Part shown: piece by piece, positions 1 to 64,000 of the stretch | Layout of the letters: the number at the start of each line of letters is the position of its first letter | How positions within the stretch are numbered: the stretch's first letter is position 1 | Assembly: GCA_002347045.1 (NCBI GenBank) | Contig: DDWV01000001.1 | Location: 487,201-551,200, forward strand | Reading direction: 5' to 3' | DNA length: 64,000 nucleotides | Source: Candidatus Collierbacteria bacterium UBA2277 | GTDB lineage: Bacteria > Patescibacteriota > Microgenomatia > UBA1400 > MFAQ01 | Program-made: the position numbers and the translations under genes | Notes under the pieces: generated by a model | Told to the model about the DNA's origin: nothing | The model's database searches: none | What the model saw: only the letters and a program-made list of their open reading frames with translations

Positions 1-901
1 TGGTGTGAGGAGTGATGGAACCTGGTTTGGCCAAAACTTGACCTCTTTGAACATCATCTTTTTCGATACCACGTAGAAGTAAACCTACATTGTCGCCTGA
101 CTGACCCTGCTCTAGCTGTTGGTGGAACATTTCTACTCCAGTAACAACTGATTTTGTGGTGTCTTTGATACCGACGATTTCAACTTCATCACCAATCTTG
201 ATGATTCCAGTGTCAATACGGCCAGTAACGACTGTACCACGACCTTTGATTGAGAAAACATCTTCAACAGGCATAAGGAATGGTTTGTCTAGATCACGAA
301 CTGGATCTGGAATCCATTCATCAACAGTGTCCATGAGTTTCATGATTCCTGCTTGAGCATCTTTATCGCCTTCAAGGGCTTTAAGGGCTGAGACACGAAC
401 GATTGGGGTGTCTTCTTCGAACTTGTATTTAACCAAAAGCTCTTTAATCTCCATCTCAACTAACTCAAGAAGCTCAGGATCTGAAACGGCATCGCATTTG
501 TTTAAAGCAACGACTAGACGAGGAACGTTAACCTGTTGGGCTAAAAGTAAGTGTTCTTTTGTCTGAGGCATAGGACCGTCGGTTGCGGCTACAACTAGAA
601 TTCCTCCATCCATCTGGGCTGCACCAGTGATCATGTTTTTGATGTAATCTCGGTGACCTGGACAGTCGATGTGGGCGTAGTGACGCTTGGATGTTTCGTA
701 AGGGACGTGAGAAATGTTGATTGTAACTCCACGCTCTCTCTCCTCAGGAGATTTATCAATCATGTCAAATGCGAGAGCATCTGCGAGACCTTGAGCAGCT
801 AAAGTTGTGGTAATAGCCGCGGTAAGGGTTGTCTTACCATGGTCAACGTGACCGATAGTTCCGATATTAACGTGGGTTTTTGTTCTTTGGTATGTAGCCA
901 T
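1..901 (-). CDS. tuf: Elongation factor Tu (the C-terminus runs off the window start)
   Basis: Reverse complement of 841-901 translates [31 protein letters not shown], the canonical EF-Tu N-terminus with a GHVDHGKT P-loop. The frame stays open to position 1. Confidence 0.93.
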
Positions 902-973
902 TTTTATTAATTTTTTTAATTATTTATAATATTTGCTTTTTCAAGCCTATTTATTCTAGCAGATTTTACCTTA

Positions 974-3094
974 TTACGCTGGATTTTTCAACAATTTAGC
1001 CGCAAGGCTGTTTGGCAACTCTTGATAATGACTTGGTTCCATGTAATAACTAGCACGGCCTGCGGTAAGTGACCGGATAGCCGTAGAGTAAGCGCTGAGC
1101 TCAGAAAGAGGTACCGTAGCGGTAATAACACGAGCATTCCCTCTTTGAGCAGTGCCTCCTATTTGAGCTCTTCTTGCTGAAAGATCTCCGATAATGTCGC
1201 CCATGTTTGCTTCAGGGGTAGTGACCTCAACTTTCATAATTGGCTCAAGGACAACAGGATTTGCATTTTTGACAGCGTCTTGCACCGCCATGGAGCCGGC
1301 GATCTTGAAAGACATTTCTGAGGAATCAACTTCGTGGAAAGAACCATCTACGACTGCGACGTCAAGATCAACCATGTTAAATCCGGCGATAATTCCATTT
1401 TCAAGGGCTTCACGAACACCTTTTTCAATAGGGTTAATGAATTCACGGGGAATTGTTCCACCAACAATCTTGTTTGTAAAAGTAACTCCTTCTCCACGGG
1501 GTTTTGGAGTAACAATAAGTACACAGTGACCATACTGTCCTCGTCCACCTGACTGACGAATAAATTTACCCTCACCCTGAGCTTCTTTGGTGATAGTTTC
1601 TCGATAAGCAACTTGAGGAGCACCAGTGGTGGCGTCTACTTTGAATTCACGTCTGAGGCGGTCAACCAAGATTTCTAGATGAAGTTCTCCCATTCCGGCG
1701 ATAACTGTCTGTCCAGTTTCTTGATTTGTCTTGATTTTGAAGGTAGGATCTTCTTCTGCAAGTCGACCAAGGGCGATATCTAATTTCTCTTGATCAGCTT
1801 TTGTCTTTGGTTCGATAGCAAGAGAGATGACTGGATCCGGAAAATCGATGGACTCAAGAACAATTGGCTTTGATTCATCACACAGTGTGTCTCCTGTCTT
1901 TGTGGCTTTTAAACCAACGATGCCGACGATTTCTCCTGCGCCAGCCTCACTAACTTCTTCACGGGTGTTTGCATGCATAAGCATTAAGCGGCCAAGACGT
2001 TCTCTTTCGCCTTTACTGGCGTTGTATACATAAGAACCCGAGGTTACTTTGCCTGAGTAAATACGAACGTAGGTGAGTTTTCCAACGTGAGGATCGGCTT
2101 GAATTTTGAAAGCGAGAGCTACAAATGGAGCTGCGGGGTCTGGTTTACGGGTTTCTTCTTCTTTTGTGTTGGGGTTGATGCCAATAGTGTCTGTGATATC
2201 TAGAGGAGAAGGCAAAAAGTCGACAACTGCGTCAAGAAGTGGTTGAACACCTTTGTTTCTAAGTGAAGAACCAGGAAAAACAGGGACGATTTCGTTGTCA
2301 ATCGTGGCTTTGCGAAGAGCAGTTTTTAGCTCAGAAACTGAAGGTTCTTCTCCGTTTAGATATTTTTCCATTAGTGCTTCATCTGTCTCGACAATGGATT
2401 CAATAATTTTAGATCTTTCGACCTCACAGGCATCTTTCATGTCTTCAGAAAAACCATCGGTGACTTCGTACTTGGCGCCAGTTTCGTCACCTTGCCAGAT
2501 AATAGTTTTTCTTTCAAGAAGAAGTGCAATACCTTTGAAGGTATTTTCTACACCAACTGGAAGGGCCATGATACAAGTTTTGGCTCCGAGCTTTTCGTGA
2601 ACATCTTTAATAGTGGCCATAAAATCTGCACCGAGAACGTCCATCTTGTTGACTAAGGCGATTCGAGGAACTTTGTATTTGTCTGCTTGACGCCATACAG
2701 TTTCTGTTTGGGACTGGACCCCAGAACCTGCATCGAGAACAATAATGCCACCATCGAGAACACGAAGTGAACGCTCAACTTCTGCGGTAAAGTCTACGTG
2801 GCCAGGAGTGTCTATAATGTTAAAACGACATTCTTCCTTGATGTTTGCGTCTTCTAGAACAGGAGTCCAGAAGGCGGTTGTTGCAGCTGAGACGATGGTA
2901 ATACCACGCTCTCTCTCTTGATCCATCCAGTCCATTTGAGTATCTCCCTCATCGATATCACCTATCTTGTATGTTTTTCCTGTATAAAAAAGAATTCTTT
3001 CGGTAGTGGTTGTTTTCCCTGCGTCAATGTGAGCGATAACACCGATGTTTCTTACTCGGTCTAGAGGGATTTGTTTTGAGACGGCTGTGGCCAT
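974..3094 (-). CDS. fusA: Elongation factor G
   Basis: 706 aa starting [40 protein letters not shown], with the DTPGHVDF and EF-G domain IV/V motifs. It lies directly downstream of tuf in str-operon order. Confidence 0.95.
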
Positions 3095-3135
3095 ACTTTG
3101 TATTTTTCTTAATTGATTATTTTGACGAAATAAAC

Positions 3136-3152
3136 CTGCCCGAAAAGGGCAG
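3136..3152 (-). promoter_or_regulatory. Short GC hairpin in the helicase-fusA intergenic region (attenuator or processing site)
   Basis: CTGCCC-GAAAA-GGGCAG, a 6-bp perfect stem. It sits in the 98-bp gap between the helicase stop (3193) and the fusA start (3094). The flanking U-tract is weak. Confidence 0.4.
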
Positions 3153-3192
3153 AATTTCTACAAGGCTAATTCTACCACAAGATAGCTAATTT

Positions 3193-5259
3193 TTATCTAT
3201 TCTTTCTAGACTTATGACGAGAACGGCTGTGTGAAGTGCCAGATTCTTGATTTTGTTTTTTTTGATCCTTTTTACCTTGGAAAAATAGATAAGGAGCAAT
3301 TTCCTTAACCCAGATTGGTTTGATTTCCATACAGTTACAAGCAAAAGCTCTGTCACTCGGACTAATAAAGATTTCTCCAGCGACAATAAAGGACCCGGGT
3401 CCGGGGACGTTGTTATAGTAAACAGAACTTGGGTGAATTGAGATTTCTCCTTTTGTACCATCAACTTTTCGGAATTGGTTTTTACCAGTGTTTTGGAGTA
3501 GGTTACCAATTAATCCAGCAGCAACTGCTTTTCCGATAGCGTCCTTGTTGATTACTGGTTTTGTTTTTGGATCGATAAATATTCCATGATTAGAAAGAAC
3601 ATCTATAAGGTCAAGGCGAACATTTTTTGCTTCTTCTAATGCTTTTTCATTGAGAAAGTTTTGTTTTGCCCATTCAGGATCAAATCCGCTTTTGTCATAT
3701 GCCTTCCAAACATTTAGAAAAACGACAAAGTCGGACTCATTTTCTCTTTTAAACTGTGCATGTGCCCTATCGGCGAGCATTTGCTCTTGTCTTTCTGAAG
3801 GTCTTAGGAAAATGTTTTTGCCATCTAAAAAAGAGGCAATTATAGTTATCTCGTTGACGCAGTTAATGTCTGGTCTTGCTGCTTCAATCACCATTCTGCC
3901 TAAGCGGGGCTCAAGACTAAGGTCAACAAGCCACTCTCCAATTTCTGTGATTTCATCATTGCCATCAAGAGCTCCAAGAAGCTTAAGAGTTTTTAGAGCC
4001 TGATGAATAGCTCCTTTCCCGGGGTGATCAATAAAATCAAAACCCTCTATGTCATGAATTCCGACTTTTTTCATACTTAAAACTACCTGAGTTAGTTCTG
4101 AGCGCTGAATCTCTGGCGTTTGAAAATATGGTCTTTCTCCCCTGCTGGACTCTGTAAATAGACGATAACAAATTCCTGGTGCTGTTCTACCAGCCCTCCC
4201 TTTTCGTTGTTCAAGACCACTTTGGGCATGTTTTGTAAGTACCAATTGTTCAATACCTGAGCGTGTGTCAAATTGAATTTGCTTGATGAGCCCTGGATCG
4301 ATGACGTGAATAACACCATCGATAGTAACTGAGGTTTCTGCAATGTTGGTTGAAACAATAATTTTCCGGTATTCTGATGGTGAAAAAATTCTATCTTGAT
4401 CGTCGGGAGATAGCTCGGCGTGAAGAGGAATAATCTCGACTCTTTCGCTGACAACCCTTTCCTTAATTTTATCGATAGTGCTGGTAATTTCACCTTTTCC
4501 AGGCATAAAAATAAGGATATCTCCTTCAATATTGTTGTCAATAATTGCTGAGACTTTGTCCACGGCACCTCTAATAAAGTCGTAGTTTTCGGGAGTGCTT
4601 CTTTCGTATACCACCTCAACAGGAAACATCTTTCCTTCAATTTCAACAGAGTTGTTTCTGTCTCCTAAGCCTATGTACTCAGCGAATCGATTTCTTTCTA
4701 TGGTAGCTGAGGTTACTATAATTCTTATAACATCAACGCCAGCACTACGACGACGCTCGTTGACCTCTTTTAGGAGGCCAAGACAGAGGTCAATGTTCAA
4801 ACTTCTTTCGTGAGCTTCATCTACCATTACGATCGAGTACTCGGAAAGAAAAGGGTCAAACTGGATTTTACGAAGTAAAACACCATCGGTCATAAAGGTG
4901 ATGTCTGTTTCTGGAGAGGTAACATCTTCAAAGCGAATGTGATATCCAACCTTTTCTCCAACCTCTGTACCCATCATCTCCGAGACTCTGGCTGTGGCAC
5001 TTCTGGTAGCTACACGACGAGGTTGGGTAACGGCAATTCCACCCTTGAGACCAAGTTCATTTCTTAGTTCCAAAAGAAGGGGTGGAAGACAAGTAGTCTT
5101 ACCGGACCCAGTTTCGCCGACTAAAACAAAATTTGTGTGATCTCTGAGTTCTTGTCTTAGTGACTCTCTTAGTTTGACAACAGGAAGAGCATCCAAACCT
5201 TCAAAGGCAGGTTCAATCGAACAGCTAAAGCGAATGTTTTCTACGTTTCTTGATGCCAT
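3193..5259 (-). CDS. DEAH-box ATP-dependent helicase of the HrpA/HrpB family, with a Ser/Arg/Lys-rich C-terminal tail
   Basis: 688 aa with the motifs GETGSGKTT (Walker A), VDEAHERSLNID (DEAH), TSATIE (SAT), QRKGRAGR, and an HA2/OB-like C-terminal region. The C-terminal tail reads KKDQKKQNQESGTSHSRSRHKSRKNR. Confidence 0.8.
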   Translation of the reverse strand: MASRNVENIRFSCSIEPAFEGLDALPVVKLRESLRQELRDHTNFVLVGETGSGKTTCLPPLLLELRNELGLKGGIAVTQPRRVATRSATARVSEMMGTEVGEKVGYHIRFEDVTSPETDITFMTDGVLLRKIQFDPFLSEYSIVMVDEAHERSLNIDLCLGLLKEVNERRRSAGVDVIRIIVTSATIERNRFAEYIGLGDRNNSVEIEGKMFPVEVVYERSTPENYDFIRGAVDKVSAIIDNNIEGDILIFMPGKGEITSTIDKIKERVVSERVEIIPLHAELSPDDQDRIFSPSEYRKIIVSTNIAETSVTIDGVIHVIDPGLIKQIQFDTRSGIEQLVLTKHAQSGLEQRKGRAGRTAPGICYRLFTESSRGERPYFQTPEIQRSELTQVVLSMKKVGIHDIEGFDFIDHPGKGAIHQALKTLKLLGALDGNDEITEIGEWLVDLSLEPRLGRMVIEAARPDINCVNEITIIASFLDGKNIFLRPSERQEQMLADRAHAQFKRENESDFVVFLNVWKAYDKSGFDPEWAKQNFLNEKALEEAKNVRLDLIDVLSNHGIFIDPKTKPVINKDAIGKAVAAGLIGNLLQNTGKNQFRKVDGTKGEISIHPSSVYYNNVPGPGSFIVAGEIFISPSDRAFACNCMEIKPIWVKEIAPYLFFQGKKDQKKQNQESGTSHSRSRHKSRKNR

Positions 5260-5411
5260 ACAATAAATATTTTTCTTTTTGAGAACTTATCGCCAAATTA
5301 AAGCTGCTATAGCTTGAGTAATCGGCTCTGATAGAATACCACAAATAAGCTTAAATATATATTATCGGTTTGAAACGTTTTAGAAGTAAGGTAAATTTAA
5401 CGAAGTTTTGT

Positions 5412-5888
5412 TTACCAGCGGAAGTGAGCGAAAGCTTTGTTGGCTTCGGCCATTTTGTGAGTATCAAGCTTCTTCTTGACTGCTGCACCGGCATTTTCGT
5501 GAGCTTCTAAGATCTCTGCAGCAAACTTCTCGGCGAGAGTTCTGGTTGGGTTGTTTGATCGGGCTTTTGCAGCGTTCAAAACCCAGCGAATGGCTAGAGA
5601 ATCACGACGCTCAGGTCTAATGGGGGATGGCACTTGGTAGGATGCACCTCCGACGCGTCGAGATCGAACTTCGATGGTTGGTTTGACGTTTTCAATGGCT
5701 TCAGTAAGATACTCAAGACCGTCCTTACCAGACTCTTCAGCAATGATTTCGATTGCACGATAAACTTGTTTGGCGGCAACTGTTTTTTTACCTTCGAGCA
5801 TACAACCGTTAATTATCTTGGCAACCAGCTGACTGTTGTAGATTGGGTCTAGCTGAATTCTTTTTGGAGGAGTTTTTTTTGATCTCAT
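5412..5888 (-). CDS. rpsG: 30S ribosomal protein S7
   Basis: 158 aa. MRSKKTPPKRIQLDPIYNSQLVAKIIN...AIRWVLNAA is typical S7. The gene is adjacent to rpsL. Confidence 0.93.
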   Translation of the reverse strand: MRSKKTPPKRIQLDPIYNSQLVAKIINGCMLEGKKTVAAKQVYRAIEIIAEESGKDGLEYLTEAIENVKPTIEVRSRRVGGASYQVPSPIRPERRDSLAIRWVLNAAKARSNNPTRTLAEKFAAEILEAHENAGAAVKKKLDTHKMAEANKAFAHFRW

Positions 5889-5898
5889 GTTTTATATA

Positions 5899-6318
5899 TT
5901 ACTTTTTGTCAGATGGGCGTTTGGTGCCGTATTTACTTCGACTTGAACGACGCTTTTCAATACCACCAGTGTCGAGTTTGCCTCTAACAATATGATATTT
6001 AACACCTGGCAAGTCACGAACGCGGCCGCCTCTAATAAGAACGATACTATGTTCAGCAAGATTGTGACCTTCACCCATGATGTAGGCAGTAACTTCTTGT
6101 TTGTTTGAAAGTCTAACACGGGCAACCTTACGCAAAGCAGAGTTAGGTTTCTTTGGGGTCATGGTTTTGACCTGAAGACAAACTCCTGCTTTTTGAGGAG
6201 ATATAGTATCGACCATTCTGCGCTTAATTGAGTTAAAACTTTTGCGAAGAGCAGTTGTTTTATTTTTTTTAGCGGCTGAGACACGGCCATGTTTGATGAG
6301 TTGATTAGTTGTAGGCAT
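5899..6318 (-). CDS. rpsL: 30S ribosomal protein S12 (with about a 15-aa insertion near the N-terminus)
   Basis: [12 protein letters not shown]...[18 protein letters not shown]...[21 protein letters not shown] is S12. An extra [18 protein letters not shown] segment is present relative to typical S12. Confidence 0.93.
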
Positions 6319-6337
6319 AATTCAGTTGTGTATTTTA

Positions 6338-9300
6338 TCAGATATTCTCAATCTTTGCTCTGAGCTTACTTGTAGGTACAAGTCGACCAATAATAACGTT
6401 TTCTTTCATGCCTATTAAGTGGTCTATTCTTCCTTGAACTGCAGAGTCGGTGAGGACTGAAGTGGTGTTCTGGAATGAGGCGGCTGATAGCCATGAGTCG
6501 GTGTGTAAAGCAGCTCTAATTGCACCAAGAATTAGGTTTGTGGCTGTTGCGGGCTCGCCACCTTCGGCAATAATAGCCTCATTTGATGTCTCATAGGCTC
6601 CTCGACTAATGATGTCTCCTGCGACGAGGGCTGTGTCACCAACAGAGTCTATGCGGACGTAATCACACATTTTACGAATAATTACTTCAAAGTGTTTATC
6701 GTGAATACTGATACCTTGAGACTCGTAGATTGACTGAGTTTCAGCAATAAGATGATCTTGAGTGGCTCGTAAACCTTTGATTCTAAGAAGCTCCTTGATG
6801 TCAACTCCACCGGAAGATAGCTGAGTACCGACAGAGACCAAGTCTCCATCTGAGACTTTGAGAGTCATAGCGAGAGGAATTAAGTATTCTTTCTTTTCCT
6901 CTTTACTCTTGCTTCCAGGGGTAATGATGACCAGATTGCCATTCTCTGTTTCAGTAACTTTTACTTTTCCGGAGACTTCAGCAATTGGGGCAACAAGTTT
7001 TGGCGTTCTGACTTCGAGTAACTCAGTAACTCTTGGAAGACCTTGGGTAACGTCAACTCCAGCAGCTCCTCCTGAGTGTTTGGTACGCATAGTTAATTGA
7101 GTGCCTGGTTCACCAATGGACTGCGCGGCGATGATACCTACGGGGTCACCAACTATAGCTGGAGCGTTTGTAGCAGTATTGTGACCATAACACTTGGCAC
7201 AAAGACCGAAACGGAGTTTACAAGTAATAGGCGACCTCACCTCGACCTCCTTGACACCAGCTGCTTCTATCTCGGCAGCAAGCTCTTCGGTAATCATTTC
7301 ACCAGCAGGAACAATAACCTTTTTGGTTTTTGGAGAAATAATCTTTTTGACGGTGTATCGGTGAACTATTCGCTTGGCGAATATCTTGGATCTTGTTTCA
7401 GCCGAGATAGTGATGAACTCATCGGTACCACAGTCTTCTGCACGGATAATTGCATCATGACTAACATCAACTAAACGTCGAGTGAGGTAACCAGCGTCGG
7501 CTGTACGAAGAGCGGTGTCTGTAAGACCTTTTCGAGAACCTCTGATTGAAGTAACATACTCAAAGATTGACAGACCTTCACGGAAGTTACCTTTTATTGG
7601 AAGTTCAATTAGATTACCAAGAGGATCAGCGATAAGTCCACGCATAGCGGAAAGCTGATTAATGGAGTTTTTGGTAACACGACCTGAGGCAGAGTCGATG
7701 ACTAAACGAATTGGGTTTGTGGGTGAGAAGGTGGCCCATGTCTTTTCGGCTAGGTCTTCGGCGGTATCCATCCACATACGGATAGTAAGCTTGCGACGTT
7801 CATCGTCGGTGATTAAACCTAGTTTATAGTTTTCTTCAATTTCTTCAGCTTTTTTGTTTCCAGCAGCGATGACTGAGGCTTTCTCTGGGTAAACTTCATT
7901 ATCTGTGGTTGCAAAAGAGAAACTACTAACTGTTGCATATTCGAAACCTGTGTCTTTTACAGCATCAATGAGCTTAACTACACGTTTTGTGTCTAAAGTC
8001 TTAATGGCTTGAGTAAATAAAGCGGAGATATCTTTACCAGTAAAGCTCTTGTTTTGGAAATCCCATTCTTTTGGCAAGAGCTGATTGAAGATAATACGAC
8101 CAACTGTAGTATCGGTCATAACCATACTGTCGGCATTGAGACGAACAGTAATTGGCTGTCTAACTTCAATTGCTTTGTTTTGGTATGCAGTGATGGCTTC
8201 TTGTTGACTAGACATAGGGCTTTGGTAAGCAGTAAGAGTCTCGTCTATGGAAGTAAGATAGAAAACACCAACAGCCATTTCTTTTCTTGATGGAATATTG
8301 ACACTTTGACCAGAGCTTGGTTTAAGGAGGTTAAATTGAGGAAGCATGTGTTTTTTAGCCTCACGAATAGCTTTTTTAGTTAAAGGAACGTGAACAGCCA
8401 TTTGATCTCCATCAAAGTCTGCATTGAAACCTTCACAGACAACTGGGTGAAGACGAATAGCAGAGCCATCGACAAGTACCGGCAAGAAGGCTAGAATTGA
8501 AAGCTTGTGTAGTGTAGGAGCACGGTTGAGCAGGATTGGATGATTTTTGGTGATTCTTTCTAGAATATCAAAAACCTCTGGCTGACGTTTTTCAATTAAT
8601 GTTTTAGCAGCTTTGACGTTTGGAGCTAGGTCCTGTTTTATGATCTCATGAAGAACGAATGGCTTGAACATTTCTAGTGCCATGTCTTTTGGAAGACCAC
8701 ACTGATTTAGTTTTAGTTCTGGACCAACAATGATAACGGAACGGCCCGAGTAATCGACACGTTTACCGAGAAGATTCTGACGGAAACGACCCTGCTTTCC
8801 ACGTAACATGTCTGAAAGAGACTTGAGAGTTTTACCTGTTCTTGATCTTCTAGTTGAACGAGCTTGAGAAGAATCTATTAACGAGTCAACTGCTTCTTGA
8901 AGCATGCGTTTTTCGTTTCTTAGAATGATTTCAGGAGCTCCAAGATCAATAAGGTGTTTAAGACGGTTGTTGCGGTTTATCACGCGACGGTAGAGATCGT
9001 TTAGGTCGGAAGCGGCGAAACGGCCACCTGAAAGCTGTACCATAGGTCGAAGATCTGGAGGAATAACAGGAAGAACACTAAGAACCATCCACTCTGGTTT
9101 TACCTTGGAATCAAGTAAACCGCGAACAACTTGAAGTCGTTTTGTGGCCCTAAGACGTTTTGCTTCAGAGTTACTAAAAGAGTCCTCTTTTAACTTTATG
9201 GCGAGCTCAGGAAGATTTACTTTCTTCAAAGCTTCTAAAATTGCTTCAGAACCCATACCAGCAACCATCCAATCAACTAGGTCATACTCAGCAAGTTTTG

Positions 9301-10045
9301 CATACTCGGAGTCTGAGAGAAGAGAGTTTACCTGTATTTTCTCTGTAATTGTGGCAAGCTTGCTATAGATTTCTTCTGTGAAGGCTAACTCAACGACCAT
9401 CTGCTCACGAAGTGAGGCGATTTTTCGTTTTGTCTCCATTTTTAGGTCATCTGACTTTATTTCAAGCTCGTCTTTTGCCTTGATTTTTTTCTTAACAGTT
9501 GAGAGTTCTTTCTTACCTTCTTTTTTGACCTCTTCAATTTGTTCATCGAAGCTCTTTCTGACGTCGTTTAGCTTAGTGTCTTTTTGCTTAAGAACGTCTT
9601 TGAGAGCGGCTTCTCGCTTGTCCTCATCAACAGACATGATCAAATATTTACTGAAGTAAATAACTGAAGTAAGAGCTTTTGGGGTAATATCGAGCAAAAG
9701 AGATAGCTTACTAGGAGCGCCTTTGAAGAACCAGACATGAGCTACAGGAGCAGCTAGATCCAGGTGACCCATGCGCTCGCGTCTAACACGACTCAGGGTA
9801 ACCTCAACACCACACTTATCACAGACTATTCCCTTAAATCTAACGCGTTTGTACTTTCCACAGTAACATTCCCAGTCTTTTACAGGACCGAAAATTCTTT
9901 CACAAAAAAGTCCATCTTTTTCAGGTTTCTGAGTACGATAGTTGATAGTTTCTGGTTTTGTAACCAAACCATGTGACCATTTTTTTATGTCATCTGGACT
10001 GGCTAGCCTTATTTGTAAACCGGAGAAATCGACAATGTTATTCAT
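6338..10045 (-). CDS. rpoC: DNA-directed RNA polymerase subunit beta'
   Basis: 1235 aa with an N-terminal zinc-binding CYCGKY...CDKCGVEV motif, the NADFDGD catalytic motif and the trigger loop. It sits immediately downstream of rpoB. Confidence 0.95.
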
Positions 10046-10054
10046 AAGTGCAGT

Positions 10055-13000
10055 TTATTTACTGATATTTTCATCAGAGTTAGTAATACCCGCTTCAGCG
10101 TCTTCTTCGGAAACTTCTTTTTCGCTGGTTTCTTCTTCGTCTTCAAAAGTGGCGGCTTGGAGTTCTTCACTCATAGCTGTTGCTTCAGTAATGACCGCAG
10201 CGACTTCGGGTTTAATTGGTTCTTCTTCTTCAACTCCCTCAACTGATCCTGTAGGAATGATTGCGAGACATAATGAGTTAAGTTCTTTGACTAAGACTTT
10301 GAATGACTCAGGAACAGAAGACATAGGAATTGGCTCGCCTTTAACGATCGACTCAAAGGCTTTTGATCTGCCAACCACATCATCTGACTTAATTGTGAGC
10401 ATTTCTTGAAGTGAGTAGGCTGCTTTGTGTGCTTCTAGAGCCCAAACTTCCATTTCCCCTAAACGCTGACCTCCCATTTGAGCTTTTCCTCCCAAAGGCT
10501 GCTGTGTAACTAAACTGTAAGGTCCAATACTTCGTGCATGAGTTTTGTCTTCAACCATGTGATTGAGCTTGATGATGTAGGTAACACCAACAGCAGTCTC
10601 ATCTTCGAAAGGTTCACCAGTGCGACCATCAAAGAGCTGTACCTTACCAGACTCAGGAAGACCAGCTTCTTTTAGAGCTTCAGAAATTCTTTTGTCTGAG
10701 ATATTTTCGAAAACTGGTGCGGCATATCGCTTACCAAGTCTTGATCCAGCAAAACCAAGCTCCGCCTCTAGTAACTGACCAAGATTCATACGAGCAAGAA
10801 CAGAGAGAGGAGAAATAATGATGTCTACAGGAGTACCGTCTGCCATATGAGGCATGTCGGCGGTAGAGACAATTTTACTGATGACTCCTTTGTTTCCATG
10901 TCGTCCCGCAACTTTGTCACCTGAAGTGATTTTTCTAAGTTGTGCAACTTTAATTTTTATTTGTTTGATGACTCCGGCATCTAGTTCGTCACCGTCATCA
11001 CGACTTAAAACTCTAATTGAGATAACAATTCCTTGCTCACCATGAGGCATGCGAAGAGAAGTATCGCGTACTTCACGAGCTTTTTCTCCAAAGATTGAAC
11101 GTAGAAGTCTCTCTTCAGCGGTAAGTTCTGTTTCACCCTTGGGTGCAATTTTACCAATTAAAATGTCGTTTGGACCAACTACTGAACCGACAGCTATGAT
11201 TCCTTCAGAGTCAAGATTCTTAAGATCGGCTTCGGCGACGTTTGGGATATCTCTTGTTAGCTCTTCTGCACCAAGTTTGGTGTCCATAACATCACATGTA
11301 TGCTCATGAATATGAACGGAAGAAAGCAGGTCTTCTTTGACACAACGATCAGAAACAACAATGGCATCTTCGTAGCCTAGACCTTCAAAAGCGGCATAAG
11401 CAATAAAGAGATTTTGTCCTAGGGCGAGTTCACCATTTTCAGCAGCAGGTCCATTGATGATGACATCACCTTTTTTAATTTTATCTCCGACATCGACGAG
11501 TGGATGTTGGTTGTAAGAAGTATCTTGGGAAGAGTTGTGATATTTCCTGATGCTGTAAGTAACGATATCTCGAGAGACCTCGACGAAACCATAGTCGAAA
11601 GGTGATATTTCTGAAGCGGCTGACTTGGCGTCATTTTCTGAGAGCTTGATTGAGATATGGTCGGCATCCACAGAGATTACCTCTCCCTCAAACTGAGATT
11701 TTACTGACCAACCCATACTTTGAGCGACAACGCTTTCCATGCCGGTACCAACAATAGGTGCACTTGGTTTAACAAGGGGTAACGCTTGAGTGAGGTGGTG
11801 AGTTCCCATGAGGGCACGAGTACCTTCATCTTGCTGAATGAAAGGAATTAGGGAAGCTGAAGTTCCTACAACTTGACGAGGAACAACATCGATATACTGA
11901 ATCATGTCGACGTCAACTTCGATGTACTTTCCTTGAAAACGAGCAGGGACCCATTCTTGGGTGATGATGTCTCCATCACGCTCAATTCCAGCGTGAGTAA
12001 TGTAGGCATCTTCTTCGTCGTCTGCACCAAGATAAACAATTTCTTTGCCAATGGCTATAATGCTTTTTCCGCCCTTGGTAACTTTTTTAACTTCGAGATA
12101 AGGAGACTCAAGGAAACCATAGTCATTTACGCGAGTATAAAGAGAAAGATAGGTTACTAGACCAACGTTTGGGCCTTCAGGAGATCTAACAGGGCAAATT
12201 CTTGAGTATTGAGAAGAGTGGATATCACGCATTGAGAAACTTGCGCGCTCTCGTGTAATACCGCCAGGTCCCATAACTGAAACACGTCTAAGGTTGTCAA
12301 TCTCTGATAGAGGATTAACTTGATCAAGGATTGAGGATAGACGATTGCGACGGAAAAATTCGGTTATAGCAGAGATTATTGGTCTTGGATTTACAAAAGC
12401 AGCTGGTGTAGGTAGTTCGTCTGGCTTAGCAAGAGACATTTTCTCTTTGATTGACCTTTCTAGCCTGAGAAGTCCTGATTTGAAGGATGTTTGATTTACA
12501 AGTTCACCAACACATCTCAGACGTCGGTTAGCCAGGTGATCGATGTCATCGATTTTTCCATGACCATTTTGAAGGCCGATTAGGTATTTAATGGCTCCAA
12601 CAAAGTCTTCTGTGCTAAGAGTAATGTGCTGTTTGTCCACTTTTGACGATAGACCAAGTTTACGATTCATCTTGTAACGACCGACTAGACCAAGATTGTA
12701 TCTTCTAACGTCGAAGAACATTTGGTGAAGGAGGGCCTTGGCGTTTTCAAGTACGGCTGGTTCCCCTGGTCGAACTTTTTGGTAAAACTCAAGAAGAGCT
12801 TCTTCGGTGTTTGTGGAAGTGTCTTTTAGAAGAGTGGTTGCAATATATTGATGGTCTTTATCAACATCGACATCGGAGAAAAGAGCTTGAATTTCTTCAT
12901 TGGAACTGTAGCCAATAGCTCTAAGAATGGTAGTTGCGGAAACTTTTCGATGTCTATCAATTCGAATAGAGATATGATCATTTCGACTAACTAAAACTTC

Positions 13001-13495
13001 CAACCACGAACCTCGCATGGGACGAATCTCTGCTTGATGCAAAGCTCTGCCAGAGTGAGGATCAAATTCTCTGGTGAAGTACGCTCCCGAAGATCTAATT
13101 AACTGATTAACGACGACACGCTCTACTCCGTTGATGATGAATGTTCCAGTGCTGGTCATCATGGGAATATCACCGAGGAATATTTCTTGCTGTTGAGATG
13201 CTTTTGAGGCTAAGTTGGTGAGTTTTACAGTAGCCCAAAGAGGAGCTTCAAAAGTAACGCCTTTTTCTAAGGCTTGTTTTGGGGTAATTTTGGGAAGACC
13301 AACACGATTGGATAAAAATTCAAATTCAAATACTTTTCCAGTGAAATCTTTTATTGGATTAAGTTCGGTAAGGGACTCACGGATGCCGTCCTCGAGAAAC
13401 TGTTTGTATGAATCGATCTGTATCTGAGTCAAATTCAATTCTGGTAATACCGGGTTGACATTCCCCCAGTTTTCACGATTTATTTGTTTATTCAT
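10055..13495 (-). CDS. rpoB: DNA-directed RNA polymerase subunit beta
   Basis: 1146 aa containing the conserved beta-subunit regions RSPEGPNVGLV...LSLYTRVN... and GEMEVWALEA, with an acidic C-terminal tail. Confidence 0.95.
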   Translation of the reverse strand: MNKQINRENWGNVNPVLPELNLTQIQIDSYKQFLEDGIRESLTELNPIKDFTGKVFEFEFLSNRVGLPKITPKQALEKGVTFEAPLWATVKLTNLASKASQQQEIFLGDIPMMTSTGTFIINGVERVVVNQLIRSSGAYFTREFDPHSGRALHQAEIRPMRGSWLEVLVSRNDHISIRIDRHRKVSATTILRAIGYSSNEEIQALFSDVDVDKDHQYIATTLLKDTSTNTEEALLEFYQKVRPGEPAVLENAKALLHQMFFDVRRYNLGLVGRYKMNRKLGLSSKVDKQHITLSTEDFVGAIKYLIGLQNGHGKIDDIDHLANRRLRCVGELVNQTSFKSGLLRLERSIKEKMSLAKPDELPTPAAFVNPRPIISAITEFFRRNRLSSILDQVNPLSEIDNLRRVSVMGPGGITRERASFSMRDIHSSQYSRICPVRSPEGPNVGLVTYLSLYTRVNDYGFLESPYLEVKKVTKGGKSIIAIGKEIVYLGADDEEDAYITHAGIERDGDIITQEWVPARFQGKYIEVDVDMIQYIDVVPRQVVGTSASLIPFIQQDEGTRALMGTHHLTQALPLVKPSAPIVGTGMESVVAQSMGWSVKSQFEGEVISVDADHISIKLSENDAKSAASEISPFDYGFVEVSRDIVTYSIRKYHNSSQDTSYNQHPLVDVGDKIKKGDVIINGPAAENGELALGQNLFIAYAAFEGLGYEDAIVVSDRCVKEDLLSSVHIHEHTCDVMDTKLGAEELTRDIPNVAEADLKNLDSEGIIAVGSVVGPNDILIGKIAPKGETELTAEERLLRSIFGEKAREVRDTSLRMPHGEQGIVISIRVLSRDDGDELDAGVIKQIKIKVAQLRKITSGDKVAGRHGNKGVISKIVSTADMPHMADGTPVDIIISPLSVLARMNLGQLLEAELGFAGSRLGKRYAAPVFENISDKRISEALKEAGLPESGKVQLFDGRTGEPFEDETAVGVTYIIKLNHMVEDKTHARSIGPYSLVTQQPLGGKAQMGGQRLGEMEVWALEAHKAAYSLQEMLTIKSDDVVGRSKAFESIVKGEPIPMSSVPESFKVLVKELNSLCLAIIPTGSVEGVEEEEPIKPEVAAVITEATAMSEELQAATFEDEEETSEKEVSEEDAEAGITNSDENISK

Positions 13496-13639
13496 CCGAT
13501 TTTTTGGATTTTAGGAAAAGTAAATAACAATGGACAACATATAAAAACCTGACCGACACAGAACCCAGCCAAGTTTATAGCAGTGGCAGTAGGATATCAT
13601 AGAATTGAGACTGTTGTCAACCTGGAGATTTCAAAAATT

Positions 13640-14623
13640 TTAACAGTCTTTCTTAAGATAAGTACAGACGTTTTGATTGTGTCCTTCAATTGTGTCAGAA
13701 AAATGAATCCTCCCTTGATTATCATGGATATAAAACCAAGCAGAGGTTTTTTTTGGAGAAGAAGCAGCTTTTAGAGCGGCTTTCCCTGGGTTGCTGATAG
13801 GCCTTGGAGGCAAACCCTGATTCTGGTAGGTGTTGTAGGGTGAGTTTATTTGAATGTTGGCTTTAGTAAGATTGTTAGGCCACCAGTTACAGTCAATTTT
13901 TTTGCATTGTGAGGAAGCGAGTGCGTACTGTACAGTAGCATCTATCTGCAGTGGCCAACCTGCTTCGAGTCTGTTAGCAATTACTCCGGCAATTTCAGGC
14001 ATCTCTTCTGAACTAGCTGCTTCTCGTTCTAAGAGAGAGGCTGTAACTAGAGTTTTGTTTAGCTGGTCTTCTGAGATTTTTAGCTCGGAGACTACTGCCA
14101 TGAAACGAGCCTCAAGTTTTTCGATCACCTTTTCGGAGCTTGTTTTTGGATCAAAGTCGTAGGTATCAGGGAAAAGACGGCCTTCTTTTTCGACTGTCAA
14201 AGATAGAAATTCGGAGGACGAAAAAGTATAGCCTTCATAATTCTTGAAGGATGTCTCAAGGATTTGAGCAATTTCTTGACGTCTAAGCCCTTCGGGAATT
14301 GTGACGCGAACTTGTTTTGCACTGGCACGAGTAAGGCTTTGAGCGATTTCTGTGATACTCATACTTGGAGAAAATCTAAAATACCCGGCCTGAACGTTAT
14401 TCTGCAAACCAAGAACAACAACTGAGACCTTAAAAGCGGTACGAGACCTAATTAGTTTGGCTGTACTTAGCTCCTGACCAATTCGATCGATACCCCAACC
14501 AGACTTGACTTCAAACTCAACTGATGAGGTTTGTTGGTTTGTAACCGGTCTTGTGGCTAGAAAGAACCAAGCAAAAAAAGAAACCGCAAGAAAAACAGAG
14601 ACAATTGTTAGACGTCTAAACAT
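13640..14623 (-). CDS. mltG: Endolytic murein transglycosylase MltG (YceG-like)
   Basis: 327 aa with an N-terminal TM helix and the YceG-family motifs LQIDATVQYAL and GLPPRPISNPG. Confidence 0.8.
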   Translation of the reverse strand: MFRRLTIVSVFLAVSFFAWFFLATRPVTNQQTSSVEFEVKSGWGIDRIGQELSTAKLIRSRTAFKVSVVVLGLQNNVQAGYFRFSPSMSITEIAQSLTRASAKQVRVTIPEGLRRQEIAQILETSFKNYEGYTFSSSEFLSLTVEKEGRLFPDTYDFDPKTSSEKVIEKLEARFMAVVSELKISEDQLNKTLVTASLLEREAASSEEMPEIAGVIANRLEAGWPLQIDATVQYALASSQCKKIDCNWWPNNLTKANIQINSPYNTYQNQGLPPRPISNPGKAALKAASSPKKTSAWFYIHDNQGRIHFSDTIEGHNQNVCTYLKKDC

Positions 14624-14630
14624 GGGTTAA

Positions 14631-14837
14631 TTAAACTTCACTTAATAGGGCTCTTCTGTAGGTGTTTGACTTTGGATTGTAGATAAAAATACGGCCACAC
14701 TTACAAGTAACCTGATCGCAGTTTTTTACTTTTTTTGAGGGAACTCTTTTCCCTTCAGATAAAGGTGATCCACAGCCAACACAGGAGCCCTTTGATAATA
14801 ACCACGCCTGCACTGGAGCGATAATGTTCTTGAACAT
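14631..14837 (-). CDS. Small zinc-ribbon protein of unknown function
   Basis: 68 aa with cysteines spaced CVGC...C-x4-C-x-C. Wedged between ruvX and mltG with gaps of 8 nt and 44 nt. Confidence 0.4.
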   Translation of the reverse strand: MFKNIIAPVQAWLLSKGSCVGCGSPLSEGKRVPSKKVKNCDQVTCKCGRIFIYNPKSNTYRRALLSEV

Positions 14838-14880
14838 AATTTTATTATATATTGTTTAGGTTTTTAAATACTAATCAGTC

Positions 14881-15270
14881 TCATGAGTCTAAAAACTCTT
14901 GAAGAATGATAGCGGCAGCTGTTTGATGTTCGGCAATTTTTCTTCTTGCGAGAGTTTTTCCTGTGTCTTTTAGAATTGTTTTGGCAGAACGGGATGAAAG
15001 GTCTTCAGAGAAAAAAACAATGTCACCTGAAAAAATTTTTTCTAGCTCCGCTTTGAAGTCGTTGGCGTATTTGACAAGAGGTCCATGATCTGGAACACCT
15101 ATCACGATAGTTTCTGGATTGATTTTGGCAATGTATGGAATGAGCTTGCCGATTAGTTTATCAAGCTTTGACTCAAAGATAGTTGCTAGCGGCTCAGCAA
15201 GAATTCCTTCGTACGAGATAGCTATACCTGTGTGGGCTGTTCCGAGATCTAGACAAAGTGTTGTAGGCAT
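14881..15270 (-). CDS. ruvX: YqgF/RuvX putative pre-16S rRNA nuclease (Holliday-junction-resolvase-like)
   Basis: An LCLDLGTAHTGIAIS N-terminal motif and a ~130-aa RNase H-like fold. The preferred start is the second Met (MPTTLCLDLG). The ORF track extends it to 15300. Confidence 0.8.
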   Translation of the reverse strand: MPTTLCLDLGTAHTGIAISYEGILAEPLATIFESKLDKLIGKLIPYIAKINPETIVIGVPDHGPLVKYANDFKAELEKIFSGDIVFFSEDLSSRSAKTILKDTGKTLARRKIAEHQTAAAIILQEFLDS

Positions 15271-15331
15271 ATTTAGTATTTTATTGTATCTGATAGGCAC
15301 ATAGAGTGTTATGAAGGAGTGAGTGAGGACA

Positions 15332-16087
15332 TTAATCGATTAATGTTCCCTCAACGACTAGTCGTCTAAGAGTCGTTCCCGGAGGAACACAGGTAACAAG
15401 CTTAAAGGTTTTGTTTGAGTAATTTTGCTTTAAGACCCACAGATCTGTTGGCTTAACTTCCACAGTGTTTGTGACTCGGTAGGTATATTCTTTGTCTTTG
15501 TACTTTACAAAAATATCTGAACCTGCTTTAAGTTTTGGAAGAGTGGAAAATATGGTGGTGTATTTTTTGGGGTCAAAGAACTGTGGAAGGGTTGAGTGAC
15601 CAAAGACGACTGGAGAACCATACTGACCCGGGAGGGCAGTCTGCGGATAATGTACTAAGTGTTTTGTGAGGTCTTCATCAAAAAGGCTAGTTACAACATT
15701 TTCTAAGCCAAGAGAGGGTATTGAGAGTGTGTAGGTGTCAGGAATATCTCCTTGGTCTTCTGATCGATCTACAGGGGAAGAAAAGGAATCGTTTTTTACA
15801 CTGCCAGGAAACCAACTACTGGCCTTTGTGTAGTCGACTCCAGACAAAATGAGAGGTTCTTGATCGTCGCTGGCTTTTGATTCGTAATAGACAGGGGATA
15901 GTAGGCCTGAGTCTCTGTTTAGAAACTGGACATCCTTAAACTGATAACTAACCACTGGGTAGGCGATAGCACCGAGAATTCCAAGACCAAGAGCAGAGAC
16001 TAGTGTAGGAACTGTTTTAAGATATATAGGAATACGCCTACCCGGGTGCGGATCTGAAGCCGTAGCCTTTTTGTAACTATAGAGCAT
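15332..16087 (-). CDS. Sortase-family transpeptidase (membrane anchored)
   Basis: 251 aa with an N-terminal TM segment, a VVFGHSTL active-site His region, and an LVTCVPPGTTLRRLVV motif carrying the catalytic TLxTC cysteine. Confidence 0.8.
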   Translation of the reverse strand: MLYSYKKATASDPHPGRRIPIYLKTVPTLVSALGLGILGAIAYPVVSYQFKDVQFLNRDSGLLSPVYYESKASDDQEPLILSGVDYTKASSWFPGSVKNDSFSSPVDRSEDQGDIPDTYTLSIPSLGLENVVTSLFDEDLTKHLVHYPQTALPGQYGSPVVFGHSTLPQFFDPKKYTTIFSTLPKLKAGSDIFVKYKDKEYTYRVTNTVEVKPTDLWVLKQNYSNKTFKLVTCVPPGTTLRRLVVEGTLID

Positions 16088-16088
16088 G

Positions 16089-18272
16089 TTAGTTTGCTAG
16101 CATCTCAAATTTTATTTTTGAGTATGGCAGAAGTTTTGTGAATAAAGGAATAGGAGGATAAATTTTGACGCTCAAATGATCAAACCCCTCAATTGTAGAG
16201 AAGATGGGGCGAATACTTGAAGATGGTTTCCCCTTGATGAAGCTTTTGTATTTTACTTCGTCAATCGTCGGAAAGAGACTGGTTTCGACATTTACTTTTG
16301 CTTGATAGTAGTTACCGGCGATAACTGGTTCTTCGAGGTTAATTGAGGTGTTGCCTTGAAAAATTTCAGACCCAGAAGGAATTTGAGAGGCTAGTTGTTC
16401 TGAGATCAGTTGGAATAAACTATCCTCTGAGTAAACAAGTGTTTCCAGAGAACCCTCGAGATCAAGATTGAGTATAGCTGCCTCTTCACCAACATCTTTG
16501 TCAAACACCTTTTTAGTGAATTTTAGATCTGAAAGTATTAATGATTTGAATCCAGGGTTCTGAGCATTAGTAGATGATTGGGTATCTGACTTGATTTTTT
16601 CACTAGCCAGCTGAAAAAGCTTGTCCTGATCTGCTTTGGAGACTGCCCTTACTGCGCGCGATGTCCCTCCTGAAAAGTCTGAGTCTGATACAGCATAGGC
16701 AACACTCATAGAGTAGTTGTCAACTGAAAAGGTGGAGTTTTTTGGAAGATTGTAGTCTGCTCCAATTTTAACTGCTTTTACCTTGACGCCGGTGGCCTTA
16801 CCATATGTTTCTGTGCCAGCGATGAGGTCAGCACTTTTGGAAGCAATAGTAACTTGGTCTGTGATGGTGTATGAGTATTTACCATTTTCCGATTCGATTA
16901 CGGCTCCTGCTTTAACGGAGATTGAGGAGGTTGATTTGTTGGCAATAGTAATCATACCGGTTGCGTGTTCTCCGACAGTAGCTTCCCCAGTTGTTTCTAT
17001 TTGTTCTCTAGCAACACCAGATATTGTTTTTTTGGTAGCTATCAGCGTGGGAGTGCCTGAGACAGGAATTTCTGAGATAGCAATATCAATTTGTGAGGTA
17101 ATTTTTTGTGGGTTGAAGTAGATGGTGACAATGGCCTCTCCTAAAAACAAATAACCGACAAACCCAAGAACAAAAATTAGCGGAATAATTAATAAATATA
17201 GGTACGGGTACTTAAGGTTAGAAAATTTTGGGAAAGATAGTTTTGGAATTTTTGGAAGTTTTGGAACAGAAAACGACATTTTTGGAGCTGGAGGAGAAAC
17301 TTTTTCTACGGGGATAGAGTCCTCTTCTTGAACAATGGCAAATTCAGGTGAGTCAGAAATCATCGGAGGAAGAGGCTCTGAGATACTTTTTTCGACAGAT
17401 AAGGGAGCTTCTGACTCTTCATAAGAAAAACCAAGCTCATTTATTGATGTAGGAGGTGATTGAGGAACATAAATGTTTGACTCTTCTTGGGGAGAGGAGA
17501 GGGTTTCTTCATTCCTGGTGCTAGTATTTTCACCTGATAGATACTGTACTGCTTCTGAACCGCCTGTAAGAGCAACAGCTTTGATACTAAACTCGATGGG
17601 TAAAACTTCAACCTTGGGCATGTTCTGAAAAGGAAGCCTTTCTTGCCAAGGATGTGAAGTAATTCGTTGCTCTTCTTCTTCTAAGGCTCCACCATTGGTA
17701 AGAATGAATCTTGCCGGAAGTTTTTCTTTTCCAATAACTGTGAGCCCCTCTTCAACGTCTTGGGCAATATCTCCTGATCTAGCTGCTTCTTCTGACGCAG
17801 AAACATCCCCTTTTTCAATTACCGAGACGACGACCTTGGTGTTGTAAATTTCCAATAGAATGGCTGTTGGAGGAATTCCCTCAAGCTTTTTCATGTAGTG
17901 AGCAATTGCAGAGTTTATGGGAACCATGCCGATCGGAGATAGTCCTAACTCTTTGATTAGGTTGCCTAATAGATGAATCTTTGTTGGGTGAATTTTTCCG
18001 TCTTCAATCCAAGAGTCCGGGAGACCAAAAATTACTTTTCTTGGTTCGGAGTCTATCATTTTGACGGCCTGTTCCAGTGAAGCGTCTACTCCGTTGATAA
18101 GTGATTCTTCATCGGCCCAAGATTCGTATGAACCATAGCTAATGACTGAAGGTTCTGTTCCGACTACCTCCCAGAGAGCAGTTTTTATCAAAGACTCATG
18201 AATTTCGATGGCAAGATAATACTCAGGCTCCGTAACTTTTGATTTATTTCCAAATAAATTTACTATGTTCAT
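16089..18272 (-). CDS. Large bitopic membrane protein: a PilM/FtsA-like actin-fold N-domain, one TM helix and a ~350-aa extracytoplasmic domain
   Basis: The 727 aa N-terminus YYLAIEIHESLIKTALWEV resembles the GIDIGS..IK.V.L start of PilM/FtsA ATPases. One hydrophobic helix (YLYLLIIPLIFVLGFVGYLFLG) sits near residue 355. The C-terminal half is Ser/Thr-rich with no recognised domain. Confidence 0.5.
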   Translation of the reverse strand: MNIVNLFGNKSKVTEPEYYLAIEIHESLIKTALWEVVGTEPSVISYGSYESWADEESLINGVDASLEQAVKMIDSEPRKVIFGLPDSWIEDGKIHPTKIHLLGNLIKELGLSPIGMVPINSAIAHYMKKLEGIPPTAILLEIYNTKVVVSVIEKGDVSASEEAARSGDIAQDVEEGLTVIGKEKLPARFILTNGGALEEEEQRITSHPWQERLPFQNMPKVEVLPIEFSIKAVALTGGSEAVQYLSGENTSTRNEETLSSPQEESNIYVPQSPPTSINELGFSYEESEAPLSVEKSISEPLPPMISDSPEFAIVQEEDSIPVEKVSPPAPKMSFSVPKLPKIPKLSFPKFSNLKYPYLYLLIIPLIFVLGFVGYLFLGEAIVTIYFNPQKITSQIDIAISEIPVSGTPTLIATKKTISGVAREQIETTGEATVGEHATGMITIANKSTSSISVKAGAVIESENGKYSYTITDQVTIASKSADLIAGTETYGKATGVKVKAVKIGADYNLPKNSTFSVDNYSMSVAYAVSDSDFSGGTSRAVRAVSKADQDKLFQLASEKIKSDTQSSTNAQNPGFKSLILSDLKFTKKVFDKDVGEEAAILNLDLEGSLETLVYSEDSLFQLISEQLASQIPSGSEIFQGNTSINLEEPVIAGNYYQAKVNVETSLFPTIDEVKYKSFIKGKPSSSIRPIFSTIEGFDHLSVKIYPPIPLFTKLLPYSKIKFEMLAN

Positions 18273-18296
18273 GTTTGGCAGACCTTACTAAAGGCT

Positions 18297-20138
18297 TTAC
18301 TTTTCAAACTGTATATAGAGACGGCGTGTTCCTGCGCCGAGCGACTCTTGTTTGACTACTTTTATCTTAGCAAGTTCTTGAGTGTTCGTCACGTGGGGAC
18401 CGCCACACAACTCTCTAGAGAATGGATTAATTTCATCTCCTATGGTGTAAACGCTGACAATATCAGGATACTTTTGTCCAAAAAAAGCAAGGGCTCCTTT
18501 TTCTAGGGCTTTTTCTTTTGGTAGCTCTTCTCTTAAAACGGGGAGCTTTTCCTGAATTTTTTGATTGATTAATCTTTCTATCAAGTGAATCTCTTTATCA
18601 GACAACTTTTCCTTGTGTGAAAAGTCGAACCTAAGCCTCTCGAAAGTAATGTTTGAACCTTTTTGACCAACATGTTCACCAAGTATCTGGCGTAAAGAAG
18701 CATGCAATAAATGGGTTACTGTGTGATAAGCGGTAACAGTCTCGGAGTTATCGGCAAGACCACCCTTGAACATGGAGACCGATGAAGTACGAGAGAGTTC
18801 TTTGTGTTTTAGAAACTCTTTTTGAAATTGCTCAATATCAACTTTTTGACCCATTTGAGACAGTACTTCTGCGGTGATTTCTAGAGGGAAACCATAGCTT
18901 TGATAAAGATCAAAGGCGGCTTTGCCGTCGACTTGAGGATTTTTTTGAAGGTCTTTAATGCCTTTTCCTAGAGCCTTTGCAAACTTGATTATCTCCATTT
19001 TTATCTCACCTTGGATTGCCGGTGTGTCTTTTTTGAAATCAAAATAAAGAGGTGAGTAAAACTTTGTGACAATAGGCGAAAGAGTTGAGATGTCTTCTAG
19101 ATTGTCGATTGTAGAAGTGAGAAAGTACATTTTAACGGCTGCCCTACGAATAAGCCTTCTAAGAACATACCCCTGAGCCTTGTTACAAGGAAATACTCCG
19201 TCTTTGATTAAAAAAGTCGCGGCAGTGATGTGATCAGCGATTACTCTCATGGGTGGCTGATTTTCTAGATCTCTGTATGACTTATTAGAAAGTTTTTCGA
19301 TCTCCTGGATAATAGGTAACAAACTACTAATTTTGAACATATCTGGATCAGAGTTTACGGCAGCTTCGAGACGAGTAAGACCTCCACCGAAGTCGATGTT
19401 TTTACTAGGTAAATCTACAAGTGAGCCGTCCTCATTTTTGAGATACTGCATAAAGACGCTGTTACCTATCTCTAAAAAACGACCACAGTCACAGTTTGGG
19501 TGACATTTACTATTTTTGAATGGTGAATTTTCGTGAAGCTTGAGTTTTTCACCAAAGTCAAAAAAAACCTCCGAATCTGGACCTCCTGGTTCTCCAGCAG
19601 GCATGTAATCTGGAGCACCGGCTCGAGACCACCAGTTTTTATCTGAAGAATAGGCAAAAATATGATCACCTTCTTTTGTTTCTATTCCGGCCTTGGCGAA
19701 AAGTGATTTCCAAATTTCTATAGCCTCATTGTCTTTTTTAACACCCGAACCACCTTCAAATACGGTAACAAAGAGTTTATTGGGGTCTAAACCTAAACCT
19801 TCATCTTTGTTGGTCAAAAAAGTGAAAAACCAGTTTAACTGTTCTTTTTTGAAATAATCACCTAGAGACCAGTTGCCAAGCATTTCAAAAAATGTAGTGT
19901 GACGGCTGTCTCCAATTTCATCGATGTCTACTGATCTGAAACACTTTTGTGAGTCTGCAATTCTTGTACCAAGAGGGTGTTTTTGGCCAAGAAGATATGG
20001 CATCATGGGCTGCATCCCAGCTGAGGTAAAAAGAGTGGTAGCATCGCCCTCGGGAACCAAGGTGGCTGAAGGAATAATTGCATGACCTCTTTTCTCCATG
20101 AATGAGAAAAATTTTTGCCTGATGTCGTTTATGGTCAT
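18297..20138 (-). CDS. alaS: Alanine--tRNA ligase (short form)
   Basis: 613 aa with a class-II catalytic core (FTSAGMQP...HTTFFEMLGNWS) and an editing-domain HxxxH (VTHLLHASLRQILGEH). It is shorter than the typical ~870 aa. Confidence 0.88.
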   Translation of the reverse strand: MTINDIRQKFFSFMEKRGHAIIPSATLVPEGDATTLFTSAGMQPMMPYLLGQKHPLGTRIADSQKCFRSVDIDEIGDSRHTTFFEMLGNWSLGDYFKKEQLNWFFTFLTNKDEGLGLDPNKLFVTVFEGGSGVKKDNEAIEIWKSLFAKAGIETKEGDHIFAYSSDKNWWSRAGAPDYMPAGEPGGPDSEVFFDFGEKLKLHENSPFKNSKCHPNCDCGRFLEIGNSVFMQYLKNEDGSLVDLPSKNIDFGGGLTRLEAAVNSDPDMFKISSLLPIIQEIEKLSNKSYRDLENQPPMRVIADHITAATFLIKDGVFPCNKAQGYVLRRLIRRAAVKMYFLTSTIDNLEDISTLSPIVTKFYSPLYFDFKKDTPAIQGEIKMEIIKFAKALGKGIKDLQKNPQVDGKAAFDLYQSYGFPLEITAEVLSQMGQKVDIEQFQKEFLKHKELSRTSSVSMFKGGLADNSETVTAYHTVTHLLHASLRQILGEHVGQKGSNITFERLRFDFSHKEKLSDKEIHLIERLINQKIQEKLPVLREELPKEKALEKGALAFFGQKYPDIVSVYTIGDEINPFSRELCGGPHVTNTQELAKIKVVKQESLGAGTRRLYIQFEK

Positions 20139-20195
20139 TTGAATATGAATTATAACAAGCTTTCTTATGTACTGGATACTAAAAAAAGTGACTTG

Positions 20196-20501
20196 TTAGA
20201 AATCTTGTTTGGTTGGACGTGAAAGACTCACTGCAGGAGGAGGCGGAGGAGGTGTCTCAAAGTCGTACGTCGTGTGATGAGAAGTTTCTTGGACTGGAAT
20301 TATGGGTATTGACCTGAGGTTTTCCTCTTTAGGTTGAACAAAGGGAATTTTTTTGTATTTGTCGGGTATGGCGTCGGTGAGTTCTTTAATGATTTTTTTA
20401 CCTTCATCAGTAGTAAAAAGAAGAGCAGCAATGACCCCTAGTGAGAGACCAACGGCAAAAGAAGAAAAGCCGTTATCTTGTTTTTTATTGATCGGATTCA
20501 T
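20196..20501 (-). CDS. YtxH-like small membrane protein
   Basis: 101 aa. NGFSSFAVGLSLGVIAALLFTTDEGKKIIKEL matches the YtxH glycine-zipper N-terminus. The C-terminus is Pro-rich. Confidence 0.45.
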   Translation of the reverse strand: MNPINKKQDNGFSSFAVGLSLGVIAALLFTTDEGKKIIKELTDAIPDKYKKIPFVQPKEENLRSIPIIPVQETSHHTTYDFETPPPPPPAVSLSRPTKQDF

Positions 20502-20787
20502 TTTTATCTATATTGACAGGATCAGACCCTTTGTCGCGTCCGAGTAGACGACTAACCATTTCTACTATCTTTCCGGACTGTCTGAAACCTTCTACGATAG
20601 CAAAAAGCCCTACAGCCGGCTGAGAGATCTTTTGGAGAGTCTCTTCTGCAGTATCAAGAGTGTGGTTTACTCTAGCTAGAGAGCTTTTTAGCTCTCGGAG
20701 GACGAGAATTAACTCAACTCCTACGGCGATGGCGACGACAGTAAGGAGTGAAACAGAAATAATTGAAACAATTTGTGAAGGGGTCAT
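20485..20787 (-). CDS. DUF948-like small membrane/coiled-coil protein
   Basis: About 100 aa from the internal Met MTPSQIVSIISVSLLTVVAIAVG, with a TM helix followed by a coiled coil. The longer ORF-track start would overlap rodZ. Confidence 0.4.
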   Translation of the reverse strand: MTPSQIVSIISVSLLTVVAIAVGVELILVLRELKSSLARVNHTLDTAEETLQKISQPAVGLFAIVEGFRQSGKIVEMVSRLLGRDKGSDPVNIDKNESDQ

Positions 20788-20809
20788 AGATATATGATAG
20801 CAAATTAAT

Positions 20810-21439
20810 TTATTTAGAGATGACAGTGAGAGGAAGAGTCTTGGTTGTTGATCTTGAAAATCGATTAGTAGTTTTGATAGTGATGATAGTTTCGCCAACT
20901 GGTAAGTTAAGAAAGATCTGAAAATTCCCTTCCTGGTCAGGCTTGACTACGTTGCTGTCATTAATTGTAACTAGTGAGTCAGAAGAAGTGGTTCCAGCGA
21001 TATCTATGGGTGATACCAGGACAGTGTCTTTTGATGGTCTTGTAATCTCAAGTGGGGGTGGAGTAAGAATGACTCGAAACTGAAAAACAAGATAAATAAC
21101 AAAAACAGAAATACCTAAAGTTATTGGGAAAAGTTTTGAAGAGAGGAAAGAAAGTTTAACTGCAGTTTTTTTGTGGGTCTTAATTTGTGAAGATTTTATA
21201 TCCGGTTGGCGATAATCACGACGAAAGACGGCAATTAGCTCATCGGGATCGCTTTCAAGACGGAGACTAATATTTCTTATAAAGCCTTTGGTGAAGGTTT
21301 CGGAAGGGAGAAGATCGAACCTGTCAGCTTCGAGAGCTTCAATATATTTTGAGTCAATTTTTGTTGCAAGGGAGAGTTCTTCGATAGAAAGCTCTTTTTT
21401 GAGCCTGGCTGAGTTGAGTAACTGTCCGACAGTTTTCAT
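20810..21439 (-). CDS. rodZ: RodZ-like cytoskeleton protein (HTH + TM)
   Basis: An N-terminal XRE-type HTH (VGQLLNSARLKKELSIEELSLATKI), a single TM helix and an extracytoplasmic C-terminal domain. Confidence 0.6.
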   Translation of the reverse strand: MKTVGQLLNSARLKKELSIEELSLATKIDSKYIEALEADRFDLLPSETFTKGFIRNISLRLESDPDELIAVFRRDYRQPDIKSSQIKTHKKTAVKLSFLSSKLFPITLGISVFVIYLVFQFRVILTPPPLEITRPSKDTVLVSPIDIAGTTSSDSLVTINDSNVVKPDQEGNFQIFLNLPVGETIITIKTTNRFSRSTTKTLPLTVISK

Positions 21440-21444
21440 AACAG

Positions 21445-23574
21445 TTATTGCTCGGTTTCTTCGTTTTGGGGCAGGTATTCGTCAAAACTATTAACTATGA
21501 TCTCTCTTGGTTTGTTTCCTTCGGCTGGAGCAAGGATTCCGGACATCTCTAGCTGATCAAGAATTCGGGCGGCTCTGGCGTATCCAACCTCAAGACGTCT
21601 TTGAAGTAGAGATGCAGAGCCTTTGCCTTCGGCGATACAAAGCCTTGCTGCTTCTTCAAATTTCTCATCCACGTTACCAAGATCTTTACCTGAAGTAGAA
21701 ACTGTGCCCTTGGGAGAAATATTCTTAGTAATGTTTTCGTCTCGTTTGGTTTCAACGCCCATACTCTGGATGAACTTTAGGAGATCAGATATTTCTCTAT
21801 CTGAGACAAAAGCACCTTGAATGCGTTTTGGCTTAGCAACGTCTGGGGGAATAAAAAGCATGTCCCCTTTTCCGAGAAGTTTTTCAGCTCCAGGGGAGTC
21901 GATAATTACACGAGAGTCAATCATAGAAGTAACCTGGAAAGCAATACGTGCAGGGATGTTGGCCTTGATGAGACCAGTAAGTACGTTGACTGAGGGACGC
22001 TGTGTAGCAAGCACTAGGTGTATACCAACCGCACGAGCCATCTGAGCAAGTCTAACGATGTGATTTTCGACGTCATTGGCGTTTCTGGACATCATAATGT
22101 CTGCCATCTCGTCGACGATAACAATAATGTAAGGCATAGACTGGAATGCTTTACTTTCGTTGTAGCTGGCAATATTTTTTACACCAACTTCTTGGAAAAT
22201 TTTGTAGCGCCTTTCCATTTCTGAGACGGCCCAGCCAAGAGCGTTGACTACTTTATCTACATCGGTAATAACATCTGTAAGTAAATGAGGGATTCCATTG
22301 TATGGAGTGAGCTCAACTCGTTTTGGATCAACCATTATAAACTTCACTTCTTCAGGTGAAGCACGAAACAAAATTGAAGAGATAAAAGCATTGATTAAGA
22401 CTGATTTACCTGAACCTGTAGTTCCAGCGATAAGGATATGAGGCATTTTTGAGATGTCAACAACACAAGCTGTACCGGAAACGTCCAGCCCAAGAGAAAC
22501 AACGGTTTTTGATTTACTTCCTTGCATTGCAGGAGAAGAAAGCATGTCTCGAAGCGAGACAAACTCGAGAGAGCGATTTGGAATCTCAATACCAACTAAG
22601 TCTCTACCAGGAATTGGAGCTTCGATACGGATCTGCCCTTGCGGTGCGGCCAAGGCAAGCGCGAGATCGGACTGAAGAGCATTGATTTTGGATAGCTTTG
22701 TACCCATAGCAATAGTCAATGCATATTGAGTGATTGCAGGGCCTTTGTGCACCTCTGAGACATGAGCTTGGATTCCAAAAGAGCCTAATGTGTTCTGGAT
22801 AACGTCAATGTTTTTGTTGATGTCCCCTCTGTCTGCTTTACCTAGTTTTTGATCTGAGAGAAGACTAATTGGCGGGTATTGCCAGATAGTGTCGGTAGCT
22901 CCTTCGAGAATTGGTTTTGGGGGGAGCTGGTTTATTTCGTGAGGTTTAGAAAATGTCTTGGAGTTGTCATCTTGATGAACTGTGCTGGGGACTGAGTCAT
23001 TTTCTTCACCGCCGGTAATTTTTACCGCCCCTGGTTTACTAATGAAGTTAGGCTTATTTTTTCCACTGAATGTTTTAATTTTTGTACTTGCATCTCCTAA
23101 CTTTTTAGCTCCTTCTTGGATAAAAACTACAAGATCTTCAATTGATGTTTCAAAAAGAATAAATAAACCGATAGCAGTACCAACTAAGAAAAAAAGAGCT
23201 GCTCCGGGGACAGAGATAAGTGACGTAATTGATTCATGGATACCGTTACCGATACTCCCAGAACCAGAAAGCCCGCTTAGTGAAATCATAGTAATAACAC
23301 TGCCCAAAAGGACATGAGGGGAAGCAATGGCTAGCTTGACATGAGTAAGGAGAAGTCCTCCAACAATGAAAATAAATGGTAAAAACAAAAGTGGCCACCC
23401 AAGCAGGTCTCTGCCTATCTGATTGATTCTCATAAGAAACTCTCCTTGCTGAGAAAAAGAGATTGCTATTAAACCACCGATACCCATAATAACCACCGCT
23501 AAGATGGAGTTTACGGTATCCTTTTTTAGATTAAGTTTGTATGGTTTACTGCGACGACCTTTTTTACGAGCCAT
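21445..23574 (-). CDS. ftsK: DNA translocase FtsK/SpoIIIE
   Basis: 709 aa with N-terminal TM helices, a motor domain (HILIAGTTGSGKSV and IVIVDEMADIMM), and a C-terminal gamma/winged-helix domain. Confidence 0.9.
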   Translation of the reverse strand: MARKKGRRSKPYKLNLKKDTVNSILAVVIMGIGGLIAISFSQQGEFLMRINQIGRDLLGWPLLFLPFIFIVGGLLLTHVKLAIASPHVLLGSVITMISLSGLSGSGSIGNGIHESITSLISVPGAALFFLVGTAIGLFILFETSIEDLVVFIQEGAKKLGDASTKIKTFSGKNKPNFISKPGAVKITGGEENDSVPSTVHQDDNSKTFSKPHEINQLPPKPILEGATDTIWQYPPISLLSDQKLGKADRGDINKNIDVIQNTLGSFGIQAHVSEVHKGPAITQYALTIAMGTKLSKINALQSDLALALAAPQGQIRIEAPIPGRDLVGIEIPNRSLEFVSLRDMLSSPAMQGSKSKTVVSLGLDVSGTACVVDISKMPHILIAGTTGSGKSVLINAFISSILFRASPEEVKFIMVDPKRVELTPYNGIPHLLTDVITDVDKVVNALGWAVSEMERRYKIFQEVGVKNIASYNESKAFQSMPYIIVIVDEMADIMMSRNANDVENHIVRLAQMARAVGIHLVLATQRPSVNVLTGLIKANIPARIAFQVTSMIDSRVIIDSPGAEKLLGKGDMLFIPPDVAKPKRIQGAFVSDREISDLLKFIQSMGVETKRDENITKNISPKGTVSTSGKDLGNVDEKFEEAARLCIAEGKGSASLLQRRLEVGYARAARILDQLEMSGILAPAEGNKPREIIVNSFDEYLPQNEETEQ

Positions 23575-23609
23575 AGATAATCTTAAGTATATCTTAGAAT
23601 TCTTGAGGT

Positions 23610-25274
23610 TTATACCTCTAGAAGGATTGCAACCACGAGAGGACGACGTTGTGTGTGGTCAAAAGCAAAGTGTTCTAACTGAGCCTCAATCTTTTTTCTA
23701 ATAAAGCCCAAATCTGTTGCCTGGCCTTTTAATCCTTTTAGACAAGAATGGACTTGTTTTTTGGCATCATTTATCAGGTCTTGAGATTCTTTTTGGTAGA
23801 CAAAGCCTCGTGAGATAATTTCGACTTCTCCGGAAATTTGAGAGTTATCTCTTCTTATAGGAACGATAGCTAGCAAAACACCGTCTTCAGCCATTACTTG
23901 GCGATCGCGTAAAACTACAGCACCGACATCTCCAATACCCAGACCATCGACATAAACGTTTCTCGTTTCGATACGAGGACCTTCTTTAACTGAGCCATTT
24001 TCTAAGATAACTGACTGGCCATCGGATAAAACAAATACTTTTTCTGGATCGAAATTTATGTCTTTAGCAAGATCTTTGTAAAGCATCATGTGGCGGATAT
24101 TTCCTCCGATTGGGATAATATTTTTGGGTCGAACTAACTGGGCCAGAAGGGCAATATCTCCTCGATAACCATGACCAGAAACATGGAGATTTTCTGATGT
24201 TCCTGAGTAGACGACATCGATATTGTGCTTGTAAAGGGTGTCCATAAGATCAAAAATGTCAGCGTCGTTTCCTGTGCCAGGAATAGCGTTTGAGCTAATA
24301 ATTACCTTGTCACCTTTTTTGAGTTTGGCAATCCGATGTTCGTTGTTTGCTAGTCTGTGCATTGCAGAACCGGATTGGCCCTGAGAGCCAGATACAATGA
24401 CGGTGACCTGGTTGGGGGGCAAAGTTTGAACCTGCTGTGGTTTAATCAGAACACCTTTAGGAATTTTTATGAAACCAGTTTTCGCAGCAGCTTCAATATT
24501 TTGCTCGACAGAACGACCGATAATGGCGACTCTGCGGTGATATTTTATTGAAGCGTCTATCGCCATTTGGAAACGAGAAATTGAAGAGGACATGCCGGTA
24601 AAGATTACTTTTCCTTTGGTGTTGCTGATCTCACTGTCAATTGCTTTTAGAAGCGATCTTTCTGAGGGACAAAAACCAGATTTTTCGATACCAAGACAGT
24701 CTGAGAGAAGGAGGTCTACACCATTGTTACCAGCAACTGCCATGGCACCAAGGTCTGGGGGGAGATTGTCAATTGGGGTTAGGTCAAACTTATAGTCTGC
24801 ACCATGATAGACAGTACCGCCTGGGGTTTTAATTAATAGATGATGACAGTTTGGAACTGAGTGGGTAGAGTGTATGAATTGGATATGAAAAGGCCCAAGA
24901 GTTAAATTTCCATCAACGTGAGTCATTTTGTTGAGAATACCAAATTCACGTACTTTAATCTCGGCCATGGCGATGACGAGCTTGCCTCCAAATACTTGAA
25001 CGTCTTTAAGACGAGGAAGAATGTATGCAAGTCCTCCGATGTGATCCATGTGAGGATGTGTAAGTACGATACCGTGGAGTTTTTTACCTGGTTTTTCAAG
25101 ATAGCTAATGTCTGGAATGACAGCGTCGACTCCGAGAGCGTCGTCTTTAGGGAATCCCATTCCACAGTCGACAACAAGTTGATCGTTACCGTATTCGTAG
25201 ACGTACATGTTCTTCGTGACGTCACCGACACCACCAAGAGGAATAATTTTTAGAGGATGTTTTTTATTATCCAT
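23610..25274 (-). CDS. rnj: Ribonuclease J (metallo-beta-lactamase / beta-CASP)
   Basis: 554 aa with HGIVLTHPHMDHIGG (the HxHxDH motif), a beta-CASP domain and the RNase J C-terminal domain. Confidence 0.9.
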   Translation of the reverse strand: MDNKKHPLKIIPLGGVGDVTKNMYVYEYGNDQLVVDCGMGFPKDDALGVDAVIPDISYLEKPGKKLHGIVLTHPHMDHIGGLAYILPRLKDVQVFGGKLVIAMAEIKVREFGILNKMTHVDGNLTLGPFHIQFIHSTHSVPNCHHLLIKTPGGTVYHGADYKFDLTPIDNLPPDLGAMAVAGNNGVDLLLSDCLGIEKSGFCPSERSLLKAIDSEISNTKGKVIFTGMSSSISRFQMAIDASIKYHRRVAIIGRSVEQNIEAAAKTGFIKIPKGVLIKPQQVQTLPPNQVTVIVSGSQGQSGSAMHRLANNEHRIAKLKKGDKVIISSNAIPGTGNDADIFDLMDTLYKHNIDVVYSGTSENLHVSGHGYRGDIALLAQLVRPKNIIPIGGNIRHMMLYKDLAKDINFDPEKVFVLSDGQSVILENGSVKEGPRIETRNVYVDGLGIGDVGAVVLRDRQVMAEDGVLLAIVPIRRDNSQISGEVEIISRGFVYQKESQDLINDAKKQVHSCLKGLKGQATDLGFIRKKIEAQLEHFAFDHTQRRPLVVAILLEV

Positions 25275-25472
25275 ATTTTTATTTATTTAATTACTTTATA
25301 TTGATCAACACAGATACTCTGCTTGAACACGCCAGCCAAAGACCAGCCTAACTTAATTTATTTTACACTTACTAAGGAAATTATTTGGAACCGGAGCTAC
25401 TATAAGACTCTTGGGTATAGGTAACTTAATCTTAGTCAAAGTCAAAATTCTATATGCGTGTATTATACACTG

Positions 25473-26537
25473 TTACCATTTTGGAAGGAATGACTTGATG
25501 TTGTCGGCATTTAAACTGACTGACTTGGCCTGACCCGTAACTATCATGAGAGCAACTTTGCGTACAATACCTTCGATAGTTCTATTTAAAGTACGAATAC
25601 CAGCATCGTAGCCTAACGGACGAATAATACTGGGCCAGAGATCAGGATTAATGGTGATTAAAGCAGGATCCATACCGGCGGCCTCAAGAGCCTTAGGGAA
25701 TAAGTATTCCTGAGCAATGTGTGTTTTCTCATCGTCGGAGTAGGATGGCATCTGAATAGGCTCAAGACGATCCATAACAGCGGTAGCTAGGTTACCAGTG
25801 TTGTTGGCTGTAGCGATAAACATAACCTCAGATAAATCGACCGGATAATCAATGAAGTGGTCAAGGAAACGGTTGTTTTGAGAAGGATCTAGAAGTTCAA
25901 CTAAAACACCCATGATATCGGCCCTGGCCTCTTCAGTGACACGGTCAATTTCGTCAAGAAGAATAATGGGGTTCTTAACCCCGGAGTCACAGAGTGCTCT
26001 GACGACATATCCAGGCTGTGCTTCGAGATGAAGTCGTGACTCTCCACGAAGATCTCTTGCAGAACCAAGACCTCCAAAGGGAATACGAGCTATGGGGCGA
26101 CCTAAGGCCTCTGAAAGAGCGTAAGCGAAAGTTGTCTTTCCAGTACCCACGAGACCTACTAGACAGATGATTGGAGCACGTACAATGCCCTCGTTTCTTG
26201 CAGCACGAAGCTTGATAACTGACATGTACTCAAGAATGCGTTCTTTAACGTTGTCCATGCCGAAATGGTTTTTATCAAGAATGGCTTTGATTGTGGTAAG
26301 GTCTATGGGACGCTCCACTCTCTTTGCCCAAGGAACCTTTGCAACCCAGTCGATGTAGTGACGAAGCTTTTCGAACTCTTCGGAAAAAAATCCTTGACTG
26401 GAGAGACGATCTAGACGGGAGATGATTTCTGAGATGCTATTTTTGAGCTCTGGAGGCATCTCAATGGAATCTATCTTCTGACGAAGTGCAGCAAGAGACG
26501 AGTCGGCGGAGTTTTGATTCTGGGCAGAAGGATCCAT
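25473..26537 (-). CDS. Lon-like AAA+ ATPase module with no protease domain
   Basis: Carries the Lon pre-AAA helix (LRHYIDWVAKVPW...DKNHFGMDNVKERILEYMSV), Walker A LVGLVGTGKTT, Walker B ILLDEIDRV and a sensor/alpha-helical lid. It ends at the position where the Lon peptidase domain normally begins. The preferred start is the ATG at 26535-26537 (MDPSAQ). The ORF-track extension to 26600 runs through a terminator hairpin. Confidence 0.8.
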   Translation of the reverse strand: MDPSAQNQNSADSSLAALRQKIDSIEMPPELKNSISEIISRLDRLSSQGFFSEEFEKLRHYIDWVAKVPWAKRVERPIDLTTIKAILDKNHFGMDNVKERILEYMSVIKLRAARNEGIVRAPIICLVGLVGTGKTTFAYALSEALGRPIARIPFGGLGSARDLRGESRLHLEAQPGYVVRALCDSGVKNPIILLDEIDRVTEEARADIMGVLVELLDPSQNNRFLDHFIDYPVDLSEVMFIATANNTGNLATAVMDRLEPIQMPSYSDDEKTHIAQEYLFPKALEAAGMDPALITINPDLWPSIIRPLGYDAGIRTLNRTIEGIVRKVALMIVTGQAKSVSLNADNIKSFLPKW

Positions 26538-26565
26538 GAACTTATTATATACAAGTTTGACGTTG

Positions 26566-26591
26566 AAAAAAAACCGGGTCCTGAGACCCGG
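26566..26591 (-). terminator. Intrinsic terminator between the small membrane protein gene and the Lon-AAA gene
   Basis: On the plus strand: AAAAAAAA, then CCGGGTC-CTGA-GACCCGG (a 7-bp GC stem). On the minus strand the stem is followed by T8, ending about 28 nt upstream of the Lon-AAA ATG. Confidence 0.8.
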
Positions 26592-26601
26592 TGTTTGCAT
26601 A

Positions 26602-27045
26602 TTAAATTGTGGACATAATAAATAACAGGAATAACACTAATAAAATAAACAATGAAACGAATATTGTCGCAGCATAGTTTGATGTGGTAGATATTAAGGT
26701 GACTTCAACAGGAGTCTCTGACATAACCGTGATAGAGACTTCTCCATCACTTTTGGCTACCCACAAACCAACCGAAAGGGTGTCTGTGCTTTGAAAAATT
26801 GAGCCGGTGACATACTTCCCTTCAATTGAAGCCGACCCTGAAGAAACTCTATAGTATCCTGTACTACTCGCCGATACTACTTTAACTTCCCGCGAGTCAC
26901 TCTGAACAAGAGCTGACCTAAACTTGCTCACGGAAAAGTTTTGGACTGTCTGAGGTTTTTGATATTTATCTTTTAAAATCAAAAAATCTAAACCTGCAGC
27001 GACAATAACCAACATAATTAAAAATATCCAATATTTCTTTTCCAA
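26602..27045 (-). CDS. Small membrane protein with TM helices at both termini, function unknown
   Basis: 147 aa with hydrophobic helices at both ends. Bracketed by intrinsic-terminator hairpins at 27126-27156 and 26566-26591. Confidence 0.45.
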   Translation of the reverse strand: MEKKYWIFLIMLVIVAAGLDFLILKDKYQKPQTVQNFSVSKFRSALVQSDSREVKVVSASSTGYYRVSSGSASIEGKYVTGSIFQSTDTLSVGLWVAKSDGEVSITVMSETPVEVTLISTTSNYAATIFVSLFILLVLFLLFIMSTI

Positions 27046-27125
27046 TTTTTCCTCCTTATTTTCTTCTTGGCTCTAAAAGTGCTTGGTGGTAGGGATTTTA
27101 TTACTTTCTGGCATTTGTGTCAACA

Positions 27126-27156
27126 AAATACCCCAATTAAATTTGGGGTATTTTTT
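27126..27156 (-). terminator. Intrinsic terminator downstream of pnp
   Basis: Stem AAATACCCCA, loop ATTAAATT, stem TGGGGTATTT, a 10-bp perfect stem. It is T-rich on both sides (TTTTTTGCT on plus, TTTTGTTG on minus). Confidence 0.75.
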
Positions 27157-27179
27157 GCTAAGGCCTAGTTTATTCTATA

Positions 27180-29348
27180 TCAACGACTGTCTCTAAAATT
27201 ACTGTATTTTTGACGATTACTACCGGAGTGACTGCCACGATCTCCTGAAGACCTTGACCCTTCGGGGGTGTTAGGTCGCTCTGCTCTTATAGGAGACTCT
27301 CCCTCTTTGAGCATTGTTAGATTTACACGACCCATGGAGTCTACCTCGTAGCAACGAACTTCGACCTTATCGCCTATCTTCATAGATTTAAATGTTTCAG
27401 GCTGGACTCGAGAAACATGGACTAGTCCATCTTTACCTGGAAGGATGTTGACAAAGGCTCCAAAGGCTTCGACACGAGCGACGGTGCCTTCGTATGTCTT
27501 TCCAACTTCGGCTTCAGCAACGATAGAGTCGATGTAAGCTACGGCAGCGTCAACTTTTGGCTGATCAGAACCAGTGACTGTAACCGTGCCATCTTCTTCT
27601 ATGTTTACTTCTACCAAGAAGTCATCTTGAATCTGATGGATTATTTTTCCACCTGAACCAATGACATCACCAATTTTGGATACTGGAACTTTTGTAGACA
27701 CAATCTTTGGAGCGTACTGAGAGATCTTTTCACGAGGAGCGTCGAGAGCGTCATTCATGATCTTGAGAAGAGTCATGCGGGCACGTTTAGCTTGTTCAAC
27801 GGCCTTGACCAATATATCAGCATTGATTCCGGTAACTTTGACGTCCATCTGAAGGGCGGTAATTCCCTCGACAGTACCGGCAACTTTAAAATCCATGTCA
27901 CCTAAGTGGTCTTCAAGGCCACAGATGTCCGTGAGTGTAACAAATTTTTCACCTTGTGCAATAAGTCCCATGGCCATTCCGGCTACGGGTCTTTTAATCG
28001 GAACTCCTGCGTCCATTAATGAAAGAGTTGAGCCACAGATCGAAGCTTGAGAAGTTGAGCCATTACTTGACATTACTTCTGAAACTACACGAATAGCATA
28101 AGGAAAGTCTTCCTGATTTGGAAGGACTGGCATAAGGGCACGTTCGGCTAAGGCACCATGGCCAATCTCTCGACGACCTGTTCCAGGACGTTTGGTTTCT
28201 CCAGCAGCGTATCCAGGCATGTTGTAATGATGCATGTAGCGTTTGGTCTCCTCGCCTTTCATACCATCAATAAGCTGTTCTCTGGCAGGAGAGGCAAGGG
28301 TGATGACAGAAAGAACGTGAGTCAAACCTCTTTTGAAAAAAGCGGACCCGTGGGTTCGAGGAAGAACTCCAACTTCGATATCGATAGGGCGGATTTCTTC
28401 CATATCACGACCATCAGGGCGTTGGGATTTCTCGAGAATGTTCTTGCGGGCCAAGTCTCTTAACATGTTGTCTGCAACTTCTGCAATCTGACTTGGGTTG
28501 TGTTCGGGATGGGCAGTGCAGATAGCAGAGATGATTTCGCTGGCTTGAGTACCTGTCTTAGTAGCTTCATTTTTTAGAAGTTCTTCAACGTTTCCAAGTT
28601 CGTCCTTAACAAATTTTGCGATCTCTGGGTCGATCTCAACAGGGGTGATGGTACGTTTTTCTTTGCCATTGGCTTTTGCAAATTTTGCAATTGCGTCTGC
28701 AACTGTGTCAACATACTCTTGTGCATATTTAAGAGCTCCGGTTACCTTTTCGTCTGTAACTTCGGAAGCCCCAGCCTCAACCATACAAATACCACCTTTG
28801 GGGCCAGAAACTACCAAGTCTAGGGGAGAAGTTTCTTTTTGTTCTTGAGTAGGATTAACAATGTACTCACCTTCTGGAGTCATGCCTATACGGACAGAAC
28901 CTATTGGACCTGACCATGGATAGTCGGACAAGGAGATGGCGGCGGAAGAAGCAATAATAGCTAAGATTTCAGGTTCTTCAACACCATCATAGGAAAGTGG
29001 AGAGGCAAGAAGCTGAACTTCGTTTCGAGAGGCTTGATCAAAAAGAGGTCTTATCGAACGGTCGATAACACGGCCCGTAAGTATCTCGTTTTCTGAAGGA
29101 CGACCTTCGCGTTTTATGAAACGGCTAGAGCTAATTACTCCGCCAGCATAGAGTTTTTCTTGATAGTCAATGGAAAGAGGAAAGTAATCAATCCCCTCTT
29201 TGACTCTATTGGATGCTACTACAGATGCAATGACGACTGTGTCGCCACATCTTGCTGTAACAGAACCTGAGGCCTGGGCACCAAAGCGGCCGGTCTCGAT
29301 TGTAATTGTTTTACCATTGAGAACAATGGTGGTTTGTGGATATGTCAT
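27180..29348 (-). CDS. pnp: Polyribonucleotide nucleotidyltransferase (PNPase)
   Basis: 722 aa with two RNase PH domains, KH and S1 domains, and a Gly/Arg/Ser-rich C-terminal tail. Confidence 0.95.
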   Translation of the reverse strand: MTYPQTTIVLNGKTITIETGRFGAQASGSVTARCGDTVVIASVVASNRVKEGIDYFPLSIDYQEKLYAGGVISSSRFIKREGRPSENEILTGRVIDRSIRPLFDQASRNEVQLLASPLSYDGVEEPEILAIIASSAAISLSDYPWSGPIGSVRIGMTPEGEYIVNPTQEQKETSPLDLVVSGPKGGICMVEAGASEVTDEKVTGALKYAQEYVDTVADAIAKFAKANGKEKRTITPVEIDPEIAKFVKDELGNVEELLKNEATKTGTQASEIISAICTAHPEHNPSQIAEVADNMLRDLARKNILEKSQRPDGRDMEEIRPIDIEVGVLPRTHGSAFFKRGLTHVLSVITLASPAREQLIDGMKGEETKRYMHHYNMPGYAAGETKRPGTGRREIGHGALAERALMPVLPNQEDFPYAIRVVSEVMSSNGSTSQASICGSTLSLMDAGVPIKRPVAGMAMGLIAQGEKFVTLTDICGLEDHLGDMDFKVAGTVEGITALQMDVKVTGINADILVKAVEQAKRARMTLLKIMNDALDAPREKISQYAPKIVSTKVPVSKIGDVIGSGGKIIHQIQDDFLVEVNIEEDGTVTVTGSDQPKVDAAVAYIDSIVAEAEVGKTYEGTVARVEAFGAFVNILPGKDGLVHVSRVQPETFKSMKIGDKVEVRCYEVDSMGRVNLTMLKEGESPIRAERPNTPEGSRSSGDRGSHSGSNRQKYSNFRDSR

Positions 29349-29352
29349 ACCC

Positions 29353-29382
29353 AGAATCCTTTCTTTTGGCGACTTGGATTCT
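29353..29382 (-). promoter_or_regulatory. Stem-loop in the pnp 5' leader (rpsO-pnp intergenic)
   Basis: AGAATCC, a 16-nt loop, then GGATTCT, extendable to 9 bp with one mismatch. Its 3' arm ends 5 nt before the pnp ATG. Confidence 0.45.
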
Positions 29383-29449
29383 TGAGAAGAAAACAGAAGA
29401 TACCTAAGGAATTATCCTCAGATAGATATACTCTATTTACTCCTCAAGC

Positions 29450-29740
29450 TTATTTAGCGGAGTCGCGCAGTTGACTGTTAATGTTTAGAGACTTTGTAAC
29501 TTCGAGATAATCTTTAGTGTTGGACTTGGCTAGATAGTTTAGGAGGCGACGTCTTTTAGAGATAATCTTTAGCAAGCCACGACGTGAATGATTGTCTTTT
29601 TTATGAACTTTTAAATGGTCGGTGAGTTCTTCAATCTGTGCAGAAAGAAGGGCAATTTGCACGCGAGGAGAACCAGTGTCTTTTTCACTAGCGGCAAAGT
29701 TTTTAATGATGTCTATTTTTGTGTCTGATTTAAGAGCCAT
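29450..29740 (-). CDS. rpsO: 30S ribosomal protein S15
   Basis: 96 aa in a typical S15 helical bundle, with a GSPRVQIALLSAQIEELTDHLKVHKKDNHSRRGLLKIISKRRRLLNYL motif. Confidence 0.9.
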   Translation of the reverse strand: MALKSDTKIDIIKNFAASEKDTGSPRVQIALLSAQIEELTDHLKVHKKDNHSRRGLLKIISKRRRLLNYLAKSNTKDYLEVTKSLNINSQLRDSAK

Positions 29741-29782
29741 ATCGGTGTGTATTGTAGCAGATACTAGTAATTTTGTCAGCAG

Positions 29783-30667
29783 TTACTGCTTAACTCGAAA
29801 TATTTTAGGTTTGTTCCAGTCTGAAGGAACTGGAACATCCTCTTCTTCAGGGAGAGGGATGTTTTCTTCTTCAGGGATGGTAGTGTCAGTGTCCTCAAAG
29901 AAAGGTGGCTGAGAGAACTTTGGGAAGGTTGGCTTTTGAGAAGGGGTCTTGGCACCAGCTCGCATCAAAAATGCGACTTGAGCAAAGGTGTCAGCGGTAA
30001 GTCGGGGGCTAGAAAGATTGTTTGTGGCGCTATAGATATTTGCGAGAAGGTTTTCGGCAACAGAGGAAGAGATTTTTAGACCAATGTTTTCGACAAAACA
30101 TGAAACTAGTTCTGAAAAAGAGCTTACGTCGGAGTGAAAGTGATTACCAGTAAAAGAGGAGGGGCTTAGGTTGGTGTTGAGACTTAGAATATCAGCGTTG
30201 TCCAAAAATGGCTTCTCGTCTGCATATATTTTGCCTAACTCTTCGAGAGAGTTTATGCCAAGAGTGATTACTAGATCTGCAGAAGCACCTTTGTAAGAAA
30301 ACTTGACATTGGAAGTATCAGGGACGGGAGAGTTTGGTTTTGGCTTAATTAGAAGGTAAAACTTACCATCGTCTCGGACATCGTAGTCAACTTTGTCGAG
30401 ATCTTCTTCCTTGTAGTCAAATGAGATAACTAGATTTCGACTGCCAATACTATCTGTAATCTCAGATACTCCAACTATGTCTGAGTCAAGCTTAATTTCT
30501 GTACCACAGCCGATTTGAGAGTTTTTACCCGAGTCCTTAAACGCAAGATGTAAAGCAACTCCAGCATCAACAAGATCTTTTTCGGGATTTGGAGGAAGAA
30601 CAACAATAACTGATTTCGCGGCGTTAACGTTTGTTTTTATAGGTGTTATGTCTATTTTTTCTTCCAT
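29783..30667 (-). CDS. DHH-family (NrnA-like) protein with degenerate catalytic motifs, a probable pseudoenzyme
   Basis: VIVVLPPNPEKDLVDAGVALHLAFKDSGK aligns to the NrnA N-terminus (H.H..PD.DA.GS..AL...L...GK). The metal-binding residues are replaced: DHH becomes ISFDYKEE and the DHHA1 GGGH becomes KGASAD. It occupies the rbfA/nrnA/truB position between infB and rpsO. Confidence 0.5.
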   Translation of the reverse strand: MEEKIDITPIKTNVNAAKSVIVVLPPNPEKDLVDAGVALHLAFKDSGKNSQIGCGTEIKLDSDIVGVSEITDSIGSRNLVISFDYKEEDLDKVDYDVRDDGKFYLLIKPKPNSPVPDTSNVKFSYKGASADLVITLGINSLEELGKIYADEKPFLDNADILSLNTNLSPSSFTGNHFHSDVSSFSELVSCFVENIGLKISSSVAENLLANIYSATNNLSSPRLTADTFAQVAFLMRAGAKTPSQKPTFPKFSQPPFFEDTDTTIPEEENIPLPEEEDVPVPSDWNKPKIFRVKQ

Positions 30668-30670
30668 GTT

Positions 30671-32074
30671 TTAGTCCTCTAGTGTTGTGGCCGTCATTAT
30701 ATCACCAACCTTTATGTCTATTGGGGGAGCTAAAACGACGCCACATTCTTTGTCTTTTTTAACCTCATCAACGTCAAGTTTGTTTGCCTTGAGTGAGGTG
30801 ATTCTTGAGCCCTCTACCAAGTCACCGATTCTCAGCTTACCGGAAGTAACCAGACAACCATACACTACTGTGCCAGCAAAATTAAATGTTTTTAGCACTT
30901 TTGCTTCACCTACAGTTATTGTTTTTGGTCCGGCTGAGGCTGTTTTTTGGGCTTGAAGATCTTTTAGATAATCAAAAAGTTTGTAGATAATTTTGAAGTT
31001 TGTGAACTTAACATGCTCGACCTCAGCAAGCTTGGCCACAGGTGAGGGAATTTTGGAGTTGAAACCAAGTATCTGCGCATTGGTAGCTACAGCTGTTTCG
31101 ATGTCTGAGTCTGTCACTAGACCAACCGAACTACTCATGATATTGGCCTGATCTTTAATACTATCAATTATTGCTTCGAGTGAACCCTGAACATCCGCTT
31201 TAAGAATAATAGTTGGCTTTTCTTCGTCCCCGATACAAAAAGCGTCTTGAACGCCTTTCCCTGCTGATCCCCTACAAGGTGCGCTTGTGATTATGTCTCC
31301 AACATTCGGCACGATAGAGAATCCAATAACTTGGATTGGTGTTGAAGGAGTTGCTTTTGAGAGTGGTTTCCCGGAGTAATCTACCATGGAACGAATTTTG
31401 CCGAAATTAATTTCACCGTCAAAAAGGAGGCTATTTTTGTCAAAAGTTCCGCTTTTTACTAGGAGTGTAGCAAGAGGACCTTTTTGAGGATGCATTGAAG
31501 ATTCGATGACGAGGGCAGTTGCGGGACAAATGTTAGAGTTGTCTTTGAGATCTTCAAGTTCAGCGAGTAAAAGAATTATCTCCAATAGATCTTCAACTCC
31601 GGCGCCTGTTTTAGCCGAGATGTTTACTATCGGAACGTTACCTCCATATCCTTCGACAAAGATGCCGCTGTTTGCTAAGTCTGTTTTTACTCGATCAGGA
31701 CTTACTCCTTCGAGGTCCACCTTATTGACTGCAACCACAAAAGGGATACCGGCAGACTTTATGTGCTCAATGGACTCCTTAGTTTGAGGCATAACAGAGT
31801 CATCTGCAGCAACTATCAAAACAGCAACGTCGGCCGCTTGTCCTCCACGTTGACGCATAGCAGAAAAGGCTGCGTGGCCAGGAGTATCGATAAAGGTAAT
31901 TTTTTGACCATTGTGAGTAATTTGATAGGCACCAATGGCTTGCGTAATTCCACCAGCCTCGCTAGCAGCGACACTAGCGTTTCTTATACGGTCGAGAAGA
32001 GATGTTTTCCCGTGGTCAACATGTCCAAGGATAGTAACCACCGGAGGCCTAGTGGCAGATATTGTGTCCGGCAT
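30671..32074 (-). CDS. infB: Translation initiation factor IF-2 (short form: G-domain, domain II and C-terminal domains only)
   Basis: 467 aa beginning directly with [18 protein letters not shown], then DTPGH and NKVD, and C-terminal beta-barrels. Confidence 0.9.
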   Translation of the reverse strand: MPDTISATRPPVVTILGHVDHGKTSLLDRIRNASVAASEAGGITQAIGAYQITHNGQKITFIDTPGHAAFSAMRQRGGQAADVAVLIVAADDSVMPQTKESIEHIKSAGIPFVVAVNKVDLEGVSPDRVKTDLANSGIFVEGYGGNVPIVNISAKTGAGVEDLLEIILLLAELEDLKDNSNICPATALVIESSMHPQKGPLATLLVKSGTFDKNSLLFDGEINFGKIRSMVDYSGKPLSKATPSTPIQVIGFSIVPNVGDIITSAPCRGSAGKGVQDAFCIGDEEKPTIILKADVQGSLEAIIDSIKDQANIMSSSVGLVTDSDIETAVATNAQILGFNSKIPSPVAKLAEVEHVKFTNFKIIYKLFDYLKDLQAQKTASAGPKTITVGEAKVLKTFNFAGTVVYGCLVTSGKLRIGDLVEGSRITSLKANKLDVDEVKKDKECGVVLAPPIDIKVGDIMTATTLED

Positions 32075-32082
32075 AATTTTAT

Positions 32083-33291
32083 TTAGTTTTTGTAAACGGC
32101 GAGCTGTGCCTTGATTTTCTCAAGTGTTTTGGGGCCAATGCCTTTGACAGTGTCGAGTTTATCAGAAGTTAAGTCTTCAATGTGGGTTAGTTCAGCTTCG
32201 ACGAGTGTATTTCTTGTTTTAGTGTCAAGGCCGAGTTGATCGATTTCGAACTCCTCAGTACCAGTTGTAACGATACTTGCGTCAGGACTTTTGGCATCAT
32301 CAGAGATGATACGAAGCTTTGTCTGAGTAAGCTTTGCTGCCAGTTTTACGTTTTGACCTCCACGACCAATGGCAAGAGACAACTGGTCGGCAGGCACTTT
32401 TACGATTGTTTCACCTGTGTTTTTGTCGTAGGTGATGTCCATTCCCTCAGCAGGAGCCAGAGCAGCTTTTATAAAATTATCTTGATCTTCAGAGTATTGA
32501 ATTATGTCAATTTTTTCGTTGTTCAGTTCGTTGATCACTGCTTGAACACGGACACCTTTTTGACCGACACAAGAACCTACAGGATCAACACCAGCTTGAA
32601 CTGACTCAACTGCTACTTTTGATCTACTGCCTGGTTCACGAGCAACCATTTTTATGACAACACTACCAGCGCTTACTTCTGGAACTTCTCTTTCGAAAAG
32701 TCCTGAGAGTAGACGATCATCAGACCTAGAAACAATTATTTGACGCCCTTTTGATGTTTCGGCAATTTCTTTTAGATAAACACTAATTCGAGAGTTTAGT
32801 CTGTAAAACTCAGTAGGAGACTGCTCTTCTTGAGGCATAACTGCTTGGCCACGACCAAGATCTATAATGACGTTACGACCATCCATACGCTGGACCATAC
32901 CAGTCATGACTTCTCCGATGTGCTCTTCGTAATCGGCAAGTACGGCATCACGCTCGGCTTCACGAATTGTCTGAAGAATTACTTGCTTGGCTGCTTGGGC
33001 CGCAATACGACCGAATCCTGGAGGTGTGATTTCTTTTAGATCTTTTTTCTTTGCACCTTCTTCACCGACAAATAGACGGAACTGACCGTTGTCTGAGTCA
33101 ACATCAGCAGTGATCACCTTTCCTTCTTCTTCAAACTTGATTGCTTGTTCGGGATAGTCTTTTTCGAAAGAAGCTACCAATGAGTTGTTGATGGCGGTGA
33201 GTACGATTTCTGGGGAAATTCCACGCTCAGAACATATCTGATTTATGGCCGCAGCGAATTCGGTTCTAGCAGAAAGTGTTTGTGTATCCAT
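32083..33291 (-). CDS. nusA: Transcription termination/antitermination factor NusA
   Basis: 402 aa with an N-terminal domain, an S1 domain, two KH domains (GSRSKVAV...GQKGVRVQ) and a C-terminal HhH domain. Confidence 0.9.
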   Translation of the reverse strand: MDTQTLSARTEFAAAINQICSERGISPEIVLTAINNSLVASFEKDYPEQAIKFEEEGKVITADVDSDNGQFRLFVGEEGAKKKDLKEITPPGFGRIAAQAAKQVILQTIREAERDAVLADYEEHIGEVMTGMVQRMDGRNVIIDLGRGQAVMPQEEQSPTEFYRLNSRISVYLKEIAETSKGRQIIVSRSDDRLLSGLFEREVPEVSAGSVVIKMVAREPGSRSKVAVESVQAGVDPVGSCVGQKGVRVQAVINELNNEKIDIIQYSEDQDNFIKAALAPAEGMDITYDKNTGETIVKVPADQLSLAIGRGGQNVKLAAKLTQTKLRIISDDAKSPDASIVTTGTEEFEIDQLGLDTKTRNTLVEAELTHIEDLTSDKLDTVKGIGPKTLEKIKAQLAVYKN

Positions 33292-33481
33292 TTTTTCTTG
33301 ATTATTACTATTTTTAATATATGTTTGTTCTTTTTCTATTTTATCAAGCTACACAGAGCTTCGATGTGATGCTTGATTATAAAAAGGGACGACCTGCGCC
33401 GCCCAAATCAAACTTACTTAATCGTGATTATTATAGCATGAAGAGGGTCAACAGCTTCGCTTCTTGTTGAAAAACTGGTTT

Positions 33482-34333
33482 CTAGAGGGTAGAGTCAAGT
33501 TTTTTGACCAGATCTTTTTGCTTTCCGGAGAGTCTGGTCGGAAACTTGATGACATAGCGTATATAGAGATCTCCGTGACGGTTGCTTTGGAGATGTTTTA
33601 TACCTTTACCCGTAAGGCGGATAACAGTCTCTGGCTGAGTCCCTTGACGAACTTTTATCTTTAGATCACCATCGAGAGTAGGGATCGCAGTTTCTCCTCC
33701 GAGTATAGCAAGAGTAAAAGGAATTTCGTGATTAACGATAACATCTGAACCTTCTCGCTTGAATATTTTACTTGGCTTAACGTCAAAGCTAATGTCAAAA
33801 TCTGAGTAGCGAATTCGAGTTCCTTCGTCGGCTCCGGCTGGAATTTTTACTGTGTACTGCTTTCCTTGATGGACAATGGTTTTTTCTGCCCCATGGACGG
33901 CGTCATTAAAGTCTATTTTTAGGGAGTAATGGGGCTTTTGAGGGCGTTGCGATCGAGATGCTCCTCCAAAAAAGCCACTAAAAATATCAAAGGGGTCTGA
34001 GAAACCTCCTGCCCCGCCAAAAAGATCTTCAAAGTTTATGTTTCCACCTGTGGTGTAGTAACTACCAAAAGGATTGCCCGATCCGGCCCCTGGATTAAAC
34101 CCGGCGCCCCCGCCAAAAGCTGCATGACCAAATTGATCAAATTTAGCTTTCTTTTCGGGGTTACTTAAGACTTCGTAAGCTTCATTGATTTCTTTGAATT
34201 TTTCGTGTGCGTCTGAAGACTTGTTTTTATCTGGATGCCACTTGAGGGCCAATTTCCTGTAAGCAGACTTAATTTCTGCCGCAGTTGCAGTTTTTGAAAC
34301 ACCTAGAACATCGTAGAAATCGCGTGTAGCCAT
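33482..34333 (-). CDS. dnaJ: J-domain co-chaperone (class B DnaJ/CbpA-like, no zinc-finger domain)
   Basis: A J-domain with HPD ([13 protein letters not shown]), a Gly/Phe-rich linker and C-terminal substrate-binding domains. No CxxCxGxG repeats are present. Confidence 0.8.
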
Positions 34334-34355
34334 ATTAAGTCAACAAACTATTTTA

Positions 34356-34382
34356 CCAGGAGCTGAGGATTTCAGCCCCTGG
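34356..34382 (-). promoter_or_regulatory. Imperfect hairpin in the dnaK-dnaJ intergenic region
   Basis: CCAGG-a-GCTGA, loop GGATTT, TCAGC-c-CCTGG. Located between the dnaK stop (34391) and the dnaJ start (34333). Confidence 0.35.
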
Positions 34383-34390
34383 TAATTTTG

Positions 34391-36292
34391 CTATTTAACT
34401 ACTTCGCCTTCCTCTGCTTTTTCTGAGTCTGAGCTTGTGTCTTCTGATTTTTCTCCTTCAGCTTTTGACTCATCTGGCTTGTCTTTTTCTCCGGCTGCTT
34501 TATATAGTGCTTCAGCGTGTTTTTGAACAAGCTCGGTAGCTGACTTTAACTTGTTGTCAAGATCTTCAAGTGTGACATCGGCTTTTTTAACTTCTTCTTC
34601 AAGTTCCGAAAGTGATTTCTCTATCTCTTCTTTTGCACTTGAGTCAAATTTGTCACCAGAGTCTTTGAGAACTTTTCGAGTTTGAATGATTAAAGTGTCA
34701 GCCTCATTTTTCTTGTCGACAAGCTCTTTTTTCTTCTTGTCTTCTTCGGCAAATTTTTCGGCTTCTTGTTTCATTCTCTCTACTTCTTCATCAGAGAGGT
34801 TGGTAGCGTTTTTGATAGTAATCTTTTGCTCTTTACCGGTTGCTTTGTCTTTGGCGGAGACATTTAGGATACCATTGGCATCGATGTCAAAAGTAACTTC
34901 GATCTGAGGAACTCCACGAGGGGCGGCGGGGATACCATCAAGAACGAAACTGCCTAGAGTTTTGTTGTCGGCGGCCATCGGGCGCTCTCCCTGAAGAATG
35001 TGGATCTCAACTTGAGGCTGGTTGTCTGAAGCGGTTGAGAACACCTGAGATTTACTTGAAGGAACGGTAGTGTTGCGCTCGATAAGAGGAGTCATAACAC
35101 TTCCCATGGTCTCAATGCCTAGAGTAAGAGGAGTAACATCTAGAAGCAAGACGTCCTTAACGTCACCAGAGATAACACCACCCTGAATTGCTGCTCCTAG
35201 AGCAACGGCTTCATCAGGATTAACTGATTTGTTTGGCTCTTTTCCGAAGAAGTCTTTGACTACTTGCTGAACTTTGGGCATGCGTGTCATTCCACCGACC
35301 AAAATGACTTCTGCTATATCAGACTTACTGATCTTGGCATCGGCCAAAGCCTTTTTACATGGTTCGATGGTTTTTTGAATGAGGTCATCGACTAGCTCTT
35401 CTAGCTTTGCTCTGGTGATCTTCATTGTGAGATGCATTGGCTGACCATCGACCTGAGTAATGAATGGCTGATTGACTTCTGTTTCTGTAGAACTAGAGAG
35501 GTCTATTTTTGCCTTTTCAGCGGCATCTTTAATACGCTGAAGTGCTTGTTTGTCTTTCCCAAGATCAACACCATTCTCTTTTTTGAATTCGGCGACAATG
35601 TACTCAATAATTTTGTGATCGAAGTCGTCTCCTCCGAGGAATGTGTCTCCATTGGTTGACTTTACTTCAAATACGCCATCTCCTAGTTCAAGAATTGAGA
35701 CATCGAATGTACCCCCACCCAAGTCGTAGACAACGACTGTTTCATTTTTCCCTTTGTCTAGACCGTAGGCAAGAGCGGCAGCTGTTGGTTCATTGACAAT
35801 TCTCTGAACGTTTAATCCTGCGATTTCTCCTGCTTGTTTGGTTGCTTGGCGTTGAGAGTCGTCGAAGTATGCAGGAACAGTAATAACTGCATCGGTAACT
35901 GTTTGACCAAGATATGCCTCGGCATCTGCTTTTGCTTTTTGGAGAATTTTGGCAGAGATCTCTTGAGGTGTGTACGACTTATCACCTATCTTAATGATGG
36001 CTGAGCCATCTTTTCCAGCTTCGATGGTGTAAGGAGCCATTTCCATGGTCTTTTGAGCTTGTTTTCCAGAAAACTTTTGGCCCATGAGTCGCTTTACACT
36101 AAATATAGTGTTGGGAGCGTTTAGAACCATCTGACGTTTTGCAACATCTCCAACTAGATTTTTAACTGGTTCAACAATTGAAGGGAAAGTGTTTCTTCCT
36201 TCAGCTGTAGGAATGATTTTGGCGACGCCTCCTTCCATAACAGCAATAGCACTGTTTGTGGTTCCGAGGTCTATACCTATAATTTTTGACAT
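34391..36292 (-). CDS. dnaK: Chaperone DnaK (Hsp70)
   Basis: 633 aa with [14 protein letters not shown] and a DLGGGTFD motif, plus a C-terminal lid. Confidence 0.95.
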
Positions 36293-36325
36293 ATTATTTT
36301 TTTTTAAATAATTAATAAAACAAAT

Positions 36326-36772
36326 TTATTTATCTCCAGAGCCTACCTTGACTCTTGCAGGACGGAGGACTTTTTCGTAAAGTAAATAACCTTTTGTAAG
36401 TGTCTCTGTTACTACGTCTTTTTTACCAGAGACTACTTCAATACAGTCCATGGTGAGAGGATCAAATACCTGACCATCAGAGACGATGGGGGCAAGACCT
36501 TCTTGAGAAAGGGTGTTTAGGAACTGAGAAGTAACCATGTTTAGCCCAGCGTCATTGAGGTGTTTTTGGGCTAGCTCAAGAGAGTCAATATTGAGAAGAA
36601 TTTTTTCCATTAGGGTAGCGTTGGCAAACTGCATAATTTGGGACTGAGCTTCTTTGAAGCGACGATCTTGGTTTTTGTAGTCGGCCAGGACTCTTTTGTA
36701 GTTGTTGTCGAGTTCTTCGACTTTTAACTTGAGTTCTTTAATTTCGGATGAGTGATCTATTTTTTTTACCAT
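36326..36772 (-). CDS. grpE: Nucleotide exchange factor GrpE
   Basis: 148 aa with a coiled-coil N-terminus and the GrpE beta-sheet C-terminus. It overlaps hrcA by 7 nt. Confidence 0.88.
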   Translation of the reverse strand: MVKKIDHSSEIKELKLKVEELDNNYKRVLADYKNQDRRFKEAQSQIMQFANATLMEKILLNIDSLELAQKHLNDAGLNMVTSQFLNTLSQEGLAPIVSDGQVFDPLTMDCIEVVSGKKDVVTETLTKGYLLYEKVLRPARVKVGSGDK

Positions 36773-37491
36773 TCTTGAGCTATTTGATTTACTAAATTTG
36801 CAACATATCTTACAAAGGGTATGTTTCTATCATACTCTTGGCGGCTAGAACCTATGATTCCCAGACTTCCACGACGGCCCCCTAAATTGATATCGGCAAA
36901 GACACAACTTACTGGTCTAAAAAGACTTACTCCCATTTCATCACCGACTAATATATGGATTGGAGAGTTGTTACCTGCCCTGTTGAAGATGTCTAAGAGT
37001 CTTTGATGTTGATCTAGAAGATAAAAAACCTCTCGGGCTACTTCGTGATCTTGAAACTCAACGTCATTAAAAACATTTGCGTATCCAGCGTGATATGTCT
37101 GTCCACCTTCTGTGGTAGCGATACAGAGGGCTTTGGTTCTTTCGGAAAGCACCTTGGTTGCTTCGTGAAGGAGATCGTCACGATTGTAACGATGGTCCCA
37201 TACTCGAGACTTAACATTTACTTCTTCGGCAACTGAGAGCTCTTTTTCTTTCATGAGCTCATTGATGTAAAACTTGATTGCCATGGGGGTTGGAACTCTA
37301 CCTGAGGAGGTGTGAGGTTGGGCTAGATAGCCTTTGTCTTCAAGTGCGGCCATTTCATTGCGGAGAGTCGCTGGGGAAACCCCAAGTCGATATTTGTTCT
37401 CAAGAGTGACTGAACCAACTGGTTCAGCTGTTAGCGTAAACTCTTCGACAATAGTTTTTATGATTTGTATCTGTCTTTCTGTTAGGTCCAT
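36766..37491 (-). CDS. hrcA: Heat-inducible transcription repressor HrcA
   Basis: LTERQIQIIKTIVEEF...GSVTL...LGVSPATLRNEMAALEDKGYL is a winged-helix HrcA N-terminus. The preferred ATG is at 37489-37491. The ORF track extends the start to a TTG at 37503. Confidence 0.85.
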   Translation of the reverse strand: MDLTERQIQIIKTIVEEFTLTAEPVGSVTLENKYRLGVSPATLRNEMAALEDKGYLAQPHTSSGRVPTPMAIKFYINELMKEKELSVAEEVNVKSRVWDHRYNRDDLLHEATKVLSERTKALCIATTEGGQTYHAGYANVFNDVEFQDHEVAREVFYLLDQHQRLLDIFNRAGNNSPIHILVGDEMGVSLFRPVSCVFADINLGGRRGSLGIIGSSRQEYDRNIPFVRYVANLVNQIAQEW

Positions 37492-37511
37492 AAGGCAACT
37501 CAAATAATGAG

Positions 37512-37538
37512 TTAGCAGTAATATAGCATGAGTGATAA
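37512..37538 (-). promoter_or_regulatory. CIRCE-like inverted repeat (HrcA operator) upstream of hrcA-grpE-dnaK-dnaJ
   Basis: The sequence is TTAGCAGTA-N9-GAGTGATAA, a 15/18 match to the CIRCE consensus TTAGCACTC-N9-GAGTGCTAA. It lies 21-47 nt upstream of the hrcA ATG. Confidence 0.6.
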
Positions 37539-37574
37539 ATAGACGTCAAGATAGGAGATATAGTAGACTAAATT

Positions 37575-38966
37575 ATGGCTACCAAAAAAGAAATGATAAA
37601 GAGTGTTTTGCCTGTTTTTTTTGGCTTACTAGTGATTGTAATGGTGGTGGTTGCGATACCAACGGCGATAAAATTAACAAGTAAGGCTTCTGGGGAACCA
37701 GCTAATCTTGTTTTTAATTATGAAGGAGTTTTGGGGAAGGTCCCAACACCTTGGAGAAACTTGGCACAAGGAGGAGAGGAGCCAAAAGATATGCTTTCGG
37801 GAATAGTCCCAGAAATAAGAGCGCTAAGGCCTGAGTACATACGAATTGACCATATATATGATGCCTTCAATGTAGTTTCCGGAAGTAGCGGAAACCTATC
37901 ATTTGACTGGAGTGGTCTGGATAAGGCGGTCGACTCTATATTGGCAACGGGAGCAAAACCATTTTTATCACTTTCGTATATGCCTTCAGTGATTGCCAAG
38001 GGTGACATAGTGTCTCGACCGAACAACTGGAATGACTGGGGGGTTGTAGTTAGTGAGACTATAAAGCACTATAGCGGAGTAAAAGAACGGAATATCAATA
38101 ATGTAATTTATGAAGTTTGGAATGAGCCAGACCTGTTTGGAAGTTATAAAACATATGGAGACAAAAACTATCTTGATATGTACTTGGTGTCAGCAAGAGC
38201 AGCGGCAAGAGTGAGCGGAGTGAATTCTTTTGAGATAGGCGGACCGGCAACGACGGCTTTGTATCAAAACTGGCTTGAGCGCCTTATTAAGTATGTTGAC
38301 CAGAATAATTTAAGGATGGATTTTGTGAGCTGGCATAGATACACAACGGATTTAGAGCAATTTGAAAAAGATGTGGCTCAGGCAAGGTCTTGGGCAGAGA
38401 ATATTCCGGCACTGATTAACTTGAAGTACTACGTGACAGAGTGGGGCTTTGATAGTGAAAACAATAAAGGCTATGACGAAAGATTCGGAGCGATACACAC
38501 GATAGCGGCATCAAGAACGATGATGGGAGCAATCGATAAAGCATTTGTTTTTGAGATAAAAGATGGACCTGGAGCAGAAAAATACTGGGGTAGATGGGGT
38601 TTGCTAACCAATGAAAAGTATGGAGTACCAGAAAAAAAGCCAAGATATAAAGCTTTAGAGTTTTTGAATACTTTAGGACCACACAGGATGAGCGTATCGG
38701 GAGAAGGGTCTTGGGTAAAAAGCATAGCTTCAGCAGATGACAATGGAGACTTAAAAATACTAGTGGTAAATTATGATCCAAAAGGAGTTCATGTTGAGTC
38801 TGTACCAATGACATTCGAGAACTTGCCAAGTGGAAATTTTAAGATTACAAGGCAGGACTTTATGGGAGGAAGCAGAGTTGTAAATGTGGCAACAACAAGC
38901 GCGGTGTGGAAAACAAATGAATACTTTAGTGCAAACTCGGCAGCGATGTTTACGGTGAATTTTTGA
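37575..38966 (+). CDS. Membrane-anchored clan GH-A glycoside hydrolase (GH39/GH5-like TIM barrel)
   Basis: 463 aa with an N-terminal TM anchor. The acid/base motif is EVWNEPDL and the nucleophile motif is YYVTEWGF, the two catalytic-Glu signatures of GH39-type retaining glycosidases. Confidence 0.6.
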   Translation: MATKKEMIKSVLPVFFGLLVIVMVVVAIPTAIKLTSKASGEPANLVFNYEGVLGKVPTPWRNLAQGGEEPKDMLSGIVPEIRALRPEYIRIDHIYDAFNVVSGSSGNLSFDWSGLDKAVDSILATGAKPFLSLSYMPSVIAKGDIVSRPNNWNDWGVVVSETIKHYSGVKERNINNVIYEVWNEPDLFGSYKTYGDKNYLDMYLVSARAAARVSGVNSFEIGGPATTALYQNWLERLIKYVDQNNLRMDFVSWHRYTTDLEQFEKDVAQARSWAENIPALINLKYYVTEWGFDSENNKGYDERFGAIHTIAASRTMMGAIDKAFVFEIKDGPGAEKYWGRWGLLTNEKYGVPEKKPRYKALEFLNTLGPHRMSVSGEGSWVKSIASADDNGDLKILVVNYDPKGVHVESVPMTFENLPSGNFKITRQDFMGGSRVVNVATTSAVWKTNEYFSANSAAMFTVNF

Positions 38967-38994
38967 GCCGGTTTTTTTGATGATTGATGGTCGT

Positions 38995-40764
38995 CTATGC
39001 CTTGACGACTGCCAAAAAAGCTGACTGAGGAAGTTGAACTCTACCGAACTGTTTCATACGAGCCTTACCTTTTTTTTGTTTGTTGAGTAGTTTGAGGTTT
39101 CTAGTAAAGTCTCCACCATGAAGCTTGGAGTCAACATCTTTCCGGAAGGCTTTTACGGTTTCTCTGGCTATGATTTGTCCTCCGATGGATACTTGTATAG
39201 GAATCTCGAACTGTTGGCGTGGAATAGCCTCTTTGAGCTTGCTGGCGATGGCTTTGGCTTTGGCTGATGACTTTTCCCTAACGGTAATAATACTCATGGG
39301 AGCAAATAGCTCGTGATTAAGATAGACATCAAGACGAACTAGATTGGCTTTTTGCCAACCGGCCAGTTCATAGTCTAGGGAGGCGAAGCCTGAAGAAACA
39401 CTTTTCAGAGAGTCGTGCAAGGCGGTAATTACTTCGATAAGGGGAAGAGTGTAGTCTATCTCGACCAACTGGTCTAGATAAGCAACATTTATCAAACTTC
39501 CACGAAGATCCTGACAAAGCTGCATTACAGCCCCCACATAAGGATCAGTAACTACGATTTTGACAGTTGCCATAGGCTCGTATTCTTCTGCAATGAGAGA
39601 AGGATCTGGGAAGTCTGCGGCAGAGCTAAAAATCAGCTCTTTACCGTTTCTTTGCTTGATTTTGTACTCGACGGAAGGAGAAACAGCGATTACGGGGAGA
39701 TTAAATTCACGATCTAAACGTTCTCCGACAACTTCAGAATGAAGAAGGCCGAGAAAACCTACTTTGACGCCTTGGCCAAGAATGGGAGAGTTTATTCCTT
39801 GAGTAGTAAGGGCTGAGTCGTTGAGTTTTAATTTTTCGAGAGCATCAACCAAGTCTCGATACTGAGACCCGTCTGTGGGATACATATCTAAAAAGACGTT
39901 GGGGTGAATTTTCCTGAACCCTGGGAGAGGAGTTACTTCTTTACTTTGGGAAGCGAGACACAAAGTATCACCAACCAAGATGCGACGAATGTCTTTCAGG
40001 CCAGTAATGATGTAGCCTACATTACCTGAGTTTATTGTTTGTTTCTCCTGCCTCATAGGGGAAAAAATACCGATTTCTGAAGCTACTAAGGTCTGGCCAG
40101 AGTTTAAAAACTCGAGTTTGTCCCCCTTTTGAAGGTTGCCGGAGATTACTCTGATAAAGGCAATGACCCCTAAGTGGGTATCAAAAACTGAGTTGAAGAC
40201 TAAAGCTTGAAGTTGTTTGTTTTCTGTTTTGGGAGACGGTAGATCGGAGATGACTTTGTCGAGTAGGGTGACAACCCCCTCACCGGTCTTGGCTGATACA
40301 AAATAGGGATCTTCAGAGATACTAAGCAACTGCTTTATCTGACGAGTGGCAGCAGATATATCGGCAAGAGGAGCGTCGATTTTGTTGACAACAGGGATTA
40401 TTTTAAGACCTAGATTTTTGGCTAGCCGAAGATTGGCTACTGTTTGGGCCTGGACTCCTTTGGTGGCGTCAACTAAAAGTATTGCACCGTCACAAGCTTC
40501 TAAGGCTCTTTCAACTTCATAGTTAAAATCAACATGCCCAGGAGTGTCAATGAGATTTAAAGTGTGTCCGCGATATGTCATTGTGACAGGGGCAAGTTTT
40601 ATAGTGATGCCTCGTTCACGCTCGATAGGGTTGCTATCTAAAAGCTGTGGAACTATCTTGTCTTTTTCAACAGTACCTGTAAGCTCAAGCATACGATCGG
40701 CAAGGGTAGACTTACCAGCATCGATATGAGCAATAATGGAAAAATTTCTGATTTGGCTAGACAT
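38995..40764 (-). CDS. lepA: Elongation factor 4 (LepA)
   Basis: 589 aa. [20 protein letters not shown]...DTPGHVDF...NKID, plus the LepA-specific C-terminal domain. Confidence 0.93.
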   Translation of the reverse strand: MSSQIRNFSIIAHIDAGKSTLADRMLELTGTVEKDKIVPQLLDSNPIERERGITIKLAPVTMTYRGHTLNLIDTPGHVDFNYEVERALEACDGAILLVDATKGVQAQTVANLRLAKNLGLKIIPVVNKIDAPLADISAATRQIKQLLSISEDPYFVSAKTGEGVVTLLDKVISDLPSPKTENKQLQALVFNSVFDTHLGVIAFIRVISGNLQKGDKLEFLNSGQTLVASEIGIFSPMRQEKQTINSGNVGYIITGLKDIRRILVGDTLCLASQSKEVTPLPGFRKIHPNVFLDMYPTDGSQYRDLVDALEKLKLNDSALTTQGINSPILGQGVKVGFLGLLHSEVVGERLDREFNLPVIAVSPSVEYKIKQRNGKELIFSSAADFPDPSLIAEEYEPMATVKIVVTDPYVGAVMQLCQDLRGSLINVAYLDQLVEIDYTLPLIEVITALHDSLKSVSSGFASLDYELAGWQKANLVRLDVYLNHELFAPMSIITVREKSSAKAKAIASKLKEAIPRQQFEIPIQVSIGGQIIARETVKAFRKDVDSKLHGGDFTRNLKLLNKQKKGKARMKQFGRVQLPQSAFLAVVKA

Positions 40765-40772
40765 AGAAAAAA

Positions 40773-42419
40773 TTAACTAACATTAGGATCTTCGATGACT
40801 TCATCGGCGTCTCCCAAAACTTTACGCCAGTTGCCAAGCTTACCAAAAAGACTGGTAACGTCGGCAAATTGCTTAACCTTGAGAAGATAAGCTAGCCAGA
40901 AGTATACAGCAAGACCGATAAAACTTGCGGTCGCTGTAAGAATTAGAAGGGGAACTGTTCGGGTGGTATCAAAAACAAATTGATCAAGTAGACGCATTGG
41001 AATCCAGAGAGAAAATGCTGTAAGGATACTGACAAAAAATATTTTTAGCATTTCTCTTGTGATGCCTAGGTTGGGAAGACGAGAACGAATGACAAGATAT
41101 AGTACTAAAAAGTTTATGGTGTTTGATGCACTCATGGCAAGACTCATACCAAGGACGCCCCAGTCGAGTGTTTTGGTAAAGAAATATGAAGAAGCAACAA
41201 ATATAACAAGAGTGAAAAGATTAATAAGTAGGGGTGTTCTAGTGTCTTTTTTGGCATAAAAAGCACGAGTAAGGAGTTGAACGGCAGCTTGGGGAACAAT
41301 AGAGAAGGAGAAGATAGCGAGAGCTTTTCCAGTGAGCAAAGTTGCTTCCCAGGGGAAATTTCTGGCACCAAAGATGATACGAACAATGGGAACTCTTAGA
41401 ATTAGGATCAAAATCGCTGCCGGAAAACAAAAGAAGAACATCTGGAGAGTGGTTTTTCCGAGAGTAATGGCAAATTTTGTTTGATCTTTACTGTCGGCTT
41501 CCTCAGCTAAAGTGGGAAATGAAGCCTGTCCAAGTGAGACGCCAAAAAGAGATATAGGGAGGACGTACACTTGACGGGCAAAATTGAAGACTGTAAACGA
41601 CCCTGCTGATAGAGCTGAGGCAAGATTTAGAGAAACAATTCTCTCTACTTGAACTAAAGCAAGCGAAATAGTTCTTGGAGGCATTAGTTGAAGCATGTTG
41701 ATAACCCCTTTGTGCTTTGGACTGAAGCTAAATTTGGGACAAAAACCCGCTTGATAAGCTGATGGAAGCTGAATAATAACGTGAAGAAAAGCTCCAAAAA
41801 TTACACCAATGGCAGCGGCGTAGATGCCAAGAGATGGAGTAAGCAAGAGAATACCAAGAATTGTGCCGAGGTTGTAAAAAAGTGGCGCGATGGCAGGCAC
41901 TAAAAAACGACGGTGTGCTTGAAGCACCCCTGTAAGAAACGAGGAAAAAGTAAAGATAATCTGGGCGACAGACATAATTCTAATCAGATTGACCATAAGG
42001 TCGAGCTGTTCGCCAGAGTAGTGTGAGATAAGTTTGGACAGCGGACGGGCAAAGATGATAATTAAAGCCGTAAATAAAAATAGTATTAGCGAAACCGAGG
42101 TTAGTGCTACGTTGGCCATGCGATTGGCTTTTTTGGAGGACTTTTTTAGATACTCCTGATATATGGGAATGAAGGCGGCCGAGACGGCGCCAACTACAAG
42201 AAGCTGAAAAACGGTATCGGGAATAATGAAAGCAGAAAAATAAATGTCGAGATTCCCTTCGAGACCACCAAAAAATCTAGCGGCCAAAAGACGATTCCTG
42301 ATAAGCCCTAGAAGGGCAGATAACAGGAACGATGCAGCAATGATGGTAGCAGCCGAGAGAATACTTGAACTTTTACGATTTAAGATCTCTTGTGACTTTG
42401 TTATTAATTTTTGAACCAC
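40773..42419 (-). CDS. murJ: Lipid II flippase MurJ/MviN
   Basis: 548 aa, polytopic with about 14 TM helices, and a conserved MurJ N-terminal region (LLGLIRNRLLAARFFGGLEGNLDIYFSAFIIPD). Confidence 0.85.
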   Translation of the reverse strand: MVQKLITKSQEILNRKSSSILSAATIIAASFLLSALLGLIRNRLLAARFFGGLEGNLDIYFSAFIIPDTVFQLLVVGAVSAAFIPIYQEYLKKSSKKANRMANVALTSVSLILFLFTALIIIFARPLSKLISHYSGEQLDLMVNLIRIMSVAQIIFTFSSFLTGVLQAHRRFLVPAIAPLFYNLGTILGILLLTPSLGIYAAAIGVIFGAFLHVIIQLPSAYQAGFCPKFSFSPKHKGVINMLQLMPPRTISLALVQVERIVSLNLASALSAGSFTVFNFARQVYVLPISLFGVSLGQASFPTLAEEADSKDQTKFAITLGKTTLQMFFFCFPAAILILILRVPIVRIIFGARNFPWEATLLTGKALAIFSFSIVPQAAVQLLTRAFYAKKDTRTPLLINLFTLVIFVASSYFFTKTLDWGVLGMSLAMSASNTINFLVLYLVIRSRLPNLGITREMLKIFFVSILTAFSLWIPMRLLDQFVFDTTRTVPLLILTATASFIGLAVYFWLAYLLKVKQFADVTSLFGKLGNWRKVLGDADEVIEDPNVS

Positions 42420-42481
42420 TGAAGTGATTTTAATTCAAGAGAGTGACTTGCGCTAGGTGTAGCTCGTGGTAAAATTAGCGC

Positions 42482-42724
42482 ATGCCAATAACAAAGTCAG
42501 CAATAAAGAAACAAAGATCGGATAAAAAGAAGGCCGGTTTTAACAAATCAACAAAAACTAAAGCAAAAACCGCGATCGATGCTTTTAAGTTGTCACTCTC
42601 AAAAGAGAGCTTGATGAAAGCTTTTTCAATGGTAGATAAAGCTGCCAAAAAAGGTGTGATAAAAAAAGGTAAGGCAAACAGAATCAAATCTCGTTTGTCA
42701 AAAAAAGTTTCTTCCAAAGCGTAA
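42482..42724 (+). CDS. rpsT: 30S ribosomal protein S20
   Basis: 80 aa, basic and all-helical. MPITKSAIKKQRSDKKKAGFNKSTKTKAKTAIDAF matches the S20 N-terminus. Confidence 0.85.
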   Translation: MPITKSAIKKQRSDKKKAGFNKSTKTKAKTAIDAFKLSLSKESLMKAFSMVDKAAKKGVIKKGKANRIKSRLSKKVSSKA

Positions 42725-42746
42725 GTATTTTTGATACACTGAAAGT

Positions 42747-43292
42747 GTGGCTACTAAGCAAGGTGTTTCTAGTATAAATTTATTACCTAAAGATAGTTTT
42801 GAGTTCTCTACGACAGGGAAGCTTTTAAAGTGGATAACAACAGCGGGACGAGTTTTGGTAGTTTTAACTGAGTTTGTAGTTCTCTTGGCCTTTGGTTCAA
42901 GATTTTATTTTGATAAGAAGCTTGACGATCTTGGAGAGGTGATAGTTCAGAAACAAGCTCAGGTTATGACTTACTCCGAGATAGAGACAGATATTCGAAA
43001 GATTTTGGCAAAACAACGACAAGTTGAGATATACGAAAAATCTGGTTTGGGTTTCTCAGAAAAAATAAACAGTTTAACTAATATCCTACCGGCAGGAACT
43101 TCTCTGGACAGCTTTAATCTGAACAATGGATTGCTAGTAATAGAAGGAAAGGCTCAGTCGGAGTATGGATTTGCTCAGTTTTTAACCGGGATAAAAAAAA
43201 TGCCTGGAGTAGCAATGATAAACATGAAAGACACAAACTTTGATCAGACAACTGGTGGAGTGAAGTTTAATATTCAAATTAGCTATAAATAA
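42747..43292 (+). CDS. PilN-like type IV pilus assembly protein
   Basis: 181 aa with an N-terminal INLLPKD motif, the hallmark PilN INLLP, followed by a TM helix and a periplasmic domain. Confidence 0.6.
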   Translation: MATKQGVSSINLLPKDSFEFSTTGKLLKWITTAGRVLVVLTEFVVLLAFGSRFYFDKKLDDLGEVIVQKQAQVMTYSEIETDIRKILAKQRQVEIYEKSGLGFSEKINSLTNILPAGTSLDSFNLNNGLLVIEGKAQSEYGFAQFLTGIKKMPGVAMINMKDTNFDQTTGGVKFNIQISYK

Positions 43293-43954
43293 TGGCCAAC
43301 TTATTAAGCAACGAAAAATACGCGCTTTACTATCAGAAGATTGGACTTTTGTATAAAAAGCCTGAGATTCGAGCTTCTTTGGAGGTTATATTGTCGGTTT
43401 TTACCGTGATTGTACTAGTGTTTGCGGCTATCAGACCAACGCTAATAAATATTACGTCTTTGCAGAAAAAAATTACCGACCAGGAAGCAGTCAACAAAAA
43501 ATTGGATAATAAAATGGCCCAGCTGATAAATGCCCAGACACAGCTTGAGGTAAACAGGGATAGTCTATATCTATATGATAGTGCAGTACCGGATGGTTTT
43601 TCTTATGGAGATAGCGCAAAAAGAGTTGAGTATTTGGCAAGAAGAAATAATCTGCAAATTGAGTCTCTGACTTTTTCGGGGGTAACTTTGCAAGATGGTG
43701 GAAAGGTAAACGGAGACTGGCTATCTAAGATTAGCGTCCCTTCCACTGACAGCATAATTCAAAACAAAGTGACTTTTACGATAAAGGGAAACCCTGAAGG
43801 CACAATCAATTTTTTGAAACAAATTGAGTCTATGGATCAGCTGGCTATCCTGGGCAGTGCTTCGCTAACAAAGCAAGTTGGCCAGTCGAGACAAAACGAT
43901 TCTTTGAGAGCATCTGGAACACTGACCTTTTATTTTTACTCAACAAGACAATGA
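43292..43954 (+). CDS. PilO-like inner-membrane pilus assembly protein
   Basis: 220 aa with a short cytoplasmic N-terminus, a TM helix, a coiled coil (QKKITDQEAVNKKLDNKMAQLINAQTQLE) and a periplasmic domain. Its start codon overlaps the stop codon of pilN. Confidence 0.45.
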   Translation: MANLLSNEKYALYYQKIGLLYKKPEIRASLEVILSVFTVIVLVFAAIRPTLINITSLQKKITDQEAVNKKLDNKMAQLINAQTQLEVNRDSLYLYDSAVPDGFSYGDSAKRVEYLARRNNLQIESLTFSGVTLQDGGKVNGDWLSKISVPSTDSIIQNKVTFTIKGNPEGTINFLKQIESMDQLAILGSASLTKQVGQSRQNDSLRASGTLTFYFYSTRQ

Positions 43955-44265
43955 AACCACAAAGAACAATATCTTCTTATGTCTTGTTGGTAGGAATCAT
44001 GGGATTGTCTATAATGGGTGGAGTAGTGGCTTATCAGATTTATTCTGCGGCAGTAAAAAGTCAAGTAACCATGGAACAGAGTGCTGCGATTAAACCTATT
44101 GATGGACAGATAGATACTACTGTTATTGAGAGCCTTAGAAATAGGACTGTTATAAATGAGTCAGAGATGCAACAATTATTGACAGAGGTGCTAGAGTCGG
44201 AGCCAGTTGTGGCGACGGAGTCTAGTGCTGTTGAGGCTACAGCTTCAGCAACTATAGAGCCATAA
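43951..44265 (+). CDS. Small bitopic membrane protein with an acidic Ala/Thr-rich C-terminus
   Basis: 104 aa with an N-terminal TM helix. It is translationally coupled to both flanking genes through 4-nt and 1-nt overlaps. Confidence 0.35.
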   Translation: MKPQRTISSYVLLVGIMGLSIMGGVVAYQIYSAAVKSQVTMEQSAAIKPIDGQIDTTVIESLRNRTVINESEMQQLLTEVLESEPVVATESSAVEATASATIEP

Positions 44266-45608
44266 TGAAAAAACAAGGCCTAATGGCCAAGAAAATACCA
44301 ACGGTTTTTGGAATACTGATTCTTTTAGGCGGTCTTGTGGCTGGTGTGATTTTGGTAAACAACCGACAAGGGCTAATCACAAAAGCTGGGCCTACTGAGT
44401 CTCCTAAAAATGTAAAGATTTCTAATCTTGGATCGAACTCTTTTACCGTGAGCTGGACTACCGACACTCCCGTGACTGGTTACTTGAAGTACTCAGAAAA
44501 TCCAGCAAAAATTACCTCACCGGCAGGAGATATCCGTGACCAGATATCTGGAACATCCCAAGGATACACAAACCACTACATAACGGTGACGGGTTTGAGC
44601 CCTGAGAAGACGGTGTATTTTATGATTGGATCCGGATCCCAGATGTATGACGATAATGGAAACCCTTTTGAAGTACGGACAACTAATCAGGTAATAGCAC
44701 CTCCGGAAAATGTGATAACCGGAAAAATTGTTGGAGCAGACGGTACTCCAATAAACGGAGCGATAGTGTATGTAGAAGTTGAGGGCGGTAAAACACTGTC
44801 AGCAATGACGAATACTACTGGAGCTTGGAGACTAAACTTGGCTTCTTCGCGAGACAGTAAAGGGGCGGTGCTTACATATGACGCAAACACTTCACTTGTG
44901 TCCATCTTTGTGCAAGCAGGTATCTCTGGAACAGCAACAGCGGTAACAAATACTAGTAAAACTAAACCTGTGCCAGATATCACCTTGGGAAAAAATCAAA
45001 GTTTTGTAGATTCTACGATCACATCTGAGAGCGCATCTAGTGCCGTGGCTGCAGGAAAAAGCGGAAGTTTCGAAAGCATTGCTGAAGAAGCTGCTCCAGT
45101 AGGAGGTATTGCAGCTACTGAGTCTGGGTCTATGATTGTAATGAATCCTGCTATCAATGGCGAGATTATTGCTACTAGTACTCCTGAGTTTCGAGGTAAA
45201 ACCGCCCCTGGAATTACTATAAAGATCTCTGTTCACTCGCCGATTGAGCTTACACAAGTAATCAAATCGGATAAGAATGGGGACTGGACCTGGACGCCTC
45301 CACAAAAACTAGATCCTGGCTTGCACACGCTAACACTTGAGTTTACTGACGAGAATAACGTTTTCCAGAAAATTGTAAGGACATTTACTGTTTTGGCAGC
45401 TGAGGATACTTTGGGGATGCCTGCTTTTGTAGCTACTCCTTCGTCTGAGATAGCAACTCCATCCGCAATCCCGACTGAAAGCATGCCAGCAACGGTGTCG
45501 AGTGAGTTGGCCGATGCGGGTGGTTTTTCAACGACAATTCTCCTCGGAGTTGCAGGTATTATAATGCTGATATTTGGCAAGGTGTACAAAAACAAGTGGA
45601 AAGATTGA
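44265..45608 (+). CDS. Cell-surface protein with FN3-like and carboxypeptidase-regulatory-like beta-sandwich domains and a C-terminal sorting-signal-like anchor
   Basis: 447 aa with an N-terminal signal/TM segment, NSFTVSWTTDTPVTGYLKYS (FN3-like), and GKIVGADGTPINGAIVYVEV (CarbopepD_reg-like). The C-terminus reads LADAG, then a 19-residue hydrophobic stretch, then KVYKNKWKD. Confidence 0.55.
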   Translation: MKKQGLMAKKIPTVFGILILLGGLVAGVILVNNRQGLITKAGPTESPKNVKISNLGSNSFTVSWTTDTPVTGYLKYSENPAKITSPAGDIRDQISGTSQGYTNHYITVTGLSPEKTVYFMIGSGSQMYDDNGNPFEVRTTNQVIAPPENVITGKIVGADGTPINGAIVYVEVEGGKTLSAMTNTTGAWRLNLASSRDSKGAVLTYDANTSLVSIFVQAGISGTATAVTNTSKTKPVPDITLGKNQSFVDSTITSESASSAVAAGKSGSFESIAEEAAPVGGIAATESGSMIVMNPAINGEIIATSTPEFRGKTAPGITIKISVHSPIELTQVIKSDKNGDWTWTPPQKLDPGLHTLTLEFTDENNVFQKIVRTFTVLAAEDTLGMPAFVATPSSEIATPSAIPTESMPATVSSELADAGGFSTTILLGVAGIIMLIFGKVYKNKWKD

Positions 45609-45674
45609 CGAATGACAAAGAGTTCTTTATAGTGTACTTAAGTAATACTTTATTGGAACGAAAATATATATAGA

Positions 45675-47450
45675 ATGGACGACCAAAATCAAACCAATCA
45701 ATCGTTAGGTCAGAGTACTGTGCCAACAAATGATCCACAGTTTCCTCCAATAGAGTCAGTAGTCTTAAATCAACCCGAAGATATTACACCGTCGGCCACT
45801 CTGCCTCAAAATCCTGCGTTTCCAGAGATGGCGAGTACTGAGCCCGTCACCATGAATGAGTCTTTAGTAACTGAACCTGTGCCGTCTGGACAAGGAAGTG
45901 TTGATTCTATTTCTGAGATGACGCCAGGAACCACTGATGTTTCAACGCCATCTTTACAGACTCCTCCCGTGACAATGGAGTCAAGCGAACCTGCAGAGCC
46001 ACCAATGCCAGAGGCTAAGAAAAAAAGTAAGGTTTTTCCAATAATCGGTGGAGTTGCGGCACTGCTTCTTGTGGTAGGTGTGGCGGGTGCGGCTTACTAT
46101 GTATCAAATCAGCTTTCTACCAGACAAGCAGTGGCGCCTACGGCACCAGAGAGTGAGCCACAGGCGTATGTACTTGAAGGAGGTGGGTCGGGGCAAGTTA
46201 CCATCAAACCGCCGGCGGGAACAACAATTAACATCGTAAGACCGGTGGCTACTGACGATGATGAACCAGCGCCAAAAAAGACACCGACACCAACAAAAGC
46301 GCCAACTCCTAGAAATATACCTGAGGGTACGGGAACTGATGGTTTATACGTGGGAGTTACCTTCAATCCGGGTGATACTGTTTCAGTAGGTGGAACTGTT
46401 TATAAAAAAGATGCTCCTCTGAAAGTTAACGATAAAGGTGTGCTTGAATGTGCGGAAGAAGGATATTATTTATGTACCATTGCTGGAAGCAACGAGTGTT
46501 GCAAGATTGGGAGTCAAACAACTACTGCTGCGATTGGAGGAGATGGGGGAACTTCAGGGGGAAGTACCAGCACAAACTGCATAACTTGGAATGGTTATAT
46601 AGCCAATCCAACACAAGAACAGGAAAGGCAAGTAATATGTAATCCAAATAAAGATAAGTTTAATACGGTTACTTTTTCAGAAGCTTGCGTGGCAAGAGTT
46701 TACTACAACACAGATATTGCAGGCTCTGTAATAGCACTAACAAAAGACGGAGTGGCAACTCCCATGACAAGAATTGACGATAAAAAATGGGACGTAAATG
46801 TAACTCCCGGCACTTATACTATTACTGCTAAACTGGGAAATGAAGACAAAAATGCTATGGGATTTAGGGTACCTAATAGTTCTGGGATTTGTCAGATGTT
46901 TGGAGCTCCATATAATGTAAGTTCATTTTTGCAAGCTTCAACGTTGAAAGCTTTGGGGATAGACTCTGTCACTCAGGTAGATCGCCCTGTGCAGTGCTGG
47001 GGTGACATGATCAAGGGGGCAGACGGGAATACCCGAGGCGAGCTGAACTCTAATTATGACTTTAATGATTTTAGTGTTGTAATTGGTTGCAAGGACGCGG
47101 AGACATCTGTACCAGGTTACTGCGCATTGCTAAGAATCTATAAAAAAGTAAATGGTGTGTATAGTCCGACCCATATGACGACTGCTGATCTTCAAAATAT
47201 GGTGGTTGGGGATACGTACAGACTTACGGTGACAAACAACTTAGAGCTTCTCCCGACTCGTTTTAGAGTGACGATTTCTGGAGTAGTTGGTGGTTGGATG
47301 GATGGTACCTTTAACGCAACAAACAAAAAAATCGTAGAGTACAACGACTTGGTGATTACCTCTCCTGGAACGTATAAGTTTGAAGCTCAGGTTGTGCCAA
47401 TTCCAATGACTGGTGTGAATCAAAAGACAATTGAATATACTGGACAATAA
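45675..47450 (+). CDS. Type-II membrane protein with a disordered Pro/Thr/Glu-rich cytoplasmic N-tail and a Cys-rich extracytoplasmic domain
   Basis: 591 aa with a ~118-aa low-complexity N-tail, KKKSK plus a TM helix, a conserved QLSTRQAVAPTAPESEPQ motif, and about 14 Cys in the ectodomain. Confidence 0.5.
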   Translation: MDDQNQTNQSLGQSTVPTNDPQFPPIESVVLNQPEDITPSATLPQNPAFPEMASTEPVTMNESLVTEPVPSGQGSVDSISEMTPGTTDVSTPSLQTPPVTMESSEPAEPPMPEAKKKSKVFPIIGGVAALLLVVGVAGAAYYVSNQLSTRQAVAPTAPESEPQAYVLEGGGSGQVTIKPPAGTTINIVRPVATDDDEPAPKKTPTPTKAPTPRNIPEGTGTDGLYVGVTFNPGDTVSVGGTVYKKDAPLKVNDKGVLECAEEGYYLCTIAGSNECCKIGSQTTTAAIGGDGGTSGGSTSTNCITWNGYIANPTQEQERQVICNPNKDKFNTVTFSEACVARVYYNTDIAGSVIALTKDGVATPMTRIDDKKWDVNVTPGTYTITAKLGNEDKNAMGFRVPNSSGICQMFGAPYNVSSFLQASTLKALGIDSVTQVDRPVQCWGDMIKGADGNTRGELNSNYDFNDFSVVIGCKDAETSVPGYCALLRIYKKVNGVYSPTHMTTADLQNMVVGDTYRLTVTNNLELLPTRFRVTISGVVGGWMDGTFNATNKKIVEYNDLVITSPGTYKFEAQVVPIPMTGVNQKTIEYTGQ

Positions 47451-47460
47451 CTGAAATAAA

Positions 47461-48129
47461 ATGAAAAATAAAAATAAAAAAATACTCGCAATAATTTTAA
47501 TTTTAGTTATTTTAATATTAGGAGGAGCATCTATTTATATTGCAACACAGCTCTCGACAAGAGAGACTGTAGCTCCAACAGCTCCTGAAAGTAAACCAGC
47601 CGCCTCAGAACCAGATAGCCTTTGGGAAGGATCTGACGCTTGTGTGGTGGATGCCGTGGCTAAAGAGGGGTGTTCGTATAAATATTATTGTCTTACAGAT
47701 TCGTATACTTGTGTGGCCACGAATGGGCTGTATACAAAAACAACCCCTTATACATGGTGTGATGGACCGATCGCTCCACCTCCAACATGTGAAGAAAATT
47801 TGAAAACATACGATACAGGACCCAACACTGGAATGTGTTATGCAACACAAGATAGTTGTGATGCTGCCTGCATAAAACCAGTAATTACTAAAGCACCTAC
47901 CGAAGCCCCGACAGCGGCTCCGACTGCAGTTCCTACAATTATTGTAACTGTAGCACCAACGGCAGCCCCAACTGTGATCGTAACAGCAGCGACAGCAGTG
48001 CCAACGACAGTAGTAACAGTAGCCGCACCAACTGCTTTGCCTGAAGCAGGTATTTTTGATCTTCCAGGAATTGCTGCTTTTGCCGGAGGACTTATACTGG
48101 CTGTGGTTGGAATTCTACTAGCGCTGTAG
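47461..48129 (+). CDS. Small Cys-rich surface protein with an N-terminal TM anchor, a PT/VT-repeat linker and a C-terminal LPEAG-plus-hydrophobic tail
   Basis: 222 aa with an N-terminal TM helix, then QLSTRETVAPTAPESKPA, paralogous to the 45675 gene. It has 10 Cys in about 80 aa and an (A/V)PT repeat linker. The C-terminus is ALPEAGIFDLPGIAAFAGGLILAVVGILLAL. Confidence 0.5.
   Translation: MKNKNKKILAIILILVILILGGASIYIATQLSTRETVAPTAPESKPAASEPDSLWEGSDACVVDAVAKEGCSYKYYCLTDSYTCVATNGLYTKTTPYTWCDGPIAPPPTCEENLKTYDTGPNTGMCYATQDSCDAACIKPVITKAPTEAPTAAPTAVPTIIVTVAPTAAPTVIVTAATAVPTTVVTVAAPTALPEAGIFDLPGIAAFAGGLILAVVGILLAL
47890..48040 (+). repeat. Imperfect short tandem repeats encoding an Ala/Pro/Thr/Val-rich linker
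   Basis: Reiterated ccaac[gt]g..gc.gc / gtaac.gtagc units encode APTEAPTAAPTAVPTIIVTVAPTAAPTVIVTAATAVPTTVVTVAAPTA. Confidence 0.6.
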
Positions 48130-48131
48130 AC

Positions 48132-49382
48132 ATGAAGATAGCCATAATTGGAGGTGGCTTTACCGGTCTTAGTTGTGCATATTCCCTATTGGAGCGAAAA
48201 ATTGACGTAGCTTTGTTTGAGAACGATGAGTGTTTGGGGGGATTGGCAGGCGGGTTTCGACAGGCTGATTGGAAATGGGACCTGGAGTTTTTTTATCATC
48301 ATATTTTTACAAACGACAGAGATATTATGAGGTTGGCAGAGAAATCTGACTGGAAAGTGAAAATTTCTAGTCCTTTGACAACTAGCTTTGTAAACGGAGT
48401 AGAGACACAACTTGACTCACCGTCGTCTTTGATGCGGTTTAACAAGATGAGTATTGGGGGAAGATTGAGGATGGGAGCTGGACTGGCTGTGTTGAAGTTT
48501 ATCCCCGATGGGTTATTTTTAGAAAAGTATTTGGTAGTGAAGTTTTTACCTAAGCTAATTGGAGAGGAAGGATACAAACTTGTATGGGAAAAACTTTTGA
48601 AAGCAAAGTTTGGACCTTTTTATGACAGAGTAAACATGGCATGGTTCTGGACTCGAGTAGCAAAACGAACAAAAAAATTGGGCTATTTTGACGGAGGATT
48701 TGTGAAGCTAGCGGAAATGATCGGAGAAAAGATCGAGAGAATGGGAGGGCGCCTAAACATGAATACTAATATAGAAAAGATTGAGGCGATCGGAGAAAAG
48801 TGGAGTGTAGATGGGCAGATATTTGATGGGGTAGTGATTACGAATCCTGCCCCAGTTGCAAAAAAAATGCTGGGGGGTATAAAGATTGATTTACATAAAA
48901 TTGATTATCTTTGGGGGCAAACTTTGATAATAGAACTTGAGAAAAAACTTATTAAGGGATACTGGATGAATATTTTAGAGAATGACTGGCCGTTTTTGGT
49001 GGCCGTGGAACACACAAATATGATTGACAAGTCCAGATACGGAAACAAAGAAATACTATATCTGGGAAATTACCTTGCGGATAATAATAGTCAGCTGAGT
49101 ATGAGTAAGAATGAGATAATCAAGCTTTATACACCTTTTCTTAAAAAAATTAATCCTAGATTTGAAAGGAAATGGATAAAAGACAGTAGTCTATTTCGAA
49201 AACCATTTGCCCAACCAGTGTTTCCTGTTAATTATTCAGACCAGTTATTAAAGCCAAAAACGAAGTATAAGGGGCTCTATTTTGCGAACATGAGCATGGT
49301 GTACCCATTTGATCGTGGAACAAACTACGCAGTTAGAATGGGAGAAGATGTAGCTAAACAGATACAATTAGATTTAGAATAA
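48132..49382 (+). CDS. FAD-dependent oxidoreductase, UDP-galactopyranose mutase-like or amine-oxidase-like
   Basis: A Rossmann N-terminus IAIIGGGFTGL, a GGLAGGF motif, and YHHIFTNDRDIM, which resembles the Glf motif HIFHTNDKYIW. At 416 aa it is close to the UGM-family length. Confidence 0.5.
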   Translation: MKIAIIGGGFTGLSCAYSLLERKIDVALFENDECLGGLAGGFRQADWKWDLEFFYHHIFTNDRDIMRLAEKSDWKVKISSPLTTSFVNGVETQLDSPSSLMRFNKMSIGGRLRMGAGLAVLKFIPDGLFLEKYLVVKFLPKLIGEEGYKLVWEKLLKAKFGPFYDRVNMAWFWTRVAKRTKKLGYFDGGFVKLAEMIGEKIERMGGRLNMNTNIEKIEAIGEKWSVDGQIFDGVVITNPAPVAKKMLGGIKIDLHKIDYLWGQTLIIELEKKLIKGYWMNILENDWPFLVAVEHTNMIDKSRYGNKEILYLGNYLADNNSQLSMSKNEIIKLYTPFLKKINPRFERKWIKDSSLFRKPFAQPVFPVNYSDQLLKPKTKYKGLYFANMSMVYPFDRGTNYAVRMGEDVAKQIQLDLE

Positions 49383-49389
49383 AATATCT

Positions 49390-51354
49390 ATGTTTTTTAC
49401 TGACCTATCAATTGTTTTTAGAACCTACTTGATAAGCTTAGTAATTCAACTGCTAACTTGGCCAGTAACTAAGAAAATTTTTGGAAAATTACCTGATGGA
49501 GGTTGGGCCTTGGGAAGAGTGTTTACAAGCTTGTTTGCGGCCGTGGTTATATGGCAGTTGAGCTATCTAGGTCTTTCTTCGAACAACAGTAGTAGCATAT
49601 TTGCTTTGATGACTGTTTTTGGACTAGCTGGACTTTGGCAACTGTATGTCGACGGAGTCAAAAAATATGCGGTTACTCGTTCTATGGCAAAGATTATTGC
49701 CATTGAAGAATATCTTTTTTTAATAGGACTCGGATTAACTGCAATTATTCGTGGACATGCTCCAGAGTTAAACTCACTGGAGAAGTTTATGGATTTTGGA
49801 TTTGTAAAACAGTACTTAGTGTCTCCTTCTCTTCCGGCGATGGATATGTGGCAAGCAGGAAAAAGTATCAACTATTACTCCTTTGGTCATTTTTGGACTA
49901 GCACTTTAATCCGTATCTGGGGAGTTGAGCCGAGTGTGGGATACAACTTGATGTTGGCTTTTATTTTTGGAACATCGATGAGTCTAGTATTTATTTTGTG
50001 CTATACACTGATGGGCAAAAAAAGCTCGCGAGCCTTAACTTTTGGGAGTTTGATAGGGTCAATGTCGGTAATGATAGCCGGAAACAGCCATACCATTTGG
50101 TATCTATTGAAAAACAAGGGCCTGCTAGACTACTGGTATGCAGACGCAACACGATTTATTGCTTTCACAATTCATGAGTTCCCAAGCTATAGTTTTGTGG
50201 TCTCTGATCTTCATGGCCATGTACTTGATTTACCGGTAGTTTTGTCTTTTTTGGTTCTTTTGGTCTTGTGGTTTAGTGAGAGAAAGAAAATTTATGAGGT
50301 ACTTATGGGAGTGTTGTTTGGAGTAATGATGATGACAAACACTTGGGATGTAGCAATTTTTGGATTGGTATTGGTAGTAATGGCGGTGTTAATGCTGTTT
50401 GAGAATCCCAGAGAGATTAAGGCCTTACTATCAATGGCCATGACAATGATAGTGACCGTGTTTTTGGTGACAATGCCATGGTGGTTGTCTTTCCATGCCA
50501 TATCAGATGGAATAGGACTTGTAAAAGAGAGGTCTCCTTTTTGGCAACTTCTTGTGTTGTGGAGCGGAGGAGTAGTAATAAGCGTTTTAGGTTTTGTGAT
50601 GGGAAAGGGTGAAAAAAATAAACTTTTGATTAGAACACTGGCACTTTGCTCAGTTTTCCTAATTGCGATACCTGAGTTTGTTTACGCGAGGGACATTTAC
50701 CCAGACTATCCAAGAGCCAATACTATGTTTAAGCTAACTTACCAGTCGTTTGTAATGATAGGCGTGTTAGCTGGATTTGCTTGGGGAAAGTTGCTGGATA
50801 AAGATAAAAAAATGTTTGTGGGGATGCGGATTTTAGGACTGTTTGTTTTGCTATATATATTTGTAGGGACGATGATTTTTCCGGTTAAAGCATTCCCCTC
50901 TTACTACAAATCATTTGCTAATTATAAAGGACTTAGTGGAGAAAAATGGATGGTAGATACAATGCCCGAATATTATCATGCAGCAAAATATCTAGACAAA
51001 AATCGAGACGGGAAGAATTTGGTAGAAGCTGTGGGAAACAGTTATACCCTATTTAACGCAGTGTCAGTGTTTTCCGGCGTACCGACAGTTCAAGGATGGA
51101 GAGTGCATGAGTGGTTGTGGCGAGGGGGGTACGACACAGTGCTTGAAAGACAAGATGATGTAATTGAAATATACCAAGGTCAAAGCGTAGAGAAGGCGCA
51201 AAAATTAATTAAGAAATATAATGTTGGCTGGATATTGGTTGGACAAAATGAGACTGTTTCTTACAAAATTAATGAGGAAAAGCTGTGGCAAATTGGTGAA
51301 AAAGTCTGGCAAGATGGCAATACTTATATAATAAAAGTAGAACTACCCTACTGA
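49390..51354 (+). CDS. DUF2298-like polytopic membrane protein (putative GT-C-fold glycosyltransferase)
   Basis: 654 aa with at least 12 TM helices in the N-terminal 500 aa and a soluble C-terminal domain. The architecture is typical of DUF2298 / ArnT-PMT-like proteins common in CPR and archaea. Confidence 0.5.
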   Translation: MFFTDLSIVFRTYLISLVIQLLTWPVTKKIFGKLPDGGWALGRVFTSLFAAVVIWQLSYLGLSSNNSSSIFALMTVFGLAGLWQLYVDGVKKYAVTRSMAKIIAIEEYLFLIGLGLTAIIRGHAPELNSLEKFMDFGFVKQYLVSPSLPAMDMWQAGKSINYYSFGHFWTSTLIRIWGVEPSVGYNLMLAFIFGTSMSLVFILCYTLMGKKSSRALTFGSLIGSMSVMIAGNSHTIWYLLKNKGLLDYWYADATRFIAFTIHEFPSYSFVVSDLHGHVLDLPVVLSFLVLLVLWFSERKKIYEVLMGVLFGVMMMTNTWDVAIFGLVLVVMAVLMLFENPREIKALLSMAMTMIVTVFLVTMPWWLSFHAISDGIGLVKERSPFWQLLVLWSGGVVISVLGFVMGKGEKNKLLIRTLALCSVFLIAIPEFVYARDIYPDYPRANTMFKLTYQSFVMIGVLAGFAWGKLLDKDKKMFVGMRILGLFVLLYIFVGTMIFPVKAFPSYYKSFANYKGLSGEKWMVDTMPEYYHAAKYLDKNRDGKNLVEAVGNSYTLFNAVSVFSGVPTVQGWRVHEWLWRGGYDTVLERQDDVIEIYQGQSVEKAQKLIKKYNVGWILVGQNETVSYKINEEKLWQIGEKVWQDGNTYIIKVELPY

Positions 51355-52418
51355 GAACCATTGAGACGGTTGCTCAAATACTTCTTTAAGGCGTCCCAAC
51401 TATTATCTTTGGGGATAAGCACCCACTCACCTTTATATTTATATGTGGGAGGATTGTATAGTATCGCAACCCCGTTTTCGTCTGGGAGAGTGGAAAGAGT
51501 GATTGATCTCATCTGACTGTTTTGAGTGTCTAGAGCTATTTTGGCCAGAGTTGGATATAGACTCTGACTAAGGTTGGTATCGAGATTTTTGTCCAAAATT
51601 GTAAAAAACTGGTCAAGCTTTTCTTTGTTGAGGAGAAAAGCTGGTGTAAGCATTTTTTGTTTTAGAGCCGAGATAATTTGTTGTTGTCTGCGGGACCTGG
51701 CAAAGTCAGTACCTTCATCTCCTATTGAGTGACGCGATCTAACAAACTTTAGGGCAGTGTCACCGTTCATGTGAGCTGACCCTGTAGCAAAAACAAGTGT
51801 TTCGTATCGGCTAGACACAGGTATAGCGTTTTCTTTGCCTGGAAGAGGAAAATTTGGATCGACAAATCCAGGATTAACGTCTATATCCACCCCTCCTATG
51901 AGGTCGATAGTTTCTTTAAAAATAGTGAAGTTTATGACTGCAGTGTAATGAATGGGAAGACCTAAGTCTTCTAAAATTGCACCTTGAGCCATTTTTATGC
52001 CACCCCCTGGGCTGGCCTTTTCTCCGTAGTGATAAGCAGTATTAATTTTGGCTTGGAGTGAAGGAACCCAAAGGTCTCGAGGAATACTTATCAAAGCTGG
52101 AGTTTTTGAGTTGTGATTGTAAGAAAGAACAATAACTGTGTCTGAAAGATTTGGAGAGTCTGTACCTTCGCCACGTATACCGAGTAATAAAAAGTTTGTG
52201 GTGCCACTAGTGTTGTCGAGATTCTCAACGGGAGTGCCAAAAAAACTAAGAAGGTCTTGAGGCTTTAAATTGAGGCCAGAGAGTATCTCGAGTCCCTTTG
52301 CACCTGCAATTCCTAATATACTGAGAAAAAACAAAACGAGAATGGCCACAAGATGAGTTTTTATGAATGCGGCAGTACGAATAAAAAGACGGCGTGGTCT
52401 GATGTGACTTATTTTCAT
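51348..52418 (-). CDS. LytR-CpsA-Psr (LCP) family cell-wall glycopolymer ligase
   Basis: 356 aa with an N-terminal TM helix and the LCP core motif NFLLLGIRGEG...DTVIVLSYN...ALISIPRDLWV. Its 3' end overlaps DUF2298 convergently by 7 nt. Confidence 0.8.
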   Translation of the reverse strand: MKISHIRPRRLFIRTAAFIKTHLVAILVLFFLSILGIAGAKGLEILSGLNLKPQDLLSFFGTPVENLDNTSGTTNFLLLGIRGEGTDSPNLSDTVIVLSYNHNSKTPALISIPRDLWVPSLQAKINTAYHYGEKASPGGGIKMAQGAILEDLGLPIHYTAVINFTIFKETIDLIGGVDIDVNPGFVDPNFPLPGKENAIPVSSRYETLVFATGSAHMNGDTALKFVRSRHSIGDEGTDFARSRRQQQIISALKQKMLTPAFLLNKEKLDQFFTILDKNLDTNLSQSLYPTLAKIALDTQNSQMRSITLSTLPDENGVAILYNPPTYKYKGEWVLIPKDNSWDALKKYLSNRLNGSQ

Positions 52419-52422
52419 TGTG

Positions 52423-53115
52423 TTATGAAATGCTGTTGATGATTTCGGTAAAAAGAGTTGGCTCTAAGCTGTCTGTTCCAACTAATACTCCATCGATGCG
52501 TCCTTGATCAACAAACATATTAACATTGTCGGCTGTAACTGAACCGCCATAAAGAATCGGGGCTTGGTTGTCTGTAAGAAAGCCAATTTGGTTGGTGACA
52601 TGATTTGTTTCGACAGGATCCATTGCTGTTCCAGTACCGATTGCAGATATTGGTTCGTAAACAAAAAAACATCGAGAAACATCGATGTTTTTTTGGAATA
52701 GCTCTTTGATTTGTTCATCTATGTAAGGTATATCAAGACAAACGATAGGAGTAATGGAGTTTTCAAGTAGAAGGCGAGTTTTCTCGGCCACCATTTCACA
52801 GGTTTCGTTGAACTCACGTCGTCGTTCAGAGTGACCGACAATGCAGTAACTAACAAGCTCGCTAAGCATGTTCGCGGTGACTTCACCGGAGTGCTTTCCA
52901 GGAGGTAGATGAGAGACGTTTTGGGCACCAGTGATTATGGGAATGTTTAGGTCGGATAATTTGTGATTGAAGCCTGAGATATCAGTGAAGGGCAAGCAGA
53001 GAATCACAGTGAGATCCTTGTGAAAATTAGGCTTGATTGATTGAATGCCATCAATCCATATCAGAGATTCGGTGAGGTTTTGATTGCTTTTCCAGTTGCC
53101 AATTATGTATTTCAT
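52423..53115 (-). CDS. tpiA: Triosephosphate isomerase
   Basis: The GNWKSN, GHSERR, YEPISAIGTG and YGGSV catalytic-loop motifs. Confidence 0.9.
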   Translation of the reverse strand: MKYIIGNWKSNQNLTESLIWIDGIQSIKPNFHKDLTVILCLPFTDISGFNHKLSDLNIPIITGAQNVSHLPPGKHSGEVTANMLSELVSYCIVGHSERRREFNETCEMVAEKTRLLLENSITPIVCLDIPYIDEQIKELFQKNIDVSRCFFVYEPISAIGTGTAMDPVETNHVTNQIGFLTDNQAPILYGGSVTADNVNMFVDQGRIDGVLVGTDSLEPTLFTEIINSIS

Positions 53116-53139
53116 TCTGTGGGTTAATTATATGCCATA

Positions 53140-55074
53140 TTGAATTACAATGGATTGGTTATGAGTGAGTTATTAAAAAATCTAAACGAAAAACAAAAAG
53201 AGGCAGTCACCTATGGAGAAGGACCTTTGCTAGTGCTGGCTGGTGCAGGATCGGGAAAAACAAGAGTGCTAACACACAGAGCTGCCCACCTAATCGCAGA
53301 GATGGGTGTCGATCCCCATAAAATTGCTCTATTAACGTTTACAAACAAGGCAGCAGGAGAGATGAGAGATAGGGTTGAGAAGTTAGAAGGTAAAGGTTGT
53401 GTTTTGGGTTTTGCGGGAACATTTCACACTTTCTGTGCAAAACTTCTGAGAACTCACGGGATAAATGTTGGAGTGAAGCCAAATTTTGTAATTTTTGATA
53501 GTAGTGACTCAGAAACGGCGATGAAGAAAGTATTGAAAGAACTTGATATTGACCCAAAAGAGTTTAAACCCGCGATGTTTTTGGCAGTAATTGGAAAAAT
53601 GAAAAATGATCTGATTGGTATTTCTGAAGCGGAGGCGGAGGTGTCGGATATGTTTCGAAGAACTGTGGTTCGAGTGTGGAAGGCTTATCAGAAGAAGCTC
53701 GAGACTAACAATGGGGTAGATTTTGATGACTTACTAGTAAAGACTGTTTCCCTGCTCAGTATTGATAGAGTTCGACAAGAGATAAATACAAGACTTGAGT
53801 GGATTCTTGTGGATGAGTATCAAGACACAAATAAAGCCCAGTTTGAACTCACAAAACTCTTGGCTGGAGAGAAACACAACATTACAGCTGTAGGTGACGC
53901 AGCTCAAGCAATTTACTCGTTTCGGGGAGCAGATTATAAAAACTTAGTAATGTTTAACACAGAGTATCCAGAAACAAAAACCATAAGCTTGCCGATGAAT
54001 TATCGAAGTACCCAAAATATATTGGATACAGCCTTTGGTGTAATAAGCCACAACACGACCCATCCAGTTATCAAATTAGAGACTAATTGCTTAGTTGGAG
54101 AAAAGGTAGATTTTTTTGAAGCAGTAGATGAGAGAGATGAGGCAAAGTATGTAGTAGAAACAGCCAGAAAAGCAAGTGGCTTTGGTGAAGTGGCAATACT
54201 TTATCGAACAAACTCTCAGTCTAGAGCTTTTGAGGACGAACTAATGCGTAGAGATATACCTTATAAACTAATTGGCGGGCTAAGATTTTATAATCGAGCT
54301 GAAGTAAAGGACTTAATTGCCTACCTAAGACTAGTTAATAATCCCGCAGAAGAAATAAGCAGAATAAGAATTGAAAAAATCGGCAAGAGAAGGGCGAGTA
54401 AGTTTTATGAATGGAGTGATCGTCTTCCGAGTGGAAAAGATCAAAGCTCCCCGGGACAGTTATTGGAAGAGATCATAAATATAGTTGGGTTTTTGGAGAG
54501 ATTTGACGAAAGAGACGAAGATGATTTAGCCCGAATTGAAAACATCAATGAGCTTTTGGCCGTAGCGTCTGAGTATAAGAATGTTGAGGAGTTTTTGGAA
54601 AGTGCCGCTTTATCTGAGTCGGAGATTAAGCAACATAGATCAAATGCAAAAATTTCATTGATGACTGTACATGCGGCCAAGGGCTTGGAGTTTGAAATTG
54701 TTTTTGCTGTAGGACTCGAAGAGGGATTGTTCCCTCACTCCAGATCTTTGATGTCAGGAGCAAAGGAAGAAGTTGAAGAAGAAAGAAGATTGATGTACGT
54801 TGCAATGACACGAGCTAAGGAGAAACTCACACTGTCTTGGGCGAGAAGCCGGTTGGTATTTGGCGGTCGACACACTTCTATCCCATCTAGATTCCTAGCT
54901 GAGATTCCTGAGAATCTTTTGAAAAAAACAGGCGGGGCAAAGGAAATGGAAAAGAAAATGACGAAAGCGAGTTCAAGTTCTGATGAGTTTGTAGAAAAGA
55001 AAAGAATTATTGTTCAAGACTGGGAAATTGAAGCAGAAACGAAGGATGACTTTGCAGAGATTGACAATTGGTAA
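53140..55074 (+). CDS. uvrD: UvrD/PcrA-family ATP-dependent DNA helicase
   Basis: LNEKQKEAV...GPLLVLAGAGSGKTRVLTHR (Walker A), VDEYQDTN, and the remaining SF1 motifs. An alternative start at 53161 (MSELLKNL) fits homologs better. Confidence 0.85.
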   Translation: MNYNGLVMSELLKNLNEKQKEAVTYGEGPLLVLAGAGSGKTRVLTHRAAHLIAEMGVDPHKIALLTFTNKAAGEMRDRVEKLEGKGCVLGFAGTFHTFCAKLLRTHGINVGVKPNFVIFDSSDSETAMKKVLKELDIDPKEFKPAMFLAVIGKMKNDLIGISEAEAEVSDMFRRTVVRVWKAYQKKLETNNGVDFDDLLVKTVSLLSIDRVRQEINTRLEWILVDEYQDTNKAQFELTKLLAGEKHNITAVGDAAQAIYSFRGADYKNLVMFNTEYPETKTISLPMNYRSTQNILDTAFGVISHNTTHPVIKLETNCLVGEKVDFFEAVDERDEAKYVVETARKASGFGEVAILYRTNSQSRAFEDELMRRDIPYKLIGGLRFYNRAEVKDLIAYLRLVNNPAEEISRIRIEKIGKRRASKFYEWSDRLPSGKDQSSPGQLLEEIINIVGFLERFDERDEDDLARIENINELLAVASEYKNVEEFLESAALSESEIKQHRSNAKISLMTVHAAKGLEFEIVFAVGLEEGLFPHSRSLMSGAKEEVEEERRLMYVAMTRAKEKLTLSWARSRLVFGGRHTSIPSRFLAEIPENLLKKTGGAKEMEKKMTKASSSSDEFVEKKRIIVQDWEIEAETKDDFAEIDNW

Positions 55075-55313
55075 AAAACCCGGCCATTGAGACCGGGAAG
55101 GAATAAAGCTAACTGCAAAAATATTTTTTGAAGAATTTGAGGATCCTTTTTAAAACAGAGTTTAGAGAAAATTCTATTTTATTGGCGTATTGGCCTTGCC
55201 TGTTTAAATACTTTTCGTATTCTTCGTCTCTGATAACTCCTCCTTGTGATAAGTTTGGCTTGATTTTATTACTTAAGCGTGACTATTGTCAACAAAACAG
55301 GTTAAAATAAACT

Positions 55314-56333
55314 GTGATCGAAACTGTAAAAGAGAGCCAAAAAAAAGAATACAACAACTTAGCAAAACACCCTTTGCAGTCTTGGGAGTGGGGAGAGTTT
55401 CGTAAGCAAACTGGAGTGATGGTTTCGCGTTTTATACAAACTAAAAAAAATAACTCAAAAGAAGTATTTCAGGTTACTTGGCACACAGTTCCAAAAACAG
55501 GTCTAAAGATTGGGTACTGTCCAAAGTCATCGGTCCCAGATAATGAAGTTTTGGCAGCTGTACTTAAAGAGGGAAAGATAAGAAAGGCCATCTTTGTTAA
55601 GTTTGAACCAAATGAAAAAGTGAGTGTCGAAAATAATAAGCGGTTGGAAAACGTTTCTAAAAAGTTTAATTGGGTGAAGGGAAAACCTTTGTTTACAAAG
55701 TATTCTTTTCAGCTAGACATTTCAAAGAATGAAGAAGAACTGTTGGCGAATATGCACCAGAAAACAAGGTACAACTTACGACTGGCTGAAAAGAAAGGGG
55801 TAAAAATTGTAGAAGATAATAGCTTTGAGGGATTTGAAGAGTACTGGAAACTAATGGAGGAAACGACTAAGAGGCAAGGATTTTATGCCCACACAAAAGG
55901 CTATCACAAAAAAATGTGGAAGGAGATGACTAAGTCTGGAATGGGTCACTTGTTTAAAGCAGTTTACGAAGGAAAAACACTGACTACCTGGATGATTTTT
56001 TTATTAAACAATATCGTTTATTATCCATATGGAGCCTCAAGTAATGAAAATCGTGAAGTAATGGCGAATAATTTAATGATGTGGGAGGTGATCAATTTTG
56101 GAAAAAGACAGAAGTGTGTTTTGTTTGATATGTGGGGAAGCATGGGACCTGAGCCAGATCAAAAAGACCCTTGGTATGGATTCCATAAGTTTAAACAGGG
56201 GTATGGAGCTGAGTTGGTGGAGTTTATAGGTAGTTATGATTTGGTTGTGTCACCTAGAATGTATATGGCTTATCAGCTAGTCGATATAGTTAGGTGGTTT
56301 GTCTTAAAGTTATCGGCGAAAGTGAGAAGTTGA
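55314..56333 (+). CDS. FemAB-family peptidoglycan interpeptide-bridge aminoacyltransferase
   Basis: 339 aa with RYNLRLAEKKGV and the YYPYGASS region typical of FemX/FemA/MurM. It has a GTG start. Confidence 0.72.
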   Translation: MIETVKESQKKEYNNLAKHPLQSWEWGEFRKQTGVMVSRFIQTKKNNSKEVFQVTWHTVPKTGLKIGYCPKSSVPDNEVLAAVLKEGKIRKAIFVKFEPNEKVSVENNKRLENVSKKFNWVKGKPLFTKYSFQLDISKNEEELLANMHQKTRYNLRLAEKKGVKIVEDNSFEGFEEYWKLMEETTKRQGFYAHTKGYHKKMWKEMTKSGMGHLFKAVYEGKTLTTWMIFLLNNIVYYPYGASSNENREVMANNLMMWEVINFGKRQKCVLFDMWGSMGPEPDQKDPWYGFHKFKQGYGAELVEFIGSYDLVVSPRMYMAYQLVDIVRWFVLKLSAKVRS

Positions 56334-57154
56334 TGGAAGATATACGACAAGACCCTGCATGGGGCGGACATCTAAAGCATAAGGGGTGGAAGATAGACTG
56401 GGTAAAGTCGTCTGATGGCCGACATAAAATACAGGTTTCTATTCTACGGCTTGGATGGTGGCCATTTTCGATGATGAAGATACAAAGGTCAAACTTTGAT
56501 CCAGACTTTAATGATTTAAAGAGATTAAAAAGAAAATACTGGGTAGCTAACTCAATAATTGAGCCAATTCGGGTTCAAAATATGGAGTCTTTTCGAAAGG
56601 CTGGATATCATCTAACCAGATTCCCATACTTAGCGATGAGTTCTTATGTTAATGACCTTAGTAAGAGCGAAAAAGAACTTTGGAGTGGCTTGTCTGACAA
56701 TGCCAAGAGACTGATAAAGAAGAATGCTAACGCAAAAATAATTGAGATTAGTCCAGATAAGTTTTGTGAGTTATGGAAAAAATCTAGCAAAATTTGGATA
56801 ATGAAGGTAGATGAGGTTGCTAATTTACAAAAATCTTTTAAAGGTAAAGTTCGACTGGTAGTAAGTAAGGTTGGATATGAGTACCACTCTGGACTGATGG
56901 TAATTTATTCAAAAGATACGGCTAATTATTATCAGACATGGACAAGTGAGGCAGGAAGAAAATCGGGGGTTCACTACAAACTTGTGTGGGAGGAAATGAA
57001 AAAGGCTAAGCAAATGGGAATGAAATACTTTGACTTTGAGGGAATTTTTGACCCTCGTTGGCCACAAAAAAAATGGATTGGTTTTACTGACTTTAAAAGA
57101 CGTTTCGGCGGAGAGCTGGTTCGTTTCCCTGGTGGATTTTTTCGTTGGCTATAG
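56333..57154 (+). CDS. Second FemAB-family aminoacyltransferase
   Basis: About 273 aa from MEDIRQDPAWGGH, a paralog of the upstream gene. Its ATG overlaps the upstream TGA (TGATG). Confidence 0.62.
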   Translation: MEDIRQDPAWGGHLKHKGWKIDWVKSSDGRHKIQVSILRLGWWPFSMMKIQRSNFDPDFNDLKRLKRKYWVANSIIEPIRVQNMESFRKAGYHLTRFPYLAMSSYVNDLSKSEKELWSGLSDNAKRLIKKNANAKIIEISPDKFCELWKKSSKIWIMKVDEVANLQKSFKGKVRLVVSKVGYEYHSGLMVIYSKDTANYYQTWTSEAGRKSGVHYKLVWEEMKKAKQMGMKYFDFEGIFDPRWPQKKWIGFTDFKRRFGGELVRFPGGFFRWL

Positions 57155-57161
57155 CAAGAAA

Positions 57162-57185
57162 AAACCCACTCGGTTGAGTGGGTTT
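57162..57185 (-). terminator. Intrinsic terminator hairpin (strong on the minus strand, possibly bidirectional)
   Basis: Stem AAACCCACTC, loop GGTT, stem GAGTGGGTTT, a perfect 10-bp stem. The minus-strand reading is followed by TTTTTTCTT, just 3' of the 57193 gene stop and 8 nt past the femAB stop. Confidence 0.75.
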
Positions 57186-57192
57186 GAGAATC

Positions 57193-57852
57193 TTATTTGT
57201 AGGCAAGTGGGATGGTTCTTGTTACATGTAGGAGAGAAAAAAGATATGGCAAGGAAACTTGTGGATGTGGAAGATATTTACTTCCACTGTTCCCAAAGAC
57301 AACGCCGTTGTCCCGCAGATCTTTGTAAAGGGATGTATCGCCAACCCTGATATGACGGGAGTACCCTTTGGCGACTGCTGTAGACAGAAGCAGGTTTGTC
57401 GCAAGCATTGCTTGAGACGTGGCGAGATCTTTTTCTGCAAAGGTCAAATTGTTATCAATGTCGACCCAGGCGATATATCGGGCAGTGGCAACAAGACGAA
57501 CAAGTATTTCGGCCGAGATTACATCACCGACCTTGTCTTTTCCGTCAGTTTCCTTGAGCCCGTTCTCTTGGCGAGATTGGGCGAGCCATGCGTTTTCTTT
57601 TTCGAGCCATTGTTCGGGAGTGATACCCCAGATTATTTCACTGATTTCAAAGACTGCTTCCTTCCTGCTTGACGCGCTACCTAAAATAGTAGCGGCCTTG
57701 GGAAGACAAGCAGCTCGAAGCGAAAGAACGTTGAGATTGCAGGCAACTGACTGGTAGGTCCCACGGTTCATTTGGACCTTGCCTGCAATTAATTGCTGAG
57801 CATACTGCGCCCAGTACTCTTCAAACATTTTCTTACTAAAAACTTCTGTCAT
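57193..57852 (-). CDS. Hypothetical soluble protein with locally elevated GC (orphan gene)
   Basis: About 219 aa from MTEVFSKKMFEEYW with no recognisable motifs. Hand-sampled 60-mers give about 48-52% GC against about 33-38% in the flanks. Overlapping ORFs on both strands are consistent with a GC-rich insert. The ORF-track start at 57906 is less likely. Confidence 0.4.
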   Translation of the reverse strand: MTEVFSKKMFEEYWAQYAQQLIAGKVQMNRGTYQSVACNLNVLSLRAACLPKAATILGSASSRKEAVFEISEIIWGITPEQWLEKENAWLAQSRQENGLKETDGKDKVGDVISAEILVRLVATARYIAWVDIDNNLTFAEKDLATSQAMLATNLLLSTAVAKGYSRHIRVGDTSLYKDLRDNGVVFGNSGSKYLPHPQVSLPYLFSLLHVTRTIPLAYK

Positions 57853-57934
57853 GTTTACCTCCATTGATTTATGTGAATGAACTGATCGTCGGACGTATTT
57901 TATCACGAATCGTAACTATAGGCCAATTACTAGC

Positions 57935-58201
57935 CTAGAAGAGAGTTTTTTGTTTGGGAAGAGGCTCGAAATTATGCAAATGATCAGGAACTTCAACTAC
58001 TTTTATTTTGGAAGTGTGTCCTGAAAGAAGAAATATTTGTGACTTAGGTATGGAAAAATATTTTGATAGAGAGCGGATAATGGCCCCGTTTGCTCTTCCG
58101 TCCACAGGAGGTTCTTTGACTGAAACAGCGTATGAGTCTGAAGATATCTTTATAATCTTTTCTTGCTTTTTTTTGGGCTTGGCAACAATAGTGAGATGCA
58201 T
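57935..58201 (-). CDS. YggU/DUF167 family protein
   Basis: 88 aa. VKEPPVDGRANGAIIRSLSKYFSIPKSQIFLLSGHTSKIKVVE matches the DUF167 signature. Confidence 0.7.
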   Translation of the reverse strand: MHLTIVAKPKKKQEKIIKISSDSYAVSVKEPPVDGRANGAIIRSLSKYFSIPKSQIFLLSGHTSKIKVVEVPDHLHNFEPLPKQKTLF

Positions 58202-58209
58202 TTATTTTG

Positions 58210-58872
58210 TTACCAATTAATTGGAGGCTTTTTTTGAGCTAATAAATACTCATTTGTTTTACTAAAAGGCTTACTTCCAAAAAATCCTCCATAAGCAGAC
58301 AATGGTGAAGGGTGAGCGGACTTGATGACTAAATGCTTGGCAGAATCAATGAAAGAACCTTTTTTCTGGGCATAGTTGCCCCAGAGAATAAATACTAGTC
58401 CCGTCTTTGTGTCGGCAAGATGATGTATTACAGCATCAGTAAACTTTTCCCAACCTTTGTTTTGGTGTGACCCTGCCTGATGTGCTCTAACAGTGAGCGT
58501 GGCATTGAGTAGCAATACACCTTCGTGAACCCAGCGCTCGAGATTTCCTGAGGCGGGGCGAGAAACTCCAATATCGGACTCAAGCTCTTTGTAAATATTT
58601 TGAAGAGATGGAGGCTGACGAACGCCGTCTGGGACAGAGAAAGATAAGCCATGAGCCTGGTAAGGACCATGATAAGGATCTTGGCCAATAATAATTACTT
58701 TGACTTTGTCTACAGGTAAACTATCAAGAGCATTAAATATTTGCTTGGCAGGTGGATAAACGGTAGAGCTTTTGTACTGCTCATGAACAAAGCCACTTAA
58801 GTCTTTGAAGTATGGTTTTTTGAACTCATCTTTGAGAGCTTCTTTCCATGATTTTTCCAACTTGATGGCCAT
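58210..58872 (-). CDS. ung: Uracil-DNA glycosylase, family 1
   Basis: The GQDPYH motif, LLLNATLTVR and HPSPLSA. Confidence 0.9.
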   Translation of the reverse strand: MAIKLEKSWKEALKDEFKKPYFKDLSGFVHEQYKSSTVYPPAKQIFNALDSLPVDKVKVIIIGQDPYHGPYQAHGLSFSVPDGVRQPPSLQNIYKELESDIGVSRPASGNLERWVHEGVLLLNATLTVRAHQAGSHQNKGWEKFTDAVIHHLADTKTGLVFILWGNYAQKKGSFIDSAKHLVIKSAHPSPLSAYGGFFGSKPFSKTNEYLLAQKKPPINW

Positions 58873-58891
58873 GATATCTTTTTGAGAAAAA

Positions 58892-59458
58892 CTATTCTCC
58901 GACCTGAAGGTTGGCTGGCATTGTGGGCATATTTTTCATCATGTCACTAAGGTCAGTGAAGACCACATCTGTTGGGACTTCAAACACTTTTTTGTCTACT
59001 ATCCAGGGAGAGCATTTCATGTCAACTTTCTCATCAAGATCAACATTTCTGGAGTCTGAGTTCGGATCAGTTGGTTCTGCACTATCGTCCATTCTATATT
59101 TCATACCAGTGACACTCTTGTCTTTGTTCCAGGTGTATAAGTCGACTCCATCGGAAACCATAAACATATTGATATTTTCAAAACCCTCCATGTCACTAGT
59201 TATTTTTATCTCCTCTGCAAACTTATTTCCTGAGACATAAAAAGTACCTTCTGTTTTGGTGGCCTGACCGTCTTCTTCGAGAGTGCGTGAGATAGAAAAG
59301 GTGCATTTTTGATTTTTACCCATTCCGAGAAGCTCGCGCATAGAAGTTGGACTTCCCTGTTCGACATCGCTATTTGGAGCTAATGGGGCTTTCGCCGTAC
59401 ATGCGGAAAGAAGAACAGCGGAAAGAATTATTAGCGAGACACGGACTTTTTTGTTCAT
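58892..59458 (-). CDS. Putative lipoprotein
   Basis: Signal peptide with an LLSAC lipobox, followed by a 160-aa acidic domain of unknown function. Confidence 0.5.
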   Translation of the reverse strand: MNKKVRVSLIILSAVLLSACTAKAPLAPNSDVEQGSPTSMRELLGMGKNQKCTFSISRTLEEDGQATKTEGTFYVSGNKFAEEIKITSDMEGFENINMFMVSDGVDLYTWNKDKSVTGMKYRMDDSAEPTDPNSDSRNVDLDEKVDMKCSPWIVDKKVFEVPTDVVFTDLSDMMKNMPTMPANLQVGE

Positions 59459-59521
59459 ATATTCAAAGTATACACAATGAAGATAATTTGTCTATATCTT
59501 AGGAAACATTTCTTACACTTC

Positions 59522-60205
59522 TTATCTCTTTTTCCTGAGAATACTAAGCAGGATATAAAAAATACCAATAAAAACGAGGTTGAGGATTACACTGAGAGAG
59601 ATGGCTTTCCAAAATGAATCAAAAACTATCCAAAGAGATGACTCTGAACTTAAGAGTAGTTGAAAACCAAAGTACCAGGCCACGAGACCAAAAAATAGCG
59701 AGATAATAACAAAAGGAACTGCTTGCTTTATGTCTGACCAGCTTGGAAAAAAAGAGTTGGCGATGGTAAAAAAGAAATACCCCTCGAGAAGTAAAATGCC
59801 AGTGTTTTTTGCTTGGTAACTATCTACTAGTAAAGATGCTAGCCAGATAAGCAGAGGAAGTCCTGTGATGAAGGGGGCAGTGCCCACAAAAAATCCTTGA
59901 ACTGGGTTGAGCTTTTGAGTTTGAACTGAGCCGAGAACTACACGACTCGAATTCCCTTCCAGCTCTTCTTCTAGGTACTCTGGAAAGATTTCTATTTTCC
60001 CTGTGCGAGCTCCAAATAGTGCAGCAGTAAGAAAGTGAGATAGTTCGTGAACGATAGTTCCCGGAAGAAAAAAAATACTCCAGATAACAATGACCGCACG
60101 CTGACTACCTCCTAAACGGCGGACAAAATCTGACACTTCTGAGGTTAACTTCTTTTTGGTGAAAAGGAGACCTAGTAGACTAAGAATTACATAAATAAAT
60201 GACAT
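59522..60205 (-). CDS. Polytopic membrane protein with an HExxH motif (putative intramembrane zinc metallopeptidase)
   Basis: 227 aa with about 6 TM helices. VHELSHFLTAALFG sits at a membrane boundary. Confidence 0.45.
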   Translation of the reverse strand: MSFIYVILSLLGLLFTKKKLTSEVSDFVRRLGGSQRAVIVIWSIFFLPGTIVHELSHFLTAALFGARTGKIEIFPEYLEEELEGNSSRVVLGSVQTQKLNPVQGFFVGTAPFITGLPLLIWLASLLVDSYQAKNTGILLLEGYFFFTIANSFFPSWSDIKQAVPFVIISLFFGLVAWYFGFQLLLSSESSLWIVFDSFWKAISLSVILNLVFIGIFYILLSILRKKR

Positions 60206-60233
60206 AATTTATTTTTATATAAATATTTTTTGT

Positions 60234-63197
60234 CTATCGCTGGCAATGAGACTTGAAAGGGCAAGTGGCACACTTGGTAAGATCGTCGGTACGAGAAAAG
60301 TCTAAGGCTCTAATATTTTTGACGGAGTTTTTTATGGTTTGTTTTAGATCTTGAACCTCTTTGTCTGTGATGTTAAATTTTTCTTTGTGGAAATCTCCTT
60401 TTGAGTCTGGCTCAATGAAGTCGATTTCTGTTTGAGTCACCTTGTAAGGAAAAGATTTGTCTAGATCACAGAGAAGACGATAAAAAATAAGCTGGCGTTT
60501 GTAGTCGCCATCGGAGTTTTTGGTGTTGCCTTCGATTTCGTTCCTTGTTTTTGATTTTCCTGTTTTGTAGTCTACAAAACGAACTTCTTTTTGTTTTTTG
60601 TTTGTTAGATCTATTCGGTCTACTTTTCCGGTGAGAGGGATATCATCAAGGAAAATTTGAGAGGTAAGCGAGGTTCCGAAGCCTTTTTCTGTAAAAAGAC
60701 AAGAGGAAAAACCTTTGCTGTAGTTATTGTAGTAGTTAGTAAGAATTTTTTTACCATGTGCGAGCCTAGTCTGAAAATCTGAAGGAGTCATTACTTCTCG
60801 CAAAAGGGCAGCTTCGAAGTCTTTAAGGAATACTTCTACAGACTCTAGTTTGCCGTTGTTTAACTCTAGATATAGATTTTCGAGAGCATAGTGAATAGCG
60901 GTACCAAAGCACATAGCAGGCGCTTTGGCGCGTGGGATTCGGTAAAGATTGTCTAGTTTGAATTTATATTTACAGCGAAGATAGGTGTTTAGAGCGGTTG
61001 GAGAAAGCTTGAGCTCATTTACTATTTTGGAGAGATACTCGGCTTCGCCGTCGTGGAGAACTACTTCTTCGGGAGAAGACATAAGTGAAGAGAGTATTTT
61101 GACTGAGTCTTTTTCAAATTTTTTGGTTTTTTCCTCTTCTAGATTCTCTTCGGGGAGCTCACTTAACAACATAGAAGGAAAGATCATTTTGGCAGAGTTT
61201 GAGTACTCTGTTGACCCTGTGAGAAACAACTCCTGTTTAGCTCTGGTGATAGCCACATAAAATAGACGGCGCTCTTCGGCGTTCTTGTCTCCTTTGTCTG
61301 TGTCTTCATAGGTGATGATACCTGGAGGAAGTTTTATCATTTCTTTCTTGGTTTTGTTACCCCAGTGAGTGTCGGCGAAACGATAAATATAGACTGTTTG
61401 CCACTCAAGGCCTTTTGATTTGTGAGCTGTTGTAAGAGTGACGGCATTGTCGTTTCCAACCAAGACTTGCTCTTCCAGTTTTAAATTATGATCTTCCATG
61501 ATTTGAAGATTGTATGAAAAACCAAATAAATCTAGATTGGAAAAAGCTGCACTTTGAGACTTCGCATCATCAAAAAGTGTGCTAAAACGGTTGAGCTCAA
61601 TGATAGGCTGAGAGGAGTTGAGAATATGTTCGAGGACGCCTGATTCCTGAAAAATAATTTGAAATATTTCAGGTAAGGTGTGTGTAGCTGCTTTGGAACT
61701 CCAAGAGACAAGGCGGTTAAAGACTTCAACAACAGAGTCGTCTAGCTCAGGATGATATGACTGTAGTATGTCTGCTAGAGTTTTTTTATCTTGGTATGCT
61801 TGCCGAGAAATTTTTAGAACTGAAAGTGGCTTCAGTTTGAAATAGGGATAGTTTAATACAGTAAAGAGGTCAAGATCGTCGACAGAGTTGTGAAGCGTGG
61901 TAGTAACTTGAAGAAGCTTAAGAAATTGACTAACGAGCGGAATAGCCAGAATGTTAGTGCCACCTTCAAGCCGATAGGGGATGTTTTTTTGTTTGAACAG
62001 ATTAACTAGCATGTCAATGTCTTTGTTTTCTTTGACTATGACTGCGATGTCTTTGGGTTCAACCCCCTGTTTTATTTTTTCTTGTATCGAGGTAGCAATA
62101 TATTCATCTTCAAAGATTGAAGAGTTAAATTTGGCAATTTTAATCTTTTTGCTGAAAAGGGAAGTATTTGCAACTAAGGGAGGGCTGCCAATTAGAGTAG
62201 CGGCTGAGTTTAGAATGGCCTGAGTAGAACGATAGCTTTGATCTAGGACTATCTGGGTGTGACACGGAAAGCGATTTTTGAACTCTATAATATTTTCTTT
62301 TGAAGCCCCTTGGAATCTGTATATACTCTGGTTTTCATCGCCCACAGCAAAAATGTTGGCATTTTCTCCCCAAAAACTTGAGAGTGCAAAGATGAGACGA
62401 TTTTGGGAAGAGTTTGTGTCTTGATATTCATCTACAAGAATGTACTGAAATTTTTCTTGATAACCAAGAAGAAAGTCGTTGTCAGATTCAAAGGCTTCTA
62501 CAACCCAGTTGATCATGTCGTTGAAATCAAACCTGCCAAGAGTGGAAAGTTTCGCCTGATACTTTTCATAAATATCAAGGAGATCAAGATTTTTGTTGAC
62601 TAACTTCTCTCTTTCTAAACGAGCTGTCTTTGAGAGATCGTCTTTTTCTAGCTGATACTGATCTTTTGTATTGGAAACTAGTTGAGAATATTTTTTTATA
62701 GAAAAACCCTCACGCTTGAGATCCGAGATAGAACTTAAGATATGCGACACATAAAAATAAGCATCCCCCACAGGTTTAAGCAGTGAGTATTCGCCTTGAT
62801 CTAGTATCTCTTGTATAACTTGAATCTTTTCTAAATCTGTTATGTTTTGAAGCCCCCTTGATCGACTGAATCTTTCTGGATTTTGGGCGATAATATCGGC
62901 GCAAAATGAGTGGAAGGTGCACACCTGAACAAAATAACCCTCCTTGCCAATAAGCTTTATCAGGCGAGTGCGCATTTCGCGAGTGGCGGCCTCGGTAAAG
63001 GTAAGGGCGAGAATGGATGAAGAGTCGGTGTCGGTCTGTTTTAGGATGTTGGCGATTCTGGTAGTGAGAACTTGTGTTTTGCCTGTACCAGGACCAGCGA
63101 GAACTAAGACAGGACCTTCGATAGTGTCAACAGCTTGGCGCTGAGCAGTGTTTAACTGTTTGTATGCTTGATCAAATTCTGAGCTTGTTTGAGGCAT
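60234..63197 (-). CDS. Single-chain helicase-nuclease: a UvrD-like SF1 helicase fused to a C-terminal RecB/Cas4-like PD-(D/E)xK nuclease with a 4-Cys Fe-S motif
   Basis: 987 aa. The N-terminus has LVLAGPGTGKTQVLT, VDEYQDTN and the other SF1 motifs. The C-terminus has RCKYKF...DYKTGKSK...CATCPFKSHC, an AddB-type C-x-C-x2-C-x5-C cluster. Confidence 0.8.
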   Translation of the reverse strand: MPQTSSEFDQAYKQLNTAQRQAVDTIEGPVLVLAGPGTGKTQVLTTRIANILKQTDTDSSSILALTFTEAATREMRTRLIKLIGKEGYFVQVCTFHSFCADIIAQNPERFSRSRGLQNITDLEKIQVIQEILDQGEYSLLKPVGDAYFYVSHILSSISDLKREGFSIKKYSQLVSNTKDQYQLEKDDLSKTARLEREKLVNKNLDLLDIYEKYQAKLSTLGRFDFNDMINWVVEAFESDNDFLLGYQEKFQYILVDEYQDTNSSQNRLIFALSSFWGENANIFAVGDENQSIYRFQGASKENIIEFKNRFPCHTQIVLDQSYRSTQAILNSAATLIGSPPLVANTSLFSKKIKIAKFNSSIFEDEYIATSIQEKIKQGVEPKDIAVIVKENKDIDMLVNLFKQKNIPYRLEGGTNILAIPLVSQFLKLLQVTTTLHNSVDDLDLFTVLNYPYFKLKPLSVLKISRQAYQDKKTLADILQSYHPELDDSVVEVFNRLVSWSSKAATHTLPEIFQIIFQESGVLEHILNSSQPIIELNRFSTLFDDAKSQSAAFSNLDLFGFSYNLQIMEDHNLKLEEQVLVGNDNAVTLTTAHKSKGLEWQTVYIYRFADTHWGNKTKKEMIKLPPGIITYEDTDKGDKNAEERRLFYVAITRAKQELFLTGSTEYSNSAKMIFPSMLLSELPEENLEEEKTKKFEKDSVKILSSLMSSPEEVVLHDGEAEYLSKIVNELKLSPTALNTYLRCKYKFKLDNLYRIPRAKAPAMCFGTAIHYALENLYLELNNGKLESVEVFLKDFEAALLREVMTPSDFQTRLAHGKKILTNYYNNYSKGFSSCLFTEKGFGTSLTSQIFLDDIPLTGKVDRIDLTNKKQKEVRFVDYKTGKSKTRNEIEGNTKNSDGDYKRQLIFYRLLCDLDKSFPYKVTQTEIDFIEPDSKGDFHKEKFNITDKEVQDLKQTIKNSVKNIRALDFSRTDDLTKCATCPFKSHCQR

Positions 63198-63200
63198 TTT

Positions 63201-64000
63201 TTATTCTATAACTTTTTTATCACTGATTAGGCCTGACTTGAGATTGTGGGCTGAGGAGAGCTTGTTTCCTATCTGGTTCATAGTTTGACTGGTAGAGTTC
63301 ATAGAGTTGTAAGCATTAGTGAGATGTTTGCCAAGAAGAGTAAAGTTTTCGTTGAGCTTTTCATAGTCTTTTTGGACGGCTCGAAGAAGAGTAAAAACCT
63401 CGGCAGTTTTACCAGCAATTTTTTGACCTTCGAGAGAGAGAAGGATTGTCTGCAAGTTGGCATAGAGAGTTGTAGGGGAGACCGGATAGACTCTAACGTC
63501 CCGTGAGAGGTCAAGGATCTCTTGTTCGTTGACTATTTCGTAGTAAACAGACTCTGAGGGAATATACATAAGGGCGAAGTCTAGAGTTCCCTCCTCTGGA
63601 AGAATGTATTTACCAGAGATATCCTTAATGTGTTTTTTAACATCTCGAACAAAGGCTGACCTGGCTTGAGATTTTTCTGTTTGGGTTGAAGACTGATAAA
63701 TTTTTTGAAAGTTTTCCATGGGGAATTTTGAGTCTATGGGTAGAATACCGGCTTGAGTTTTGATAGCAGCGTCAACAATTGAGCCACCTTTGAAGTGGTG
63801 CTGGAGTTTGTAGCCACTCTTGGGAAACATCTGGCCGAGAAGATCATTGAGAACTTGTTCGCCTATGTTGCCTCTTAGCTTTGGCGACTTGAGATAGTCT
63901 TGGAGATCTTTCATAGAACGACTAACTTCCCCAAAAGCACCGGCTTCCTTTTTCAGATCGCCAATCACACTAGTGGCCTGATCAAGACGAGAGAACAACT
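63201..64000 (-). CDS. rmuC: DNA recombination protein RmuC (the N-terminus lies beyond the window end)
   Basis: The RmuC C-terminal domain: GNIGEQVLNDLL, VDAAIKTQAGILPIDSKFP and DFALMYIPSESVYY. The ORF stays open at 64000. Confidence 0.72.
   Translation of the reverse strand, partial: LFSRLDQATSVIGDLKKEAGAFGEVSRSMKDLQDYLKSPKLRGNIGEQVLNDLLGQMFPKSGYKLQHHFKGGSIVDAAIKTQAGILPIDSKFPMENFQKIYQSSTQTEKSQARSAFVRDVKKHIKDISGKYILPEEGTLDFALMYIPSESVYYEIVNEQEILDLSRDVRVYPVSPTTLYANLQTILLSLEGQKIAGKTAEVFTLLRAVQKDYEKLNENFTLLGKHLTNAYNSMNSTSQTMNQIGNKLSSAHNLKSGLISDKKVIE

What the first reader, a model, noticed from the sequence alone, without database searches (positions are those of the whole stretch)
44265..45608. 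FN3/CarbopepD_reg-like surface protein ending in a tripartite sorting signal with a non-canonical LADAG motif; candidate substrate of the sortase at 15332
The C-terminus is ...SSELADAGG-FSTTILLGVAGIIMLIFG-KVYKNKWKD. That is a pentapeptide, then about 19 hydrophobic residues, then a positively charged tail, which is the architecture of a cell-wall sorting signal. The pentapeptide is LADAG instead of LPxTG or LAxTG. The only sortase in the window (15332-16087) has a TLxTC active site. The protein has an N-terminal signal or anchor and FN3-like and CarbopepD_reg-like beta-sandwich domains, as expected for an adhesin.
Basis: partly seen in the sequence, partly recalled or inferred. Interest (0 to 1): 0.55.

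Follow-up and report, generated by a model that had tools for sequence, protein, structure and literature searches.

The report
Non-canonical sortase anchor signal, pilus-linked protein
A conserved surface protein of an uncultivated Microgenomates (CPR) bacterium, encoded directly behind type IV pilus genes pilN and pilO, ends in a degenerate but strongly conserved sortase-type wall-anchoring signal (L-x-D/E-T/A/S-G instead of LPxTG); this is an interesting variant of a known mechanism rather than a new one.

Summary
ORF 44265-45608(+) encodes a 447-aa protein with an N-terminal TM helix, three beta-sandwich domains, a disordered stalk, LADAG, a 19-aa hydrophobic segment and a basic tail. A Pfam sortase with an intact His/Cys/Arg triad lies at 15332-16087(-).

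LADAG is one allele of a family-wide signature. All 120 orthologues (49-100% identity) carry MPxT-x-S-x-x-L-x-x-[T/A/S]-G, then a TM segment and a positive tail. L and G are invariant, and Pro at position 2 occurs once in 120. More distant orthologues have [LVT]P-x-x-G.

A second protein two genes downstream (47461-48129) ends in LPEAG. Its tag family has canonical LPETG as consensus and shows the same substitutions (LPEAG, LPESG, LTDAG, LAESG). Sortase and target sit about 29 kb apart on the same contig in another genome as well.

The sortase-substrate reading is therefore supported but not proven (about 0.6). The sortase fits no characterised class.

Verdict: new variant of a known kind, moderate interest.

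The parts
44265..45608 (+). Target gene: 447-aa bitopic/secreted beta-sandwich protein with a C-terminal sorting-signal-like end
   Evidence: ORF. 120 orthologues at 49-100% identity in Microgenomates. 47 genomic loci. AF2 model.
44295..44372 (+). N-terminal TM helix / signal-anchor (aa 11-36), followed by an invariant K-A-G-P...P-K stretch (possible signal peptidase site T-K-A|G, not tested)
   Evidence: AF2 helix 11-36. Invariant columns A41 G42 P43 P47 K48.
44406..44678 (+). Domain 1, FN3-like beta-sandwich (aa 48-138)
   Evidence: Pfam Pur_ac_phosph_N 32.2 bits and fn3 24.4 bits. AF2 strands. Foldseek hits to tandem FN3 proteins.
44712..45002 (+). Domain 2, CarboxypepD_reg-like beta-sandwich (aa 150-246)
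   Evidence: Pfam CarboxypepD_reg 27.8 bits, below GA. Confident AF2 beta-sandwich.
45135..45392 (+). Domain 3, bacterial Ig-like (Big_13) domain (aa 291-376)
   Evidence: Pfam Big_13 36 bits, above GA 27. AF2.
45414..45446 (+). G-[LM]-P-A-F-[TV]-A-T-P-S-[AS] stalk motif (aa 384-394), the most deeply conserved short motif of the family; function unknown
   Evidence: Near-invariant columns 386-393. Present in orthologues down to 32% identity. Lies in a predicted disordered region.
45483..45494 (+). MPAT motif (aa 407-410), 4 residues upstream of the pentapeptide; M and P invariant
45507..45521 (+). LADAG pentapeptide (aa 415-419), one allele of the family motif L-x-[DE]-[T/A/S]-G; proposed sortase cleavage between A418 and G419
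   Evidence: L in 117/120, G in 120/120, position 4 T49/A37/S34, position 2 Pro in 1/120. Column entropies.
45522..45578 (+). C-terminal hydrophobic segment (aa 420-438)
   Evidence: Sequence. AF2 helix 420-446. Mean uncharged stretch of 18 aa in the family.
45579..45605 (+). Positively charged tail KVYKNKWKD (family consensus [RK]xSKKWW[RK]D)
   Evidence: Net charge of +2 to +4 in 104/118 orthologues.
15332..16087 (-). Sortase (251 aa): conserved cytoplasmic N-peptide, TM aa 21-49, catalytic domain aa 118-249 with H164 (FGHST, nt 15590-15604), C233 (LVTCVPPG, nt 15377-15400) and R241/242 (nt 15362-15370)
   Evidence: Pfam 79 bits. Below all class cut-offs. Triad invariant in 120 orthologues. 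AF2 plus Foldseek. On the same contig as the target in JBAQNH010000002.1.
16089..18272 (-). p727, uncharacterised membrane protein always abutting the sortase gene (probable operon partner)
   Evidence: Spacing of -4 to +2 nt in 6 genomes. No Pfam, NCBIfam or PDB relative.
42747..43292 (+). pilN (type IV pilus alignment protein) with the N-terminal INLLP PilM-binding motif; first gene of the coupled run pilN-pilO-s104-target
   Evidence: Pfam PilN 29.6 bits, above GA 22.8. INLLP. 1-nt overlap with the next gene.
43292..43954 (+). pilO-like gene (by position and architecture; no significant Pfam hit)
   Evidence: Méheust 2019 lists PilN and PilO families in CPR (PMC6744442).
43951..44265 (+). 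s104, small N-terminally anchored protein; overlaps pilO by 4 nt and the target by 1 nt
   Evidence: Conserved at this position in most loci.
45675..47450 (+). p591, Cys-rich surface protein; paralogue family of the tag-bearing proteins, but without a tag in this genome
47461..48129 (+). p222, second candidate sortase substrate: ...PTA-LPEAG(nt 48037-48051)-IFDLPGIAAFAGGLILAVVGILLAL-COOH, no basic tail
   Evidence: The tag family has LPETG 26, LPEAG 10 and other variants among 47 representatives and is found in 40 proteins of the loci.
51348..52418 (-). LytR-CpsA-Psr (LCP) ligase, conserved flank of the cluster (context; possible glycosylation of the Thr/Pro-rich stalks)
   Evidence: Pfam 107.8 bits. 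Synteny. Precedent in PMC6381275.

Best explanation
The 447-aa protein is exported through its N-terminal signal or anchor and displays three beta-sandwich domains on a disordered Thr/Pro-rich stalk. It is held transiently in the membrane by its C-terminal hydrophobic segment and positive tail. The L-A-D-A-G pentapeptide, an allele of the clade-wide L-x-[D/E]-[T/A/S]-G, is then cleaved between position 4 and Gly by the genome's single, unclassified sortase (15332-16087). The protein is transferred to a lipid II / peptidoglycan amine, which leaves it covalently attached to the cell wall. This lineage's sortase would tolerate Thr, Ala or Ser at P1 and would not require Pro at P3. What is shown: the architecture, the conservation of the motif, parallel variants in an LPETG-consensus tag family, an intact sortase and its co-occurrence with the target. 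What is inferred: cleavage, the enzyme-substrate pairing, and wall attachment. Because the gene is translationally coupled to pilN-pilO-s104, the wall-anchored product most likely works at or with the type IV pilus / envelope machinery rather than as a free-standing adhesin. That last step is inference from synteny only.
For: (1) The tripartite C-terminus lies in a predicted disordered stalk directly before a TM helix.
(2) 120 of 120 orthologues keep L-x-x-[T/A/S]-G. L is present in 117/120 and G in 120/120; the acidic residue at position 3 (D 75, E 10) matches the LP[ED]TG preference; the flanking columns are variable.
(3) Many orthologues read LTDTG, LEDTG, LAETG or LAKTG, i.e. LxxTG / class-E-like LAxTG. 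Distant orthologues read LPDAG, LPQSG, VPVTG or TPETG.
(4) An independent tag family two genes downstream has canonical LPETG as consensus (26/47). It also shows LPEAG (10), LPESG, LTDAG, LTEAG, LKEAG, LVEAG and LAESG, the same substitutions as in the target family.
(5) 15 of 23 genomes mix T, A and S at position 4 among their candidate substrates.
(6) The motif is enriched against background: 3.6% of background windows versus 38/40 and 29/45 in the two families; the family-level binomial P is 0.003.
(7) The sortase hits Pfam at 79 bits, its H/C/R triad is invariant in 120 orthologues, and it has a canonical sortase barrel.
(10) Ala at P1 has precedent in two S. aureus LPxAG proteins (PMC3436756).
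(11) The envelope context fits: MurJ, an LCP ligase and two FemAB-family genes are in the window.
Against: There is no biochemical evidence. Pro at P3, which matters for substrate recognition by class A/B sortases, is absent in 119/120 orthologues, and position 2 is highly variable (2.2 bits). No NCBIfam LPXTG-anchor model hit was found at E<=0.1. Some distant orthologues have Val or Pro at position 4 (LPTVG, VPVVG, VPSPG), which would be odd P1 residues. The TM and tail carry invariant residues (G431, G438, K442, KKWW), more than a disposable signal needs. The sortase gene is not adjacent to the target in any genome. Additional sortases elsewhere in the genome cannot be excluded.
Confidence: 0.6

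Rival explanations
1. Permanent membrane anchor. The C-terminal helix is never cleaved, and the protein stays bitopic or tail-anchored next to PilN/PilO. The conserved MPxT...L-x-x-x-G is then a juxtamembrane docking or turn motif (for example for PilN/PilO/s104), and its resemblance to LPxTG is only partial.
For: The TM and tail have invariant residues (G431, G438, K442) and a conserved KKWW tail. Pro at position 2 is missing. Some distant orthologues have V or P at position 4, and some lack the basic tail. The gene is translationally coupled to the membrane-anchored PilN, PilO and s104. In another CPR pilus system, an FnIII protein (PamR) and chaperones with C-terminal TM helices are interpreted as permanent membrane anchors (bioRxiv 10.64898/2026.03.03.709456).
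Against: This does not explain why position 4 is restricted to T, A and S, why position 3 is acidic, and why G is invariant, just as in LP[ED]TG. It also does not explain why the neighbouring family, with the same T/A/S wobble, has canonical LPETG as consensus. A conserved, catalytically intact sortase with no other obvious substrates is present.
Confidence: 0.25
2. The signal is processed, but by another enzyme or for another fate: for example a rhomboid/rhombosortase-like or other intramembrane protease that releases the protein, or sortase-mediated polymerisation (class-C-like) into a fibre rather than wall anchoring.
For: The sortase's best NCBIfam and PDB sequence hits are class C (53 bits; 8t28 at E=5e-10), although far below cut-off. 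The tag family has an extremely conserved TM segment and no basic tail, like dedicated CTERM sorting tags. The window protein has Gly-Gly right before the TM.
Against: No rhomboid, exosortase or archaeosortase was found among the annotated genes of the window. GG is not conserved in the family; position 420 is A, G, T or S. There is no pilin motif or second sortase, and the sortase lies in a housekeeping context (MltG-RuvX-sortase-p727-AlaRS) in all six genomes examined. Foldseek does not favour class C over D, A or E.
Confidence: 0.1
3. Relic signal. The ancestral LPx[TS]G has decayed in the Collierbacteria-type clade, and the protein is no longer a sortase substrate.
For: Pro has been lost at position 2, and positions 2 and 4 vary.
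Against: A decaying motif would not keep L (117/120) and G (120/120) and restrict position 4 to three small residues across sequences that have diverged to 49% identity, while the adjacent linker columns are nearly random.
Confidence: 0.05

Closest known systems
Class E sortase substrates with LAxTG signals (Actinobacteria; e.g. Actinomyces oris SrtA anchoring the glycoprotein GspA after LCP-mediated glycosylation, PMC6381275)
   Same: A housekeeping-type single sortase. A sorting pentapeptide without Pro at P3; some orthologues here are literally LAETG or LAKTG. Thr/Pro-rich stalks. A conserved LCP gene next to the substrate genes, as lcpA is next to gspA.
   Different: The sortase scores 49.5 bits against the class E model, whose cut-off is 160. 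P3 here is not Ala-specific (T 59, E 24, S 10, A 9). P1 is T, A or S rather than fixed Thr. Glycosylation here is only conjecture.
Canonical LPXTG cell-wall sorting signal / class A sortase (S. aureus SrtA), including the two S. aureus LPxAG proteins (PMC3436756)
   Same: Tripartite signal: pentapeptide, hydrophobic segment and basic tail. Invariant Leu and Gly, acidic P2, and a precedent for Ala at P1. The neighbouring tag family has consensus LPETG.
   Different: Pro is absent at P3 in the target family. No TIGR01167-type hit. The sortase is only 21-22% identical to class A structures and has a ~115-aa N-terminal extension with a conserved cytoplasmic peptide.
Dedicated C-terminal sorting tags (PEP-CTERM/exosortase, PGF-CTERM/archaeosortase, GlyGly-CTERM/rhombosortase; Haft, bioRxiv 10.1101/2023.06.07.544157)
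   Same: A short conserved motif plus TM at the extreme C-terminus, attached to fast-diverging passengers. The tag family's TM is sequence-conserved and lacks a basic tail.
   Different: The motif is LPETG-like, not PEP, PGF or GG. No exosortase, archaeosortase or rhomboid gene is seen in the window. A sortase is present.
PamR / PamC / PamD of the CPR 'Pam' pilus (bioRxiv 10.64898/2026.03.03.709456)
   Same: CPR surface proteins built of FnIII/Ig-like domains with a C-terminal TM helix, associated with a pilus system in a monoderm envelope.
   Different: A different locus (pam operon near ATP synthase, versus pilN-pilO here) and a different lineage (Saccharimonadia-type versus Microgenomates). 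No sorting pentapeptide is reported there, and homology was not tested here.
PilP/PilQ position of the pilMNOPQ operon of diderm type IV pili
   Same: Gene order: a small anchored protein and then a larger envelope protein directly follow pilN-pilO, with translational coupling. CPR lack PilQ (PMC6744442).
   Different: No sequence or fold similarity to PilP or secretins. The analogy is positional only.

Membership tests
Sortase-dependent cell-wall sorting signal (CWSS, LPXTG type) | Pentapeptide L-P-x-T-G (or a class variant such as LAxTG, LPxTA, NPxTx) near the C-terminus | tested here: not met
   The window protein reads LADAG: L and G are kept, P is replaced by A, and T by A. The family reads L-x-[DE]-[T49/A37/S34]-G with Pro in 1/120. 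It meets LAxTG at position 2 but not at position 4 in this genome; a few orthologues are exact LAETG or LAKTG.
Sortase-dependent cell-wall sorting signal (CWSS, LPXTG type) | Hydrophobic segment of ~15-20 residues after the pentapeptide | tested here: met
   aa 420-438, GFSTTILLGVAGIIMLIFG. AF2 helix 420-446. Family mean of 18 aa.
Sortase-dependent cell-wall sorting signal (CWSS, LPXTG type) | Positively charged C-terminal tail | tested here: met
   KVYKNKWKD, net +3. 104/118 orthologues have a net charge of +2 to +4.
Sortase-dependent cell-wall sorting signal (CWSS, LPXTG type) | N-terminal Sec signal peptide | tested here: inconclusive
   An N-terminal basic region plus an 18-aa hydrophobic helix and a possible T-K-A|G site. 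No signal-peptide predictor was available, so it could be an uncleaved anchor.
Sortase-dependent cell-wall sorting signal (CWSS, LPXTG type) | Cognate sortase encoded in the same genome | tested here: met
   Sortase at 15332-16087 in the same window.
Sortase-dependent cell-wall sorting signal (CWSS, LPXTG type) | Cleavage after position 4 and amide linkage to peptidoglycan | not testable with these tools
   This needs proteomics of wall fractions or an in vitro assay.
Sortase-dependent cell-wall sorting signal (CWSS, LPXTG type) | Match to a curated anchor model (e.g. NCBIfam LPXTG anchor) | tested here: not met
   No sorting-signal model hit for the target or p222 at E<=0.1.
Sortase superfamily (enzyme at 15332-16087) | Pfam PF04203 / TIGR01076 above cut-off, and a His-Cys-Arg triad | tested here: met
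   PF04203 79.3 bits (GA 26.6). TIGR01076 56.8 bits (cut-off 39.35). H164, C233 and R242 are invariant in 53-120 orthologues. Sortase beta-barrel, TMt up to 0.8.
Sortase classes A-F (NCBIfam class models) | Score above the class-specific cut-off | tested here: not met
   Class C 53.2 bits, E 49.5, D 44.3, F 26.6, against cut-offs of 160-166. Foldseek E-values for D, C, A and E are within about 50-fold of each other (2e-10 to 1e-8).
GlyGly-CTERM / rhombosortase, PEP-CTERM / exosortase | Signature motif (GG or PEP) abutting the TM, and the cognate enzyme present | tested here: not met
   GG is not conserved; column 420 is A18/G17/T16/S13. No NCBIfam CTERM model hit. No rhomboid or exosortase among the window genes scanned. 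The rest of the genome was not examined.
Type IV pilus alignment subcomplex operon | PilN with the INLLP motif, followed by PilO | tested here: met
   Pfam PilN 29.6 bits, above GA 22.8. SSINLLPKD at the N-terminus. PilO is assigned by position and architecture only.
Type IV pilus alignment subcomplex operon | The target being a homologue of a known T4P component (PilP, PilQ, TsaP...) | tested here: not met
   Only generic FN3/Ig hits in Pfam and Foldseek. The association rests on conserved, overlapping gene order in 47 species.

The most novel reading that the evidence does not exclude
The target is a dedicated, sortase-anchored wall component of the Microgenomates type IV pilus machine: a monoderm stand-in for the missing PilP/PilQ-type envelope parts. 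It would be tethered to peptidoglycan through a relaxed-specificity sortase (P3 free, P1 = T/A/S) that itself works in a fixed complex with the uncharacterised membrane protein p727. The ultra-conserved disordered PAFTATPSA and MPxT peptides would be docking or modification sites within that machine.
Probability: 0.15. Interest if true: 0.75.

Novelty: new variant of a known kind. Interest (0 to 1): 0.45.

Why it matters
CPR/Patescibacteria may make up a large share of bacterial diversity, yet their envelope biology is almost entirely inferred. Sortases are known to be near-ubiquitous in Microgenomates (PMC6744442), but I found no description of their substrates or recognition motif in the searchable literature.

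This locus gives a concrete, testable motif: L-[P/x]-[D/E]-[T/A/S]-G. It also gives two substrate families and an unclassified sortase lineage that apparently tolerates Ala or Ser at P1 and does not need Pro at P3. That would interest both CPR cell biology and sortase-mediated ligation engineering.

The tight coupling of a putative wall-anchored protein to pilN-pilO suggests how a monoderm ultrasmall cell might connect its type IV pilus platform to the wall.

Tried and rejected
(1) Searching the 5.8-billion-protein index with the 45-aa tag alone gave 1 hit. The exhaustive phmmer then worked.

(2) Identifying p727: Pfam and NCBIfam on the whole protein and on its halves, and a 6-sequence profile against PDB sequences, gave nothing significant.

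(3) Foldseek of the full-length target returned only generic tandem FN3/Ig proteins at low TM-scores, so it gives no functional assignment.

(4) The promoter/terminator scan of 42300-48300 gave counts equal to the shuffles and is uninformative.

(5) Rejected: GlyGly-CTERM, because GG is not conserved. Rejected: the idea that MPxT is the true sortase site, because it is absent from the LPETG tag family and position 5 after it is S/T/D/E. MPxT remains unexplained.

(6) Rejected: relation to the Pam pilus operon, which is a different gene context.

(7) A proteome-wide motif scan of the source genome was not possible. Only 64 kb of the 647-kb contig and +-10-kb loci are readable, so I used 55 loci (about 0.95 Mb) from related genomes instead.
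Full report
**1. Observation**

The ORF at 44265-45608(+) is real. It encodes 447 aa and ends ...MPATVSSE-LADAG-GFSTTILLGVAGIIMLIFG-KVYKNKWKD.

Pfam hits:
- Pur_ac_phosph_N at 32.2 bits, above its gathering score, and fn3 at 24.4 bits, just below GA 25. Both cover aa 46-126.
- CarboxypepD_reg at 27.8 bits, below its gathering score of 32.3, at aa 151-193.
- Big_13 at 36 bits, above its gathering score, at aa 300-363.

An AlphaFold2 model built on 73 family sequences (mean pLDDT 75) shows:
- an N-terminal TM helix (aa 11-36);
- three beta-sandwich domains (aa 48-138, 150-246, 291-376);
- a disordered linker (aa 250-285);
- a disordered stalk (aa 377-419);
- a C-terminal TM helix (aa 420-446).

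Foldseek against the PDB returns only generic tandem FN3/Ig proteins: contactins, the SiiE and ice-binding adhesins, Bap, and S-layer SlaB.

The ORF at 15332-16087(-) is a sortase. It scores 79 bits against Pfam PF04203 and 56.8 bits against TIGR01076. Its active site reads KLVTC rather than strictly TLxTC.

**2. The motif is a family signature, not a one-off**

A search of 5.8 billion proteins found 179 relatives. The best 120, at 49-100% identity, are named Collierbacteria, Woesebacteria or Microgenomates wherever a name exists.

All 120 end with MPxT-x-S-x-x-L-x-x-[T/A/S]-G, then an uncharged stretch of about 18 aa, then a net-positive tail. For the pentapeptide:

| Position | Residues |
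|---|---|
| 1 | L 117, I 2, V 1 |
| 2 | T 59, E 24, S 10, A 9, others; Pro only once |
| 3 | D 75, S 15, E 10, others |
| 4 | T 49, A 37, S 34 |
| 5 | G 120 |

LADAG itself occurs four times. LTDSG, LTDTG, LEDAG and LTDAG are the commonest forms, and LAETG and LAKTG also occur.

Column entropies show selection. L415 has 0.29 bits and G419 has 0 bits, whereas neighbouring stalk columns have 2-3 bits. L..[TSA]G occurs in only 3.6% of arbitrary 26-residue windows in the same proteomes.

- MP[AE]T (aa 407-410), with M and P invariant.
- G-L-P-A-F-T-A-T-P-S-A (aa 384-394). This one persists even in orthologues at 32% identity.

**3. Independent support from a neighbouring family**

Within the window, a second protein (47461-48129, 222 aa) ends ...PTA-LPEAG-IFDLPGIAAFAGGLILAVVGILLAL.

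In 47 genomic loci from different Patescibacteria species, the genes downstream of the target carry this same tag...PT-x-LP[ED][T/A/S]G-I[LF]D-[FL]PG[VI]AAFGGGLLLA[VI][VI]GILLAL-COOH. These genes are a fast-diverging paralogous family of 222-751 aa that includes the window's untagged p591.

An exhaustive phmmer search of 1.84 billion cluster representatives with the 44-aa tag found about 54 proteins of 48-1059 aa, with the tag always at the extreme C-terminus. Their pentapeptides are LPETG 26, LPEAG 10, LPESG 2, LPATG 2 and LKEAG 2, with single cases of LTDAG, LTEAG, LVEAG, LPSAG, LPDSG and LAESG.

So a tag whose consensus is the textbook sortase motif shows, in this clade, the same substitutions that define the target family: A or S at position 4, and occasional loss of Pro. 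In 15 of 23 genomes, T, A and S coexist at position 4 among the candidate substrates. A single enzyme would therefore have to accept all three.

More distant target orthologues (32-46% identity) read LPDAG, LPQSG, VPVTG, VPESG or TPETG. Some read VPVVG, LPTVG or VPSPG, which fit a sortase less well.

**4. The sortase**

H164, C233 and R242 are invariant in the orthologues.

The enzyme lies far below every NCBIfam class cut-off: class C 53 bits, E 49.5, D 44, F 27, against cut-offs of about 160. Its AF2 model is about equally similar to class D, C, A and E structures, with Foldseek E-values of 2e-10 to 1e-8 and 21-30% identity.

The gene context is housekeeping: MltG/YceG - RuvX - sortase - p727 - AlaRS. 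This context is conserved in six genomes.

Sortase and target lie on the same contig about 29 kb apart, both here and in JBAQNH010000002.1. Five more sortase/target pairs share contig lengths. No sortase lies within 10 kb of the target in any genome.

The literature in the searchable library records CPR sortases only at annotation level, for example 'near ubiquitous in Microgenomates' (PMC6744442; also PMC7143001 and PMC4736985). It gives no substrate motif.

**5.

pilN, pilO-like, s104 and the target overlap by 1, 4 and 1 nt. pilN scores above the Pfam gathering score and has the canonical INLLP PilM-binding peptide.

The gene order MurJ(-) | S20 - PilN - PilO - s104 - target - p591-like - tagged protein(s) - FAD oxidoreductase - DUF2298 | LCP(-) is conserved in essentially all 47 species.

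The protein is thus a 1:1 orthologue embedded in a type IV pilus alignment-complex operon, not a variable adhesin. The variable proteins are its downstream neighbours.

The envelope theme is strong: MurJ, an LCP ligase, DUF2298/Chlor_Arch_YYY, and two FemAB-family genes at 55314-57154.

A documented precedent for an LCP gene next to a sortase-anchored protein is A. oris gspA-lcpA, where LcpA glycosylates GspA before the housekeeping sortase anchors it (PMC6381275). By analogy, the Thr/Pro stalks here may be glycosylated. This is conjecture.

**6. Mechanism and rivals**

Best explanation (about 0.6): Sec export, followed by retention through the C-terminal hydrophobic segment and basic tail. 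The sortase then cleaves between A418 and G419, and the protein is transferred to a peptidoglycan precursor amine. The wall-linked product would act with the PilN/PilO machinery.

- Shown: architecture, conservation, parallel variants in the tag family, an intact enzyme, and co-occurrence.
- Inferred: cleavage, the enzyme-substrate pairing, wall linkage, and any functional tie to the pilus.

Rivals:
- Permanent membrane anchor with a juxtamembrane docking motif (0.25). This is supported by invariant TM and tail residues and by the PamR precedent in another CPR pilus system (bioRxiv 10.64898/2026.03.03.709456).
- Another processing enzyme, or polymerisation rather than anchoring (0.10).
- A decayed relic signal (0.05). 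The invariance of L and G contradicts this.

**7. Comparison and novelty**

The signal works like an LPXTG/LAxTG cell-wall sorting signal, but the window protein fails the strict pentapeptide definition. The enzyme is a sortase but belongs to no defined class.

Ala at P1 has precedent in the S. aureus LPxAG proteins (PMC3436756). Loss of Pro at P3 has precedent in class E. The combination, with a free P3 and T/A/S at P1, in a CPR lineage and in a pilN-pilO operon, appears undescribed in the literature I could search.

I rate it a new variant of a known kind, with interest 0.45. The most novel reading not excluded is a sortase-anchored wall component of the CPR type IV pilus machine, with p727 as a sortase partner. 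I give that a probability of about 0.15 and an interest of 0.75 if true.

**8. Limits**

- Only two signal-bearing families could be sampled, both from one gene cluster.
- The remaining ~580 kb of the source contig (JGI 3300040971, Ga0242423_000004) could not be read, so sortase copy number and the full substrate set are unknown.
- No signal-peptide predictor was available.

Noticed in passing
window 16089-18272 (-) and 15332-16087 (-); L048, L050-L054: The sortase gene always abuts an uncharacterised 720-758-aa membrane protein, p727, with a spacing of -4 to +2 nt in six genomes. p727 has a cytoplasmic N-domain, a TM at about aa 355-378 and an outer C-domain, with only a weak sub-threshold Pfam hit (Baseplate_J, 19.4 bits, below GA 21.1) and no NCBIfam or PDB relative. 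The sortase also has an invariant cytoplasmic N-terminal peptide (Y-x-Y-x-K-A-T-x-x-x-P-x-P). This is reminiscent of how the PilN N-peptide docks PilM, so p727 may be a sortase partner.
   Followed up: partly
window 45414-45446 (aa 384-394 of the target): G-[LM]-P-A-F-[TV]-A-T-P-S-[AS] is almost invariant across the whole family, down to 32% identity, even though it lies in a stalk predicted to be disordered. It looks like a short linear motif for docking, processing or glycosylation. It is unexplained.
   Followed up: partly
window 47461-48129 (+); L001-L047 downstream genes; P0242-P0299: A fast-diverging, tandemly duplicated family of Cys- and Thr/Pro-rich surface proteins carries an extremely conserved C-terminal tag: LP[ED][TAS]G-ILD-FPGVAAFGGGLLLAVIGILLAL-COOH. 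The TM segment is sequence-conserved and there is no basic tail, which is atypical for sortase signals and more like dedicated CTERM sorting tags. No NCBIfam model matches it.
   Followed up: partly
window 55314-56333 (+) and 56294-57154 (+): Two tandem FemAB-family (peptidoglycan cross-bridge peptidyltransferase-like) genes; as called, the ORFs overlap by 40 nt. They could build the cross-bridge that serves as the sortase nucleophile.
   Followed up: no
window 48132-52418: A conserved trio flanks the tagged surface proteins in nearly all 47 species: an FAD amine-oxidase-like gene (PRK07233-type, 360 bits), DUF2298/Chlor_Arch_YYY (a large polytopic membrane protein, 398 bits) and a divergent LytR-CpsA-Psr ligase. 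This may be a glycosylation or wall-polymer module (compare A. oris gspA-lcpA).
   Followed up: no
window 26602-27045 (-): A 147-aa protein with N- and C-terminal hydrophobic segments and no sorting pentapeptide and no family hit. It sits immediately downstream of, and is probably co-transcribed with, an AAA/Lon-lid ATPase gene (25473-26600).
   Followed up: no
L001, L002, L007, L011, L038 and other loci (record titles): Several public MAG records that carry this clearly Patescibacteria-type locus are titled 'uncultured Pseudomonadales', 'Gammaproteobacteria', 'Spirochaetia bacterium' or 'Bathyarchaeia archaeon'. These are probably taxonomic mislabels or mis-binned contigs.
   Followed up: no
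window 42482-42724 (+): An 80-aa ORF between MurJ and pilN is ribosomal protein S20 (PF01649 in the contig's own gene calls), so pilN-pilO-s104-target may be co-transcribed with rpsT.
   Followed up: partly

What the first reader, a model, noticed from the sequence alone, without database searches (positions are those of the whole stretch)
45675..48129. Two adjacent paralogous Cys-rich type-II membrane proteins share a conserved post-anchor motif (QLSTR[QE][AT]VAPTAPES[EK]P)
Both proteins have an N-terminal TM anchor (N-in) followed immediately by the same 18-residue motif, then Cys-rich ectodomains (about 14 and 10 Cys). The DNA of the motif has diverged while the protein is conserved, indicating selection. 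That would fit a processing site, a recognition tag for the PilN/PilO-like machinery or the sortase, or a stalk. The first protein adds a 118-aa disordered Pro/Thr/Glu-rich cytoplasmic tail. The second has a PT/VT tandem-repeat linker and ends in LPEAG plus a hydrophobic tail with no basic residues, a second sorting-like signal. Dense cysteines in an extracytoplasmic domain imply disulfide or metal chemistry, unusual for a presumably anaerobic small-genome symbiont.
Basis: seen in the sequence. Interest (0 to 1): 0.6.

Follow-up and report, generated by a model that had tools for sequence, protein, structure and literature searches.

The report
Proline box behind CPR membrane anchors
Two neighbouring surface-protein genes of an uncultured ultra-small (CPR/Microgenomates) bacterium share a 12-residue proline-rich "box" just after their membrane anchor, and the same box heads hundreds of sortase-type surface proteins in that lineage, which points to an undescribed sorting, processing or glycosylation signal.

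Summary
The motif is real. A (45675-47450) and B (47461-48129) share QLSTRxxVAPTAPESxP straight after an N-terminal membrane helix: 15/17 residues identical, 10 of 13 differing codons synonymous. They are not paralogues, because only about 27 residues align, and the Cys counts are 11 and 9, not 14 and 10.

The motif is the local copy of a lineage-wide N-terminal module: Lys-rich start, about 21-residue Gly/Ala-containing helix, Gln/Arg spacer, then V-A-P-x-A-P-x-S-x-P-x-A. A profile finds 650 protein clusters, always at the N-terminus. About 89% of members of 150 aa or more end in LPx[AST]G plus a hydrophobic tail without basic residues. No Pfam or NCBIfam model covers the module, and three literature searches found nothing relevant.

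A and B fill the variable slot of a conserved Microgenomates operon: PilN-like, PilO-like, small TM protein, FN3 wall protein, A, B, FAD oxidoreductase, DUF2298, with LCP beside it. In other lineages a PMT protein O-mannosyltransferase sits next to the B-like gene.

Best model (about 0.35): an uncleaved, proline-stiffened, probably O-glycosylated stalk recognised at the membrane. Rivals are a processing site after the invariant Ala, a docking tag, or a passive linker. Box proteins almost always have an odd number of cysteines, so probably one free thiol each. Function is untested.

The parts
42747..43292 (+). PilN-like bitopic membrane protein with an N-terminal INLLP motif; first gene of the operon
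   Evidence: Pfam PilN E=7e-7, 29.6 bits, above the gathering score. Orthologues lie in the same position in related loci.
43292..43954 (+). PilO-like 220-aa bitopic protein; its start overlaps the end of the PilN-like gene
   Evidence: No Pfam hit for the window copy. Orthologues carry weak or faint PF04350 PilO hits. Synteny is conserved.
43951..44265 (+). 104-aa single-TM protein of unknown family; conserved cassette member
   Evidence: No Pfam or NCBIfam family. Orthologues at 45-57% identity in the loci.
44265..45608 (+). 447-aa FN3/Big_13/CarboxypepD_reg surface protein. It has an N-terminal TM and a degenerate post-TM element (NNRQGLITKAGPTESPKN), and a C-terminal LADAGG + TM + basic tail (KVYKNKWKD).
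   Evidence: Pfam hits. C-terminal signal found by regex. It is the most conserved cassette protein, 29-69% identity across loci.
45675..47450 (+). Gene A: bitopic membrane protein. In order: conserved head, disordered P/T/E-rich cytoplasmic tail, KKKSK, TM helix, box, Cys-rich variable region, two beta-sandwich domains.
46035..46109 (+). A transmembrane helix (about aa121-145), near-invariant across the family (..LLVVGVAGAAYYVSN)
   Evidence: AF2 helix 123-145. Mean column conservation 0.77, against 0.20 for the Cys-rich region.
46110..46166 (+). A spacer QLSTRQA (aa146-152) plus box VAPTAPESEPQA (aa153-164; nt 46131-46166)
   Evidence: A152, A154, P155, A157, P158, S160, P162 and A164 conserved in 90% or more of sequences; conservation 0.83. 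AF2 gives pLDDT <50 and no secondary structure here.
47115..47399 (+). A C-terminal Ig-like domain (aa481-575). Its first strand carries the conserved lone Cys483 (VGAC-type context).
47461..48129 (+). Gene B: N-terminal signal-anchor + box + Cys-rich module + PT/VT linker + LPEAG + hydrophobic tail
47482..47544 (+). B N-terminal hydrophobic helix (aa8-28), preceded by MKNKNKK
   Evidence: Sequence. AF2 helix 4-32.
47548..47604 (+). B spacer QLSTRET (aa30-36) plus box VAPTAPESKPAA (aa37-48; nt 47569-47604)
47641..47871 (+). B Cys-rich module (aa61-137, 9 Cys). C61 is the family-conserved first Cys after the box. The module is homologous to an internal module of A-family proteins from other genomes.
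   Evidence: Cys positions. (C61 conserved in 90% or more). (39% identity over 85 aa to P0040, E=1e-12).
48037..48126 (+). B C-terminal sorting-like signal: LPEAG (aa193-197) + IFDLPGIAAFAGGLILAVVGILLAL, with no basic tail
   Evidence: L193, G197, P202 invariant. (110/150 family members have LPx[AST]G; none has K/R in the last 8 aa).
48132..49382 (+). FAD-dependent oxidoreductase (amine-oxidase/NAD_binding_8 fold); starts 2 nt after B's stop
   Evidence: Pfam and NCBIfam NF005560. Conserved position.
49390..51354 (+). DUF2298 / chlor_Arch_YYY polytopic membrane protein; last gene of the + strand run
   Evidence: Pfam E=5e-83, TIGR03662 E=9e-119. It occupies the position that PMT holds in other lineages.
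51348..52418 (-). LytR-CpsA-Psr (LCP) phosphotransferase, convergent with the operon
   Evidence: Pfam E=7e-31. Syntenic in most related loci.
15332..16087 (-). Sortase, the only one in the window and the candidate enzyme for the LPEAG/LADAG signals. It is directly downstream of a 727-aa protein without any family.
   Evidence: Pfam Sortase E=3e-22; NCBIfam sortase_fam above its cut-off. The 727-aa neighbour has no Pfam match above the gathering cut-off (only a weak sub-threshold Baseplate_J hit, E=7e-4) and no meaningful PDB match.

Best explanation
The shared peptide is the window's copy of a lineage-specific N-terminal module used by surface, adhesin-like proteins of Woesebacteria/Collierbacteria-type Microgenomates. 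The module runs: Lys-rich start, about 21-residue Gly/Ala-containing membrane helix, 6-10-residue Gln/Arg/Ser/Thr spacer, then the invariant 'VAP box' V-A-P-x-A-P-x-S-x-P-x-A.

Proposed mechanism, step by step.
1. The module inserts N-in through Sec. This is inferred from the charge distribution.
2. Signal peptidase I does not remove it, because every small residue of the box has Pro at +1 or at -3. The sequence fact is shown; the consequence is inferred.
3. The module therefore keeps the cargo on a short, unstructured, proline-stiffened stalk at a fixed distance from the membrane. The fixed spacing and lack of predicted structure are shown.
4. On that stalk the invariant Ser, and often the Thr at box position 4, is O-glycosylated by a polytopic membrane glycosyltransferase encoded beside the cargo genes. 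That enzyme is PMT in most lineages. In this operon it would be the co-transcribed DUF2298 protein with its FAD oxidoreductase, possibly with the adjacent LCP enzyme. This step is inferred from composition and synteny only.
5. The cargo sits next to the PilN/PilO-like and FN3 membrane proteins of the same operon.
6. B-type proteins are then processed at their tail-less LPx[AST]G signal by the sortase. A-type proteins lack such a signal and carry a conserved cytoplasmic tail, so they stay anchored by the module.
For: Distribution and position.
- 650 clusters at 50% identity match the module profile at E<=1e-3, and 262 at E<=1e-10. The 150 best all match at residues 1 to about 79.
- 134 of 150 have the strict box, starting at aa 34-53. 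P3, P6 and A12 are invariant, S8 is 133/134 and P10 131/134.
- In a DNA-pattern scan of one genome for each of 185,579 species, all 36 in-frame Patescibacteria hits lie shortly after a hydrophobic N-terminal segment (8-12 aa in the sequences printed). The other roughly 83 hits, mostly from other phyla and often high-GC, are out of frame or have no TM.
- The spacer between the end of the hydrophobic run and V1 is 6-7 aa in 112 of 130 sequences.

Selection.
- 10 synonymous against 3 non-synonymous codon differences between A and B.
- In the A family the TM (0.77) and the motif (0.83) are the most conserved parts. The Cys-rich region scores 0.20.
- A conserved helix argues against an ordinary disposable signal peptide.

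Pro pattern and structure.
- Sequences show the Pro positions. AF2 gives no structure for the box, pLDDT <50.

Association with wall sorting.
- 104 of 117 members of 150 aa or more end in LPx[AST]G plus a hydrophobic tail.
- Cargo domains are adhesin/pilin-like: DUF11/CLIPPER, RrgB_K2N_iso_D2, VWA, fn3, SdrD_B.

Synteny.
- PilN, PilO, TM, FN3, A-like and B-like are conserved across distant genomes.
- A PMT-family gene lies directly next to the B-like gene, or one small ORF away, in 9 loci. The CPR PMT profile hits yeast Pmt1 at E=3e-23 and keeps the DE motif.
- In the window lineage, FADox-DUF2298 follows B with gaps of 2 nt and 7 nt, and LCP is adjacent.

Precedent.
- Bacterial PMT prefers Pro-rich Ser/Thr acceptors, using a WW-like loop (PMC12331936).
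- In Actinomyces an LCP enzyme glycosylates a sortase substrate (PMC6381275).
Against: - There is no experimental datum of any kind.
- No PMT homologue lies in the 64-kb window.
- I could not show that DUF2298 is a glycosyltransferase.
- The PMT synteny could be explained by the long PT-rich linkers of B-like proteins rather than by the box.
- Actinobacterial PMT needs no strict sequon, so glycosylation alone does not explain the invariant V1, A2, A5 and A12, nor the conserved helix.
- Box position 4 is Asn as often as Thr.
- The invariant terminal Ala, with Pro absent at +1 (0/203) and nearly absent at +2 (2/203) but common from +3, looks like a protease site.
- The same cargo start (WDC.KY.F.V) follows either the box or a canonical SSA/TSA signal-peptidase site in related proteins. 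That favours cleavage after the box.
- All known sortase substrates lose their signal peptide.
Confidence: 0.35

Rival explanations
1. Extended signal peptide or pro-region. The module is removed by cleavage after the invariant Ala12 of the box (P-x-A|), either by a divergent signal peptidase or by a dedicated protease. The mature protein would start a few residues before the conserved free Cys. On this view the box is a recognition and spacing element for that protease.
For: - A12 is invariant although the DNA search pattern did not require it.
- Pro is 0/203 at +1 and 2/203 at +2, against 18% at +3 and a background of 8.6% (P about 1e-8). +1 is Ala in 90 of 203.
- Variable cargo starts 3-14 aa later.
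- The homologous cargo start 'WDC' follows either the box (L119, P0165) or a canonical S-S-A / T-S-A site (L068, L058).
- B-type N-termini look like Gram-positive signal peptides: net charge +2 to +3, then a hydrophobic core.
- Every known sortase substrate has a cleaved signal peptide (established knowledge).
Against: - Pro at -3 violates von Heijne's (-3,-1) rule.
- The site is about 20 residues from the helix, far for signal peptidase I.
- The helix is far more conserved than signal-peptide cores usually are.
- A-type proteins carry a conserved 100-170-aa cytoplasmic tail, which would be discarded.
- No LepB-like gene is syntenic.
Confidence: 0.28
2. Docking or sorting tag without modification. 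Helix plus box is recognised as a unit by a membrane partner, either the PilN/PilO-like/104-aa/FN3 proteins of the operon or the sortase. That partner routes box proteins to a dedicated assembly site, as the YSIRK-G/S signal does for staphylococcal LPXTG proteins.
For: - The whole module is conserved, including Gly/Ala positions of the helix and the fixed spacing.
- Box genes lie directly after the PilN-PilO-TM-FN3 genes in all cassette loci, while the cargo varies.
- There is a strong association with the tail-less LPx[AST]G signal.
Against: - Box proteins also occur far from the cassette (L102, L112, L012, L035 and others).
- No sortase is syntenic with the cassette.
- There is no evidence of contact, and no multimer prediction was available.
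- A-like proteins of distant lineages sit in the same cassette without the box.
Confidence: 0.2
3. Passive linker. The box is only a proline spacer inherited with a successful N-terminal cassette and spread by recombination among surface-protein genes. It has no specific recognition.
For: - The region is unstructured.
- Surface-protein genes here clearly exchange modules.
- PT-rich linkers are common in the same proteins.
Against: - Eight of twelve positions are invariant or nearly so across 134 non-redundant clusters whose helix and spacer differ.
- A versus B differ by synonymous changes, so this is not recent gene conversion.
- The box is never found internally or repeated: 0 of 211 proteins have two boxes. 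Ordinary PT linkers in the same proteins are not conserved.
Confidence: 0.08

Closest known systems
YSIRK-G/S and KxYKxGKxW signal peptides of Gram-positive LPXTG proteins
   Same: A conserved N-terminal sequence element that co-occurs with C-terminal sortase signals and is thought to route surface proteins to a particular secretion or assembly site.
   Different: Those motifs lie in the n-region, before the hydrophobic core, and the peptide is cleaved. The VAP box lies after the helix and shares no sequence with them. No NCBIfam signal-peptide model hits these proteins.
PMT-dependent O-mannosylation of Pro-rich Ser/Thr stretches in actinobacterial secreted proteins (Apa, LpqH; MtPMT, PMC12331936)
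   Same: The acceptor is a disordered Pro/Ala/Ser/Thr segment close to the N-terminal export signal. The enzyme is a membrane GT-C. A true PMT homologue lies next to box genes in 9 related loci.
   Different: The window has DUF2298 rather than PMT beside the genes. Nothing has been shown experimentally in Patescibacteria, and no paper was found linking them to PMT.
Actinomyces oris GspA-LcpA-SrtA pathway (PMC6381275)
   Same: An LPXTG surface protein is glycosylated with the help of an LCP enzyme before the sortase anchors it. LCP and sortase are both present here, and LCP is syntenic.
   Different: No sequence similarity to GspA was tested or seen. No GspA modification site could be compared with the box, because only the abstract of that paper was read. 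The LCP here may simply attach wall polymers.
Canonical LPXTG cell wall sorting signal (TIGR01167)
   Same: B and most box proteins end in LPx[AST]G followed by a hydrophobic segment, and a sortase is encoded in the genome.
   Different: No positively charged tail: 0 of 150 have K/R in the last 8 aa. Position 4 is mostly Ala or Ser. The TIGR01167 model is not among the families hit.
Type IV pilins with PilM/N/O alignment proteins
   Same: Bitopic N-in proteins with a conserved N-terminal helix, encoded beside PilN/PilO-like genes.
   Different: No G/A at -1, no Phe/Glu5 signature, no prepilin-peptidase site, and no pilin family hit.
Sec signal peptides cleaved by signal peptidase I
   Same: Positively charged n-region and a hydrophobic core.
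   Different: The core is of TM length and conserved. The 22 residues after it offer no site that obeys the (-3,-1) rule with Pro excluded from -3 to +1.

Membership tests
Signal peptidase I-cleaved Sec signal peptide | Positively charged n-region followed by a hydrophobic h-region | tested here: met
   MKNKNKK + 21 hydrophobic residues in B; KKKSK + helix in A. Net charge is +2 or +3 in the first 14 aa of 126 of 150 members.
Signal peptidase I-cleaved Sec signal peptide | c-region with small residues at -1 and -3, and no Pro from -3 to +1, within a few residues of the h-region | tested here: not met
   In the box, A2 and A5 are followed by Pro, and S8 and A12 have Pro at -3. A12 lies about 20 aa from the helix. 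This is a rule-based reading only; no predictor such as SignalP was available.
Canonical LPXTG cell wall sorting signal | LPXTG-like pentapeptide followed by a hydrophobic segment | tested here: met
   LPEAG + 25 hydrophobic or small residues in B. LPx[AST]G in 110 of 150 members.
Canonical LPXTG cell wall sorting signal | Positively charged C-terminal tail | tested here: not met
   B ends ...VVGILLAL. 0 of 150 members have K/R in the last 8 residues. By contrast the FN3 protein at 44265-45608 has KVYKNKWKD.
Canonical LPXTG cell wall sorting signal | Cleavage and wall attachment by a sortase | not testable with these tools
   A sortase gene is present at 15332-16087. Its specificity is unknown.
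PMT (GT39) O-mannosylation acceptor | Disordered Pro-rich segment carrying Ser/Thr on an exported protein | tested here: met
   Box composition; S8 is 133 of 134. AF2 pLDDT <50. The MtPMT preference is described in PMC12331936.
PMT (GT39) O-mannosylation acceptor | A PMT enzyme in the same organism | tested here: inconclusive
   PMT is adjacent to box genes in 9 related loci, but none lies in this 64-kb window.
PMT (GT39) O-mannosylation acceptor | Hexose on the Ser/Thr | not testable with these tools
   Needs mass spectrometry.
Type IV pilin (class III signal peptide) | Short basic leader ending in Gly/Ala, then Phe/Met and Glu at +5 of the hydrophobic helix | tested here: not met
   The N-termini of A, B and 150 relatives lack G|F..E. 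No pilin or N_methyl family hit.
Bacterial lipoprotein (lipobox) | L-[AS]-[GA]-C at the end of the h-region | tested here: not met
   No Cys occurs before the box in 138 of 139 proteins. The first Cys is 3-14 aa after the box, about 25-35 aa from the helix.
YSIRK-G/S or KxYKxGKxW signal peptide | Motif inside the n-region, before the hydrophobic core | tested here: not met
   The n-regions are simple Lys/Asn runs. No NCBIfam model hit.
   BLASTP aligns only 27 aa. However, B's Cys module is homologous to a module of A-family proteins in other genomes.

The most novel reading that the evidence does not exclude
The VAP box would be a previously unrecognised N-terminal sorting signal that defines a Patescibacteria-specific surface-assembly pathway. 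A PilN/PilO-like membrane scaffold, a GT-C/LCP glycosylation step and a sortase acting on tail-less LPx[AST]G signals would cooperate. Paired A subunits (membrane-anchored, cytoplasmic tail, one free Cys on the first strand of the last Ig domain) and B subunits (wall-anchored, one free Cys on a strand just after the box) would be covalently coupled. The result would be a modular, fast-evolving adhesin spanning from membrane to wall.
Probability: 0.12. Interest if true: 0.85.

Novelty: new variant of a known kind. Interest (0 to 1): 0.6.

Why it matters
Patescibacteria (CPR) make up a large share of bacterial diversity and live attached to other cells, yet how they build their surface is almost unknown. 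None of the Microgenomates discussed here is, to my knowledge, available in culture.

A position-locked 12-residue box heads at least 650 non-redundant surface proteins. It is coupled to an atypical sortase signal and to a conserved PilN/PilO-FN3-glycosyltransferase-LCP gene frame. That gives three things:
- a simple sequence handle to list the surface proteome of these organisms from metagenomes;
- a concrete, testable candidate for a new sorting, processing or O-glycosylation signal;
- a defined hypervariable 'slot' of adhesin genes that probably mediates host contact.

The odd-cysteine rule also predicts one reactive thiol per protein, which can be tested directly.

If the box turns out to be only a conserved stalk, the result is still useful for annotation. 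All these proteins are currently 'hypothetical'.

Tried and rejected
- The third word-indexed protein search, with a 44-aa module profile, returned only 6 short fragments. The exhaustive HMM search replaced it.
- A and B against Pfam and NCBIfam gave nothing meaningful. PF23714 Rv3627c_N at E=2e-4 is only a TM-region similarity below the cut-off.
- AF2 of B left the Cys-rich module unpredicted (pLDDT 33-45), so no fold search was run on it.
- DUF2298 as a GT-C enzyme could not be shown. hhalign against the CPR PMT profile gave probability 1%. PDB sequence searches were empty. Literature search found 2 irrelevant papers.
- The 727-aa protein next to the sortase as a possible PilM: no Pfam or PDB support.
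- A LepB homologue near the genes: none in the window or the loci.
- DsbA/DsbB/VKOR: none among the 34 of 55 window ORFs scanned against Pfam.
- Rejected on sequence grounds: type IV pilin signal, lipobox, YSIRK, rhomboid-type site (P4 not hydrophobic), and the box as a Lys acceptor for sortase polymerisation. Lys at box positions 9 and 11 is frequent but not conserved, and window A has ESEPQA.
- Recent gene conversion between A and B is rejected, because 16 of 51 nt differ and most changes are synonymous.
- Literature searches for Patescibacteria/CPR with sortase, LPXTG or PMT found nothing relevant.


Full report
**1. What is at the coordinates**

The region holds two adjacent + strand ORFs. 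A is 45675-47450 (591 aa) and B is 47461-48129 (222 aa).

15 of 17 residues and 35 of 51 nt are identical. By codon, 4 are identical, 10 differ synonymously and 3 non-synonymously.

BLASTP of A against B aligns only 27 residues around the motif (E=2e-8), and nothing else aligns. The box occurs nowhere else in six-frame translations of the window.

AF2 models give a helix at 123-145 in A and helices at 4-32 and 202-221 in B. The motif itself is unstructured, with pLDDT <50.

A has 11 Cys and B has 9. So the motif, the anchors, the long disordered tail of A and the LPEAG end of B are confirmed. 'Paralogous' and the Cys counts are not.

**2. The two protein families**

B's relatives (P0002-P0011) keep three things and vary the rest:
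- the N-terminus, MNKKKILAIVLVLVVLLLGGASIYVATQLSTRQAVAPTAPESKPKA;
- the C-terminus, ILPE[TA]GIFDLPGIAAFGGGLLLAVVGILLAL;
- a variable middle of Cys-rich modules and DUF11/CLIPPER repeats.

A's relatives (P0012-P0052) have this layout:
- a conserved head, MDDQNQTNQPL;
- a variable Pro/Thr-rich tail and a KPKxK patch;
- a near-invariant helix plus motif;
- a hypervariable Cys-rich stretch;
- a beta-sandwich domain;
- a conserved C-terminal Ig-like domain ending FEAQVSTTP.

Mean column conservation by region is head 0.75, tail 0.37, helix 0.77, motif 0.83, Cys-rich 0.20, sandwich 0.39 and C-domain 0.60.

Both proteins are 'hypothetical protein' in public records.

**3. The motif is lineage-wide and tied to its position**

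36 matches are in frame in Patescibacteria contigs: Woesebacteria, Collierbacteria, 'Microgenomates group', 'Patescibacteria group', and several MAGs titled Pseudomonadales or Gammaproteobacteria. In every one of the 36 the box lies shortly after a Lys-rich start plus hydrophobic segment, 8-12 aa in the sequences printed. The other roughly 83 matches, mostly from other phyla and often high-GC, are out of frame or have no helix. My own estimate of chance matches for this pattern is about 50.

The helix and spacer differ between families (..YYVSNQLSTRQA..IYVATQLSTRxA..FTAIRLYQLRQEP..IAQRQRQxxGP..ITNRTATQTP), but the box does not. The final Ala, which the pattern did not require, is invariant.

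An exhaustive HMM search with the module profile against 1.84 billion cluster representatives gave these results:
- 650 proteins at E<=1e-3 and 262 at E<=1e-10.
- The best 150 all match at residues 1 to about 79.
- 134 of 150 carry the strict box, starting at aa 34-53 (median 40).
- P3, P6 and A12 are invariant, S8 is 133/134 and P10 131/134.
- No protein has two boxes.
- The spacer is 6-7 residues in 112 of 130.

**4. What the box travels with**

110 of the 150 best hits end in LPx[AST]G plus a hydrophobic tail, as do 104 of the 117 that are 150 aa or longer. None has K/R in the last 8 residues.

Recognisable cargo domains are adhesin- or pilin-like: DUF11/CLIPPER in 19 members, RrgB_K2N_iso_D2 in 10, plus VWA, fn3, SdrD_B and PKD. 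No Pfam or NCBIfam model covers the N-terminal module, and the LPXTG-anchor model TIGR01167 is not among the families hit.

A sortase is encoded at 15332-16087.

**5. Genomic frame**

From 42747 to 51354 eight + strand genes run with overlaps or gaps of 66 nt or less:
- PilN-like (Pfam above threshold, INLLP start);
- a 220-aa PilO-like protein;
- a 104-aa TM protein;
- a 447-aa FN3/Big_13 protein with LADAGG + TM + basic tail;
- A;
- B;
- an FAD oxidoreductase;
- DUF2298.

LCP is convergent with this run. MurJ lies just upstream and two FemAB genes lie further downstream.

The frame MurJ | S20 | PilN | PilO | TM | FN3 | [box proteins] | FADox-DUF2298 | LCP is conserved in other Woese- and Collierbacteria. 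The slot holds from 2 to 5 A/B-type genes; L128 has A, B, A', A, B.

In more distant genomes the same PilN-PilO-TM-FN3-A-like-B-like order holds. The B-like protein keeps the box. The A-like protein instead has a different post-helix element of the LVQRNQDIREQAA type.

In those distant genomes the gene next to the B-like gene is a PMT-family protein O-mannosyltransferase in 9 loci (PF02366 + PF13231 + PF16192). A profile of these proteins hits yeast Pmt1 (6p25) at E=3e-23 and keeps the loop-1 Asp-Glu.

Box proteins also occur away from the cassette. Examples are L102 and L112, in the same genomes as L014 and L074, and a second recurrent gene pair next to a MacB-type ABC transporter.

**6. How it may work**

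*What is shown:*
- a conserved helix, a fixed short spacer and an unstructured 12-mer with invariant Pro, Ser and Ala;
- selection at the protein level;
- co-occurrence with tail-less LPx[AST]G signals;
- synteny with PilN/PilO-like, FN3, PMT or DUF2298, and LCP genes.

*What I infer, as the best model (0.35):*
- The module is a signal-anchor that signal peptidase I does not cut, because each small residue of the box has Pro at +1 (A2, A5) or at -3 (S8, A12).
- It acts as a proline-stiffened stalk, and its Ser8 (and Thr4) are O-glycosylated by the neighbouring polytopic enzyme.
- Two precedents support this. Bacterial PMT selects Pro-rich Ser/Thr peptides (PMC12331936). In Actinomyces an LCP enzyme glycosylates a sortase substrate (PMC6381275).

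*Weak points of the best model:*
- No PMT lies in the window.
- DUF2298 could not be linked to GT-C enzymes.
- The PT linkers of B-like proteins could be the real PMT substrates.
- Glycosylation does not explain the invariant Val and Ala residues or the conserved helix.

*Main rival (0.28): cleavage after Ala12.*
- Pro is absent at +1 (0/203) and nearly absent at +2 (2/203), yet 18% at +3.
- The same cargo start, WDC.KY.F.V, follows either the box or a canonical SSA/TSA site in related proteins.
- Against it: Pro at -3, the distance from the helix, and the conserved helix and cytoplasmic tail of A.

*Other rivals:* a docking tag for the cassette proteins or the sortase (0.20), and a passive linker (0.08).

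**7. Cysteines**

Cys counts among box proteins range from 1 to 47. They are odd in 100 of 105 B-like and 33 of 34 A-like proteins (binomial P about 1e-32; the sequences are related, so this overstates independence).

No Cys precedes the box. The likely unpaired residue differs by type:
- In B-like proteins it is the first Cys, 3-14 aa after the box, at the start of a strand-like C-x-[LV]-x-F-x-V segment. This is C61 in window B. In minimal 138-170-aa members such as P0011 it is the only Cys.
- In A-like proteins it is the 'VGAC' at the first strand of the last domain. This is C483 in window A.

Modules with even Cys numbers are exchanged between the A and B families. Window B aa64-148 matches P0040 aa440-524 at 39% identity (E=1e-12). 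P0008 against P0038 shows 88% over 32 aa. P0012 and P0013 differ only in the module right after the box.

This supports disulfide-bonded modules plus one free thiol per protein. What that thiol does is unexplained; an A-B disulfide is one possibility.

**8. Comparison with known systems and novelty**

By position and association the box behaves like a sorting or processing signal, comparable to YSIRK, the lipobox, or the class III signal peptide. It fails the defining features of each, as listed in the membership tests.

Three literature searches for Patescibacteria/CPR with sortase, LPXTG or PMT found nothing on it.

I rate it a new variant of a known kind, namely N-terminal sorting, processing or modification signals of monoderm surface proteins. 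Its biochemical role is unproven.

Noticed in passing
Window A (Cys at aa 259-483) and B (Cys at aa 61-137); P0002-P0202: Box proteins have an odd number of cysteines: 133 of 139, with counts from 1 to 47. One conserved lone Cys sits 3-14 aa after the box in B-like proteins and in 'VGAC' at the start of the last domain in A-like proteins. This implies one free thiol per protein.
   Followed up: partly
P0012 vs P0013, P0022 vs P0023, P0039 vs P0042, P0040 vs P0043; window 47641-47871: Cys-rich modules are swapped in and out right after the box while the flanks stay near-identical, and the modules are shared between the A and B families. This looks like a fast-evolving modular adhesin repertoire.
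   Followed up: partly
L008, L019, L025, L035, L044, L057, L062, L063, L076, L078, L079, L084, L089, L108, L118: MAG records titled 'uncultured Pseudomonadales' or 'Gammaproteobacteria' carry box-bearing proteins of the Patescibacteria type, and several of them (e.g. L008, L019, L057, L079, L108, L118) carry the cassette itself. One isolate is even named HK-STAS-PATE-16. The record titles look taxonomically wrong.
   Followed up: no
L012, L035, L101 (also L063, L078, L089): A second recurrent gene pair: a tail+TM protein followed by a box protein ending LPQTGPEDWLNWLKAGLVTLGIGAVLLLLL. In three loci it lies next to genes that by their N-terminal sequences look like a membrane-fusion protein, an ABC ATPase and a MacB/FtsX-type permease (not checked against Pfam).
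   Followed up: no
Window 16089-18272 (-) and 15332-16087 (-): The sortase gene starts 2 nt after a 727-aa ORF that has no Pfam family above cut-off (only a weak sub-threshold Baseplate_J hit, E=7e-4) and no PDB relative. It is possibly a dedicated partner of the sortase.
   Followed up: partly
L118:4341-5846, L103:2549-3979, L108:4128-5393, L068:3645-5150 and others; P0045: A different and apparently more widespread post-helix element in CPR proteins: helix, then L-V-Q-x-x-Q-[DE]-[IV]-R-x-x-A-A. The QLSTRQA spacer of A and B looks like a variant of it, with the VAP box as an add-on.
   Followed up: no
Window 44265-45608: The FN3/Big_13 protein has a second kind of C-terminal signal (LADAGG + TM + KVYKNKWKD; IPVAG/TPESG/VPDAG in orthologues) that does have a basic tail. 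Two different sorting-signal types therefore coexist with only one sortase seen in the window.
   Followed up: partly
Window 40773-42419, 51348-52418, 55314-57154: MurJ, LCP and two FemAB-family genes flank the operon, so the neighbourhood is a cell-wall assembly region. FemAB products could supply the cross-bridge amine used by the sortase.
   Followed up: no
Window 47400-47450 (A aa576-591): Window A carries 16 extra C-terminal residues (VPIPMTGVNQKTIEYTGQ) beyond the family's usual ...FEAQVSTTP end.
   Followed up: no
Window 46990-47040 (A about aa 440-470): The middle beta-sandwich domain of the A family has a conserved QCW.D...G.....YD.NDF...GY signature. From memory it recalls calcium-binding DxNDF motifs of the DUF4114 type. 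Pfam gave no hit.
   Followed up: no
L053:2504-4927, L068:816-3188, L108:701-3175, L103:4705-7110: The Patescibacteria PMT homologues are about 800 aa, double-length. They have an extra N-terminal polytopic half that weakly resembles GT87 and so may be fused GT-C enzymes. No paper was found linking PMT to Patescibacteria.
   Followed up: partly

Follow-up and report, generated by a model that had tools for sequence, protein, structure and literature searches.

Three-component glycosylation systems combine a polyprenyl-phosphate-sugar synthase of the GT2 or UbiA type, a flippase, and a GT-C enzyme. Examples are GtrABC, C. youngae ORF15/14/12 (GT136), and the Arn pathway (PMC11127046, PMC11194591). 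Auxiliary epimerases also operate in published pentofuranose systems, whose Bacillus versions contain FAD oxidoreductases (PMC11127046, PMC11194591). In TfpW pilin arabinosylation in P. aeruginosa, a surface protein is modified with a lipid-derived pentofuranose; TfpW is a GT-C whose C-terminal domain is large and periplasmic (bioRxiv 10.1101/2020.04.19.049825). The mycobacterial arabinan pathway, composed of Rv3806c (UbiA), Rv3807c (PAP2), DprE1/DprE2, the GT-C enzymes Aft/Emb, and Lcp1, provides a further comparator.

Here, we analyze a 64,000-nucleotide stretch of the Candidatus Collierbacteria bacterium UBA2277 genome, called the window, in which a flavoprotein gene precedes a gene for a DUF2298 membrane protein. 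We put the chances at somewhat better than even that the two form a functional pair in a reduced, lipid-carrier-dependent, extracytoplasmic glycosylation system of the three-component type. As in the known systems, the GT-C in the window has a predicted acceptor-binding C-terminal domain, and related loci carry a Dpm1-like GT2 or a UbiA phosphoribosyltransferase (with PAP2), a flippase-like module, and, optionally, SDR epimerases. Unlike in those systems, the GT-C belongs to an uncharacterized family, DUF2298, rather than to GT136, GtrC, or ArnT; a flavoprotein of the PPOX/UGM superfamily recurs as an additional member; for the flippase, the candidate in related loci is an MprF-type LPG_synthase_TM module, not MATE or GtrA; and the window holds only the GT-C and the flavoprotein.

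Organization of the locus

Translation of the window places three ORFs at the positions given in Table 1. A 7-nt gap (49383-49389) separates the flavoprotein and DUF2298 genes, and the convergent stop codons of the DUF2298 and LCP genes overlap by 7 nt (51348-51354). A sequence-only reading had described these ORFs, their spacing, the overlap, and one flavoprotein motif exactly as we find them; its interpretation holds only in part. The overlap carries no special meaning because relatives show DUF2298–LCP spacings anywhere between -23 and +299 nt. Promoter and terminator scans performed at chance level and were uninformative.

Table 1. Features of the locus and of its surroundings in the window
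Feature	Position	Strand	Remarks
Flavoprotein	48132..49382	+	FAD; family NF005560/PRK07233; 416 aa; PPOX/phytoene-desaturase/UGM-superfamily fold
GxGxxG dinucleotide-binding motif GGGFTG, flavoprotein residues 7-12	48150..48167	+	Read from translation
YHHIFTNDRDIM, flavoprotein residues 55-66	48294..48329	+	Motif flagged in the sequence-only reading
DUF2298/TIGR03662 membrane protein	49390..51354	+	654 aa; predicted GT-C fold, ~14 membrane helices, extracytoplasmic C-terminal domain
LEKFMDFGF, DUF2298 residues 130-138	49777..49803	+	First long extracytoplasmic loop; D135, candidate catalytic Asp
DUF2298 C-terminal globular domain, residues ~506-654	50905..51351	+	Oligosaccharyltransferase-like fold; contains invariant GWRVHEWLWRGG
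GWRVHEWLWRGG, in DUF2298 C-terminal domain	51094-51129	+	Invariant
LCP (LytR-CpsA-Psr) family protein	51348..52418	-	356 aa; syntenic neighbor, convergent with DUF2298; putative functional link
Three surface-protein genes (447, 591, 222 aa)	44265..48129	+	Co-directional, directly upstream of flavoprotein
MurJ	40776-42419	-	Confirmed
FemAB pair	55314-57154		Confirmed
Sortase	15335-16087		~32 kb from cassette

The three upstream surface proteins possess Pro/Thr-rich linkers and C-terminal anchor signals, the 447-aa protein also contains Big_13 and fn3 domains, and the gene string is kept across Microgenomates. Genes resembling pilN and pilO likewise lie directly upstream. By analogy with TfpW, this arrangement suggests a role in which surface proteins receive a pentofuranose. 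The likeness is one of architecture; the upstream proteins are not recognizable pilins, and DprE1/E2 genes are absent. Of the cell wall genes that had been called nearby, MurJ and the FemAB pair are indeed so; the sortase is too remote for that description.

The flavoprotein belongs to its own family

The flavoprotein matches Pfam Amino_oxidase (PF01593) over its full length (5e-15) and NCBIfam NF005560 over residues 1-412 of 416 (359.6 bits, above the cutoff of 252). Judged by these profiles, it is a member of a family of its own, NF005560/PRK07233, which still carries the name "hypothetical protein" and for which we found no characterized member. Across 40 homologs, G7 and G9 of the GxGxxG motif are invariant and G12 is nearly so. 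The helical domain contains an invariant Trp/Arg/Lys-rich stretch, AWFWTRVAKRTKK. The fold is of the amine-oxidase/Rossmann type, unlike that of VAO-type DprE1, and FAD_binding_4, the VAO-type hallmark of DprE1, has no match in the protein. HpnE is the nearest named relative among NCBIfam families. Nonetheless, the flavoprotein falls far under the cutoffs of the specific models (HpnE, 45.7 versus 283; PPOX, 26 versus 98), and its genomic context is glycosylation rather than tetrapyrrole, carotenoid, or hopanoid synthesis.

The sequence-only reading had taken the flavoprotein for a Glf-like UDP-galactopyranose mutase (UGM) on the strength of YHHIFTNDRDIM, which resembles the UGM motif HIFHTNDKYIW. 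The resemblance is genuine: hhalign pairs YHHIFTNDRDIM with HIFHTNDKYIW of E. coli Glf. At the sequence level, however, this likeness is one of the superfamily and is not diagnostic of UGM. In a PDB profile search the UGM match is confined to residues 2-66; the GLF domain PF03275 has no Pfam match at E <= 0.01; and TIGR00031 is absent among the best 25 of the 36 NCBIfam matches, the remaining 11 having E of 0.001-0.01. We take the substrate-binding residues of UGM to be an essential Arg (E. coli R278, Kp R280), a mobile-loop Arg, and uridine-binding Tyr, Thr, and Trp. In the hhalign alignment to E. coli Glf, R170 and Y181 are matched by R175 and Y185 of the flavoprotein, but R278 falls on the invariant V290, Y151/T152 on L155/L156, and W156 on F160, leaving the flavoprotein without the essential Arg and without the uridine-binding residues. 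Its C-terminal third cannot be aligned to Glf. Structural comparison, which the earlier reading had named as a check, places phytoene desaturase (PDS) and protoporphyrinogen oxidase (PPOX) closest and UGM slightly further away. We reject the assignment as Glf on three grounds: the lack of a GLF-domain match, the Val in place of the essential Arg, and the closer structural kinship of PDS and PPOX. A minimal arabinogalactan-like pathway, in which Glf makes UDP-Galf, DUF2298 polymerizes or transfers Galf on the far side of the membrane, and LCP ligates the product to peptidoglycan, is highly improbable.

DUF2298 has the architecture of a GT-C glycosyltransferase

The second protein matches PF10060 (5e-83) and TIGR03662 (398 bits). 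DUF2298 comprises ~7,000 sequence clusters at 50% identity, and our literature search found no characterized member under DUF2298, TIGR03662, or PF10060. An AlphaFold model shows ~14 membrane helices, where 12 had been claimed, in a multi-pass GT-C fold, as had been anticipated, together with a C-terminal globular domain that has the oligosaccharyltransferase (OST) core fold. The model therefore predicts a GT-C-fold glycosyltransferase, of putative activity, with an OST-like domain. Neither the 40 close homologs nor the 41 distant representatives show any change at E131, K132, or D135, and D135 is also kept in the paralogous M553 family, where KFMDFG aligns to aWSDFg. From this conservation, D135, in the first long extracytoplasmic loop, is the candidate catalytic Asp. 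The kinship with M553 rests on family-level profiles, for which hhalign gives 98% probability, versus 3.6% for the single sequence.

DUF2298 is distinct from the known OSTs STT3, AglB, and PglB. Neither the whole protein nor the C-terminal domain alone matched PDB sequences in sequence and profile searches, leaving no sequence-level similarity to any solved OST. Pfam gives no match to the STT3 family PF02516, three extra N-terminal helices are present, and the WWDYG motif is absent, with GWRVHEWLWRGG instead. The genomic partners also differ, in that they indicate monosaccharide-phosphate-lipid donors and not lipid-diphosphate-oligosaccharides. Specifically, genes for GT2 (Dpm1/AglJ/PpgS-like), UbiA phosphoribosyltransferase, and PAP2 adjoin DUF2298 in relatives, a context that suggests a putative polyprenyl-phosphate-linked donor. 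A PAP2 fusion is on record, and we count it as context for such a donor. A LysM fusion, weak evidence, occurs once among ~1,400 proteins. The TIHE sequence at residues 260-263 recalls the OST TIXE motif, but its position is in another loop and M553 does not conserve it, so we treat the resemblance as coincidence.

Gene neighborhoods in relatives and metagenomes

The association of the flavoprotein with GT-Cs extends beyond the window. Elsewhere in the Microgenomates, the flavoprotein gene comes ahead of genes for a DUF2298 paralog or for PMT_2 GT-Cs, and the clusters concerned also encode GT2, UbiA phosphoribosyltransferase, PAP2, and SDR proteins. The flavoprotein's neighbors in unbiased metagenome loci (GC 27-74%) are a GT2, an MprF-type flippase module, and GT-Cs, and some related loci, L082, L057, L083, and L086 among them, carry the full three-component set. 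Taken together, these neighborhoods argue that the flavoprotein–GT-C link is real. An apparent flavoprotein–GT-C fusion (L074, 938 aa) proved to be two ORFs joined across a masked N run.

Could the locus instead be mere synteny? If so, MurJ through FemAB would be a conserved block and the flavoprotein would have an unrelated housekeeping role. Direct flavoprotein–DUF2298 adjacency is limited to one Collierbacteria-like clade, whose whole 15-kb region is syntenic, TIM and UvrD included; close relatives keep the entire pilN-to-FemAB stretch collinear. Moreover, the flavoprotein is missing within 8 kb of DUF2298 in 28 of 39 distant loci, and about half of the flavoprotein-centered loci have unrelated neighbors and no recognizable glycosylation gene. 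We nevertheless regard this explanation as very unlikely: the spacing is operon-like, the flavoprotein recurs with GT-C, GT2, and flippase genes in the metagenome loci, backgrounds that lack Microgenomates synteny, and CPR bacteria should have no need of PPOX or carotenoid desaturases.

Synteny does account for the LCP gene. Its product belongs to the LCP family, as had been stated (PF03816, 7e-31, 107.8 bits against a cutoff of 24.6; TIGR00350, 82.2 against 62.3), and its translation shows a hydrophobic N-terminus, giving an LCP domain with an N-terminal membrane anchor; it scores far under the cutoffs of the TagU, LytR, and CpsA equivalog models. LCP adjoins DUF2298 in 36/36 close loci but is kept in only 7/40 distant loci, versus 15/40 for the unrelated UvrD helicase. 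By this measure, its adjacency is ordinary synteny, and LCP is a syntenic neighbor, at most a putative part of the system.

The neighbors also bear on what the flavoprotein modifies. One proposal is that it acts on the isoprenoid carrier, for example by (de)saturating an isoprene unit to yield the dolichol-like carrier favored by STT3/PMT-like GT-Cs. PDS and PPOX, its best structural relatives, are monotopic membrane enzymes with hydrophobic substrates, HpnE is an isoprenoid-modifying enzyme, the AWFWTRVAKRTKK stretch is compatible with membrane-surface binding, and the GT-Cs that accompany it (STT3-like, PMT_2) are archaeal/eukaryotic in type. Still, we consider the proposal unlikely, given that no isoprenoid-synthesis genes recur near the flavoprotein, that we found no precedent in the literature for a PDS-like polyprenol reductase, and that GT2, UDP-sugar dehydrogenase, and SDR neighbors point to the sugar moiety. 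Even loci that lack glycosylation partners show no isoprenoid genes beside the flavoprotein, only heterogeneous, unrelated neighbors.

A sub-case of the glycosylation reading makes the flavoprotein a non-homologous DprE1 analog that oxidizes the 2'-OH of polyprenyl-phosphoribose, with an SDR reducing the product to polyprenyl-phospho-arabinofuranose or another pentofuranose donor for DUF2298 and other GT-Cs. UbiA, with a decaprenyl-phosphate phosphoribosyltransferase match, and PAP2 lie beside DUF2298 in several Microgenomates, one locus (L056) has the order flavoprotein-UbiA-GT-C, SDR epimerase genes occur in five (L070, L073, L039, L044, L059), and a canonical DprE1 or DprE2 turned up in none of those clusters. 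The published pentofuranose systems, with their epimerases and Bacillus FAD oxidoreductases, are likewise in keeping with it. However, the flavoprotein and UbiA are mostly alternative cluster heads, co-occurring in 1 of ~20 informative loci; most flavoprotein loci, the window included, have no SDR or UbiA nearby; and the metagenome partner is a hexose-type GT2 rather than UbiA. Alcohol oxidation is, moreover, atypical chemistry for the amine-oxidase/PDS fold. We thus judge this specific chemistry quite unlikely.

A proposed lipid-linked glycosylation model

In place of the galactofuranose-polymer pathway, we propose that the flavoprotein and DUF2298 are the remnant of a lipid-linked system that adds sugars outside the cytoplasm. 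The two genes are presumably co-transcribed. DUF2298 would transfer a sugar, at the outer face of the membrane, from a polyprenyl-phosphate-linked donor to an acceptor in the envelope. This acceptor would be either a wall-associated glycan/peptidoglycan or the upstream Pro/Thr-rich surface proteins, which are candidates for the role. In this scheme, D135 would serve as the catalytic base, and acceptor binding would fall to the OST-like domain. The flavoprotein, in the cytoplasm or at the membrane surface, may tailor the donor ahead of flipping. It would most likely act on the sugar of a precursor linked to a lipid or a nucleotide, through oxidation/epimerization or a UGM-like ring change; the polyprenyl chain is a less likely target. 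The window contains no homolog of GT2, UbiA, PAP2, SDR, LPG_synthase_TM, or Ugd, and of the lipid-sugar synthase, flippase, and GT-C only the last is present. The system is therefore incomplete within the window, and the donor synthase and flippase would have to come from genes outside it.

We tentatively entertain a broader possibility, about which we are doubtful: that NF005560 is an unrecognized fourth component of three-component systems, from CPR to high-GC bacteria. Its substrate would be a polyprenyl-phosphate sugar, and its activity might, for instance, be that of a UGM-like pyranose-to-furanose mutase or of a DprE1-analogous oxidase on a different fold. DUF2298 would then be a new GT-C family with an OST-like acceptor-binding domain that decorates the cell wall or the surface proteins of ultra-small bacteria.

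Significance

DUF2298 and NF005560 are both large families with no characterized member, and the surfaces of Candidate Phyla Radiation (CPR) bacteria are almost unstudied. The GT-C fold and OST-like domain of DUF2298 provide a concrete, testable hypothesis of envelope glycosylation in these bacteria, as does the recurrence of the flavoprotein, across many phyla, in the company of GT2, flippase, and GT-C genes. If the flavoenzyme tailors a lipid-linked sugar, it would represent a new class of donor-diversifying enzyme beside DprE1/E2 and the SDR epimerases, one that would be of interest to glycoengineering.

Layout of the locus

The flavoprotein (ORF1), DUF2298 (ORF2), and LytR-CpsA-Psr (LCP; ORF3) genes lie exactly where a sequence-only reading of this DNA had placed them, as do the 7-nt gap between the first two, the 7 nt shared by the convergent stops of the DUF2298 and LCP genes, and the flavoprotein motif YHHIFTNDRDIM (residues 55-66). 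In family scans, an Amino_oxidase match (Pfam) spans the full length of ORF1, which also matches NF005560/PRK07233 ("hypothetical protein"; NCBIfam, 359.6 bits, cutoff 252). ORF2 matches DUF2298 (PF10060, 5e-83) and TIGR03662 (398 bits), and ORF3 matches LytR_cpsA_psr (107.8 bits). On the 3' side of the trio follow TIM, a UvrD/PcrA helicase, and two FemAB-like genes, the second far more divergent than the first (PF02388, 29 versus 96 bits). On the 5' side are three surface-protein genes, a PilN-like gene, and MurJ. Among the wall genes said to be nearby, the FemAB pair and MurJ do flank the trio, but the sole sortase of the window is 32 kb away. Elsewhere, a glycoside hydrolase adjoins housekeeping genes of this small CPR genome, which homolog names assign to the Microgenomates (Collierbacteria/Woesebacteria-like).

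Coordinates of genes and loci (L039, L044, and L074 are DUF2298-centered loci; L082 is a Shapirobacteria locus; L102 and L127 are flavoprotein-centered)
Feature	Sequence	Position	Strand	Size or note
Membrane-anchored glycoside hydrolase family 39 protein	window	37575-38963	+	92.6 bits
Microgenomates gene order	window	40776-57154
Three consecutive surface proteins	window	44265-48129	+	447, 591, 222 aa
Flavoprotein (ORF1)	window	48132-49382	+	416 aa
DUF2298 (ORF2)	window	49390-51354	+	654 aa
LCP (ORF3)	window	51348-52418	-	356 aa
FemAB-like pair	window	55314-57154	+	40-nt mutual overlap
PRK07208-like flavoprotein	L039	1799-3097
PRK07208-like flavoprotein	L044	1943-3238
False flavoprotein-GT-C ORF	L074	1708-4524		938 aa
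DUF2298 with LysM insertion	L082	15874-18213
PMT_2-NHL fusion	L102	1-3150		1,050 aa
Stand-alone LPG_synthase_TM	L127	5955-6965

The flavoprotein is not a UDP-galactopyranose mutase

The earlier reading took the flavoprotein for a UDP-galactopyranose mutase (UGM, Glf). Its AlphaFold model, made from 40 homologs, is confident (pLDDT 92), and Foldseek places protoporphyrinogen oxidases (PPOX) and rice phytoene desaturase (PDS) at the top (TM ~0.8), with monoamine and amino-acid oxidases ranking next; the best 50 matches include no UGM. The Pfam scan finds no GLF domain (PF03275), and TIGR00031 is absent among the NCBIfam matches listed. When the flavoprotein profile is searched against PDB sequences, similarity to UGM is limited to residues 2-66, and PPOX and PDS each match over two stretches with better scores.

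In UGM, Arg278 is essential, and Tyr151 and Thr152 bind uridine (E. coli Glf numbering). Against E. coli Glf from MG1655, hhalign aligns the flavoprotein weakly (60 % probability, E 8e-5), pairing the YHHIFTNDRDIM motif, an EH motif, and R175/Y185 with their Glf counterparts (R170/Y181 for the latter). In this same weak alignment, the Arg278 position is an invariant Val290, Leu/Leu stand at Tyr151/Thr152, and the C-terminal third is unalignable. The motif resemblance to UGM survives, but we conclude that the protein is no Glf; the Glf assignment, the logic leading from Glf to GT-C, and the "minimal pathway" were wrong or unsupported. The flavoprotein is a member of a separate, uncharacterized family inside the UGM-containing flavoprotein superfamily.

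DUF2298 has a GT-C fold

The DUF2298 model is likewise confident (pLDDT 90, pTM 0.92) and shows ~14 membrane helices, rather than the 12 proposed, plus a C-terminal globular domain; the GT-C call was right. Sequence and profile searches of PDB sequences reveal no sequence-level similarity to solved proteins. Invariant residues concentrate in predicted external loops (LEKFMDFGF at 130-138, LPxxDMW, INYY, TIHEFPxYS, DLHGH, MTNTWD, RANTMFK), and the C-terminal domain carries an invariant GWRVHEWLWRGG. The family comprises 7,074 clusters at 50 % identity (3,006 at E <= 1e-30), and we found no description of it in the literature. Rare fusions occur: a Shapirobacteria member has a LysM module inserted in its C-terminal domain, and one library representative (protein P0415) has an N-terminal PAP2 phosphatase.

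Conservation around DUF2298

We took 80 DUF2298-centered loci from GTDB species genomes and annotated them. Among close relatives (identity of at least 43 %), DUF2298 has the flavoprotein beside it in 35/36 cases and LCP beside it in 36/36. UvrD is kept in 32/36, and retention is similar for TIM, FemAB, and the surface-protein genes on the 5' side; this conservation is plain synteny. Among distant relatives, 1/39 loci have the flavoprotein next to DUF2298, and 10/39 have it at another place in the locus. LCP adjoins DUF2298 in 7/40 versus 15/40 for UvrD; thus, its adjacency is conserved no better than that of an unrelated helicase, and DUF2298/LCP convergent spacing ranges from -23 to +299 nt. 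The LCP family call holds, but specific coupling to LCP was wrong or unsupported.

Many Microgenomates classes (the window and loci L001-L082) have a common gene order: MurJ, pilN-like, pilO-like, a small ORF, a Big_13/fn3 surface protein, glycosylation genes, DUF2298 (LCP, TIM), UvrD, and two FemAB genes. The glycosylation segment, bounded by the surface protein and DUF2298, varies in length between 1 and ~8 genes. Typical Microgenomates synteny also appears in MAGs labeled 'uncultured Pseudomonadales/Gammaproteobacteria', 'Spirochaetia', 'Omnitrophota', or 'Bathyarchaeia' (L003-L005, L006, L039, L044, L067, and others), which are probably mislabeled or mis-binned records.

In distant loci, DUF2298 ends a larger glycosylation cluster. 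Its members include a Dpm1/AglJ/PpgS-like GT2; a UbiA matching decaprenyl-phosphate phosphoribosyltransferase (NF008978, 209 bits, cutoff 207); PAP2, an SDR epimerase, a GT4, and a methyltransferase; several PMT_2-type GT-Cs; and M553, an unnamed ~550-aa membrane protein. The Shapirobacteria locus L082, for example, reads MurJ-pilN/O-Big_13-UbiA-PMT_2-PMT_2-GT4-PAP2-DUF2298-UvrD-FemAB. At the family level, hhalign aligns M553 with DUF2298 over 459 columns (98 % probability, E 2e-13), and both have D135, the Asp of the first loop, and, C-terminally, the motif GW..W..GYD..R; by this sequence comparison, M553 is a DUF2298 paralog. A DUF2298-type GT-C comes after the flavoprotein in ~40 loci: M553 in distant lineages, DUF2298 in the window's clade. 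PMT_2 GT-Cs follow the flavoprotein in three loci and UbiA in one. An apparent flavoprotein-GT-C fusion in L074 was discarded as a false ORF made by a masked run of N.

In two 'Omnitrophota'-labeled MAGs, a different flavoprotein, PRK07208-like (NF005547, 153 bits) and not NF005560, fills the slot between GT2 and M553. This arrangement suggests that the two flavoprotein families can replace each other in that role.

Flavoprotein-centered loci

Because the first set was selected for DUF2298, we fetched 80 metagenome loci (GC 27-74 %) centered on divergent flavoprotein homologs. LPG_synthase_TM (PF03706, 187 bits), the MprF-type flippase module, lies directly upstream of the homolog in 10 loci; GT2 occupies position -1 or -2 in 7, PMT_2 GT-Cs are frequent, and a UDP-glucose/GDP-mannose dehydrogenase follows in four. 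A glycosylation-type gene lies within three genes of the flavoprotein in at least 29/57 evaluable loci, a lower bound because the HMMs derive from CPR sequences. The other evaluable loci have heterogeneous neighbors, with no recurrent alternative partner and, notably, no isoprenoid genes. The LPG_synthase_TM genes are stand-alone, on 10 unrelated contigs (within L083-L162), which suggests a role as lipid-linked-sugar flippase. On one 67 % GC contig, a PMT_2 GT-C fused to five NHL beta-propeller repeats sits two genes 5' of the homolog.

A proposed remnant of a glycosylation system

Published three-component extracytoplasmic glycosylation systems consist of GT2, flippase, and GT-C, the same set found beside flavoprotein homologs in metagenomes. 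UbiA, phosphatase, and GT-C, with or without an epimerase, make up a pentofuranose system (Kelly et al. 2024, PMC11127046); UbiA, PAP2, GT-C, and SDR epimerase likewise occur in distant DUF2298 clusters. Bacillus versions have several GT-Cs, FAD oxidoreductases, and NAD(P) epimerases (commentary, PMC11194591). The window contains no homologs of GT2, UbiA, PAP2, SDR, LPG_synthase_TM, or Ugd, so the system is incomplete within it. The best-supported reading is that flavoprotein and DUF2298, as an operonic pair, are the remnant of such a three-component-type system.

DUF2298 would move a sugar from a putative polyprenyl-phosphate donor to a presumed envelope acceptor on the membrane's outer face; on the cytoplasmic side, the flavoprotein would tailor this donor. 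Besides the GT-C and LCP calls, the earlier reading was right to couple an enzyme that makes the donor with a transferase of the outer leaflet. The flavoenzyme could act on the sugar of a lipid- or nucleotide-linked precursor, by DprE1-like oxidation or UGM-like ring change. Alternatively, it could modify the polyprenyl chain, which fits its resemblance to PDS, PPOX, and HpnE and its Trp/Arg/Lys-rich helix. Classical UDP-Galp mutase activity is least likely because the UGM residues are missing.

As for the acceptor, a wall target is suggested by the LysM insertion, the LCP neighbor, and the PAP2 link. Protein O-glycosylation is suggested by the OST-like domain, the PMT_2 partners, and the anchored proteins with Pro/Thr-rich linkers encoded upstream. 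The streptococcal Pgf system reportedly exemplifies such O-glycosylation, and the Pseudomonas TfpW system is another case (bioRxiv 10.1101/2020.04.19.049825). The window's three surface proteins have N-terminal membrane anchors, Pro/Thr-rich linkers, and C-terminal signals resembling sortase sorting motifs (in the 222-aa protein, 'LPEAG' then a hydrophobic helix; in the 447-aa protein, 'LADAG', helix, then KNKWKD), and could be wall-anchored glycoproteins.

We found no earlier description of the structural assignment for DUF2298 or of this pairing, in which a large, uncharacterized flavoprotein family would be partnered with three-component glycosylation machinery.
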